A stretch of 64,000 nt of DNA from Bugula neritina (Eukaryota; Animalia; Bryozoa), in assembly GCA_964035545.1 (NCBI GenBank), contig OZ037773.1:1083751-1147750 (forward strand), written 5' to 3'. Below are positions 1 through 64,000 of the stretch, piece after piece; the first letter of the stretch is position 1; every line of letters begins with the position of its first letter. Position numbers and translations under genes: made by a program. The notes beneath the pieces are model-generated. The model did not search any database. It saw only the letters and a program-made list of their open reading frames with translations, and was not told the DNA's origin.

Positions 1-766
1 GGGACTGCTAACTGAACAAAACGTACCTAGTGATTGTTTCGGCTCGTGGGCGAGCTCTTACATTATTGCAGAATGCTGATTTTCATTTCTGGTTGTGAGG
101 CAGTGCATTAATTGTAAACATGTATCATTATACCCTCACTATGGTGGTGCCAGTGCCATGCTTTTATATGCTTATTCTTCTGTGTGTTTCATAATATTTT
201 AGTTTCATATTTTTGTGTGTGTTTGTCACTATCGTTTCTAATGTCTGGTGGCTTAGTTCTCGGTAACGATGCCTTCTGATAGGTCAGGAGAGTGTGGTGA
301 TTTATGGTATATCGGAAAGGCAACTCTTATAATTACTCTGCTATTCTCATGTGCATCGTCCAGAATACGCTAAGCTACACTAGGCCTTGTACTGCCTACA
401 TGGTTATGTTATCTCTATGGACATAAATTCACTACAATATGTCAGTTTTGTGTTAATATTTGTCATTGATTTTCTGGTGGATCCGCCTATACAAAAAGTG
501 ATAAATAACTATTTCTTGCTACTATTCGCAGCAAAGACTGCCAGTGATGCTAAGAAGGGTATCCAGCCACAATTGCCATTTAGCAACATGACGCAAGAAA
601 ACGAGTCCAATTAGCCTGTTTAAACGCCCTTCACTTTACACAGTGGCAGTTTGTATTTGCTGCAACTACATTTAATGCAATGTATGACTCGGTTTCTTAG
701 TACCGATTACATTTTATAATAATTTATTATAATTCTAGCAATGGATAACAAAAGCATACCTTTTGA

Positions 767-3700
767 TTATCTAATCACTCCTAAGACTACTACTGCAACT
801 ATCACTGCAATGAAAGTAGAAACCATGCCACCTATCAGACCTCCTTTGTTCACAGCAGTTGTAGGGGGTATTGTGGCAGTATCCTTCCACATTATTTCCC
901 ATTTGATAGTCACTGTCTTTGCTGAAACCGATTTAAAGACATTTTGAAGAAAAAATAAGTTTAAACTTAAAAAACATCTACCACCAACATTAGCAAATTA
1001 GAAAAAAACGTTTACAATTCTCATTCATTTATATAAGTGCTAATTCTTACATAAGCCGTTTTCAGCTGTACATTCAGCTGTTTCTGTTACACCGTTTGTC
1101 CGAGGAACTAGAGTCAGCTTATTGGATGATTCAGTTGTCACAACTCTATTATATGTCCAAGTGAACGTAGAGGGTGGTGGGTTGGCATCCACATGTTGGC
1201 TACAATCTAGTCTAACATCGGGTTGTTCAGGGTTGAGTTCTTTCACAATTGGATCTGGATCATCAGCCTTTCTATCCAAGTCTACAAAAATAAAATTCAT
1301 AGCACAGGGCTGTCTAACAGGAGGCCCCAGGACCGGATGTGGCCCCCAGCCTACATTTATGCGGCTCTCAAAGGCATAACAAATAAAATTATTTTCCACA
1401 CATATATGAATTTGAGAGAAAAACCACCTTTTGAATGTATTATTTATATAAATGCTACAAAATATAGTATGCAGTAACTATTGGGACTATATTTTGTATT
1501 GATAAATAAGACTTTGGAATAAAATATTTGAAAATTACTGACGCTGCGGTACCCAGTTCAAACTAAAGTTTAAAATATGGGTCTTGCCACTGGAATATTC
1601 CTCTTTAGAGGCACTCCCTTTGAAAGGTTGGACACCCCTGGTCTAGCACCTTACATGTCAACTAGAAATTTCACATTTAAAGAGTAGGTATAACTAGAAA
1701 AATATTGATGGTGCTTACTTACACTGTGGTGTGATGGCAACAGTTTGTTCAGTATTCCCTCTCTTCCAGTTAGAGTGTTTCGTATCTGTACAGGATAAAG
1801 TTATCCCAGCTCTGTCTGTCTCTGTGGGAGTATATTTTCCAGCCACTGTGTTACCATTTACCTCTGATAAATAAAACATGTATATGTATACTATTTCTTC
1901 AAAGACTCCCTGCACACTTCACTTATGCAGTACTGAAAGATTCTTATAATAATATGTTAGTTTTCATTTACATACTCTTTTAAGGTTGGATGGTAAAGGT
2001 GAAGGTAAAGGCGACTGAAAATTTGATTTCCATGCAATCAGAAATCCTAAAACATTTTAGCATATACTTGAACAAAATTCATTTTAAAACAGAATGCAAA
2101 TGAAAAGTAACATATATAACAATATTTTAATATTACATAAGTGAAGTGTGTCAGGGCAAGAAAACCACCACAGAAGAAGTAAAAAGTATAAATACAGTCT
2201 ACAAGCACAATTCTATGGTAAATTTGCTCAGGACTCATTTATGCACATTTTCTATTTTCCTGCAATACTTAGAAAAATAAATTGAAAAGATTTTTCTGTT
2301 ACAGTTGCTAAATCAGCCTTGAACCTTCTTTCAGCAAGAAAAATTTAGTTCCAGCTTAAATTTAATAAAAAATTTGACGATATAACAGGCGAGTTAGTTT
2401 GTGGTTGAAGAATAATATTGGTTATTATGTGAGACTGAAAAAAAGACTGTAGACACTTTTTTCGAATCATCTAACTTCTTACATTTCAATCTATTATAGC
2501 AAACTGATTTATAAACTATTGTAAACTCATTAGATAATATTCTTAGACTTTTACAACATTCAAATATTTATATAATTAAATAGGAATACAGTGCTCCCTC
2601 GAAACCTACTGGTCCGATACCCTTATCTGTGACATAGCAGAATACCAGATTTAACTTACAGAACAGTTAAATACCGACATTTTGTCTCTATATACACGCA
2701 TATACATAAGTTACAAAAAGAAAATTCAAGTTCATCTCATGTCCTATGTTACTTTGTCAGGAATGGACAGCTCTGAGATATGAAGGGAGCACTGCATATT
2801 TCATCACTTGTATAACAATAATTAGCTAAACTAAAACCTGGTTTGTTGTTCACTAAATTTAAAATTTAATTTGCTTCTAGTTTTCTAAATAGAAATTTGG
2901 GGAAGCTTGTTGCACAACATTTAGACAGGTATATACTTACTGTATTCATAGACTGACACAGGATCTGCTCCTGTAGAGTTACAATCAAAGGTAAATTCTT
3001 CCCCTTCTATAATAGTTGCTGGTTTATTAAGTGATATGCCAGTTGGAGCAACTGTAGAATAAAGAAATGCACAATATACATTTTCAAATACAGGTGCATT
3101 GATGTATTGTAAATTAGGTTAGGACTGCAGTAAGGGCCGTGTGCTATATCCTGGGTAAATTGTGTCAATAAAAAGTGTAAATTTAAATAGCAAAACTGCA
3201 ACATTCCAAGTCTGCCTATGATAACAGTTATCTGAAACTACATGCCAACCAGATATCCTTATGTGATCCTGAACAGAAAATCTCAAACAAAGGCATAATA
3301 AACTAAAATTTGTCCTCTACCAAACAAGGATAGGAAATATACTATTTTGATTTAACTAACCACCACCATCATGGGAAAAGTTAAAGTTTATCACGTGATC
3401 ATTCCATGAGATACTGAACAGAATTTTTCAACAAAGGCCTAATATAACAATTATTATCCACTATCCATAAAATGCATATCAATCACACTATTTCAATACC
3501 AATAATACCAATCTTGGATACAGTTAAATTTGTCTATGAGGAAGAAGGAGGAAATTAGTTAGAAACTATGAGAAGTTGTACTAGAAACGGCTTAAGTGGT
3601 ATATAAAGGCTATCAGTGACCAACGAAATTAGTTTGAAGTGTTCACCTTTTACTTCCATTGAAACTTTTAAGGAGAAAACTTCTCCCACACCACCTCCTT

Positions 3701-4363
3701 CAAACCCTCTACAGTAGAACTTCCCTTTGAGTGATGAATCAGTTGCAGTGAGTTGTACAGAAAGAGTGAACCCTTCAGGTTTACCAACTGAGTTACAGTC
3801 TGCATGGCTGACTCCAGAACCTTCTATTCCAGAGACAGTAATAATCTCTGGAGTTGATGAACTCCGCCATACTGTCTCATCCTCAGAATTTGGAATACAT
3901 CCACTTTGATAGATTGTACTGTCTCCATCAGCTTCATATCGTAACTGTAAAGTTCTCAGATCAGTATAACCAGATGCTTCACATGTGAATGTTATATTCT
4001 CATCTTTATAGAAGTCAGGTGAGCTTGTAGTACTGTAGTTCATCTCTGTAGATGGTTGACCTAAACATATGTCATTTTAATAGTTTAGCTCAATACTAAT
4101 CCAATTGTGGAAATGAAAAGAAGAATTTTGGCCAACTCATTCAGACTTTTATGTGACACTGCCATCACAAGAAAGGAACATCTACAAGTTGTGTGAGCAT
4201 AAAAATCATAAGTAAAAGGAATAGAAATGTGGTTACCAACATTCATTTAAAAGTAAGAACCAGACTTATCAATCACTGAAAATTTATTCAGAAATATTCA
4301 CTTACCAATTGTGTAGCTAAATAGTATTAATACTTTAAAAATGGTTATCCAGGGAAGTTTCAT
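767..4363 (-). CDS. Immunoglobulin-superfamily single-pass membrane protein (signal peptide, ~3 Ig-like domains, TM), 6 coding exons: 4363-4306, 4060-3647, 3051-2941, 1863-1723, 1281-1051, 921-767
   Basis: All introns GT-AG and phase 1, frame continuous: MKLPWITIFKVLILFSYTI|GQPST..ITFTCEAS..GKFYCRG..|VAPT..FTFDCNS..|..ITLSCTD..|..VRLDCS..TFTW..AECTAENGL|..GGLIGGMVSTFIAVIVAVVVLGVIR*. An acceptor at 4368-4369 implies a further upstream non-coding exon. Confidence 0.85.
1305..1640. mobile_element. hAT-like MITE in Ig-gene intron
   Basis: Imperfect TIRs CAGGGCTGTCTAAC / GTTGGACACCCCTG; 8-bp flanks tcatagca / gtctagca partly match. Confidence 0.6.
2589..2794. mobile_element. Tc1/pogo-like MITE in Ig-gene intron
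   Basis: TIRs CAGTGCTCCCT / AGGGAGCACTG; TA on left, CA on right. Confidence 0.5.
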
Positions 4364-5008
4364 ATTCCTGAAAATAACAAATAACACTAAATAGTATAAA
4401 TACTGGCCTGCATACTTAAATATATATTAGCTATAAAAACCAGCTAGGAAAAAATACTGGATAAAGAAATGTTATAAAATTAAAGAAATTCATAAAAGCA
4501 AATGCCATCATTATGATGAATGAAGTTAACAGCTGGAAATGTAGAAACTGCCTACAAATGAGAACCAGTGAATTAGTGTGTGCAACAGACAGCAGGGTGG
4601 CCAGAATCATCTTGAGGTCACAGCAAATCAAAGCAAGCCAAGTCACTGGCTAACCAAGTTAGGTTTAGCGGATTGAAAACAATGACTGGAAAGAAAATAG
4701 ATTGAATAGATTTCAAAGTTGGATAAGTTAGTTTTAATTTCAACTATTTTGAAATTTATGTCTATCTACATAAATAGATTTACTGAAAACAATGATGAAG
4801 TTAAATTTAATATGTCATGCAATGCATTTCTCTACATGAATATTCTAAAGAGGAAAAGTTTTATTACAAGTAATTCAAACCTGCAAGCCTAATAAAGTGA
4901 TATGTATATAAATCTAGTGTCAATTACAGACAAAAATAATCCAGTATCTATCTACAGTCATTATAATATCTATAAAATAACATGACTCTTTGTATGAGAA
5001 GAACAAGA

Positions 5009-6530
5009 TGTAGTGTTGTCTTTAGTAAAATCAAATCTTTATTGTGAGTAGAATGGGTAGTCTGTATCAGGTGAGCTCCAGTGGCAGACTGAATCTACAC
5101 TGAGAGCTCATCTGCTTTTATACACAAAAATTCACAGTCCAGAACAGGGATGGGCAAATGTTTTTGAAATGGGGCCGGTGACAGGGCAATTGTGGGTGGG
5201 CCGGCCAGGTCTTTTTTATCTGGCTGCCTGGTAGTCCGGGATCATTGCCTCACCATGCCAAAGCTATCTGTATAGGCCGGGCAATAGTTGGTTCGATTGC
5301 GGTCGAGGTAGCGCTAGCTCTGATCAGCTGGGTAGATAGCAGGGTGGTAGCTTTATCTTTCATCTCCTGAGTTAGGTCCAAGCAGTTCATTGATGTGGGG
5401 TATCGCCGCATACTTCGGCCAACACGACCCGAAAAAGCTGGGTGACTGTTGGCCATGTGACTGTGCCGGTCTGAGGGTTGTGCTTCTGGAGTCGTCCTGT
5501 ACTGTCAGGGGCATTCCGGATCCGAGGCTCAAAGTTTTTACCCATATTGGGTGTACCACTCCTCTGTGGGGACATCTCCAGGCGTCCCTCGTGGTAGTCG
5601 GCCAAATATCTAGGTGGCCTCCTACTCCTCTGGATTCTTTCAAAGGTGGCTGATCTTGTACCCTTGGTGGCTCCTTAGGTGTTGTGGGTGGGGGCCCCCA
5701 CTGCCACCCGCGTCAGGGGTGGGAATGTCCTCCACTGGTGAGGGTGCTGGTTTTGGGGCCTGCTGCAATGGATGGTCTGGTCGCGGGGGTGGCTCCAGCT
5801 CAGAGTCAGGTTCTGGCCTCTTACAAAGATCACCACCTTTCGGGTTGGGTCACTTTCCCTCCAACGTTGGGTTGACGATTGGGCTTCAAGAGGGGTGAAG
5901 CTTGTCTTACTGCGTCTAGACTATCCTGGTATGGTATCAGGGGCTGCTCACTCTGAACTGATACTTGCCCTAGCATTCCAAACAATACATGTGGTTGGGT
6001 AGCCCCTCCACCACACAGTAGGAACCCAATATCTTGGGCTAAAGCTTAGCCGGTTGTCCACATAGCCTACAATAGGTCACCATCCAGACCCAGTCCTCTG
6101 CTTGGTATAGGGGGAGCTACTCGAAGTGTTCCGCCCGCATCTGCCATTGCTTCTTCCGCAAAGCAGCATGGGCCTTGCCCTTGATCTTTACCAGCTTCTC
6201 CATGTACTAATGTACTGGGGACTCGGGAGCTGGAACACGGTATTTCAGATGATCCGGAACCCGTGTTTGCCGGCAAAGCATCATCAAGTTTGAGGTCCCC
6301 TCCGTGCTGGATTGTGGTGTGCTACGGTAAGCTCGCATGATCTGAGGCAGCACCGCGTCCCCAGGAGATAAGTTGCAAGGGGCAGAGAGGATGATCCCAC
6401 AATCGGGGAGCCCGCCTGTCGGCCTGGTCGCTTTGCAACTCGGTCACCGTAGCCTGCAGGCCCTTCACTATGTTCATCAACATGGTGAGCTGCGATGGCT
6501 CCGGCGATTTAGTAGTCCGTGACACTAGTA
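5009..6530 (-). mobile_element. Old, internally deleted Ty3/Gypsy remnant (gag-like piece joined to integrase C-terminus, 3' LTR-like end)
   Basis: Minus-strand translation with stops matches the integrase of A-E: VLPQIMRAYRSTP..RVPDHL..WVWMV..LPNH, then FERIQRSRRPPRYLADY; ends AATAAA...CTACA. Confidence 0.75.
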
Positions 6531-6702
6531 AAACTAAATGTATTTTCAATGTGTCTGTTGGAGCACATCAGTTGTAACTGCAAGAGTGATTATTATTAAA
6601 TTATTATTGTTAGCTACTTTATCAGCAATACTCTGTTATAATTTAAATAGTAATGCTATAGCTCAATCACAATTGTATGTGTTAAATGAGTAAATATTAT
6701 TG

Positions 6703-7520
6703 CAGTATTTTCACGAGGAGATCTAGTCGGGGAGTCCTGCGTTTCTGTTTGAGAGGCTAAAGGCCAAGCTGCGAACATGGGTCGGTAACACTTTCTCGTC
6801 CCTTTAATCCAGCAATAAAGCTTACTGCCTTGTGCTCTAACATTTCCAGAAACTCAGTGTCTTTAGCTAATGTTGGATCCCATACGATATCTACGTACTC
6901 AAAAATGGGACGGATTAGTGTAGGCCAGTAGCTTACCTTCTCTGGGGGCATCATGTAGAACATGTTTAATTGCTCCCAGAATTTTTGAGGCCTTTTCCTT
7001 TTCAAATGTAATATGATTGCTGTAGTGGTAATTTAATAATTACATTCAGTGGCTAGCTTTGGCTGGCATACGATATTGGCTGTCTGCATAATATGGAATA
7101 TTATTGTTATCTGTATAAACTTCAGACTGCCATTGTCCTACCAGCAGACAGTCCATATTATTAAGGTGAATAGATGAATAGACACATTGCCGTTTAGTAT
7201 TGCAACAGCTTGACTTTACTGCTTATGATTTGGATTACATAATCCTCAATGACTAAGATCATAAATACTTTCAATTCATAACTCTGCTGTCTAGAAACCA
7301 GAGTTTGACGACCTGCAGTAATATAGTTATATTGGTGAGTGTGGTGTATGTGTGGCTTGAATGAAAATGAAAAGTATAAAAGGGAGTGTGTATGAGAGAA
7401 CGAGAGGAAAGAGAGAGGAGAGATAGAGTGAATGAAGAGATTGAAGATTGTGCAGAATGCATTAAGCTATATGAGCGAGTGCTAGCCCACTTGAGACTTG
7501 ACAATACCCCTACAAACAAA
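6703..7520 (+). repeat. Dispersed duplicated segment, copy 1 (partner 50773-51382)
   Basis: High identity by eye, same orientation, extends beyond the LINE fragment. Confidence 0.9.
6720..6960 (-). mobile_element. Non-LTR (CR1/L2-like) RT 3' fragment, copy 1
   Basis: TLIRPIFEYVDIVWDP..LE..KAVSFI..SVT resembles the LVRPxLEYxxxVWxP C-terminal motif of CR1/L2 ORF2. Confidence 0.7.
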
Positions 7521-7612
7521 TACCTCTACAGACTGATGGGAGCTGGAGTCACCTCGCAGCCAAGCGACCTGTGCCTGTATGCTGGACTCGAGCTCACCTG
7601 AAGGCTACAACC
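7320..7612 (+). repeat. Solo-LTR-like repeat, diverged homologue of 56703-57010 (inverted)
   Basis: Shared colinear motifs TATAAAAG.GAGTGTGTATGAGA, GAGTGCTAGCCCA, AAACAAATACC, GAAGGCTACAA; boundaries approximate. Confidence 0.5.
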
Positions 7613-9934
7613 CAATTATATTATTCGGTGAGATGCAATAGCTGAAAACTCCATATCCCGATATAACATGATGATCCGATTTAAGGTTTGACTGCATTAA
7701 AATTCCCAAGTATGTTGTTGAGTCTCCCTAATTTATCTTTACTTTACCTAGCTTGTACAGAGGTTTGTAATTTCGATAGGAATACGAAATTGAATATGAA
7801 TAACTATACCTAATTATAACTATAACTATAAGTCAATAACTATTAGCACTACTACTGGAATTGTGATTGTATTTATAATAATTATCACCATCACAATCAA
7901 TATTATTACCACAATGAACATCTTAATCAAAAATATAACATCATTACTACAGTTTTAGTTTATTATTATCTCAGTTGAGGTAGCACTTCCGCAGCAACTG
8001 AAATGCCTATAGAGAGGGAAGCCTCTTGTGACAACTTATAATAATATTACACCAGAGTTAGCGCTTGTAGTTGTACTTGTTACATTTACAGCAATTGCTG
8101 TTTGATCAGTAATCATAATGAGTAATTGCAATCAGTTATTCATATATCATATATGATATAATGATTCATTACTATTCAAATGGTGATCATAATATTATTA
8201 TTAATCATAATGACAATCATAATGGATAATAAATATAAACTTCAATATGATAATGATTGAAATTTAAATGTGAAAATCAAAAAGAAAATCAAAATCAAAT
8301 AATATCATTATTAAATTTAAATCAAAATGTCATTTGTCCTTGAAATTGAATTTGACGAAAAATATTTAAACTCATATTCAAATTTAAAGTAGTAATAAAT
8401 TTGTATACGTTTACGTATTTTATGACAGCTTGAGCTTCCACGCACTACTATACTAGTGCAACACACCAATCAACAACTAAACATAGTCACTAACTGTAAA
8501 GTGAGCACTTAACATAATTAATTCAAGTAGTAAAAATAGCATAGTGTAATGAATACCTAATAGTTGGTCGAGAATTCAGTGTTGCGTTTAGTATAACGTT
8601 TCATTTAAATAAGTTATCGCATCGCTTGATTCCCGCCTACGCAACGACTGCTAGTTGTATTAATTAGATAGCAGCACGCCCTCGCCCATTGGCTGTGGTT
8701 TGACGCTTTAGCAGCCCGGATGTTCGTTGCAGACTGAACCTACAGCTAGTAGAATAGTAGCGCTCTAGCAATGCAAGTTTCATCGCATCAATAACAATCA
8801 AATTTAATATGATATAATTATTAAAATGTAAATCAATTTGAATTGTGCATCAACAACACACGCGAATCTGCTTCTTCTAGCTCACTGTCACATGGTGCAA
8901 TTGTAGTAATTCGTGCAATTACTGTGCGTGAGTTCCTAGCTTGTAATTATGACTTGGTTATCCACCGCAATATAGGGCTTTTGATAAAATTAGAAAAGAT
9001 TTATTTATAAGTACATACTAATAAAGAGTATAAGAAAACACACGGGTTAAAGGATTACATCTTTCTGTTACTAGTTCCCTCTCTCTACTAACTACTCTCG
9101 TTACGCATCACTAGGGGTTATCACCTGACGCACTCCTAATTGTGTGGTGGCTCGTGGAGCTACCAGCAGCACAACATGTAGGGTCGCGTAATTGACCCGG
9201 AACAATGGATAGCCAATTAGCGTGTTTGATAGTTAGCAGCAATTATTGTTTCCCGCTGCTAACTCAGTCGAAGTTAGAGTGCTGAATAGACTAGATGTGT
9301 AAATTGTCAGATGTATTTGTATCGTTTTTATAATGTATTATTGTTATGTTTTTCAGATTTAGGGTTGATGTGCTATCCAGAGGGTCTATTTATTTGCTAT
9401 AGAACTGCACCAGGATAAGTCGAGTGAACGAGTATATTTTACACACAATTATACATTATAAAAACGATACATTATATTCAAACAAGTTACACATCTAATC
9501 TATTTCACACTCTAGCTTCGACTGAGTTAACAGCGGGAAACTACACTTGCTGCTAACTATCAACTACGCTAATTGGCTATTCATTGTTCCGGGTCAATTA
9601 CGCGACCTTACATGTTGTGCTGCTGGTAGTTCCACGAACCACCACACCGCCCCCACCAGCAGAAAGCCATCTTTCTGATATATATAAAAAAAAACATTCA
9701 TTAGTAACCGCATACATCAGTGGACAAAATAACACATAATATACAGGAAGAGACATAATAATAGACAGAGTCATCATAACGATCCGTTGCATACAATTGG
9801 CCAGCTGTAGATAGACGAGGAATACTAGCTAGCTGTGGTGTTAGACAGGGGATAACCTGTTAAGCAGTTAAACATTTGCATGACATCTTGGTTTCTCCCA
9901 AGATGTGAAGTTGCGGAGTATTCTGGGTAGCCAA

Positions 9935-11012
9935 CTAGAGTCCTTGTTGGGCACGCCTGTGCTTGGCTTGGCATGTACGCAGTTTCCGTTTCATACGGCA
10001 TACGGATCCCTTTAGCTGGAAGAGTCCTGTTGTAGTGTTAAGTAGATCCGGTGCCAGCTGGGTGAATTCTTCTTGTAATCGTAGGAGGCGTTCTTCTACC
10101 GTGGCTAGGCGGACTGGGTCTGGGGACGGTGTCCGTCTGCGGCGCACGGGTGGGCTGGGGGACCTGGTTCGTCTCTTCGTCGGGGTAGGGGAGATCTCTC
10201 CTTCTTCTGGATGTGTAATTTCCTCTGGGGTGTATGTAATTTGAGGGCGGTCAGACACCAACGGGGATTGTTGGCGGGCGTTGTCTAACACACGTTGGAA
10301 CCCCGAGGACAGAACGGCTAACAGCATGGCCTTCTTCACCAGAGGTCGTATAAGTGTGAGGAACTCCGGGTATAACTTAGCGTCGACCACGTAGTTTTCT
10401 CCAGGGAAACAGCCCGTCGCTCGATGTCTGGTGACGGGGTAGGGATATACATCATTGTACCCGCAGGGGCAGAATGTTAGTAGGAGATGAGCATTGACGT
10501 GTAGTTTAAGGGAGCGGTGAGAGGCACAATCTTCACCACAGATCTGGCATCTCGTCCGTCCTCTGGACCCCCAGGCCGTTTCTATTTCTTCTTCTGTTTG
10601 TGGAGACACTCACCGCCAACGGCGGCGTAGTGGCTCAGGCCGGTCACCACTAGCATACTCCTCCGGATACGGAGCGGGAAGTGTTCTATCCCGTGCCCTG
10701 GTTGTAGCGGGTCGAGTGTAATCTGAAAAAGTTTCAACAGCGTTAGTACAGTACACTGCCGTGTTGTCAGCTTGAATAGCTTGGCAACTCCTAATTCAGT
10801 TACCTCGTAGAGATTTATGGTAGTGAATAGTCAGATAGAACACGTATTGCAATGAGATTATAACAATCTCTAAGTCAAACTGAGTTCTTACTACGGTATT
10901 TCACTAACCTATCTCCAGCTCGATTGACTCAGTGAGTCAGAGCTGAGCGATGCAATCTAGTTTCGTATTAAGATATAGTTAACTCACCCCACGATCTGTT
11001 GTCGTAAGACAT
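9935..11012 (-). pseudogene. Element A accessory ORF3: exons 11012-10988 and 10722-9935, ~270 aa zinc-finger/coiled-coil protein; one TGG>TGA at 10612-10610
   Basis: MSYDNRSW G|gtgagt...TACTAAC(10748-10742)...tttttcag|AT TAC in frame; CQIC-x12-HVNAH, CPC-x12-H-x4-C, KRRTRSPSPPVRRRRTPSP, heptad Leu repeat. Confidence 0.8.
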
Positions 11013-11036
11013 ACTGAATGTGTGAAATGGTTTGAA

Positions 11037-14000
11037 CTACTGCTTAGAAACACGTCTACTCCTGACTGCATCAGCGTATGAAAAGATCGAGCAACGTGGT
11101 TGGGGTGCGTGATTAAGACTTTGTGCACCCGGCGGATGAATTTTGTTTCTATTTCCGCCGATACAAAAGTTGATATTTCCGTGGTGTTGACAACTCCCAC
11201 ATTTGCTCGATACTTTTCTCGTACGGTTTTCCCCTAGACTTTCATACGCGCCGCTTTTAACGCAGTCGCATATGAAGTCCTTCAAGCATGCGGGGGGTTG
11301 CCTCGTACGCTGTCCCCTTTCTAGGGGGGGTGACACGCTTGCCGGTTCGTTAGTAGGGGCCTCTAATGGCGTCTCTACTTCACCGTTAGCGGTCACCTCT
11401 TCTTGTTCTCCGGATGGAGCCCCTCCCTCCGTGGGGGTTTGCACTTCCGGAACCGGTTCGGTTTCTGGAAGTGATGGAATTAGACTTGGCGGTGGCGGAC
11501 ACGCTTCTGTTGATAAAAGCTGCTGCTCCTCCCTCACCAAGTTTTCTTCCCGCGGTATGACCACTTCGTATTCAGGTCCATGCCGCCGTCGCCCGCGCGT
11601 TGTTGTCTGCCTCCTGGGCTCTAACAGCAGGGGGGCTTCTCCCACTCCGTCGGGGCTAGCCCAATACGGTTTCAAGCGAGACTCATTCTGGATAGACACC
11701 TGTCCTGAGCGCTCAATCTTGTACGTATGATTGGGCATAGCCTCGACGACCACGTAGGGGCCTACGAACTTAGGCTTCAGTTTATCAGCCTGTCCGCGAC
11801 GCCTACGGTAATTGACCATCCACACCTTATCTCCCATTTGATAGAGGGGTGGTTTATCGGAATCTTCGTGCCGCACCTTCCACTGCTGTTGGCGCAGTAT
11901 ATCGTGTGCGGCCTTCATCCGTTCCACTAGTTCACTGGCATACTCGTGAACCGAGTTATCTTGCTCTGGAACGTGATAGGTGAGATGGTCAGGGACACGA
12001 GTCTCTCTCCCGAGCATCAAGAGGTTTGGGGTCTCACCAGTACCGGTGTGTGGGGTGCTACGGTATGCACGCATGACTTGCGGCAACACCGTATCCCATT
12101 CCTCTTGACCTCGTCCAAGGAGGAGACTCCGGAGTGCATCACCTAGCATCCGGTTGTTGCGCTCCACCACCCCGTTACCTTGAGGGTGGTAGGGGGTGGT
12201 CCTGCTCTGATTTACTCCCCAGAGGTGACAAAGGTCGCTCATCAGTTGAGACTGGAATTGAGCGCCTTGATCAGAGTGTATCTGTTCGGGGAGCCCAAAA
12301 TAACAGAATACATGTTGGTCTAGTGCCCTGGCCACTGTTGGGGCTGATGCATCTGGGATAGCCAGAGCATCCGCCCACCTAGTAAAGTGGTCGGTTAGTA
12401 CTAGGATCCAATTATTACCTCTGGGGGTCAGGGGCATGGGTCCGACCAGGTCTACAGCGACTACTTGCCAAGGCCTACCAGCATATAGCCTCCGCCGTCC
12501 TGCTTCACCAGGGGGGCGGCTGTGCTTACTGGCCTGGCAGATCTCACACTGTTTGACTCTGAGCCGGACATCACGCTCCATTTGCGGCCAATACCACCGG
12601 AGTCGTAATTTGGAGATCACTCTCTTGACCCCTGCGTGGGCCTGTTTGTGAGTATCCCAAATCAACTCACGGCGGATGGCCGTGGGGCAGACTACCCTCT
12701 TCCTTTCCGGGTGTCTGCCGCTGGCAGCTAGAGAGATGGTTAGTAACCCATCCTGCCCGATCCGCAGCGAGTCCCAACGCTGACAGTATAGCCGGAACTC
12801 GGCGCATCCCTGTCGTATGCGTTCCTCGCTGGGTCGCCGCCCTTCCCTTTTGGCCCGGTATATGTCTGCCACGACTCCAGGCAGCTCTTCTTGGAGCTTC
12901 TTCAGCTCTCAAACATTACCGGCCAGTACAGGGTTGGCGCGGAGGTTTTGTACATCCTCCAGGGACTCATCAACTCTTTGCCTGAGTTGACCTTGGTCCC
13001 AGTCAAACGGTGCTCCGTGGTGAGCCAGCGTCTCCAACTCGCATCGCGGGGGACCTCCATCCCTCCTCTCGATGTTGAGACACTGTTTGCAACCTCCATC
13101 AGGTCGGCGACTCAAACCATCCGCATTGCTGTGTCTCTTGCCCGGTCGATGTTCGATCCGGTATGAGAATTCAGCTAGGATTTCGAGCCACCAGGCGACC
13201 TGACTAGAGGGCTCTGCTCTCTTGCACAACCAGATCAGCAAGGCATGATCCGTACGCAGCCGGAACTTCCTGCCGTATAGGTATGGTCTGAAGTGCTTCA
13301 CTGACTTGATTACTGCCAGCAGCTCCTTGCGGGTAGTGCAGTAGTTTCGTTCAGCGGGTGAGAGAGACTTGCTGTAGTAGGCTACTACTACTTCTCAGCC
13401 TTCCTGCACTTGTGACAGCACAGCGCCAACATTTTGGTCACTGGCGTCCGTGTCGAGGATGTACTCCAGAGTGGGGTCTGGGTAGGCCAAGATGGGCGCC
13501 GTTAGTAGGCAGCCCTTGAGGCGGTCGAACGCTTCTTGTTCGACTGGGGTCCACTGCCACGTCACTCCCTTTGCGGTGAGCCGGTTTAACGGCTGTGCTA
13601 TGCCCGCAAAGTCTGGTATGTATTGTCTGTAATACCCTACCAGCCCCAAGAAAGCCCGGAGTCCGGTCAAGTCTTGAGGGGTGACCCAGTCTTCTATTGC
13701 TCGTACCTTCTCGGGATCCGTTGCCACGCCATTTCGACCGACAACGTGCCCCAGGTACTTAACCTCTGGCTGCAATAGAGCGCACTTGAAAGGCTTGAGC
13801 TTAAGACCGGCACCTCGGAGTCTCTCAAAGACCTCCTGCAGACGACTGACATGTGTCTCGAAGTCTGGGGAGATCACGATGACATCATCGAGGTAAATCA
13901 GCAGTGTCTTCCAATGGAGCCCGCTGAGGACTTGCTCCATCAGCCTCTGGAAGGTGGCTGGGGCAGAAGTCAACCCGAAGGGCAGCACCTTCCACTTCCA

Positions 14001-15608
14001 CAAACCGTCCCGTGTGATAAACGCCGCTTTCTCCTGGGCGTCGGGACTCAGAGGAACTTGCCAATAGCCGCTTAGCAAGTCTAACGTACTGAAGTACTTG
14101 CTGCCGGCTAGGGCGTCCAATGACTCGTCAATACGAGGTAGAGGGTAGGCGTCCTGTATGGTTACGCTATTGAGTTTGCGGTAATCCACACAGAACCGCC
14201 AACTGCCGTCTTTCTTCCGGACCAGTACGACTGGCGAGCTCCACGCACTATGGGCGGGCTCTATCAGTCCCCGGTCCAGAAGATCCCGTACTTGTCGGCT
14301 AACCTCTTTCTCTTTCTCCGGCCCCAGCCTGCGTGTGGGTTGCCGGACAGGGACTGTCCCTGCAGTCAGCGGTATTTCGTGTCTGACAATTCCAGTCAGT
14401 CCCTCGTCATGCTCTCCGCTGCTAAACACATCACCGTAGTCGCGTAGTAACTTAGCCATAACTTGGCATTCTCTGTCACTCGCGCAGCTGCTACAGGCTG
14501 TGTCATACAACTCCCGGAGATGTGCGGGGAATGCCCCTCGCCCTTGAGTAGGGCATTGAGGGAGCGCCTCTGTTGCATCACCCAGCGACGGGCCTACGTC
14601 TTTCTCTTGAACAGAGTGAAAACGGCCCAGCATCGACCCTGCCGGAAGCTTGATAGGCTCGGTAAAGGGGTTGACCCACTGCACTAAGATCTCCCCTTGC
14701 TCAGTCAGCTGATTCAGACTGCTGGCAAGTTGGATCCTTTCGTGCGCGCCTTCAACCACCCCTAGTCCAGAGATCCGGCTATTATTCACCCTGCAGTGAA
14801 TGGTAGCCCGGGAGCGGCCTGGTATGATACGGTTGCGTACCACTTGCACACCTCCCACTAAGGGGCGGCCGAACTTGTCGACGCAGGCGAGTTCCCGCCT
14901 GGACATCATCGTTGCAGATCTGCTAAAATCTATGTGACATCCGTGCCGTTTTAGGAACGGCATCCCGAGGATAGCATCCTCCTTGAGCTGACTGACTATG
15001 AAGGTCTCTTGGATCGTTTGATCACGGACTCGTCCCGTCAGCTCAATTATACCATAGAAGGGAAGGCACGACCCGTCAGCTAGGGTGCCGTATTCCCCTT
15101 CGTATGATTCCATCTCACCCCTGACCCAAGCACTGAGGGTGTCGAAGAGTTGGCGGCTTAAGAGGTTTGTGGTACAGCCCGAATCAATGAGGAAAGTAAC
15201 AGCTTTGCCTTCCAGTTTACCGGGCAAGAAATAGCTGTTCCCATGAGGCTGCACCTGAACTCTCTCTTCAGGCCTTACTCTCGCAGGGAGTACCTCCCTC
15301 GCTTTGGGTCGCGGAGGAGGTCTCTTGGGGCGGTGGTAGGTAGGCCTCGGGGGTGCCGAGGCTAGATTCTCGGCTACCTTTGTGGGCTCCCATCCAGATT
15401 CTTGGACTTGTAGCCCTGTGAATCTGTTATGAAGGGGCATAGAAAAGGCAGCCGCGGGGCGAGGCCCCTTGCTGGTCCGTCGTGGCTGTTGCCACTGTTG
15501 GTGGCCAGTACGCGGTACCCGTCTGGGTGACCTGCGTTTCTTCTTCTCTGGGGGTTTCATCGTCGGCCCGCAAGAGGTGGGAACATCTGCGGGCCGCGGT
15601 AGTTTAAC
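11037..15608 (-). pseudogene. pol: Element A pol (protease, RT, RNase H, integrase), interrupted by two CGA>TGA stops (13395-13397, 12909-12911)
   Basis: FLIDSG, YLDD, DTDAS..RTDH, HHCC, VDLVGP..SDQG..VERNN, GPY motif. Confidence 0.95.
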
Positions 15609-16510
15609 CCCTGATTTAGGAAGGGACAGTATCGGCGATAATGCCCTTGATTTCCGCACTCCCAGCAAAAACTGACTGTTTCTCCCTGTGGCGGCGCCGG
15701 TGGCCGCATGGGCTCAGGGGCGGTGCTCACTGGGGTTTGTGGTGTCAGTGTTGCTATCAGCTTGGCTAGCATGTCTGTCAGCTGAGTGACTTTCGATGCC
15801 GTCGCCAACTGGGACACGGCAGCCGCGGTGGGTGTTTCCTCCCCTTGTCCCGCGGCCGTGTCTGCGCGGTCTATCTCCACTTGACGGGAGCTTCCGCGAC
15901 TTTTATGCATTTGATTAGCTAGGAGGTAAGCTTCCCCCTCAGTCAGAGCATCCTCAACGGTGGTGACTCCCCTAGCTAGAAACTGGTGGTGGAGACCCAG
16001 ATCGTCGACAGATGCAATGAAAGCGTCGAGGGTATACCTCTCGCGGTTGACTGGGGGCAAGTCGCTGTACGCGATCTGTGCCAGCTTCATGACCGCGGCG
16101 GCATGCTCCCGCAGCGAGGTGCGGGAATCACGCCGCAACCTCTGTAATCGGGCCCTGGCATCTGTAGCAGAGAGGCCGAAGCGGGCCCGCAGAGAAGCAA
16201 AGATATTATCAATGTCTACGCCCAGCCCATAAGGCTTGGCTTTGTCCATCAATGCCATTCTAAGCTTCAGCAATGCCACCCTAGGGGGCCACTGGGCGAC
16301 GTCCATCACGTCGCTAAACTCTTGGATAAATTGTTCCACCTCTTCTTCACCCGTGAAGGTGGGCGCCTTTAACCTGTAGCGGTCCTCAGCTAGTTCTCGC
16401 GGAACCCTTCGCTCTTCTACTACATGGTTAACAGGCATTGTCTCTACAGCATTGTCTCTACGCTCACCTTCTATTGCCGGTGGTTGAGTTCCAGCATTTT
16501 CAGTCTCCAT
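15557..16510 (-). CDS. gag: Element A Gag, 317 aa, single CCHC knuckle
   Basis: ATG just after the PBS; CWECGNQGHYRRYC; overlaps pol in the -1 frame. Confidence 0.93.
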   Translation of the reverse strand: METENAGTQPPAIEGERRDNAVETMPVNHVVEERRVPRELAEDRYRLKAPTFTGEEEVEQFIQEFSDVMDVAQWPPRVALLKLRMALMDKAKPYGLGVDIDNIFASLRARFGLSATDARARLQRLRRDSRTSLREHAAAVMKLAQIAYSDLPPVNRERYTLDAFIASVDDLGLHHQFLARGVTTVEDALTEGEAYLLANQMHKSRGSSRQVEIDRADTAAGQGEETPTAAAVSQLATASKVTQLTDMLAKLIATLTPQTPVSTAPEPMRPPAPPQGETVSFCWECGNQGHYRRYCPFLNQGLNYRGPQMFPPLAGRR

Positions 16511-16522
16511 CTTGGATGCACT

Positions 16523-16540
16523 ATCCCACTGCTGCCACCA
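16523..16540 (-). promoter_or_regulatory. Primer-binding site of A (tRNA-Leu)
   Basis: TGGTGGCAGCAGTGGGAT, 1 nt from LTR end; complementary to the 3' end of metazoan tRNA-Leu(AAG/TAG) ATCCCACCGCTGCCACCA. Confidence 0.9.
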
Positions 16541-16959
16541 CTGTTATGTTTTTCAGATTTAGGGTTGATGTGCTATCCAGAGAGTCTATTTATTTGCTAT
16601 AGAACTGCACCAGGATAAGTTGAGTGAACGAGTATATTTTACACACAATTATACATTATAAAAACGATACATTATATTCAAACAAGTTACACATCTAATC
16701 TATTTCACACTCTAGCTTCGACTGAGTTAACAGCGGGAAACTACACTTGCTGCTAACTATCAACTACGCTAATTGGCTATTCATTGTTCCGGGTCAATTA
16801 CGCGACCTTACATGTTGTGCTGCTGGTAGTTCCACGAACCACCACATTATAGTGTCTAAAATATATACTCGTTCACTCGACTTATCCTAGTGCAGTTCTA
16901 TAGCAAGTAATTAGACTCTCTGGATTGCATATCAACCCTAATTCTGAAAATAATAACAG

Positions 16960-16977
16960 TGGTGGCAGCGGTGGGAT
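16960..16977 (+). promoter_or_regulatory. Primer-binding site of B (tRNA-Leu)
   Basis: TGGTGGCAGCGGTGGGAT immediately after the 5' LTR. Confidence 0.9.
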
Positions 16978-16989
16978 AGTGCATCCAAG

Positions 16990-17943
16990 ATGGAGACTGA
17001 AAATGCTGGAACGCAACCACCGGCAGTAGAAGGTGAGCATAGAGACAATGCTGTAGAGACAATGCCTGTTAACCATGTAGTAGAAGAGCGAAGGGTTCCG
17101 TGAGAACTAACTGAAGACCGCTACCGGTTAAAGGCGCCCACCTTCACGGGCGAAGAGGAGGTGGAACAATTTATCCAAGAGTTTAACGACGTAATGGACG
17201 TCGCCCAGTGGCCCCCTAGGGTGGCCCTGCTGAAGCTTAGAATGGCATTGATGGACAAAGCCAAGCCTTATGGGCTGGGCGTAGACATTGATAATATCTT
17301 TGCTTCTCTGCGGGCCCGCTTCGGCCTCTCTGCTACAGATGCCAGGGCCCGATTGCAGAGGTTGCGGCGTGATCCCCGCACCCCGCTGCGGGAGCACGCC
17401 GCCGCGGTCATGAAGCTGGCACAGATCGCATACAGCGACTTGCCCCCAGTCAACCGCGAGAGGTATACCCTCGACGCTTTCATAGCATCTGTCGACGATT
17501 TGGGTCTCCACCACCAGTTTCTAGCTAGGGGAGTCACCACCGTTGAAGATGCTCTGACTGAGGGGGAAGCTTACCTCCTAGCTAATCAAATGCATAAAAG
17601 TCGCGGGAGCTCCCGTCAAGTGGAGGTAGACCGCGCGGACACGGCCGCGGGACAAGGGGAGGAAACCTCCGCCACGGCCGCCGTGTCCCAGCTGGCGACG
17701 GCATCGAAAGTCACTAAACTGACAGACATGCTGGCTAAACTGATAGCAACACTGACACCCCAAACCCCAGTAGGTACCGCCACTGAGCCCGTACGGCCAC
17801 CAGCGCCGCCACAGGGAGAAACAGTCAGTTTTTGCTGGGAATGCGGAAATCAAGGACATTTCCGCCGATACTGTCCCTTCCTAAATCAGAGGTTAAACTA
17901 CCGCGGCCCGCAGATGTTCCCACCTCCTGCGGGCCGACGATGA
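16990..17943 (+). pseudogene. gag: Element B gag with premature TGA at 17101-17103
   Basis: Colinear with A gag; CGA in A, TGA in B. Confidence 0.93.
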
Positions 17944-20900
17944 AACTTCCAGGGAAGAAGAAACGCAGGTCACCCAGACGGGTACCGCGTACTGGTAACC
18001 AACAGTGGCAACAGCCACGACGGACCAGCAAGGGGCTCCGCCCCGCCGCTACCTTTTCCATGCCCCTTCACAACAGATTCGCAGGGCTACAAGCCCAAGA
18101 ATCTGGATGGGAGCCCACAAAGGTAGCCGGGAATCTAGCCTCGGCACCCCCGAGGCCTACTTACCACTGTCCCAAGAGACCTCCTTCGCGACCCAAAGCG
18201 AGGGAGGTACTCCCTGCGAGAGTAAGGCCTGAAGGGAGAGTTCAGGTGCAGCCCCATGGGAACAGCTATTTCTTACCCGGTAAACTGGAGGGCAAACCTG
18301 TTACTTTCCTCATTGATTCGGGCTGTACCACGAACCTCTTAAGCCGCCAACTCTTCGACACCCTCAGTGCTAGGGTCAGGGGCGAGATGGAATCATACGA
18401 GGGGGAGTATGGCACCCTAGCTGACGGGTCGTGCTTTCCCTTCTATGGTATAATTGAGCTGACGGGACGAGTCCGTGATCAAACGATCCAAGAGACGTTC
18501 ATCGTCAGTCAGCTCAAGGAGGACGCCATCCTCGGGATGCCATTCTTAAAAAGGCACGGATGTCACATCGATTTTAGTAATTCTGCGATGATGATGTCCG
18601 GCGAGAACTCGCCTGCGTCGACAAGTTCGGCCGCCCTTTAGTGGGAGGTCTGCAAGTGGTACGCAACCGTACCATACCCGGCCACTCCCGGGCTACCATT
18701 CACTGCAGGGTGAACAATAGCCGGATCTTTGGACTCGGGGTAGTTGAAGGCGCGCACGAAAAGATCCAACTTGCCAGCAGTCTGAATCAGCTGACTGAGC
18801 AAGGGGAGATCTTAGTGCAGTGCGTCAACCCCTTTACCGAGTCTGTCAAGCTTCCGGCTGGGTCGATGCTGGGCCGTTTTCACTCTGTTCAGGAGGAGGA
18901 CGTAGGCCCGTCGCTGGGTGATGCGACGGAGGCACTCCCTCGGTGCCCTACTCAAGGGCGAGGGACAGTCCCAGCACATCTCCGGGAGTTGTATGACACA
19001 GCCTGTAGCGGGTGCGCGAGTAACAAAGAATGCCAAGCTATGGCGAAGTTACTACGCAACTACAGTGATGTGTTCAGCAGCGGAGATCATGACGTGGGAC
19101 TGACTGGAATTGTCAGACACGAAATACCGCTGACTGCAGGGACTGTCCCTGTCCGGCAGCCCACACGCAGGCTGAGGCCGGAGAAAGAAAAGGAGGTTAG
19201 CCGACAAGTACGGGATCTTCTGGACCGGGGACTGATAGAGCCCGCCCATAGTGCGTGGAGCTCGCCGGTCGTACTGGTCCGGAAGAAAGACGGCAGTTGG
19301 CGGTTCTGTGTGGATTACCGCAAACTCAATAGCGTAACCATACAGGACGCCTACCTTCTACCTCGTATTGACGAGTCATTGGACGCCCTAGCCGGCAGCA
19401 AGTACTTCAGTACGTTAGACTTGCTGAGTGGCTATTGGCAAGTCCCTCTGAGTCCAGACGCCCAGGAGAAGGCGGCGTTTATCACACGGGACGGTTTGTG
19501 GAAGTGGAAGGTGTTGCCTTTCGGGTTGACCTCCGCCCCAGCCACCTTCCAGAGGCTGATGGAGCAAGTCCTCAGCGGGCTCTATTGGAAGACACTGCTG
19601 ATTTACCTCGATGATGTCATCGTGATCTCCCCAGACTTCGAGACGCATGTCAGTCGTCTGCAGGAGGTCTTTGAGAGGCTCCGAGGTGCCGGTCTTAAGC
19701 TCAAACCTTCTAAGTGCGCTCTAATGCAGCCAGAGGTTAAGTACCTGGGGCACGTTGTCGGTCGAAACGGCGTGGCAACGGATCCCGAGAAGGTACGGGC
19801 AATAGAAGACTGGGTCACCCCCCAAGACTTGACCGGACTCCGGGCTTTCTTGGGGCTGGTAGGGTATTACAGGCAATACATACCAGACTTTGCGGGCATA
19901 GCACAGCCGTTAAATCGGCTCACCGCAAAGGGAGTGACGTGGCAGTGGACCCCAGTCGAACAAGGAGCGTTCGACCGCCTCAAGGGCTGCCTACTAACGG
20001 CGCCCATCTTGGCCTACCCAGACCCCACTCTGGAGTACATCCTTGACACTGACGCCAGTGACCAAAATGTTGGCGCTGTGCTGTCACAAGTGCAGGAAGG
20101 CCGAGAAGTAGTAGTAGCCTACTACAGCAAATCTCTCTCTCCCACTGAACGAAATTACTGCACTACCCGCAAGGAGTTGCTGGCAGTAATCAAGTCAGTG
20201 AAGCACTTCAGACCATACCTATATGGCAGGAAGTTCCGGCTGCGTACGGATCATGCCTTGCTGATCTGGTTGTGCAAGAGAGCAGAGCCCTCTAGTCAGG
20301 TCGCCTGGTGGCTCGAAATCCTAGCTGAATTCTCATACCGGATCGAACATCGACCGGGCAAGAGACACAGCAATGCGGATGGTTTGAGTCGCCGACCTGA
20401 TGGAGGTTGCAAACAGTGTCTCAACATCGAGAGGAGGGATGGAGGTCCCCCGCGATGCGAGTTGGAGACGCTGGCTCACCACGGAGCACCAATTGACTGG
20501 GACCAGGGTCAACTCAGACAGGAGGTTGATGAGTCCCCGGAGGTTGTACAAAACCTTCGCGCCAACCCTGTACTGGCCGATAATGTCCGAGAGCTGAAGA
20601 AGCTCCAAGAAGAGCTGCCTGGAGTCGTGGCAGACATATATCGGGCCAAAAGGGAAGGGCGACGACCCAGCGAGAAACGCACACGACAGGGATGCGCCGA
20701 GTTCCGGCTATACTGTCTGCGTTGGGACTCGCTGCGGATCGGGCAGGATGGGTTACTAACCATCTCTCTAGCCGCCAGCGGCAGACACCCGGAGAGGAAG
20801 AGGGTAGTCTGCCCCACTGCCATCCGCCGTGAGTTGATTTGGGATGCTCACAAACAGGCCCACGCAGGGGTCAAGAGAGTGATATCCACATTACGGCTCC

Positions 20901-22440
20901 GGTGGTATTGGCCACAAATGGAGCGTGACGTCCGACTCAGAGTCAAACAGTGTGAGATCTGCCAGGCCAGTAAGCATAGCCGTCCCCCTGGTGAAGCAGG
21001 ACGGCGGAGGCTATATGCTGGAAGGCCCTGGCAAGTAGTCGCTGTAGAGCTGGTCGGACCCATGCCCCTGACCCCCAGAGGCAGTTGGATCTTACTACTA
21101 ACCGACCACTTTACTAGGTGGGCGGATGCTCTGGCTATCCCAGATGCGTCAGCCCCAACAGTGGCCAGGGCACTAGACCAACATGTATTCTGTTATTTTG
21201 GTCTCCCCGAACAGATACACTCTGATCAAGGCGCTCAATTCAAGTCTCAACTGATGAGCGACCTTTGCCACCTCTGGGGAGTAAATCAGAGCCGGACCAC
21301 CCCCTACCACCCTCAAGGTAACGGGGTGGTGGAGCGCAACAACCGGATGCTAGGTGATGCGCTCCGGAGTCTCCTCCTTGGACGAGGCCAAGAGGAGTGG
21401 GATACGGTGTTGCCGCAAGTCATGCGTGCACACCGTAGCACCCCACACACCAGTACTGGTGAGACCCCAAACCTCTTGATGCTCGGGAGAGAGACTCGTG
21501 TCCCTGACCATCTTACCTACCACGTTCCAGAGCAAGACAACTCGGTTCACGAGTATGCCAGTGAACTAGTGGAACGGATGAAGGCCGCACACGATATACT
21601 GCGCGAACAGCAGTGGAAGGTGCGGCACGAAGATTCCGATGAACCACCTCTCTACCAAATGGGAGATAAGGTGTGGATGGTCAATTACCGTAGGCGTCGC
21701 GGACAGGCTGACAAACTAAAGCCTAAGTTCGTAGGACCCTACGTGATCGTCGAGGCTATGCCCAATCATACATACAAGATTGAGCGCTCAGGACAGGTGT
21801 CTATCCAGAATGAGTCTCGCTTGAAACCGTATTGAGCTAGCCCCGACACAGTGGGAGAAGACCCCCCGTTGTTGGAGCCCAGGAGGCAGACAACAACACG
21901 CGGGCAATGGCGGCATGGACCTGAATACGAAGTGGTCATACCGCGAGAAGAAAACTTGGTGAGAGAGGAGCGACAGCTTTCGCCACCGCCAAGTCTAATT
22001 CCATCACTTCCGGAAACCGAGCCGGTTCCGGAAGTGCAAACCCCCACGGAGGGAGGGGCTCCATCCGGAGAACAAGAAGAGGTGACCGCTAACGGTGAAG
22101 TAGAGACGCCATTAGAGGCCCCTACTAATGAACCGGCGAGCGTGTCACCCCCCCTAGAAAGGGGGCAGCGTACGAGGCAACCCCCGCATACTTGAAGGAC
22201 TTCGTATGCGACTGCGTTAGAAGCGGCGCGTATGAAAGTCTAGGGGAAAACCGTACGAGAAAAGTATCGAGCAAATGTGGGAGTTGTCAACACCACGAAA
22301 ATATCAACTTTTGTATCGGCGGAAATAGAAACAAAATTCATCCACCGGGTGCACAAAGTCTTAATCACGCACCCCAACCACGTTGCTCGATCTTTTCATA
22401 CGCTGATGCAGTCAGGAGTAGACGTATTTCTAAGCAGTAG
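17892..22440 (+). pseudogene. pol: Element B pol; frameshift near 18600, TGA at 21833-21835, first catalytic integrase Asp replaced (VAVEL vs VAVDL)
   Basis: ORFs 17832-18641, 18641-21835, 21851-22195 and 22192-22440 tile the A pol sequence. Confidence 0.95.
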
Positions 22441-22464
22441 TTCAAACCATTTCACACATTCAGT

Positions 22465-23536
22465 ATGTCTTACGACAACAGATCGTGGGGTGAGTTAACT
22501 ATATCTTAATATGGAAACTAGATTGCATCGCTCAGCTCCGACTCACTGAGTCAATCGAGCTGGAGATAGGTTAGTGAAATACCGTAGTAAGAACTCAGTT
22601 TGACTTAGAGATTTTTATAATCTCATTGCAATACGTGTTCTATCTGACTATTCACTACCATAAATCTCTACGAGGTAACTGAATGAGGAGTTGCCATGCT
22701 ATTCAAGCTGACAACACGGCAGTGTACTGTATTAACACTGTTGAATTTTTTTCAGTTTACACTCGACCCGCTACAACCAGGGTACGGGTTAGAGCACTTC
22801 CCGCTCCGCATCCTAAGGAGTATGCCAATGGTGACCGACCCGAGCCACTACGCCGCCGTTGGCGGTGGGTGTCTCCAGAACAGAGGAGGAAATAGAAACG
22901 GCCTGGGGGTCCAGAGGACGGACGCGATGCCAGATTTGTGGCGAAGAATGTGCCTCTCACCGCTCCTTGAAGCTACATGTCAACGCCCATCTCTTACTCA
23001 CATTCTGTCCCTGCGGATACAATGATGTCTACCCCTACCCCGTCACCAGACATCGAGCGACGAGCTGTTTCTCTGGAGAGAATTACGTAGTGGATGCCCA
23101 GCTCTATCCGGAATTCCTCACTCTGATACGGCCCCTAGTAAAGAAGGCAATGTTGTTAGCCGTCCTGACCTCGGGTTTCCAACGCGTATTAGACTATGCC
23201 AGGCAACAATCCCCATTGGTATCTGACCGCCCTCAGATTGTGTACACCCCCGAGGAGTTTGCTTATCCAGAAGAAGGAGAGGTCTCCCCTATCCCGATGA
23301 AGAGACGAACCAGGTCTCCCAGTCCCCCTCTGTGCCGCAGACGGACACCGTCCCCAGACCTTGCTCGCCTGGCCACAGTAGAGGAACGCCTCCTCCGACT
23401 ACAAGAAGAATTTACCCAGTTAGCACCGGATCTGCTTAATACTACGACGGGGCTCTTCCAACTAAAAGGATCAGTAGGCCGGATTAAACGGAAACTACGT
23501 ACATGCCAAGCCAAGCACCGGCGTGCCCAACATTGA
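22465..23536 (+). pseudogene. Element B accessory ORF3: exons 22465-22489 and 22756-23536; 1-nt deletion near 22878
   Basis: MSYDNRSW G|gtgagt..TATTAAC..ttttcag|TT TAC; same zinc-finger and coiled-coil motifs as A. Confidence 0.8.
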
Positions 23537-24712
23537 CTCTAGTTCTGCTACCCGGAATAATCCACAACTTCGTCCTCTTGGGAGACCCACGAATGTCATG
23601 TAAATGCTTGACTGCTCGACAGGCCTGCTCCTTGTCCAATACCACAGCTAGCCGGTATTCCTCCTCTAAAGCTGGTCAATTGTATGTAACTTGCTGTTAT
23701 AATGACTCTGTCTGTTATTATGTATCTTTATATGTGTTATGTATTATCTTTGGTCTACTGATGTATGTGGTTAATGATGAACGTTTTTTATATCAGAAAG
23801 AGGGCTTTCTGCTGGTGGGGGCGGTGTGGTGGCTCGTGGAGCTACCAGCAGCACAACATGTAGGGTCCCGTAATTGACCCGGAACAATGGATAGCCAATT
23901 AGCGTGTTTAATAGTTAGCAGCAATTATAGTTTCCCGCTGCTAACTCAGTCGAAGTTAGAGTGCTGAATAGACTAGATGTGTAAATTGTCAGATGTATTT
24001 GTATCGTTTTTATAATGTATTATTGTGTCTAAAATATATACTCGTTCACTCGACTTATCCTGGTGCAGTTCTATAGCAAGTAATTAGACTCTCTGGATTG
24101 CATATCAACCCTAATTCTGAAAATCATAACAATTGACTATATAACACGTGGACGCGTGTTTTACGTACTCACTACACCGCTCCCCCCCCCCAGCAGGAAG
24201 CCTAAATTTCTGATAATACAAATACAACTAAAAAGATACAACAATAAAAAAATATAAAACGGAAAGGGAGAGCTTGTAGGGTATGTACATAAAAAAACAC
24301 ATATATATATATATAAATATAAACAGTATGAACTAGTCTTGCCTTGTTTAACTGCGTGCATTAGTAGCTAGCAATAATTGTTCAGCCGAGTATAAGAGAG
24401 ATTGTACGCATTCCGATTGTCAGCTATTATGCCAAGCGTATAGAGAGTAAGCCACGAGGAGTTATCCTTTCCATAATAACATAAACTAAAATCCCTTACA
24501 TTCTCCTCACCTATCGAAAGGTACAATCTCTAACTAATACACAATTGAAAAAGAATATAACACATGATAATAAAACAGTATAATATAAAATAAGTATCCT
24601 ACTCGTTAGTCGCAAGAGTTCCGACACACACAATCTATTCACATCACCTCCACAAAGAATAAGTACCAGTTGCTACCAGTCAGAGGGGTATGGGGAAGTC
24701 GGGGTCGTAAGG

Positions 24713-25222
24713 TTACTTTGCTGGTCGTCCCTCGAGTCTCGTATTTAGTTTAGTCACTTCAGCAGCCACCTGTTCCTGTTCTTTACAGAGACGAGCCATC
24801 GTCGCTGTAGCTTCTTTACATCCGTCAACAGGGACTGGTCGGGGCTAGCGTTTCGGTTAATCGGGCAACGGGTACTCTTCCTCTTCTACGGTCAGAGGGG
24901 GACGGTGGCTGTGTGACGGTAGGATCTATCTTCTAGTTCCTCAACCTTGAACGGTCTTCCCTCCAACAGAATGCCAGAAACTGTTGAAGGGGTTTTCACC
25001 TGGTCAGTACGACACCTCGACTGAGTCTCGCAATCTACTAACCACTGATTATTATGAAATCACGCGGTCGACTGCCTCACTCAAGTCGTCAGTGAAATCA
25101 CCTGACTTGGGAAACCAGCTTTATCGTTATGATAAAGCGAGACTGATTTAAAGCTACCAGCTTGAATTCTACTCAAATAGTAGAATTATATTAGTAGACT
25201 TACCATAAGGCAGCCACGACAT
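24713..25222 (-). pseudogene. Element C short accessory ORF3: exons 25222-25204 and 24980-24713; no zinc fingers, two stops and one frameshift
   Basis: MSWLPY G|gtaagt..TACTGAC..ccccttcaacag|; C-terminus PDQSLLTDVKKLQRR/MARLCKEQEQVAAEVTKLNTRLE matches E. Confidence 0.65.
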
Positions 25223-27299
25223 TAGTCTGCTGCCCACTTAGGCCTCGTAGTACGCCAGCCTGCCGGGTACGTGCGTGCAAGTTGGCAGTTGAAATAGAAA
25301 AGAACGCTCTTCGCAGTGAAAGTAATTACATAATACTTCCTTCACTAGCGAGCTGGCTTCGCTCTTTCCATTACCTCGCCCCCCAGACTTGTTTTGTGCT
25401 GGTTGACAGGTTATAGTATAGTATGCATGTCAACCAAGTCACACCAGAAGTCTTGCAAATAAGATGGTGGCGCCCTGGTACGTTGGCTACGTTCCAACGG
25501 TACCCGGGAATTTGCTGCGACTGGTGACTCTTCTGCACGGGTGGTGTCGCCAGTACGAGGGGGGTCCACCAGTACGGGTGGTCCTCCCCTAGCTGCCTCT
25601 TCCTCATGATTTTGAGGAATTTCCACCTCATCCGGGGCGATGGGCCTGTCGACCGGCTCCACAGGTGGTGGGGCCGGCTCCGACAGGTCTTCTGGTGTCT
25701 CGGCCTCCTCCTCCTGGGGTGGAGGTGGCCGGGGCGGGTCGGGCGGCGCGTCGGCCGCCCCGTCCTGATCTTGCAGTGTCTCCTCAATCTCTTTATACGC
25801 CATGCCTCGCCCCCTCATAGGGGGGCGTCTAGCGGGCTCTAAGAAAGGAGGTGCTTGACCTGCTGCATCAGGACTCGCCCAGTGAGGTTTCAGCCGTGCC
25901 TCGTTCTGGACCGACACTTGTCCAGACCGTTCCACTTTATAGGTGTGATTGGCCATCACCTCAATCACGCAGTAGGGACCCACAAACTGCGACTGCAACT
26001 TGGCTGCCTGTCCACGTCGCCGGCGATGACTGGTCTTCCAGACCCAGTCTCCCGCTTTGCAAAAAGGGGGGTCGTCAGAGTCGCCACTTCTGACCTGCCA
26101 TTGCTGCTCACGTAGCACCTCGTGAGCCGTCCTCATGCGTTTTACGAGCTCGTCCACGTAATCGTAGACGCTGCTCTTGGGAGCTGGAACATAATAGGTT
26201 ACGTGCTCAGGAATCCTGGTTTCTCTACCCAGCAAGAGAAAATTAGGGGTCTCCAGTGTACTGGAGTGAGGGGTACTACGGTAAGCTCGCATGATCTGCG
26301 GCAGCACCATGTCCCACTCTTCCTGGCTCCTACCGATGAGCAGGCTTCTCAGTGAGTCCCCTAGCATTCGGTTGTTCCGCTCCACAACCCCGTTCCCTTG
26401 GGGGTGATACGGGGTCATCCGACTCTGGTTTACCCCCACATTTTACAGAGATCGCTCATAAGCTGCAACTGAAACTGGGCGCCTTGATCAGAGTGTATCT
26501 GCTCCGGCAAGCCAAAATAGCAGAATACCTGCTGATCCAAGGCTCTGGCCACCGAGGGGGCCGACGCATCTGGAATAGCCAGTGCATCAGCCCACCGCGT
26601 GAAATGGTCAGTTAGTACCAGTATCCAGTTATTACCTCTCGCTGTTGTGGGCATGGGGCCTACCAGATCTACAGCGACTACTTGCCACGGACGACCGGCA
26701 TGGAGGCGACGCCTCCCTGCGGTCTCAGTGGGGCGGCCATGCTCGCTAGCTTGGCATACCTTGCACTTCCGTACCCGGAGTCGGACATCCCGGGTCATAC
26801 CGGGCCAAAACCACTGGGGTTGAAGACACCTAGTCACCCGGCTAGCTCCCGCGTGAGCTTGCTTATGGGTGTCCCAGATCAACTCTCGCCTCAGAGCGGA
26901 CAGGCAGACTACCCTCTCTCGTTCACTGCGATTGGTGCCGGCTGCCAACGTTATCGTTAGCAGCCCATCGCTGTCAAACCGGAGGGAGTCCCAGCGGTCA
27001 CAGAAGTACTTAAACTCTGCACTCTTCACTCGCTGTTCGGCCTCACTCGGCCGCCGTCCCTCCTTCATGGCCCGGACTAGGTCAGCTACCACCCCTGGTA
27101 GCGTTGCCTGGAGCCGACACAGCTCCCTGACGTTCCTGAGCAGCATAGGGTTTGCGTGAAGGTTGTTAACAGCTTCATTAGGGGATTCGGACCGGAGTTG
27201 TCCTTCTTCCCAGCTGTATACACCCGCTTTCCCCAACTGTGCTTCAACGTCCGAGCGAGGGGGTTCACCATCCCTGTCTCAATGTTCTGGCACTGCTTA

Positions 27300-28054
27300 C
27301 ACAGGATAGTTAAGGGCAACCTTTTAGTTCTAGCTGCTATGCTGATGATGCAGTGTTATCATATAAGAAATCAGTCCCAGTAAAATAAAATTTTACCTAA
27401 TTGTGCTGAAATCAAAATTTAAAAACTATGTTGTAGATAGCTTTATTCCTCAGCGCGTATTTTTTGGAATTTTTAATTTTCCATTTTTTGGCTAAGCTAC
27501 AGACGAAAAACTATCCATTTTCTCCTTTTTTTAGCTGAAAAAACATCATGTCAGTCCCAGTAAAAGATCTCAGCAGGAAAACATAATATCTGAAAAAAGA
27601 AAACACTGTTGGAATTCTGAGATATTTCTGCAGCGGGGTTTTTGTAATGCTTCTAATAGCTTTTATAGATTTGCTATAAATTAGTGATTTATACGCTGAA
27701 AATGAGATAATTTTTTTTTACTAATAAGCACTGCTCATCACTTCGCGCTTCAGTGAACGCGTAGAGATGAAAAGATATTGGCTTGTCCATTACTAATTAC
27801 AGACCTGCTGACCTACAAGCTAGTGAATAGCTTGGTGTGTAATTCATTCATAGAGTAGCCACAATGGAATGTTGATATATAATGCAGCCCTAATTGAGCT
27901 TGCTGTTTATTGGTCATAATCTAATATCAGGCTAAACATACACAGGCAGGCAACACGCATGCCACCCACAGAACAATATTATAGAAGAAACCTAGACTAC
28001 ATTGTGAGCTAAATTTATGATATTCTTAGTAAGGATGCCCTTAACTATCCTGTG
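27300..28054. mobile_element. Non-autonomous TIR DNA transposon (755 bp) inserted at the end of the RNase H region of C; CACTA/EnSpm-like or TA-targeting
   Basis: TIR CACAGGATAGTTAAGGGCA (19 bp perfect), 2-bp TSD TA, pol sequence rejoins on removal. Confidence 0.9.
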
Positions 28055-31000
28055 TACACCCATCTGCCTGGTGGCGGCTGAGTTCGTCGGCATTACCGTG
28101 TTTCTTACCGGGTCGAGGTTCGATCCGATAAGAAAACTCTGCCAGCATTTCCAGCCAGCGCGCTACTTGGCTTGATGGTTCCGCCCGTCGACACAGCCAT
28201 ATCAAAGACGCATGATCCGTCCGAAGCCGGAATGTGCGCCCATATAAATATGGTCTAAAGTGTTTGACCGCCTTGACTACTGCCAAGAGTTACCTCCTGG
28301 TTGTACAGTAGTTCTTCTCAGGCGCCGACAGGGCTTTGCTATAGTAAGCCACCACCACCTCGCAACCATCTTGGACTTGCGACAGCACAGCCCCCACATT
28401 ATGGTTACTGGCATCAGTATCCAAAATGTACTCCTTCGCAGGGTCAGGATACGCCAAGATGGACGCTTCCACCAGGCGATCCTTTAGGTGGTCAAACGCC
28501 TTCTGCTCGGCCTGTGTCCACTGCCATCGCACCCCTTTTGCTGTCAGCGGATTTAACAGCTGTGCAATTCCGGCGATGTCTGGTATGTACTGACGATAGT
28601 ACCTTACCAGTCCCAGGAATGCCCGCAATTCAGGGAGGTCGACAGGAACAGCCCAGTCCCTCACAGCCCGTACCTTCTTGGGGTCGGTGGCGACCCCGTG
28701 TCGACCAACTACATGGCCCAGGTACTTGACCTCGCGCTGCAATAATGCATTTTTAGAGGGCTTGAGCTTCAGACCAGCAGCTCGAAATCTGTCAAACATC
28801 TTTCTGAGTCGACTGACATGTGTGTCGAAGTCGGGGGAGATGACAATGACATCATCGAGATAAATGAGCAAGCTTTTCCAGTGCAGCTCACTCAGGACCT
28901 GCTCCATGAGTCGCTGGAAGGTGGCCGGTGCAGACGTAAGTCCGAATGGCAATACCTTCCATTTCCAGAGCCCATCCCGCGTTATAAACCCGGCTTTTTC
29001 CTGTGCTTCAGGACTCAGGGGCACTTGCCAATACCCGCTTAACAAGTCCAACATGCTGAAGAACTTGCTACCAGCTAAGGCATCAAGTGATTCATCGATC
29101 CTAGGAAGAGGGTAAGCGTCCTGGATGGTCACGCTTTTCAGCCTGCGATAATCAACGCAAAACCTCCAGCTCCCATCCTTTTTCCGAACCAGGACGACTG
29201 GAGAACTCCAGGCCCCATGGCCTGGCTCAATCAGGTCCCGGTTCAGAAGGTCATGCACCTGACAGCTCACTTCTCTCTCCTTCTCAGGACCTAACCGGCG
29301 AGTCGGCTGCCGGATGGGCGCCGTCCCCGCCGCCAGGGGTATCTCATGACAGACAGTCTTAGTCAGACCCATGTCATGGTCGCCGCAACTGAACACGTCC
29401 TTGTACTCAGAGAGTAGCTGCGCCATCACCAGGCGTTCTCGCTTGCTCTCACAGCCATCATAGGCATCCTCGTACAACTCCGCTACGTGTTCAGGCACCG
29501 GCCCCCTGCCGTTTCTAGTGGGTACTCCCCGGGCGTCGTCCGCTGTTTCCAGCGCGGGCCCTACATCCTCCTCTTGCACGAAGTGGAACTTCCCTACTAG
29601 AGACCCAGCCAGTAATTCTACCGGCTCCGTGAAAGGGTTTACGCACTGGACCAGGAATTCCCCCCCGCTCATCCAGTCTATTCAGACTGTTAGCGAGCTG
29701 GACGCCCCCCCCAGTGCACCTTCCACCACTCCGAGCTCGGAGATTTCCCTACAGTTCACCCTGCAGCGAACTGTAGCCCGGGAGCGCCCAGGTACAGTAC
29801 AGCGCTGTACCACCTGCATTCCCCTCACCAAGGGTCGGCCAAATCGGTCGACACAGGCCAGCTCACGCCCGGCCATCACCACCGCCGACTTGCTAAAGTG
29901 GATGTAGCACCCGTGTCGCTTCAGAAATGGCATGCCCAAGATGGCGTCCTTCTTGAGTTGACTGACGATGAAGGTCTCACTGATCGTCTGATCATGGACT
30001 CTACCAGTCAACTGGATTACTCCATAGAATGGAATACACGACCCGTCCGCCGTGTTCCCCTTCATATGGTTCTAGACTAGCCCTGTCCCTGGCACTGAGA
30101 GTGTCGAATAGACGCCGACTCAGTAGGACTGATGCTCGTGTGGGCAACCGAGGAAAATCCCTGTTTTGCTCCCACTCGTCGTTCACTCCCCCATCAACCA
30201 AACCTTCAAAGCGGTTTTTGAGTGCCCAAGCCGGAGGTTTTGGTGGGCTTCGCAGCCTACTAACTCTCCTTGGGGCTTGCCACTCTGGCGAAGGCGGCCT
30301 CCTCACCCGGTGGGGTTTTGGCCTTGGCTTCGGCCTTGGGGGGTTAAACTGGGGCCCACGGTCGGCGGAAGTTACCGTGGGCCATTGCTGTTTAACTGCC
30401 TTCCACTACCGTGGGGGCAACTTCGTATGAAGTGTCCACCACTACCACAGCCCCAGCATACGGGGCGGCGCCTGTCGTCGACAGCTACCGACGACCTTCT
30501 GGGTCGCTAGGCTGTCGACTGCTGGCGCAGTTGCCTGATCTCGGCTAGCAGTTCTTGAACCAAGCTTGTGGTCAAGCTAGTCGGCTCGTCGGCTGCTGCC
30601 GAGGCGACATGTACAGCTGTCTTCGCCGGCGATGTCGACACGTCGTCTGCTCCGACCTGCTGTATTGTCGCCCCAGGTCGGCACGCACTGTCGGCTTGGA
30701 AATAGGCATTTCCAAGCCTTAGAGCTCTTTCCATAGTCTCAACCTCGGCCACCAGCAGATGCTGTTTCAGCCCGAGGTTGTTAATAGACTGGAGGAATGC
30801 ATCCAGTGCTAAGCTCTGTCGACTATCAGCAGGCAAGTCGTCGTAGGCGACTTGTGCCAGTCAATCGACTACGGTAGCATGCTCTCGCAGGTTGGTCTTA
30901 GGATTTCTCCTAAGCCCCTGGAGTTGCACGCGAGCATCTCGAGCGGTTAATATAAACCGGGCTCGTAATGCTTCAAATATGTCACCGACATTCCGGCTTA

Positions 31001-31984
31001 TCCCATAGGGTTTAGCCGGCCCTGTCAGACATAACCGCAGCTGGATCAGAGTAACCCTATTCGGCCATCTGCAGATAGCCGCCACATCACTAAACTCAGT
31101 GATGAATTGCTCCACATCTTCTTCCCCTGAGAAGATGGGAGCCCGCAAGTGATACCTGTCCATAGGCAGCGCTGGGCCGCCTATGTGATCCTCCTCTACT
31201 GCTGCCGGTTCCTGTCCGGGCGTGTCGTCCTTGTCGACCATCTTCTTTCTACTCCCTGGCTAGGAGCATTTGTATTAAGTGGGATCCCACCGCTGCCACC
31301 ACTGTAGTGAATTTCGCAGTTCACTATATTATGTGGGTCGACTTAAACAAAGCTACTACACCAGGTTATTTACGTTATAATAAGTTTATTATTTACAAGA
31401 TACAAGAATTGAACTACTGCTAACATGAATTGAACGATTACATAATAAATGAGCCTTTATGCACAACTACTCTAAGCGAAGTCCCAAGCTGCTCTGCCCG
31501 GCTAGCTACTCAGCGCTCTTCCACTACGAGTAGCTAGCTCCACCTGCTATCAATTAGCATGTCAGTCCTGATTGGCTAGCGTTAGTGGTGCCACTGTCGA
31601 CTGTAAGATACTGTCGGATAACAGTCGACGCCGAGTTGTCCCTGTCGATGCTAATTAACTCCATAACCATAAGCATAACGCTAGCATTTTTTTCTGAGCA
31701 CACTAACTGTCAGTGCAAACCATCTACACCTCCTATTGAGCTAATTGGCTATTCTGCGTACGGTTGTTGGTTCTATTGAACTAGTCTTGCCTTGTTTAAC
31801 TGCGTGCATTAGTAGCTAGCAATAATTGTCCAGCCGAGTATAAGAGAGATTGTACGCATTCCAATTGTCAGCTATTATGCCAAGCGTATAGAGAGTAAGC
31901 CACGAGGAGTTATCCTTTCGATAATAACATAAACTAAAATCCCTTACACTAGGATAATCTTTATTTTGGTTCGGTTAATTTCTT

Positions 31985-32118
31985 GTCACCAGGTAGTTCC
32001 TGTGGGCCTCCTCGCCCCGTGGCACCAAATATCTACTACTACTGCCCAAGACTGCTTTGAGCGGCAGAAGGCATTGCTTATATACACAGAGTGGATCGCG
32101 ATTGAATGACGCAGATTC
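31985..32118 (+). repeat. ~135-bp direct repeat, partner at 33326-33460
   Basis: TGTCACCAGGTAG...GAATGACGCAGATT present twice with few mismatches. Confidence 0.9.
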
Positions 32119-32360
32119 CGGCAGTGTCATCCGTAGTTACTCATCGGGCACCACATAAACATGCGGCAAGGGTTTGCAAAGTTGTCGTCCTTGACGTTTG
32201 GTTTCAACATAATCTATAGTCATGTTTAGCAGGCGGTACTGGGAGGTATACTTCTTTTAACCATTACAATATCTGTCTTTGGCAAAAACAATTGTTAATT
32301 TAGCAGGGTTATGGATTTCATTGAATAAATTTTTATTTTACCTTTTCTTGAATAATAGTG

Positions 32361-32635
32361 TTCATAACAACATGCAGGCACGCTAGAAAGCTCCTCCTAG
32401 AGAATGTGACTTGACATTTCAATCTCTTAAACACTTTTATTCCATCTATTTATGTATTTTAATCCATTGGCTTTATAGCTTTTACACACAGTTCTCATAC
32501 ATATATATATAGTATGTTTTTATTCTTGTTACATTACATCTTAACATTTTATCTGAAGATTGTGTACATTCAATGCACATGAAACTAGTAGTAATAAAGT
32601 GTTTTAAATCAAATTTTATCGTTCATTACTTTTAT
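32361..32635 (+). mobile_element. Penelope-like element 3' end (ORF C-terminus plus pLTR region)
   Basis: FITTCRHARKLLLENVT* resembles the terminal CRH motif of PLE ORFs; followed by a hammerhead motif and (TA)n. Confidence 0.65.
32543..32603 (+). ncRNA. Minimal type-I hammerhead ribozyme (Penelope type)
   Basis: CTGAAGA, stem II TGTGTA/TGCACA, GAAA, palindromic ACTAGT, GTA; flanks AACATTTTAT/ATAAAGTGTT can pair. Confidence 0.7.
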
Positions 32636-32636
32636 T

Positions 32637-32857
<221 letters not shown>

Positions 32858-32889
32858 CTCAATATTATAAGGAAAATAATTAATAATAA

Positions 32890-33144
32890 TTAGGCTTTCC
32901 TAAATATTTTCCAACTTTTATTGTGTTTAATGTTTTTGTTAGTTAGTTGCCAAATGTATTTGCTAAGTTCTGTTTGATTAATTGCTTTTTCCTTGTTTTT
33001 AAAGGATGAGTTGTGGTTCGCGTATTTTATTTTGAACGGTCCATCACTCAAGCCAATGTATGTTGCAGGCTCGTTTTCGGTAGTTTCTACAGTTGCTTGG
33101 TATATTACTCTGCTCTCCTGACAGTTTCCTTTTTCTGTGGACAA
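32890..33144 (-). mobile_element. Penelope-like GIY-YIG endonuclease fragment
   Basis: C..VIYQATV..TYIGLS..FK.KYANH..SF..TELSKYIW.L..WKI. Confidence 0.8.
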
Positions 33145-33825
33145 CTTTCTTTTTCTCAGGTCCTAACCCGCAGAGGGTTTGGCCTGATCTCCCAAAGCCA
33201 GCTGCAATTTCAGCAGGGCAATTGAGCAGGTGGCCATTGAGTAACGGCTATCACATCTCTGAACTATTGAAGGAATTGTTCTACGCCCTCATTGCCAGTG
33301 AAGACAGGGGCCTTCAGACGATACCTGTCACCAGGTAGTTTCCTGTGGGCCTCCTCACCCCGTGGCACCAAATATCTACTACTACTGCCCAAGACAGCTT
33401 TGGGTGGCAGAAGGCATTGCTTATATACACAGAGTGGATCCTGATTGAATGACGCAGATTTTATTTTGAGTAAAGGCAGTGAGCATTGAGTTTTTTATTA
33501 GTACAATAAGTAGTCGTCTGTAAAGGTATTGTGAGTGGTTCTTATAGTAACATTGTTGTGGTAGTAGAAATAAAAGCTTTGAGGTTCAAGAAATGAAAAG
33601 AAGCAGAAGTCCAAGCTGCTATGCATGAAGAGGTGCAGAGGCTGATTACTGCAGGTGAATTTATTTAAGAATAGTTTGCAGTCAAACAGTTGCCTCGCCT
33701 AAAATATCATTAAAATGAAAGGAGATAATCATCAACTTCATACTTTTAGTAAGACGAATGTATAAAATTATTGCCATTTCAAAGAGATTTGCGCTTGAAT
33801 CATTCTGTGTATGTGTATATATTTA

Positions 33826-33900
33826 TGTGGTGTAATGGTTAGCACTTGCTTGGGAAATGTGGGTCTTGGGTTCCAACCCTAGCGAGGGTGGAGAGTGGGT
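33826..33900 (+). mobile_element. tRNA-derived SINE-like head
   Basis: A-box-like TGGTGTAATGG and B-box-like GGTTCCAACCC; no intact cloverleaf. Confidence 0.4.
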
Positions 33901-35142
33901 TTCAAAAATTTTGTAACTTTTCCACATCTTGTTAATAAACTGGTTTATCTGCATACAATTTATAACTTATAGTTTGACTTCTCTTCATCTTCAATTACAC
34001 AACTTGTATTTGTTCTGTTTACTGTTACTTTTTGTTGGGCTATGATGAACTTTTTTATTCTTTCTTGGATTGATTGTTCTGTATAAATAATTTAGTTTTA
34101 TTTTGATAAAAAGCTCAACAACAGTTTTATGAACTATATATATTAGTACCAAACACAATTGCTGCATTAACTTCTAACAACTGTTAATCTGTTTATGTAT
34201 TTGTACAAATTGATTATTATTATTATTTTAATGGCAGCAATTTTAGTTGTTGTGATTTTTGCTAATTTTCAGTATGCTATATTGTTCAGAAGAACCCTCA
34301 AATCTGCAAAGCATTCCTTGGATATCGTTGGAAACCATGTTTAATATGGATTTCAGTGATCAATTGTATGATTTCAACTTTAAGTTTGGGTGGTACGTTT
34401 CATGAGTTTCAAATAAAAGTATCTGCATCAAGGTATGCATAACTGTTACCAATTTATTGATTATTTTTTTGGTACAGAGTGTAAAATGATATTGTAGTCA
34501 TTTTGAACAATACATGCGATGAAACAGGAAAAAAACATGAAGCAAATCACAATTTTAAAAAACAAATAGTTTCAATAGCGAAATAATCTACAGAGTAAAA
34601 GATTCGAATTCCAAATGCATTTCATAGTATACAGAAATTTGGCAGTCAAAGAGAGAACGTCAACACACCCAATATCTATTTTGTTTCTTCAGTGAAAATG
34701 AGGGAGGTTTTATCAACAGCTAATGTATCTGCAAACACACAGTGAAACTCTCATCTCATTCTTTTGGGGTCTCCTGTATTCTCATTATTTAGGAGTTTGT
34801 TTTCTGCAAATGACAATGATGTTATTTTAAACTAACGTAACACACAGACCAATCAGAAACAATTGCTTAATGATACATTTTGTGCACAGGCTCCATAAAA
34901 AAATTGGCCAAGAGAAATAGTTGCATTGAATAAAACTCCAACTATAAATTAATGCAAACCATAAATAATTGGTAAGGGCATTCATTCACTTAATGAGCAG
35001 TCATGAAAATGCAGTGTAGAGTTGAGCTGGTTAAAAAGTTTGAAGCCTAATGTTACATGGTTACATTTGAATGGAGCCAATTGTACCAGTGAAAACAATA
35101 CTGTTAAAAAGTTGATAAACGCAAATTTAATTAACTAAATAT

Positions 35143-38100
35143 TGTGGTGGCTCGTGGAGCTGCCAGCAGCGAAATACACAGGGTCACGCTATTGACCCGG
35201 AACAATGGACAGCCAATTAGCGATGCTGATAGTTAGTAGCAGTAGTTAGTTTCGCGCTACTAGTTCAGTTGTGAATAGTGCAGTAGATTAAATAGACGTG
35301 TGAATTTCTGAATTTTTCTGTATCGTTTTTATTATGTATCCTTGTACTTAAAATATACTCTTAGTGACTCGATTTATCCTGGTGAAGTTTTCTAGCAATA
35401 AATAGACTCTCTTGATTGCACATCGACCCAAATTCTGAAAATTACAACAATGGTGGCAGCAGTGGGATAGTGTACATCAACGATGGAGACTGAAAATGCT
35501 AGAATGCAACCACCCCCAGTAGAAGGTGAGCGTAGAAATGATGTTATTCCTGTGAATCATGTGGGAGAAGAGGCTTATCGATATCGCTTGAAAGCTCCCA
35601 CCTTTACTGGGTCAGAAGATGTCGAACAGTTTATACAGGAGTTTAGAGAAGTAATGGATATTGCCCAATGGCCACAGAGAGTAGGCCTTATCCAGTTGCG
35701 GAGAGCGTTGACGGAGCAAGCCAAGCCGTACGGAATAGGAACGGATGTAGACGGGATATTGGCTGCGTTGCGGGCCCGTTTTGGTATCTCCGCAGAGGAC
35801 GCCAGGGCCCGTTTACAGAGGTTGTGCCGCGCCTCACGGGTCTCATTGCAAGAGCATGCCGCGACGGTGAAAAAGCTGGCGCAGATTGCGTATGGTGACC
35901 TATCAGCACAACACCAAGAGCGTTACACCTACGACGCTTTCGTCCAGTCACATAAACTACAAGCTAAAGGAATAACCACGGTAGAGGATGCCCTAAAGGC
36001 CGGAGAGGCTTACTTGTTGGCTACCCAAATGCATCGAGAACAAGGGAACCCGCCGCCGGTTAGAGTCAATGCTGCCAGAGCTACGGCAGCCCCCGAAGCT
36101 CCCTCCTTAGAAGCAGAAGTAGACCGTATGGTAGAGATGTTGGGACAGCTGGTAGCTATTCTTGCCAGCGCTGGTCCCGGTCAGGCCTCACGGTTGTCCC
36201 CAGCACCTGTGGGGCCGGGCTTGAGTAGTGTTGGTCAGGACCACAGACAGCAAGGATGATCCCAGGACCAGGGGACGTTAAACTGTCACGGCCCGCGGAC
36301 GCCCTTCCGCCCCTCGTGCCGAAACTGAAGGAACATGGTGAGACACGCCGCCACCGGTCTGTACAGACACGACGGTATGCTCCCCCGGAGTGGCAGGTAC
36401 CACGTAGGACTAGCAGACCCGCACAGCGGCCGAGTACCTTCTCCCTGCCACTCGCTAACCAGTTCCACCGGTTACCTCGGGAGGAGGAGTCTGCCACTGA
36501 ATTAGAGCCGGAAGGCCCAGTGAGGAGCTCCGAACCCCGCCGGCGCCAACGACGCCGCCGGAAACCCCATTAACCACGAGTAAACCCCAGCCGTCCTACC
36601 CAACCAAGACAACACATGCGGGGGGGGTGAAAGTACAACCACATGGAGATAGCTATTTCCTCCCCGGAAAGGTGACGGGTAAAGCCGTCACTTTCCTGCT
36701 AGACTCCGGCTGTACTACCAACCTTCTCAGTCGTAGGATCTTTGAGGCACTGCCCCGCCAGGACAGGGATAGAGTACGACCGTACACGGGAGAACATGGC
36801 ACCGTAGCAGACGGGTCGTGTATCCCCTTCTACGGTATTATCGAGCTCCCTGTGCATGTCCGAGACCAGGCTATACAGGAGACCTTTGTCATAAGCCAGC
36901 TGGAGGAAGATGCTATCCTCGGATAGCCCTTCTTGAAACAGCATCAATGCCGCATAGACTTTAGCAAGTCGGCAGTGCTGATGGGGGAGCGAGAACTCGC
37001 CTGTGTGGATAAGTTTGGGCGTCGTCTAGTGGGCGGTGTTCAGGTAGTTCGAACCTGCACTGTACCCGGGCGCTCGAGGGCTACTATCCACTGCCGAGTG
37101 AACAGCAACCGGATAGCTAGACCCGGGGTCGTTGAAGGCGCGCACAAAAAGATCCAACTCGCCAGCAGTTTAAACCAACTGACCGAGCGAGGGGAGATCT
37201 TAGTGCAGTGTGTCAACCCCTGTACCGAGCCCATCAAGCTCCCAGCTGGGTCTATGCTGGGCCGGTTCCACTCTGTCCAGGAGGAGGACGTGGGCCCGTC
37301 GCTGGGTGATGCGACGGAGGCACTCCCTCGGCGCCTTACTCAGGGGCGAGGGGCGGTCCCTACACACATCTGGGAGTTATATGAAACAGTTTGTGGTGAC
37401 TGCGCGAGCAACAAGGAACGCCAAGCTATGGCGAAGTTGCTACGCGACTACGGTGATGTGTTCGGCAGCGGAGATAATGACGTGGGACTGACTGGAGTTG
37501 TCAGACACAAAATACCGCTGACTGCAGGGACGGTCCCTATCCGGCAACCCACGCGCAGGCTGGGGCCGGAGAAGGAGAAGGAGGTTAGCCGACAAAGACA
37601 GGATCTTCTGGATCGCGGCCTCATAGAGCCCGCCCATAGTGCGTGGAGCTCGCCGGTCGTATTGGTCCGGAAGAAAGACGGCAGTTGGCGGTTCTGTGTG
37701 GATTACCGCAAACTCAATAGCGTAACCATACAGGACGCCTACCCTCTACCTCGTATTGACGAGTCATTGGACGCTCTAGCCGGCAGCAAGTACTTCAGTA
37801 CGTTAGACTTGTTGAGCGGTTACTGGCAAGTTCCTCTGAGTCCCGACGCCCAGGAGAAGGCAGCGTTTATCACACAGAACGGTTTGTGGAAGTGGAAGGT
37901 GCTGCCTTTCGGGTTAAATTCCGCCCACGCCACCTTCCAGAGGCTGATGGAGCAAGTCCTCAGCGGGCTCCATTGGAAGACACTGCTGATCTACCTCGAT
38001 GATGTCATCGTAATCTCTCCAGACTTCGAGACACATGTCAGTCGTCTGCGGGAGGTCTTCGAGAGACTCCGAGGTACCGGTCTTAAGCTCAAACCTTCCA

Positions 38101-39207
38101 AGTGCGCTCTATTGCAGCCGGTGGTCAAAGTACCTGGGGCACGTTGTCGGTCGAAACGGCGTGGCAACGGATCCCGAGAAGGTACGGGCGATAGAAGACT
38201 GGGTCACCCCCAAGACTTGACCGGATTTCGGGCTTTCTTGGGGCTGGTAGGGTATTACAGGCAATACATACCAGACTTTGCGGGCATAGCACAGCCGTTA
38301 AACCGGCTCACCGCAAAGGGAGTGACGTGGCAGTGGACCTCGGTCAAACAAGAAAGCTTATACACTCCCTCCCCCGCTTCCTCTGACAGAACGGAAGAGA
38401 CACAGGCGTCAACAATCCCTCTCCCGTTCTTCCCCTCTGGCCCGCAACCTGCGGGAGGTCGAGACTCGGGCAGACGAACTAGAACAAAAAGTGTACCGAC
38501 TAGCCCCCCCCCCCGTATTCAAGCAGCATTCAGTGAGCTCCGGTCGCTACAGAAGTCCATCAGACGGTTGAAGCGAGCGACTCAGAATTAGTACGGCTTC
38601 CCCTCAAGCATCAGACCTCCCTCCCCTACTTTACTTTCCCGGACCTCCACTATCTCTCTTCTACAACCTCACTACCTCTCCGTGGCGTTCCCTGGAGTTA
38701 CTGTGGCATGTACGCTATATATGTATATAAGACTTACTAATTACTTAGTATTATTTTTTTGTGCACGTTTTGTATGTAGCTGACCAATTCTGTTTATTGT
38801 ATATATGTTTTATATCTTTTTCTCCTTGGTCCACTGATGTACGTAGTTGATTGTGAAATAGTTTTTGTTATCAGAAAGAGGGCTTTCTGCTGGTGGAGGC
38901 GGTGTGGTGGCTCGTGGAGCTACCAGCAGCGGAATACACAGGGTAACGCTATTGACCCGGAACAATGGACAGCCAATTAGCGATGCTGATAGTTAGTAGC
39001 AGTAGTTAGTTTTGCGCTACTAGTCAGTTGTGAATAGTGTAGTAGATTAAATAGACGTGTGAATTTGTGAATGTTTCTGTATCGTTTTATTATGTATCCT
39101 TGTACTTAAAATATACTCTTAGTAACACGACTTATCCTGGTGAAGTTCTCTAGCAATAAATAGACTCTCTTGATTACACATCAACCCAAATTCTAGAAAT
39201 TACAACA
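35143..39207 (+). mobile_element. Ty3/Gypsy element D, internally deleted (lacks RNase H, integrase and most of ORF3); LTRs 35143-35449 and 38903-39207, PBS 35451-35468
   Basis: LTRs related to A/B, TSD ATAT, gag 35483, PR LLDSG, RT YLDD, abrupt junction near 38353. Confidence 0.95.
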
Positions 39208-42200
39208 ATATTATTATATCACCATTATTATATGGGTTACTGTCTATACAAAATGGTTGTTTCGCACACAAACTGCTGAACACAAAGTGAATAATAAAAT
39301 AACCCCAAACCTCAAACCCTGTACCCTAAATCTAAATAACAAAAAATTGGGAAACTATGTATTTTGGTTGATTTAATGTAATATTGATGTGTAGCTGAAT
39401 GAAACGACCTGCCAATCACCTTTGAATACCTTGGAAAACACAGAACACTTGGAAACACTAAAGGCTATAGAAGTGCATCCTTCTTTTTACAGTGCGGCTA
39501 AAGGTTGGTAATTGTGGTAATTTTTCTATCTGGACCCTCTGGTGTCTAATGGTTCTTGGTGAGAAGCTAGTATAGTAGGCTACACTTCTGAGTTTACATA
39601 AATGAATGTTAGTTCACCGCAGGCAGTAGACCTAGTAGTTATTGCCATATTTTGGTGATCTCCTGTGATTTTATTGTATACCATTGCTAATATTGTAATG
39701 GATTTTAACGCTCTAGTAATTATGTCGCGTCACTATTATAATGGACTTGGCGTAACTTTGTAAATACTGTTAAATGTTGTAATTATAGCTAAGCTCCTTG
39801 CGTAGCTTTCTAATGCCTCAAATATTGTAATTATAGCTGTAATGGATTTTAGTAGTGCAGTTAGTGCTAGTTATTATATAGAAAGGGTCGACTCTATATT
39901 GTATGCTATTGTGGAGATCGACTATACATCGACCTCCAGCGACTTGTATCTATGGTCGACAGTGGCACCACTAGTAACAACCAATCAGGACTGACATACT
40001 AATTGATAGCAGGTGGAGCTAGCTACTCGTAATGGAAGCGCGCTGAGTAGCTAGCCGGGGAAAGCAGATTGGGACTTCATTTAGAGTAGTTGTGTATAAA
40101 TGCTCACTTATTATGTAATTGTTTCAATTCATGTTAGCAGTAATTAGAACTTCTTGTATCTTGTAAATAATAAACTTATCATAACGTAAATAACCTGGTG
40201 TAGTGGCTTTGTTTAAGTTGACCCACATATAATATAGTGAATTGCGAAATTCACTACAGTGGTGGCAGCGGTGGGATCCCACTTAATACAAATGCGCCTA
40301 GCCAGGGAGTAGAAAGAAGATGGCCGACAAGGACGACACGCCCAGACAGGAACCGGCAGCAGTAGAAGAGGATCACATAAGCGGCCCAGCGCTGCCTATG
40401 GACAGGTACCACTTGCGGGCTCCCATCTTCTCAGGGGAAGAAGATGTGGAGCAATTCATCACTGAGTTTAGTGATGTGGCAGCCATCTGCAGATGGCCGA
40501 ATAGGGTTACTCTGATCCAGCTGCAGTTATGTCTGACAGGGCCGGCTAAACCCTTTGGGATAGGCCAGAATGTCGGTGACATATTTGAAGCATTACGAGC
40601 CCGGTTTATATTAACCGCTCGAGATGCTCGCGTGCAACTCCAGGGACTTAGGAGAAATCCTAATAGTCGACAGAGCCTAGCACTGGATGCATTCCTCCAG
40701 TCTATAAAACAATCTCGGTCTGAAACAGCATCTGCTGGTGGCCGAAGTTGAGACTATGGAAAGAGCTCTAAGGCTTGGGAATGCCTATTTCCAAGCCGAC
40801 AGTGCGAGTCGACCTGGTGCGACAATACAGCAGGTCGGAGCAGACGACGACGTGTCGACATCGCCGGCGAAGACAGCTGTACATGTCGCCTCGGCAGCAG
40901 CAGACGAATCGACTAGCTTGACCACAAGCTTGGATTGAGAACTGCTAGCCGAGATCAGGCAACTGCGCCAGCAGTCGACAGCCGAGCGACCCAGAAGGTC
41001 GTCGGTAGCTGTCGACGACAGGCGTCGCCCCATATGCTGGAGCTGTGGTAGTGGTGGGCACTTCACACGAAGTTGCCCCCGCGGTAATGGGAGACAGTTA
41101 AACAACAAAGGCCCACGGTAACTTCCGCCGACCGTGGGCCCCAGTTTAACCCCCCAAGGCAGAGGCCAAGGCCAAAACCCCACCGGGTGAGGAGGCCGCC
41201 TTCGCCAGAGTGGCAAGCCCCAAGGAGAGCTAGTAGGCCGTAAGGCCCACCAAAACCTCCGGCTTGGGCACTCAAAAACCGCTTTGAAGGTTTGGTTGAT
41301 GAGGAAGTGAACAACGAGTGGGAGCAAAACAGGGATTTTCCTCGGTTGCCCACACGAGCATCAGTCCGAGAATTCACTCGGCCGCCCGTGTGTGAGCGAA
41401 ACCGAGACGTAACCTGCCTGCCCACGCAACATCGACGACCCCCTCGCAACCGAAAAGCACCGGTGCATCCCCAACTCCATGCACATGAGGTGTCTCCTCA
41501 AGAGACGAACCGCTCAGTGAGCGCTCAGCCATATGAAAGCAGCTATTTCCTCCCCGGCAAACTTGCTGGCAAAGCTGTCACATTCCTGTTGGATACTGGG
41601 TGCACCACAAATCTACTGAGTCGGCGTCTATTCGACACTCTCAGTGCCAAGGACAGGGCTAGCCTAGAACCATATGAAGGGGAACACGGCACGTTAGCGG
41701 ACGGGTCGTGTATTCCTTTCTATGGGGTAATCCAGTTGACTGGTAGAGTCCATGATTAGACGATCAGTGAGACCTTCATCATCAGTCAACTCAAGGAGGA
41801 CGCCATCTTGGGCATGCCATTTCTGAAGCGACACGGGTGCTACATCCACTTTAGCAAGTCGGCGGTGGTGATGGCCGGGCGTGAGCTGGCCTGTGTCGAC
41901 AAATTTGGCCGACCCTTAGTGGGGGGAGTGCAGGTGGTACAGCGTTGCACTGTACCTTGGCGCTCCCGGACTACAGTTCGCTGCAGAGTGAACTGTAGAG
42001 AAATCTCCGAGTTAGGAGTGGTGGAAGGTGCACTGGCGGGCGTCCAGCTCGCTAACAGTCTGAATAGGCTGGATGAGCGGGGGGAGTTTCTAGTCCAGTG
42101 CGTAAACCCTTTCACGGAGCCGGCAGAATTGCCGGCTGTGTCTCTAGTGGGGAAGTTCCACTCCGTACAGGAGGAGGATGTAGGGCCCGCGCTGGAGACG

Positions 42201-43503
42201 GCGGACGAAGCCCGTGGGGTACCCACTAGAGACGGCAGGGGGCCGGTGCCTGAACACGTAGCGGAGTTGTACGAGGATGCCTGTGATGGCTGTGGGAGCA
42301 AGCGCGAACGCCTGGTGATGGCGCGGCTACTCTCTGAGTACAAGGACGTGTTCAGTTGCGGCGACCATGACATGGGTCTGACTAAGACTGTCTGTCATGA
42401 GATACCCCTGGCGGCGGGGACGGCGCCCATCCGGCAGCCGACCCGCTGGTTAGGTCCTGAGAAGGAAAGAGAAGTGAGCCGTCAGGTGCAAGACCTTCTG
42501 AACCGGGACCTGATTGAGCCAGGCCATGGGGCCTGGAGTTCTCCAGTCGTCCTGGTTTGAAAAAAGAATGGGAGCTGGAGGTTTTGCGTTGATTATCGCA
42601 GGCTGAACAGCGTGACCATTCAGGACGCTTACCCTCTTTCTAGGATCGATGAGTCGCTCGATGCCTTAGCTGGTAGCAAATTCTTCAGCACGTTGGACTT
42701 GTTAAGCGGGTATTGGCAAGTGCCCCTGAGTCCTGAAGCACAGGACAAGGCCGCGTTTGTAATGCGGGATGGGCTCTGAAAATGGAAGGTGCTGCCATTC
42801 GGACTTACGTCCGCACCGGCCACCTTCCAGCGACTCATGGAGCAGGTCCTGAGTGAGCTGCACTGGAAGAGCTTGCTCATTTATCTCGATGATGTCATTG
42901 TCATCTCTCCCGACTTCGACACACATGTCAGTCGACTCAGGGAGGTGTTTGACAGACTTCGAGCTGCTGGTCTGAAGCTCAAGCCCTCTAAGTGTGCATT
43001 ACTGCAACGCGAGGTCAGGTGCCCGGGCCATGTAGTTGGTCGAGACGGGGTCGCCACTGACCCTGAGAAGGTACGGGCTGTGAGGGACTGGGCTGTTCCG
43101 GTCGACCTCCCTGAATTGTGGGCATTTCTGGGACTGGTAGGGTACTATCGTCAGTACATACCAGACTTCGCCGAAATTGCACAGCTGTTGAATCGGCTGA
43201 CAGCAAAAGGGGTGCGATGGCAGTGGACACAGGCCGAGCAGAAGGCATTTGACCACCTGAAGGATCGCCTGGTGGAAGCGTCCATCTTGGCGTATCCTGA
43301 CCCTGCGAAGGAGTACATTTTGGATACTGATGCCAGTAACCATAATGTGGGGGCTGTGCTGTCGCAAGTCCAAGATGGTTGCGAGGTGGTGGTGGCTTAC
43401 TATAGCAAAGCCCTGTCGGCGCCTGAGAAGAACTACTGTACAACCAGGAGGGAACTCTTGGCAGTAGTCAAGGCGGTCAAACACTTTAGACCATATCTAT
43501 ATG

Positions 43504-46079
43504 CACAGTTAGTTTAAGGTCACACTTTTCATTTTCTGGCTCTTTGCCAGGTGCTTTATGTTCTATATGAACAATGTTCCACTGATAGCTCAAACAGGTT
43601 GAATGTCACAGGAACAAAAAAAATATGAAAAGATAAAGAAACTTATGTTCTCCAATATACTTTTTTATTTTTTTCAAAAACCAATTCATGTTTAAGTTAT
43701 AGCTTGTTGAAAAACATAGTCCCCCTTCCACATTCTTTTCAATTTATACGCTCCTGACTTGTTATTGCGTCTCAATATGCCTTGTATTTGAGTGCTAGTT
43801 AGTCTCGCTTCACTAACTTTGCCTATACTTCACAAGTGCCAGTGCTGCTGGCTCAAAAGCTAAATGTTATAAACTTTCAGCTAAAACCCAATCTTGTATT
43901 CCTAGGTTGGTTGGCCTAAATAAAACAATAGTCAAATCATGATTTCATGTTTTAAAAATTTACTCTATTCTAACCTGCTGCCTAGCTATAGTTCTATTTT
44001 TGATGTATAATTACAAAATTTGTGATACATTTTTTTGGCAACCATGTGATTTATAAAATGCAGTAATGGTACTTATAATATTATATTATTATCATTATAA
44101 TATATTATATAGTATTATGTGTGTTTTTATTATACTGCATAATATCTATTTTATTATTGTTGTTGTGCAAACAAGTGCAATTAACCTAGTTTTCAAAATG
44201 TACCTCTAAATTATCAGAATATCAGTTTAGATATGTTCATGCTTTGTAAGGTAAACCTAAAAAAAGAGGCTGTATTCCCAAAGTAAAGGGTGTTGAACTA
44301 TGAACTGTATTAGATTAGCCACTCTGCTACCAAGTGCATCAGTATAATATTATATGAATAGCTCTGATGCTTTGTCTCCGGTGGCTGGCTGCGATATGAT
44401 AACTTGGCCAACTTCCAAGAGTTTAAAATTGGCGCAATTATTCAAGAGGTTACATACTGCACAGAGCTAGCAGTGATAGTAACCTTGCTATTGACAGTAC
44501 TTATTACAACTGCCAGCATATAAGCTGCATTGTAGAATGCCGTTGGGGTAGGCTAGTAAAACCAAATTCTGCTCTCTAATATACCTTAGACACAATGCAG
44601 CAACACAGTTTTTAGTTTCAAATTACATTTGCCACCCTTACATGAGCTGTGGGCTTCATAAAGATTCATATGATTAGAGATTTATGCTATAGGCCCTATC
44701 TGTGCTAGTGTATGATGAAAATAACACACCATTGTCAAAGTTAACTTCAAGTATGTTGTTTTCCAAAAACTCAGTAATGTCCATTTATCTCTCGCATACA
44801 AATACTTATGTAATACCATACAGTTTAAGTTTTATTTTAGAGCACATCTGCAAACTCTACAATAAGAGCTTGCTTTACCAGTCTATTTCAGACCTGTTTT
44901 TGTAGCTAGTAATACGCAAGCTACTTATTTTTAAACTTTTGGGTTATTTGTTCAAAACCATTAGCTTTGCTAGTAACCCGAGACTATTGCAACAGTTGAC
45001 TGCTATCAACATGAATTGACAGCCTAATAATTATAACCCTTTTGCGCGCGAAATATTTATGTAATGATAGTTACTCATATAGTGCGCGTCTTATTAACGA
45101 TGACTGCGTGGTCTAGAGGTTAGAGGCGTCAGCGAGGAGTTAGTTGGTTATGGTTCAACCCTGTTTTGTCGCAATTTTTTTGTCAACTTATGCAAATCCT
45201 ACGCATGTATAATAAATATGGCTATAATTGTAAAGTTTTTTTTAACTTTTGTTCAACAGTAAGACAACATACATGCATAATAATTAGATACTGAACACTG
45301 GACTAAACCTTAAATTGATCTTATAGAATACAATGTACTTAAAATAATCATATGTGAATTAGAGAAACTGAAAGTACACCTGCTGCTCTATAGACAGACC
45401 TTTACTGACAAGACTGCAAAGTGAAGTGATTTAGCTGAAATTAACTCTGCCAAACAAACAAAGAATTATGTTGTGCTGAGGCATTTTCAATATATTATTG
45501 TAACATAGTGAGATGATTCAGCTAAGTGCTAATGTAAAACAGGGAACATTATATTGGCAGAAATCCAATAGACTGCCAATTTGTGCGAGAGGGTACTATA
45601 TGTTATTGTGATAGCGCAGAGCGGCAAACGTACTAGGAATGTTATAATTAGTCACAGGAGCGTAGCTAGAACCACCATATGAAGAATTTAGAAAATTGCA
45701 GTGAAACTTGCAAAATGGTGTATGTTTTTACCAAATTGTGAAGAGCATAAACAGAATTTTAAAAAACAAAGAAAGTATATTAGAGAAAACATATCAAGGA
45801 ATGTCAAGTTTAACTTTTATACTTTATAAAATGAATCCCCTGTGCTACAGCAGTGGAACATGGAGGGTGTAAAATTTTACTTATTATGCAACAACTTTCT
45901 CAAAAAACTTTTTATTGAAAAATTAAAAAAGTATATGAAAGAGGAATGCAAGAGCTATCTTTTCATGTAAAATTTGTTAATGTGAGACAAAAACTGTTCG
46001 AGCTATCCCCTGGAAACCGTTTATATATAACATAAAGCAGTGCCTGAATCTGGAAAGTAATGACCTTAAACCAACTGTG
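43504..46079. mobile_element. Non-autonomous TIR DNA transposon (2576 bp) in RNase H region of E; animal CACTA/EnSpm-like
   Basis: TIRs CACAGTTAGTTTAAGGTCA / TGACCTTAAACCAACTGTG, 2-bp TSD TG; RPYLY|GRTF rejoins on removal; no transposase ORF. Confidence 0.88.
45102..45175 (+). mobile_element. tRNA-like/SINE-like segment inside the DNA transposon
   Basis: TGGTCTAGAGG ... GGTTCAACCC box-like motifs. Confidence 0.35.
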
Positions 46080-48401
46080 TGGGCGTACATTCCGGCTTCG
46101 AACGGACCATGCGCCTTTGATATGGCTGTGTCGACGGGCGGAACCATCAAGCCAAGTAGCGCGCTGGCTAGAGATCCTGACAGAGTTTTCTTATTGAATT
46201 GAACATCGACCCGGTAAGAAACACGGTATTGCCGATGGACTCAGCCGCCGCCAGGCAGATGGGTGTAAGCAGTGCCAGAACATTGAGCGCAGGGATGGTG
46301 GACCCCCTCGCTCGGACGTTGAAGCGCAGTTGGGGAAAGCGGGTGTATACAGCTGGGAAGAAGGGCAACTCCTGTCCAAATCTTCTAACGAAGCTGTTAA
46401 CAACCTTCACGCAAACCCCACGTTGCTCAGGAACGTCAGGGAGCTATGTCGGCTCCAGGCAACGCTACCAGGGGTAGTAGCTGACCTAGTTCGGGCCAAG
46501 AAGGAGGGACGGTGGCCGAGTGAGGCCGAACAGCGGGTGAAGAGCGCAGAGTTTAAGTACTTCTGTGACCACTGGGACTCCCTCCGGTTCAACCTTGATG
46601 GGCTGCTAACGATAACGTTGGCAGCCGGCACCAATTGCAGGGAACGAGAGAGGGTAGTCTGCCCATCCGCTCTGAGGCGGGAGTTTATCTGGGACACCCA
46701 TAAGCAAGCTCACGCGGGAGCTAGCCGGGTGATTAGGTGTCTTCAACTCCAGTGTTTTTGGCCCGGTATGACCCGGGATGTCCGACTCCGGGGGCGGAAG
46801 TGCGAGGTATGCCAAGCTAGCGAGCATAGCCGCCCCACTGAGACCGCAGGGAGGTGTCGCCTCCATGCCGGTCGTCCGTGGCAGGTAGTTGCTGTAGATC
46901 TGGTAGGCCCCATGCCCACAACAGCAAGAGGTAATAGCTGGATACTGGTACTAACTGACCATTTCACGCGGTGAGCTGATGCACTGGCTATTCCAGATGC
47001 GTCGACCCCCTTGGTGGCCAGAGCCTTGGATCAGCAGGTGTGCTGCTACTTCGGCTTGCCGGAGCAGATACACTCTGATCAAGGCGCCCAGTTTCAGTCG
47101 CAACTTATGAGCGATCTCTGTAAAATGTGGGGGTAAACCAGAGTCGGACGACCCCGTATCACGCGCAAGGGAACGGGGTTGTGGAGCGGAACAACCGAAT
47201 GCTAGGGGACTCTCTGAGAAGCCTGCTTATCGGTAGGAGCCAAGAAGAGTGGGACTTGGTGTTGCCGCAGATCATGCGAGCGTACCGTAGTACCCCTCAC
47301 TCCAGTACACTGGAGACCCCTAATTTTCTCATGCTGGGGAGAGAAACAAGGGTTCCTGAGCACGTAACCTATCATGTTCCGACTCCCGAGAGCAACGTCC
47401 ACGATTACGTGGACAAGCTCGTAAAACGCATGGGGACAACTCACGAGGTGCTACGTGAGCAGCAATGGCAGGTCAGAAGTGGTGACTCTGACGACCCCCC
47501 CCCCCCTTATACAAGGTGGGAGACTGGGTCTGGATGACCAGTCATCGCCGGCGGCGCGGACAGGCAGCCAAGTTGCAGCCGAAGTTTGTAGGCCCCTACT
47601 GCGTGATTGAGGTGATGCCAAATCACACCTATAAAGTGGAACGGTCTGGACAAGTGTCAGTCCAGAACGAAGCACGGCTGAAGCCTCATTGGGCGAGTCC
47701 TGATGCAGCAGGTCAAGCACCTCCCCTCTTAGAGCCCGCTAGACGCCCTCTTATGAGGGGGCGAGGCATGGCGTATATAGAGGTGGAGGAGACACTGCAA
47801 GATCAGGACGGGGCGGCTGACGCGCCGCCTGACCCGCCCTGGCCTCCTCCACCCCAGGAGGAGGTGGCCGACACACCAGAAGACCTGTCTGAGCCGGCCC
47901 CACCACCTGTGGAGCCGGTCGACAGGCCCATCGCCCCGAATGAGATGGAAATTCCTCATAATCATGAGGAAGAGGCAGCTGAGGGAGGACCACCCGTACT
48001 GGTGGACCCCCCCAGACTGGCGACACCACCCGTGGTGCAAGAGTCACCAGTCGCAGCAAATTCCCCGGTACCGTTGGACCGCAGCCAACGTACCAGGGCG
48101 CCACCATCTTATTTACGAGACTTCTTGTGTGACTTGGTCGACATGCACAGTATTCTGTAGCATGTCAACATGCACAAAGAAGTCTGGGGGAGCGAGGTAA
48201 TTGATAACATGCTACCCAGTGGCAGATTGAATAGGTCAGCCGGGGGTCAGCAGAGCGTAGCCAACTCAACAGCGTATAGGGTATTACATAACCTCTCTAG
48301 CTGTGAGCGCTCTTTTCAATTGCAACCAGCAAACAGGCAGCACGTCTTTTGCAGTAAACAATTTGGCTATCTACGAGCCCTAAGAAAACAGCAGCAACAT
48401 T

Positions 48402-49615
48402 ATGTCTAATGCAGCAACTGTTTTGGGGGGTAAGTCTACTAGAAATTCTATAATAATTAATTTAATTAATTAGAATTTATTCTGGTAGCGACAGCAGTCT
48501 CACTTTATCATAATGATGAAGTTGAAACTCCTGACATCAGACGATATTTGATAGTTAGAGTGGGACGGTCGACTCAACTGATTACGCGATCAGTGAGTGA
48601 CAGACTGTGAGACTCAATTATTAGTATCGTTTGGAACGGGAGTCCCACGCATAGAGTGTGATTCAGATGAATTTAAATACTCTATTGCAGGTGAGACTGA
48701 GTCTGTATCCGACGAGATACAGGCACTACTCGACACACCAACGACTAACTGGGACAGCATGTCAGAGGCAGGGGTAGACATGCTGTCCGACGTACACCTG
48801 TCAACATTGACGGACTCACCGACAGTAACTGACAGACATACTGCAGTGCAACTGGACATCGCCGACTTGACTGAAACCACTGACAAGACGATAGCACTGC
48901 CCCAAGCACTACTTCGACGGACGAACTGGACTACTCGACGGACTCGTACACTAATCCAAGCACTGATAGGGACAGACGACAACCGACAATGCGCTGAATG
49001 CAGACGGACTTTATCGACCATGAAGAGACTAAAAATACACATTCCACAACACTTCACTGTGACTTTCTGCCCCTGTGGAATCCACCATTTCTGCAGGGAT
49101 ACCATACTACGCCACCAGAGAACTCAAGACTGTTATGTAGGACACCTATATGAAGTTGACGCAGACTTTTACACCGAATTTCGAGACCTAATCCTACCCC
49201 ACGTGACTGACCCGGACCGACGACAGACTCTCCTAGACCACTTCCCGGCTACCCGACCCACAGTAGAGAGTGACTCCAACGCAGACCCCCAACCCACAGA
49301 GACGACGACACACACCTCCGACGTAGCTACTCAACTCCTACGTGTTATTGTAACCCGTGCTGGACGCACTGTAGCCGACGACTCACACCTCCCCCCCCAA
49401 CGACGACGATCTCCTATGTACCCCGACACACTCGCAAGAAGAGGAAGGGTGCTAGCAACACACCCCGAGATGACAGCGACCCTGACCAGTCCCTACTAAC
49501 TGACATTAAGAAAGTGCAACGGCGTATGGCTTGCCTCAGTAAGGGACAGAAGCGAGCGGCCACTGAGCTGGCTAAGTTGCAGACTCGACTGGAGAGACGA
49601 CTGGCCAGGAAGTGA
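48402..49615 (+). pseudogene. Element E accessory ORF3: exons 48402-48429 and 48691-49615; frameshift before the basic tract/coiled coil
   Basis: MSNAATVLG G|gtaagt...tctattgcag|GT GAG in frame; CAEC-x12-HIPQH, FCPCG..RHQRTQDC, YEVDA..Y.EF..LI.P; alternate frame gives RKKRK..DQSLLTDIKKVQRR..LERRLARK*. Confidence 0.8.
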
Positions 49616-50772
49616 TAGAGGTGCGACTCCCCCCACGTTAGACGGAGTAATGTAAATAGATAAGTATTGCGGACTATGCGAGTAAAGACTCGGTTATTCT
49701 ACTTATACTATTCTGTAATATATATATTCTTTTTCCAGTTTTTGTTATTTAGTTGTAAAACCCTATGTTGTTTCCAATCGTGTTGTTATCTTTTTTTTGT
49801 TATTGTACAGACACTAACTATAGAGTGTACCTTTCGATAGGTGTGGCGAGTGTAATGGATTTTAGTAGTGCAATTAGTGCTAGTTATTATATCGAAAGGG
49901 TCGACTCTATATTGTATGCTATTGTGGAGATCGACTACATCGACCTCCAGCGACTTGCATCTATGGTCGACAGTGGCACTACTAGTAACAACCAATCAGG
50001 ACTGACATACTAATTGATAGCAGGTGGAGCTAGCTACTCGTAGTGGAAGCGGCTGAGTAGCTAGCCGGGGAGAGCAGCTTGGGACTTCATTTAGAGTAGT
50101 TGTGTATAAATGCTCACTTATTATGTAATCGTCTCAATTCATGTTAGCAGTAATTAGAACTTCTTGTATCTTGTAAATAATAAACTTATCATAACGTAAA
50201 TAACCTGGTGTAGTGGCTTTGTTTAAGTTGACCCACATATAATAATTATAGTGAATTGCGAAATTCACTACATAGCTAAGCTCTTAGCGTAGTGAATAGC
50301 GTAATAATTGTGAATTGCCTTTCTATTTTTATTGTTTGTTTTTAAGTTACTGTAATAGTTTTTGGAGTTATGTTTCCCCGCCACGTTTTCTTTGTATGTT
50401 AAATAAATATATATGTGAGCCGAAGCTCGTGCGAAGTCGGAGGCCGAAGGCGCGATGTCGGAGGGGCCTGTCCGAGATCGGACAGGATCCCCTCCGATGT
50501 CGGTCGGCGGAACTCCGAACTTCGTACGAGTTTCGGATCCCCACCAGTGACGGGGACTTTTGCAGTATATAGGTGCGAGTTTTTCCAGTCTAAATCAGTC
50601 TAACACTGGAGCTCGCAGAGGAAACTACTACATACATCAATAAAGGCTATTAGAATCAATATTTTACCAAGACTTTTATTTAACAATCACAAGTATTGGC
50701 ATGCAGACTACTTGTCTATTTTATTAAACCCGCAAAATCATAACAATATTGAATGAATTGTTCTTTTTCTTA

Positions 50773-51382
50773 CAGTATTTTCACGAGAAGATCTAGTCAG
50801 TGAGTCCTGCGTTTCTGTTTGAGAGGCTAAAGGCCAAGCTGAGAACATGGGTCGGTAACACTTTCTCGTCCCTTTAATCCAGCAATAAAGCTTACTGCCT
50901 TGTGCTCTAACATTTCCAGAAACTCAGTGTCTTTAGCTACTGTTGGATCCCATACGATATCTACGTACTCAAAAATGGGACAGATTAGTGTAGGCCTGTA
51001 GCTTACCTTCTCTGGGGGCATCATGTAGAACATGTTCAAGTGCTCCCAGAATTTTTGAGGCCTTTTCCTTTTCAAATGTAATATGATTGCTGTAGTTGTA
51101 ATTTAATAATTACATTTAGTGGCTAGCTTTGGCTGGCATTTGATATTGGCTGTCTGCATAATATGGAATAGTATTGTTATCTGTATAAACTTCAGACTGC
51201 CATTGCCCTACCAACAGACAGCCCATATCAATAAGGTAAATAGATGAATAGACACATTTCCATTTAGTATTGTAACAGCTTGACTTTACTCCTTATAATT
51301 TGGATTACGTAATCATTAATGCATTAAGCTATATGAGTGAGGGCTAGCTCACTTGAGGCTTGACAATACCCCTACAAACAAA
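50773..51382 (+). repeat. Dispersed duplicated segment, copy 2 (contains CR1/L2-like RT fragment on minus strand)
   Basis: Matches 6703-7520 but lacks ~7251-7457. Confidence 0.9.
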
Positions 51383-52124
51383 ATTTTGTGCAATAAAAAT
51401 ATTATACAGGTTGTTCATGTACTATAGTATTGACCTTGACCTACGATATAGCCTTTGATTAAAGTAGAAAGGTTAGCTCTTCTATATCAATATTTACCCA
51501 GCATGGAAATCCTTGTTTATCTTTGAGTTAGACTAGAATTGATAAGCAGATTTTTGTGGTAGAAATATTATTATATTGAGCTGAATCTGCTGCTATGTAC
51601 AACAACCTCTGGAAGACAACTCCTATGCTAGAGCTAATGGTACACATAATATGGAGCTTACAAACCAGTTAATCAACAGACCATTAAATGGTATTTATAC
51701 ATACTGTATTGGCAAATTAAATTAATTGAAAAAATTAAAGCTAAGGGACGGATGGCAGACATTAAAGGCTAAAGATTGAATTACCCGATCAAAAGCTGAG
51801 AAAATATTATTGAAACTTAGGCTAAAAATGTGGAAATTCAATACAAATACTGGTAATGTAGTATTTTGATTAGATTTCAGAAGCACATAAACATAACATT
51901 TAAGGCATAACTAAACCTCCAAAGTTATAAGAGCAGTATGAGTGTCAGAGGACAAGCTGCAGTGTTAGCTGTCTCCCCCTGAAGTCAGATGTAAAGAGGA
52001 ACACTTGATGTCACAATTCAGGCAGTCCCCAGTTACGTAATACTAAGCGTGTCGGTTGTAACGTGTCGGGTGTAACGTGTCAGGTGTAATGGAGATGGAA
52101 TCAGCTCATCCTAGTATCAACCTC

Positions 52125-55100
52125 TCAAAACTCATCTAAGTCATCGTCACTGAATCCTTCCTCTGGAAAGTTGCCAACTTCAACTGACTCTACCTTCACG
52201 AATCCACCATACTTGGGTGGACATTCAAAGTATCTCTTTCCCTGCACACTGAAACACACCACACCTTTCATATTCTAAAGAGTCTAAACTTGCGGGTCAA
52301 ACAGTGCAGAGTTACATCATTGTTAGTGACCTTGTCATTACAACGATTATAAAATCATATTTAGTGTGCATCCCTAATACATCAAAACTACTATATTATA
52401 ATGAAGGGTTTGTGAATTTAGAAGATTTGAGCATACCAGGTGCAGCAAGTCTTTTTTGATAAGCACTCACCAAGTTAATTACTAATTACAGTCACTTTGT
52501 CATTCCACACATTACAGTCCACGGGAGTTTACAATGACAACCAAGATAAGGTACTGTCTAAAGCTGACAGATAAAAAAAGCTGTCAAATTAGCAAAACTC
52601 ACAGGCCATCATTCTTGCCGTGAGGTTCGTCATACTTAACTCCTACCCAAACACCCTCTTTAAACTCCGTCTCTCCAACGTACATGATGGTGCCACGCCT
52701 CTTGGGGTTCCCAGCTACCGTTATTTCACACCTTACAAATACAACTCAGAAATAAAATTCAAACAGACAAAATAATGTAAAGTGTCATTATGATGTCAAG
52801 AATTATACTCAGTGATAGGCTAGAATCTAGATCATTGCTAGAAAATTATAGGGTAGTAATAGCATAGTAATAATATAGTAGTAATAATATAGCAGTAATA
52901 ATATAGCAGTAATTATATAGCAATAGTAATATAGCAGTAATAATATAGCAGTAATTATATAGCAATAGTAATATAGCAGTAATAATATAGCAGTAATAAT
53001 ATAGCAGTAATAATATAGCAGTAATAATAATATAGCAGTAATAATATAGTAGTTATAATATAGTAGTAACAATATAGTAGTAATAATATAGCAGTAATAA
53101 TATAGCAGTAATAATAATATAGCATTGCTCCCACCTATCACCGACATTCATGACACTAGCCAACGCCTTTTCTTTCTCTTCTTTCAATCTCCTAGCCTCT
53201 TCCTGTCTTTGAACTTCTTCGGGCTGCTGCTCAGCGAACCTCCCTAATTTCATTCGCTGTTTAAATGCTCTAAAACAATTAAAATTCCATCTTTAGCTCT
53301 TTGAATCTACTGAAATATCGTGAATGAGCAACGGGAACTGCAACGACACACTTATGATAATCTTCATGTGGTGTCTATCACAAGGTCAGCACTATATAGA
53401 CTGAGGCCATACCGTACAGAATCTGTGCGCTTATTGTATTCCTCCTTTGAAATTTCAAATTTCTCTACTTTAGATACGTCTTCAAACTCTCCAAGCTTCT
53501 TAGCAGGATCGGTGACCTAGATATTGAGTAAGTAAGTAGGTCACGGAAAATAAAACTATAATAGAGCATCTTAGATGCTTTCTGTTGCATTAAGCAGTTC
53601 AATTACTATCTAAATACATACCTATCCAATGAATAGGCTTAATAGATAACAGATATAGGTCATGTAACTCTGCATCATATGTTCAGTCATATTTCATACA
53701 ACATGCCTTCGGCATTGTCTAACAATGTACTACTTAAACCAATTGAAGGGAAAGTCTGAGAAACTCCACCATCTAACTTAAAAGTTGATCAAATAAATTG
53801 GAAGAATTTACTCCGGAAAAATCTAATAAAAGTTTGAGATTCATGAAAACTTGGAAAATCTATGTCATCACAGCATCATGGAATACCAACATAATTACAA
53901 CGCCTGAAATTTAATAGCAAACAACACTAACATGTAGCCTCATATCATTGTCCACTGGGTATGAGCCAAAAAGGGCATCGTCATCATCCAGCCGACAAAC
54001 CAGCTTGTCGTGTTTATCATAAATTTCTAGCTTCATGTGAGCTGAGCTGCATCCCGTTTGTAGCTCCAACTTACTCTAAAATTGACACATAGAATAAAAT
54101 GTGATTATTATCATTGAAACTAAATACAAAATAGAAATAACCCAGTTAAAATGGCATCATTTTTCATAGTTGAGTTATATTAGAGTATAAGTACCTAATA
54201 GTTAAGCACAAGTAGAAACTAATCACATAACCATACACCATGTTGTTGTTGCTGAAGCTTTATTCTTAGGTGGTATGGTTGGCCATGAGTTGAATAATTT
54301 TTAGTAAACACTGTTATATATGCACACAGATTATTCCAATCCATTCAAATCATTGTGAAAGCACTTTGAAATAAAAATAATTTAAAAATCATCATTTATT
54401 TGAAGTTGAAAATATTCAAATAGTTTCAAAATGAAAATAAATAAAACTCCTTAACTTTTAGTCAAAATTATTGAATAAATAGATTCAAAATCTACTTAGT
54501 GGGTGCATCTCAATTGAGAAAATTGAAAATTATGTAGACTAAAACCATGGTTATTTAATGCCTGGTAGCCACTGGTTGACAGTGTTACCATAATTACATA
54601 GTATAAGCAACAATTGTAAATGCTAGTTTGAGCCATTAAAATGAGAATGAGTAGTAAATGAGCTGTCAGACACTGATAGAGACACCACAATGACAATTTT
54701 TAGGCTGATAGTTTCTCATCAGGTTTAACTAACTTGAAGTAGACTAAGACTACAAAAATTTTCTGTTACTCACCTAAAAGTAAATGATTTTAATTACTAA
54801 TTTAAATTAATAGCATGAGTATTACTAGCACTAATAGTAGGTAATACTAATACTATTACAGCATTACTAATACTAATAGTAATAGTAATACTCACTTAGA
54901 GCTAGTTTTACATATTTACAAATAACTAATAAGATTAAGTGGAACTTCAACTTCGAGAGCAACTGCAAGCTATACTAATACTCAAAGTCAAAGCTAAAGT
55001 TATGCATATCTTTTGACTTATACTAATACTTAGTTACAGTAACTTATTGACTAGTGACAAACAACTAGCTCTATGGGCTATGAGTATGTCTAGTGACTAT

Positions 55101-55301
55101 TCTTACACTTACAGTTACTCTCACTCGGATTTAGCTTTAGCTTGCGTTTCACTTTTAGTTTTACTTTTACTTTTAGCTTACCTTCAACTCAACGATTTTG
55201 CAATCTTTAGGAACTTTTCTTTCTGAAAGAAACGATGTTGCATTACTAGAAACTTTTACGTGAACTATTGATTCTGTTATAACTGAAAATTCCCCAGCCA
55301 T
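52125..55301 (-). CDS. TBCB: Tubulin-folding cofactor B, 251 aa, 6 exons: 55301-55182, 54075-53932, 53516-53413, 53269-53135, 52731-52603, 52248-52125
   Basis: Ubl domain ([24 protein letters not shown]), [22 protein letters not shown]-Gly [27 protein letters not shown], acidic DEF* tail; all GT-AG and in frame. Confidence 0.97.
52855..53125. repeat. ~14-17 bp minisatellite (TAATATAGCAGTAA)n in TBCB intron 4
   Basis: Directly visible. Confidence 0.95.
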
Positions 55302-56702
55302 TGTGATTGTGATGGTTTATTTTTTAGCTTACAGTTTCAAATAAATAACTGCGACTTGGTATAACTATAAGTATTAGTATAAGTTTAAGTATAACATGTA
55401 TTGATTTGGAAGTAGAAAGAATAAAACATTTAGCCCGTAGTACCATGTACGTGACACATATCTTTCAATCATTTGTATGGGTCGGTTAAGCCTTTGATTT
55501 TGAAAACTGTCCATCAGGTTTTGACTATAAACAGCCGATCCCGTTAAATACTTTCTTAAACATTTTGCATCGCGATAATGAATGGTTTTACTAGCAGCTC
55601 GAAATTAAAAGTGACGGAGTGCAATAATTTGGAATTCTCAAGTTTGAAATTGGAGTTAATTGAAATTCTTAGCTAAAAACTCGAGAGCCACAAATTACTG
55701 CGCTCAGTCACCCTCAACTTGAAGCTGCTTATAGTACCATTCTTTAATACCCGTTGGTCTTTAATTATAAGTCAGTATGAGTATTATCACTATTACTATT
55801 AGTATTAAAACTATTATGATTAATTATCAGTCAGTATATCAATATGACTCACTATATCAGTATGTGTATCACAATCGTTATGATTCTACAACTAAAATAA
55901 TAATCTTCCTCAAGCACATCTTTTTGATAATATATTGTAATCATATCATATTGTATTGTTCAATTTGACACACAGGACAGACTCAGAGATGTTATTCACA
56001 CTTATACTTATAGTTATTGTTAACTATTGAATTATCATTATTGATTATAATTATTAATAATTATTAAATTATAATATTATTATTGATAATAATTATAATT
56101 TTAATTTAAAATTTTTACTTTAATTTAACTTTTACTTATAGTTATACTAATACTTATACTTATAGTTATAGACTGTAATAATCCTTACTTATAGTTATGG
56201 TTATATTAATATTACTATTACTATTAGTTAGCAGAGTGTTCTAATTTTTACGAGGTGAGTTACTACTAGTGATTACTATTATAACTATTAGATTTAGTGT
56301 TACTCTATTAGTTGGAGTTTTAGCTTAAGCTTCTACTAGTGCTAGTGTTTCTAGTTCTAGTTGTATCTTCATCTTTAGCTTGATCATGTAATTGTCTTTT
56401 GTGGTTCACTTTTCATCAGTCGATTTAAAATACTGATTGTAATACTACTGCTAGTAGTAATAGTAATACTAAATCTAATACTAATAAACATAGTAATAAC
56501 AGTGCTGAGTTATGCTCATACTCATAGTCATAGTGGTACTAATACTGATAGTTAATGTCATGCTCACTGAATCTGATACTCATACTGATGGTCACAGTTA
56601 ATGTGATACTGATAGTCTGATACCAGGACTGGTGATGCACTTGTTATGATAAAAATTCAACGTTTAAAGTTATTGTGAACTCACTGGATAATAATTATAT
56701 TG

Positions 56703-57010
56703 TGTTGTAGGCTTGTAGCCTTCTGGTTAGCTAAGGTCTGTGTATCAGTATGGTTTGCTTGGCTTGGCTTGCGATCAATCTGTAGGGGGAGTTAGGACTC
56801 CAAGTTAGGGTACCGGTATTTGTTTAGTGGTACACAGGAAACTAGGATCCTGGGCTAGCACTCACTAACACACCCTAGCACATTCTATTTTATTCATACA
56901 CACAAGTTCTATCTCTATTCTCTTCTCATACACACTCTCTTTTATATGTACCACATTCATACAGGCCACACTTACACTATACCCATAGTAATGTAACTAG
57001 AACACCCAAA
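56703..57010 (-). repeat. Solo-LTR-like repeat related to 7320-7612
   Basis: Colinear shared motifs in reverse complement. Confidence 0.5.
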
Positions 57011-57519
57011 CACAGTTGTACGCTCTCCACACACATACCAATAAGAGAAGACAACCAACTAAGTTGAACAATATGATATAACACACTGATGCAGTGATAG
57101 TGAGAGATGGTAGTAGTAATAATAATGCTTTGCTAATAGTAATATTCTAATATTAATAGACCAGTGCTCATGCTCAACTGGTCTTACGATTACTGATACT
57201 CAAACGATACTCATAGTCAATGTCATTCCCATTGTGATTGTCATACTCATAGTACCATACTCTGTCAGAGTAATGCAAAAGGTAATAGGTTGATACTAAT
57301 AGTGATACTCATACTCACATTTATACTGATAACTAGTAAATTTTATTCACACTGATAATGATAATCATAATTGCTGACTATCATAATCATAATAAATATA
57401 ATTCATATTATGATCATAATAGGCGATAGTCACTATTACTATGATATTGTCATTGATAGGGATTGTTATTATTGACTAATTTTATTACATTTTTTTGTTG
57501 GTATAAACTTTCAGTTTCA

Positions 57520-58010
57520 TTATCAACCTATTTCTGCTACTACTAGTACTAGGCTGGGATGCATAGAACTTTTCTCAAGATGTGAGCTTATCCTAGTAAA
57601 ACTGTCGGCTGAATCAGTGTGTATTCTTGTCTCAGCTACTCTATGTAATGCTATCAAATCGACAGTCTTGTATGTAGTTCCAAGACCTCTTATTACAACG
57701 ACTTGTGTTGTTGCTTTCCAAAAGCAGGTTGTTTTAGTGCTAAGTCTTGATATTTTCTTATCTTCTCTGATTTTTCTTTTTTTTCTCAGTAATGCTTTGT
57801 ATTCCAGAACTTCTTCACCTTTCAAACACTTATGCAGATAATTAGCTGTCACTGCATGCAACTTTGTCAGATTCTTAATTCAGAATCTTTGAATTTGGTC
57901 TTGGTTATTGCCAGTTGAGTATTTTGCTTACTATCTTCTTCACATCAGCTACCTTAATATTTGAGTTCTCATTTCTCTCTATGTGCTCCAATTTGTTATT
58001 TGCAAATCTG
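57520..58010 (-). mobile_element. Degenerate non-LTR RT N-terminal fragment (R4/Dong- or RTE-like)
   Basis: SKILNW..P, then across a frameshift IKNLTKLHAVTANYLHKCL; resembles the NWKAPGPD...WLKNL..LH region. Confidence 0.45.
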
Positions 58011-58624
58011 AAATCTTTTGATATTGAATATATTTAATTATATAGTTTATCCTAATCGTTGTAACCATTCCCACAGCATCATTACTACTTTAATGATCAT
58101 TTTTATATTGTTTATATTCTTAAAATAGAAGACTGTTTAGGGAAATTTAAATAAGTGTATTCACATTTGGAGTGATTTGCAGCCAATCAAACTTATGATT
58201 AGCATTGTTCAAGTAAAGGTTTACGGTAATAATATTTCTATGTTGTTTGCCAGCTGCTGTGGACTAAATAAAAGTTTTGAATTTAAAGCCATTCCTCTTC
58301 CTGTAGTGCTCATTTGGCTTCCAGAGATATGAGTTCCTTAGCATGGACACTAACAGCCACCCACTAAGTGGGTGGCTTAGTTTGCATTCGTTACACTGTT
58401 TGATTCCTAATTTATTTCATTTTTAGTAACATTTTATTTCCAAGCTTCTCATTACGAATGAATTTTTCATTTAATGTTTGGAAACAGTTGCATCAAATGA
58501 AACCACAATCAATTTTTTTCACCCATTTTCACCTATCTCCGCTTTGCCCTGTTTGGGTAGCGGGACGACCATAAGTTCAGTGTGATATAATCTTGTGGTT
58601 CTAACTTCTACAAAAGTAGCTATA

Positions 58625-60157
58625 ACTGCTGTATTGGACCTACTATATACTGTAACTACTGTATAATACCTACTATACACTGTAACTACTGTATAATACC
58701 TACTATATACTGTAATTACTGTATACTACCTACTATATACTGTAACTGCTGTATAATACCTACTATACACTGTAACTACTGTATAATACCTACTATACAC
58801 TGTAACTACTGTATAATACCTACTATATACTGTAACTACTGTATAATACCTACTATATACTGTAACTACTGTATAATACCTACTATATACTGTAACTACT
58901 GTATGATACCTACTCTATACTGTAACTACTGTATAATACCTACTACATGCTGTAACTACTGTATAATACCTACTACATACTGTAACTACTGTATAATACC
59001 TACTACATACTGTAACTACTGTATAATACCTACTATACACTGTAATTACTGTATAATACCTACTACATACTGTAACTACTGTATAATACCTACTACATAC
59101 TGTAACTACTGTATAATACCTACTATATACTGTAACTACTGTATAATACCTACTATACACTGTAACTACTGTATAATACCTACTATATACTGTAACTACT
59201 GTATGATACCTACTCTATACTGTAACTACTGTATAATACCTACTACATGCTGTAACTACTGTATAATACCTACTACATACTGTAACTACTGTATAATACC
59301 TACTATATACTGTAACTACTGTATGATACCTACTCTATACTGTAACTACTGTATAATACCTACTACATACTGTAACTACTGTATAATACCTACTATATAC
59401 TGTAACTACTGTATAATACCTACTATACACTGTAACTACTGTATAATACCTACTATATACTGTAACTACTGTATGATACCTACTCTATACTGTAACTACT
59501 GTATAATACCTACTACATGCTGTAACTACTGTATAATACCTACTACATACTGTAACTACTGTATAATACATACTGTAACTACTGTATAATACCTACTACA
59601 TACTGTAACTACTGTATAATACCTACTATATACTGTAACTACTGTATACTACCTACTATATACTGTAACTACTGTATAATACCTACTATATACTGTAACT
59701 ACTGTATAATACCTACTATATACTGTAACTACTGTATACTACCTACTATATACTGTAACTACTGTATAATACCTACTACATGCTGTAACTACTGTATAGT
59801 ACCTACTACATACTGTAACTGCTGTATAATACCTACTATATACTGTAACTACTGTATACTACCTACTATATACTGTAACTACTGTATAATACCTACTATA
59901 TACTGTAACTACTGTATACTACCTACTACATACTGCAACTACTGTATAATACCTACTAGATACTGTAACTACTGTATAATACCTACTATATACTGTAACT
60001 ACTGTATAATACCTACTATACACTGTAAATGCTGTATAATACCTACTATATACTGTAACTACTGTATCGTACCTACTATATACTGTAACTACTGTATAAT
60101 ATCTACTATATACTGTAACTACTGTAGAACACCTAATATATACTGTAACTACTGTAT
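58625..60157. repeat. 30-bp minisatellite (TGTAACTACTGTATAATACCTACTATATAC), about 50 units
   Basis: Directly visible. Confidence 0.99.
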
Positions 60158-61910
60158 ATTTCCCAGAAACGAATGACTGCCACTGAATCAAGGAAACTCA
60201 ATAGAAATCACAGCAGCAGCATGAAGACGGAAATATGAGGAACAACTAGTAGTAAAAAAGATGAACAGACAACTCCTGCTAGAGGAAAAGAAAGTGCTAG
60301 AAAAGTCAGAGAATCACTTGAGTAACTTTGATGTGGCATTACAGCCCTAAATATAGAAGAAATCTGGAACTGTGTCAGCTCTACGTCAGTAAACAAGGAC
60401 AGCACTTTGGAGTAGCAGTGATTGTTAGATGGAGAGAATTCTGGTGTGTCCAGTTCTGCAGTTTACCATGTGTAGAATAGTATCTCTGGTTCAAGCTGAA
60501 AATTTATGTATACAATTTCTGGTAGCCTACATATATTTTAATTCAGCTGAGTTTTAGTTAATTGCTTTTTTAACACTAGGTAGTTGTCTTCTCATTGCAC
60601 ACATAATGCTCTTTTCCCATTTGCTTTGGTCAACCTAATGCCCTTTCTATACCTTAGGCTATACATGTGGAGACGATGAGGAAAAGCATGAAGTGTTCCA
60701 GTGATTAGCAGGAAACAGGATGTAATCCCACAATGCAACACCTAGGTCTTAGACTCAGCTAGAGTCCACTCTTGCAGTTATATTGTGTTTTGTATCTAAA
60801 CAGGTCCAGTCTTTAAACTGCATCCATTGTCTCTTTATGTTGTCTGTTTATATTGTATTGATACCATTCTCTACTAGGTTTGAAGAGTATTATCTTTTAC
60901 GTTCTATTGTATGGATATTGTGCTTTTTTCTCATTACAGCACAATATAAAACTTATAAAATATAAAAATTAATAAAAAGGCAATCACAATGTTTTCATTT
61001 GAAGTAGAAACGAGCATTTTTGCTAACATTATAACTATCATAAATCACTATCAGTATTCACTAGTAGCTATCAGTATTCACTAGTAATTATCAGTACTCA
61101 TTACGTATGCAAAATGTTCAGGCGTAGCTTAGCTTCATGTCTCCTATCCACAAGAGCTGATAGGTGTATATTAGACTGGACTCCTCAACAAGTATGGGGT
61201 TCCCTCCCCCTTAGCTACAGTAAGCATGGTCCTCAGTATCACCCATTCAGCCAGAGCATTAAACCCAGCACTATATGAGAGAGTGGGTTGCAGTTTGGGG
61301 ATGATGCTTGCCCTGCCACCAATTTGATAAGCACAGCCAGTTCTCTGAGGCTATTGGGAGATTTCAGATCTTTGACTAGCCAGGGGCTGCTGTGACAAGA
61401 ATACTATACAGGGTTGTGATTGTCAGCTCACACATCCATTGCACCATTAAACTCAGTTATCGACCAGCAGAAAGTTGTTTGTAAGTTGTCTTCTCTATGA
61501 CTTTAAAAGCTACAATTCTTCTGCTACAATTCCATCAGCAGATAAGTGAGTGCTGTGAAAATCTACAAATAACACATGTAAATAAATTGATCATTACAGC
61601 TGTTGTGGTTGAATTGGATTGAGTTTGTTTGTTTGTATTTTCATCATAATAGTAGTTTGTCATAGTTTGAAAAATAGAAAAAAATCAGTGATGAGGGTCC
61701 ATATGCACAATAGCGAAGCTAGTCGAGGTGCTGGACCCAGAGGTAGCAGCCAGCAGAGCCCGCATGACGCGGACCCTAAATCAGTGAGTCAAGCAGGAAC
61801 TGCTTCAAGGCCACCGCAAACTCACTCCTACTTCGTATCTCCCTCAGATGTTTTGGGAGGGAGTTCCAGGCGTCGGCCATCTGATAGGTAACACTTCTAT
61901 TTGAAAAATT

Positions 61911-62817
61911 TACAATTGTGTGGCCAGGTAGAAACGTGTCTACACAAGTGAATTCACTCCAGCAGTATTACAATAGCAAAACCAGAGGCATTTGTACAGA
62001 CCTTTAGGGATAACTCCAGCTTCTCTCTCTCACCATTATCAGCACTGAGCAGTTTCACTTGAGAAGACAACTACCACAATGTTTTTTTCATTGCTGGATA
62101 ATAATGTAAAGTCATTAAGTTTTTTACAAAACTGTACAAGAGCCTGTGTATACAGGTTTCCAAATCACAACACTAACATGTGAGCTGCTTTAACATATAG
62201 CCATTATGATACTTCCAGTTTGCTCTCAAACTATCAGCAAATTAACAGAAAATCTTTGCTGCTGATTACACTTTTTTCACCATTTCACACCTAATATCTT
62301 TAGACCCTGGCTGCCGAACAAATAACTGATTTAGATAGCCGCTTATGGATTGGATTGGATTGAGTCATTTGAATAATCTACAACTGTTTGGCCAGGTAGA
62401 AACGTGTCTACACAAGTGAATTCACTCCAGCAGTATTACAATAGCAAAACTCAAAGCATTTGTACAGACCTTTAGGGATAACTCCAGCTTGTCTCCCTCA
62501 CCAACCATTAGAGCGCTGAAGAGTTTCACTTGAGAAGACAACTACCACAATGTTTTTTCATTGCTGAATAATAATGTAAAGTTAATAAGTTTATTACAAA
62601 ATTGTACAAGAGCCTATGTATACAGGTTTCCAAATCACAACACCAACATGTGAAGTGCTTTAACAAATAGCCATTATGATACTTCCAGTTTGCTCTCAAA
62701 CGATCAGCAAATTAACAGAAAACCTTTGCTGCTGATTATACTTTTTTCATCATTTCACACTTCATATCTTTAGACCATGACTGCTGGACAAATAGCCGAT
62801 TTAGATAACAGCTTATG
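61911..62817. repeat. Tandem duplication, period ~468 bp (61911-62347, 62379-62817)
   Basis: TGGCCAGGTAGAAACGTGTC... repeated, roughly 90% identical by eye. Confidence 0.95.
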
Positions 62818-64000
62818 CAAGGAAAATTTAGCCTTTTGTTCGAAAGGTCAAAAGTTCACTCAAATTGTTTTATCTAATATGCTCATATAAAGTCTCTAAC
62901 CATTGCTCTTTCTTATGTGTTTACAAAAAGCTTTCAACACTCTTAAATTTAACATTGAAAGAATATAGTGCATATAACAAAAGTTACGCAATGATTTTTC
63001 AGAAGCATGCATTTTGCACTTGAACTTGCAAACTCTTTTATAAGTAGCAGATGACAGATGATGAAGTTGATTCACACCTCTGATTGGCTAAGTTCCACAT
63101 GGCCTAATGACAATGTAAATTGTCTCTAAGTTATTATAAAGCAATTATTCATTCATTACACTTGCACAAAATGTCATATGAAAATATAACAAGCAACAAA
63201 GCTATTATTCGATACCAAGCCCTTAAAATGTTCATAGTTTAGTTTGTCTTGAGCCTAAAGACATGTAGATAAACTTCTTTGGTAGGCTTGTTTCTACGGC
63301 AACCAACACTTTTCCTATCAAAGTGTTATCAGCAACAAAAAGTATATCGGGAATAGTAAAGTTCTTATATCTGTAGCAAAAGCACAACTGCAATAAATGT
63401 TATTTTCCAACAACCTAAAATTGTTAAAGATGAAGTGCCATCTGCCACATGCAAAGCCATAATCATGCAAGACAAAATGATATCTGCAGCAAAAATTTAG
63501 AAATTAGAATAGTCTATTGTCTCAGGCAGTAACAAATGCAACAATGACAAAAGTTTTATAATATATTAATGCAGGCCCTAAACCTGTGAACGGAAAGAGT
63601 CAAGACAATTTTATTCATATTCTTTTACCTTCTAGCTCAACACAATGTTTTGGAAATCAAAATTATTTATTTTTCACATTTTTTAAGTGCTCCCTTTGTG
63701 ACCTCACCTGATCTCAAACCACATCTTCCAATGCGTGCTTCCTCAGTGGATCTTACTCCAGCAGCACTACAGTCATCTAATGCAGTCTAATTGTCATGGC
63801 AGCGTATAAACAGTCAGGTTGTCATGGCAACTCATGCGCAGCCATTATAGGGGAGAAGGCAAGAGAGACAATCTCCTCCTTAGGTGAATCCTCTAAGAAG
63901 TCTTGACGCCACTGAGAGAAACCAAGCCCATCACCATGCCACCACAACTACACAACATTTCATTTAGTATAACCATAGGCAATGTCTGCCAATTGTCAGT

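Follow-up and report, generated by a model that had tools for sequence, protein, structure and literature searches.

A two-zinc accessory gene behind integrase in Ty3/Gypsy elements of the bryozoan Bugula neritina, with a predicted intron and internal promoter

LTR retrotransposons are taken to depend on their host for transcription, and self-encoded transactivators mark the complex retroviruses. In foamy viruses, Tas is a DNA-binding activator of the LTR and of an internal promoter (PMC12789967, partial text). The foamy virus tas/bet region has, as is predicted for the locus described here, a second promoter near the 3' end for a regulatory gene, but foamy viruses are retroviruses with an env gene. 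The one well-studied Gypsy regulator found, CERV of Cer1 from C. elegans, acts on RNA export. It resembles what is predicted here in its spliced mRNA, nuclear localisation, richness in Cys, leucine zipper and NLS, but its exons are common with gag and the protein has 517 aa, a G-protein-like domain and, as stated in the partial text, no homologue outside nematodes (PMC10309623). The CERV layout with gag-shared exons and H-M-G domains was not found in the present elements, in which exon 1 lies behind integrase and the fingers are of the C2H2 type. The Ty3/Gypsy-type elements Tor3b/4b of Oikopleura have, according to the partial text, an internal promoter that was mapped by RACE, lies in or after pol and serves a 3' gene, as predicted here, but this gene encodes a membrane env and is unspliced (PMC4402516). 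Non-env third ORFs between pol and the 3' LTR, the position also found here, are described in partial texts for bdelloids (ORF3s; PMC5408684) and, as additional ORFs, for the plant elements Grande, RIRE2 and Retand (PMC7264820). Unlike the gene described here, the bdelloid ORF3s encode a GDSL lipase, a DEDDy nuclease, or TM or coiled-coil proteins, and the plant ORFs are antisense; the word "zinc" is absent from the partial text of PMC5408684 and from those of two annelid surveys and a metazoan env survey. A zinc-finger third gene in an invertebrate Gypsy element was not found described in the literature covered, which also comprised partial texts of PMC13524379, PMC8556966, PMC12440569 and PMC11952523. 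The accessory gene described here represents a family of Ty3/Gypsy genes that is apparently undescribed, and an existing annotation as ORF3, for instance in Repbase, Dfam or GyDB, is possible.

Accessory gene copies in a nest of Ty3/Gypsy insertions

The window, a stretch of 64,000 nucleotides from contig OZ037773.1 of B. neritina (GCA_964035545.1), consists of AT-rich animal DNA. Self-comparison and LTR ends revealed five nested or clustered Ty3/Gypsy insertions, A to E, grouped within 41 kb, and the accessory gene or its remnant was found 3' of integrase in all five.

16846-9342, minus strand: element A, Ty3/Gypsy, LTRs identical at 303/305 positions, inserted in the 5' LTR of B
16851-24131, plus strand: element B, with gag, protease, RT, RNase H, integrase, accessory gene and 3' LTR (23824-24131)
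about 31949-24300, minus strand: element C, Ty3/Gypsy
35143-39213, plus strand: element D, internally deleted
39838-50272, plus strand: element E, Ty3/Gypsy, LTRs identical at 409/418 positions
22465-22489, plus strand: coding part of exon 1 of the B accessory gene, 8 codons and 1 nt, predicted
22490-22755, plus strand: predicted phase-1 intron of B, 266 nt
22756-23536, plus strand: exon 2 of B, with the two-zinc domain (about 22866-23200), a basic Pro/Ser linker and the coiled coil (about 23360-23530)
9935-11012, minus strand: accessory gene of A, with exon-1 coding part 11012-10988, predicted intron 10987-10723 and exon 2 10722-9935
48402-49615, plus strand: accessory gene of E, with exon-1 coding part 48402-48429, predicted intron 48430-48690 and exon 2 from 48691
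24713-25222, minus strand: remnant in C, with exon 1, predicted intron and coiled-coil tail present and the finger domain absent
38341-38591, plus strand: remnant in D, end of a gene of the third subfamily (70-85% identity to P0116), fused directly to a cut RT

By their domain order, TG...CA LTRs and target duplications the elements are Ty3/Gypsy (Metaviridae). Their primer site is, we presume, of the tRNA-Leu type. Pfam domains were found on B in the order Asp_protease_2, RVT_1, RT_RNaseH, Integrase_H2C2, rve and SH3_Tf2-1; since integrase follows RT, the Gmr1 order is excluded (PMC8220671, partial text). The 5' LTR of B is split by the insertion of A into pieces at 9142-9341 and 16851-16959 (197/200 and 105/108 identical). 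LTRs within the elements are 97-99% identical and the insertions are recent; 4-bp target duplications flank A, B, D and E, and the four sequences differ.

Further features of the nest were noted. As A lies in opposite orientation within its close relative B, 9142-24131 forms a 7.3-kb inverted repeat of 93% identity. The 5' LTR of C (31303-31949, minus strand) is chimera-like, its first part resembling the start of its own 3' LTR, which is shortened, and its last 300 nt the LTR of E (89-94%). In both C (27300-28050) and E (about 43500-46080) pol is interrupted by AT-rich insertions without long frames. A decayed integrase piece of a more distant Gypsy element, 65% to C/E, lies at 5000-6400 on the minus strand, and the accessory-gene profile had no match near it. 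Another repeat is present in two copies of 95% identity (6697-7251 and 50767-51321) with a short decayed frame that presumably resembles the end of a non-LTR reverse transcriptase. Host-gene exons with immunoglobulin-like domains (weak Ig_3 match in Pfam) were found at 1040-4306 on the minus strand, and the nest may lie in or beside this gene. Short tandem repeats at 58480-60180, 52800-53170 and 32560-32930 comprise a minisatellite of 30 nt (15-nt unit), another of 14 nt, and TA-rich simple sequence.

The accessory genes fall into three subfamilies that are 25-35% alike and hold the same position in the element. The copy in E represents the second, about 29% identical to A; an earlier note on this DNA had counted two families and had overlooked the third, of which the remnant in D (38341-38591) is part. 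Its proposed ATG-TCN starts at 11012 (A), 22465 (B), 48402 (E) and 25222 (C) were confirmed, as were exon-1 coding lengths of 25 (A), 25 (B), 28 (E) and 19 nt (C) and the phase-1 donors G|GTRAGT. Because the start sits in a micro-exon, ORF-based annotation misses the gene. The proposed introns of 265 (A), 266 (B), 261 (E) and 223 nt (C) have acceptors that open the conserved frame, but that of C was misplaced: position 24981/24980 was not matched, and alignment to E puts the acceptor at 24961/24960, 20 nt further on. A branch-point-like motif had also been described for A, B and C; E is without a consensus branch motif near its acceptor. Splicing said to be in frame each time is so at the junction itself, but every copy in the window is broken downstream and none gives an unbroken product. 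A has an in-frame stop (10612-10610) 36 codons past the acceptor, C has a stop 28 codons past it, B loses the frame near 22880 with a stop after 45 codons past the acceptor, and in E the frame is lost near 49390. Since the relatives P0001, P0002 and P0098 are unbroken across the stretches concerned, the breaks are a property of these window copies.

The predicted intron and internal promoter

The donor motif G|GTRAGT occurs 12 times in 128 kb (both strands). In B, C and E, whose sense strands measure 7.3, 7.8 and 10.4 kb, it is present once each, at the proposed donor; the sense strand of A carries the proposed donor and a second site that coincides with A's stop. A second intron at this site (A 10613) was considered and rejected, as the site is A's stop and P0001/P0002 read through it as coding. 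The introns have 36-42% GC and 3-12 stops per frame, and exon 2 has 53-55% GC. In contig pile-ups from runs X1, X2 and X4 (two samples, one study), five indels of 1-2 nt were found in the intron, and the listing has none in exon 1 or within 45 nt of the start of exon 2. Similarly, the intron holds 28 of the 40 substitution rows listed (42 in all), and none of those listed falls on the ATG, 22487-22502 or 22730-22755. A joint that skips the intron was not among the 15 of 18 contig joints listed, a result that is silent on expression. Twenty-one of 101 close homologues extend far enough upstream to cover the junction, and the junction motif was present in 19; in 18 of these, Ser/Leu is followed by Asp/Gly, as a phase-1 YAG would give, and two proteins were misplaced by the search pattern. 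In one subfamily a Met stands two codons before the acceptor and 12 of the 19 proteins start there, so that unspliced translation is possible. An unspliced start at ATG 22683 was rejected, this ATG being absent in A and changed in the X2/X4 contig. Taken from these sequence patterns, a phase-1 intron in the accessory gene is quite likely.

Upstream of the gene, the earlier note had missed a promoter-like motif that precedes each ATG: 73-90 nt before the ATG of A, B, C and E lie a pyrimidine initiator-like motif and a DPE-like motif. The register was set by the consensus positions of Inr and DPE.

22391-22425, plus strand: predicted internal core promoter of B, pyrimidine initiator/TCT-like, G at +24, DPE-like at +28 to +33
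11052-11086, minus strand: predicted internal core promoter of A, motif match
48311-48345, plus strand: predicted internal core promoter of E, 150 nt behind the pol stop
25269-25303, minus strand: predicted internal core promoter of C, motif match
23946-23979, plus strand: Inr and DPE in the 3' LTR of B, spacing equal to that of the internal motif
9264-9297, 9492-9525, 16692-16725, 35265-35298 and 39024-39057: other Inr-DPE sites in LTRs

In the upstream alignment of A/B, E and C, the pyrimidine motif and an ACGT motif stand 24 nt apart with spacers of unlike sequence. The G at +24 is kept at all four internal sites, and as it fills the third position in codons for different residues, its conservation is not explained by constraint on the protein. 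A pattern derived post hoc from these loci, which amount to two or three independent cases, matched four times in the 64 kb, once ahead of each ATG, and not at all in 100 shuffles. The standard Inr-DPE pattern, which is independent of the loci, matched seven times (3.0 expected on average by chance; seven or more in 5 of 100 shuffles). Six of the seven matches fall at a single homologous position of the A, B and D LTRs, with the same spacing as the internal motif. The LTR of E keeps the register and departs from the DPE consensus at +29 like E's internal site, a departure also seen at the internal site of C. Furthermore, depth in X2/X4 was about 620-660 over 22395-22424 vs about 47 at 22440-22454. 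A 35-nt block here has loose ends on either side and no listed change at +24 or +28 to +33; more diverged families in these runs align to B across just these 35 nt. The motif shared with the LTRs and the 35 nt kept in diverged families suggest an internal promoter, the foamy-virus layout, and we consider such a promoter before the accessory gene likely. In Drosophila, the TCT motif is not known to function together with a DPE. TRF2 serves both TCT and Inr-DPE promoters in Drosophila (PMC12549938, partial text).

The promoter motif might instead be the splice-acceptor region for an LTR-derived leader, but this reading finds no perfect donor upstream: the elements have no second perfect donor near the 5' end. 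Since this donor is missing and a promoter-like motif precedes the ATG, the earlier analogy to an errantivirus-type env expressed from spliced genomic RNA is probably wrong. A plant parallel is the additional ORF of Grande, whose product is reportedly nuclear and expressed from its own promoter. In A and B the motif lies inside the tail of the pol frame, and an out-of-frame ATG follows 14 nt after the predicted start; the pol frame of A/B is about 70 codons longer than that of E/C and crosses the predicted promoter (11037-11290, minus strand; 22132-22440, plus strand).

A constrained two-zinc protein family

The main frame of A and B differed by dN 0.052 and dS 0.60 over 218 codons, which excludes the possibility, raised before, of a captured exon without constraint (dN/dS 0.087). 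By part, dN/dS was 0.048 in the finger domain, 0.30 in the linker and 0.058 in the coil; the first 36 codons of exon 2 were uninformative (0.62, p 0.48). The accessory gene is real and under purifying selection.

The zinc motifs, VD block, basic tract, terminal helix and absence of a hydrophobic segment reported earlier were all present. Finger 1 is C-x2-C-x12-H-x3-H, with helix positions 2, 3 and 5 mostly R/K, and finger 2 is C-x-C-x12-H-x4/5-C without the standard linker; both lie within a larger domain of 110 residues in which W-x-S-x2-T and VD blocks are conserved. Among 108 aligned proteins, selected from 238 collected, zinc ligands 1-7 were kept in 104-108 rows and the eighth in 81, and other conserved columns were W49 and T54 (93 rows each), V124 (101) and D125 (97). 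AlphaFold predicted two zinc modules and one long helix, with a compact domain at residues 39-165 of P0001 (pLDDT 94.7, pTM 0.86) and a terminal helix of 59 residues. The order across homologues is acidic front, two-zinc domain, basic Pro/Ser linker and coiled coil. By rough custom scores for charge and heptads, in which fronts from a prokaryotic gene-finder may include intron read-through, the front was acidic in 36 of 43 and the part after the domain basic in 77 of 85 of the 108 aligned proteins. Acidic-hydrophobic patches were seen in 12/29 fronts vs 3/29 tails, a basic cluster in 56/85 tails and a heptad score above shuffles in 71/85 tails. The front of the A/B subfamily is the shortest and least acidic and lacks an acidic-hydrophobic patch (P0023, P0034, P0039, P0047).

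An env protein was ruled out: there is no membrane segment and neither a signal peptide nor an anchor, the highest 19-residue hydropathy was 1.51 (A), 0.76 (E) and 1.24 (P0001), exceeding 1.6 in 6/108 homologues, and no env family was matched in Pfam. A classical tandem C2H2 protein was rejected as well, because only finger 1 is C2H2 and the Pfam cut-off was not reached (A 13.7 bits vs 25.2); zf-C2H2 matched weakly in 8/108 members (best E 0.00013) and zf-C2H2_4 weakly in 10/108. Fold searches gave no match at E <= 0.001. In a wide fold search the whole model hit coiled coils only and the domain reached a best Z of 3.8, by which a new fold is not proven. Residues 22-80 of the domain model overlay the tandem fingers of Kaiso weakly and below significance (Z 3.7, rmsd 3.0, 57 aligned). 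Kaiso, SALL4 and HIC2 share the finger 1 pattern with weak sequence and fold overlay, but differ from the present protein with its non-C2H2 finger 2 and its larger 110-residue domain. ESM Atlas returned unnamed or C2H2 clusters only, and none of six queries was matched in PHROGs.

A word-based search found 97 close homologues among 1112 candidates, and searching 1.84 billion representatives by profile brought up 184 at E <= 0.001, 72 of them at <= 1e-10. This defines a family of about 180 clusters at 50% identity with a confidently predicted domain and no Pfam model. Of 30 clusters looked up, three carry an organism name, all bryozoan (Watersipora subatra XP_067940964.1 and XP_067944745.1; Bugula neritina KAF6040922.1). 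In P0221/P0242 the accessory domain and a protease, 38-51% identical to that of the window, are joined in a single frame. These proteins sit in the other half of the domain tree from the window elements (132 rows, close family thinned, unrooted; quick and weakly resolved), which suggests that the link between gene and element is old; an ancient capture and a later domestication may both have occurred, being compatible with the unrooted tree. Long fused forms were not found among 7980 candidates of 1023-2920 aa in a weak search, and scans of metagenome contigs, viral contigs and prokaryote genomes yielded no loci around homologues. Two bryozoan gene models share an extra front segment across genera, and P0100/P0240 and P0111 contain the domain twice. 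From their sequences, P0170, P0245, P0100/P0240 and P0111 are candidate domesticated genes.

Possible functions and exchange of the 3' module

As far as sequence can tell, the earlier view of a Ty3/Gypsy lineage with a non-env accessory gene under purifying selection and with the build of a nuclear regulator is supported. By analogy, we propose with a probability of roughly 0.45 that the accessory protein is a nuclear DNA-binding activator of the element's own transcription, similar to Tas. RNA polymerase II would start at the initiator/DPE-spaced motif 73-90 nt before the ATG, which would allow the protein to be made without an LTR transcript, and removal of the 260-nt intron would give a small spliced mRNA. 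The basic tract would then mediate nuclear entry and the coiled coil the formation of oligomers, the two packed zinc fingers would bind DNA and the acidic front would recruit the transcription machinery. LTR promoter output would thereby be raised, in an early-to-late switch like that of foamy-virus Tas. If true, complex regulation would have been reached outside Retroviridae by a second, convergent route, and a silenced copy could restart itself via its own promoter and a DNA-binding regulator. Homology to Tas was not found among PDB sequence, BFVD and PDB fold matches, a remote link being beyond the reach of such searches.

A Rev/CERV-like RNA factor, which would bind structured unspliced genomic RNA, possibly at the intron, and license its nuclear export, is unlikely. 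It has a precedent in the Ty3/Gypsy element Cer1, which needs the spliced, Cys-rich, oligomeric nuclear CERV for export (PMC10309623, partial text), and the genomic RNA of the present elements has to retain an intron with a perfect donor. Strong folds were obtained for the introns of E (z -7.1) and C (z -5.5), whose joint fold surpasses 200/200 column shuffles in energy, but the nine double changes in that fold were reached by 33/200 shuffles, the introns of A and B fold weakly (z -2.5 and -1.9) without a fold peak, and other parts of the elements often show z of -4 to -7. Basic helices of the C2H2 type are able to bind RNA. The acidic front suits an activator better. The intron as a proven Rev-response-like element was dropped on the shuffle and elsewhere-in-element controls, and Rfam and tRNA scans gave no match. 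Quite unlikely is also an anti-silencing factor modelled on VANC, which would bind the element DNA sequence-specifically and strip or block repressive host chromatin without direct recruitment of polymerase. Fast turnover and the exchange of the gene together with the 3' end, between elements whose gag-pol remains similar, fit an arms race, and an LTR-independent promoter would allow expression from a silenced copy, but selection on the domain between A and B is strongly purifying, not diversifying, and arrays of a short target motif were not seen in the window elements.

That the protein targets integration or tethers chromatin, linking integrase to host DNA or chromatin, appears improbable. 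The DNA-binding build with a coiled coil, the position of A within B's LTR and the five insertions in 41 kb would agree with such a role; however, Gypsy targeting modules are usually fused to integrase, the four target duplications are unlike in sequence, and a separate promoter would be unneeded. Equally improbable is a captured host zinc-finger gene carried as cargo, host-acting or useless, with promoter and intron as host relics. Bryozoan gene models with the domain exist, and two of them share the extra front segment, as host genes would. This reading is opposed by purifying selection within recent insertions (LTRs 97-99% identical), by three subfamilies only 25-35% alike at the same position and by the protease-linked copy in the other half of the tree; moreover, a useless intron would tend to be lost by reverse transcription.

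The 3' module as a whole appears to be exchanged between elements. From gag to 22800 the identity of A and B is 90-100%, in non-coding parts too, and from there into the LTR it is 81-88%, so that finger domain, 3' UTR and LTR diverge jointly; dS is 0.60 in the accessory gene vs 0.11-0.15 in gag-pol. Identity between E and C is 91-96% in integrase and drops to about 65% at promoter and intron, and D is 76-85% like A/B in LTR and pol, yet carries a different accessory subfamily. From these patterns, the finger domain moves together with the 3' end from which U3 is templated. Fold z in gag-pol and the post-integrase region (17000-22400, 47100-48700) is often -3 to -7 vs dinucleotide shuffles and in the accessory exon about 0 to +4, not better than shuffles. 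RNA structure could account for some of the dS contrast, since folding exceeds shuffles in gag-pol but not in exon 2.

With the Tas-like activator as the preferred reading, it is possible, though less likely than not, that an old, env-less invertebrate Gypsy lineage independently evolved the foamy-virus circuit, with an activator that was swapped together with the LTR and gave rise to bryozoan host genes. In B, U3 and the internal promoter region were found to share no response element; in A, E and C they share only matches of 7-10 nt. A TCGA-core word that is absent from B's U3 has one occurrence close to the internal promoter and another in the intron. It is repeated in the U3 of E (49851-50087, five in 237 nt) and of C (31450-31949, four in 500 nt), and these repeats are possible response elements.
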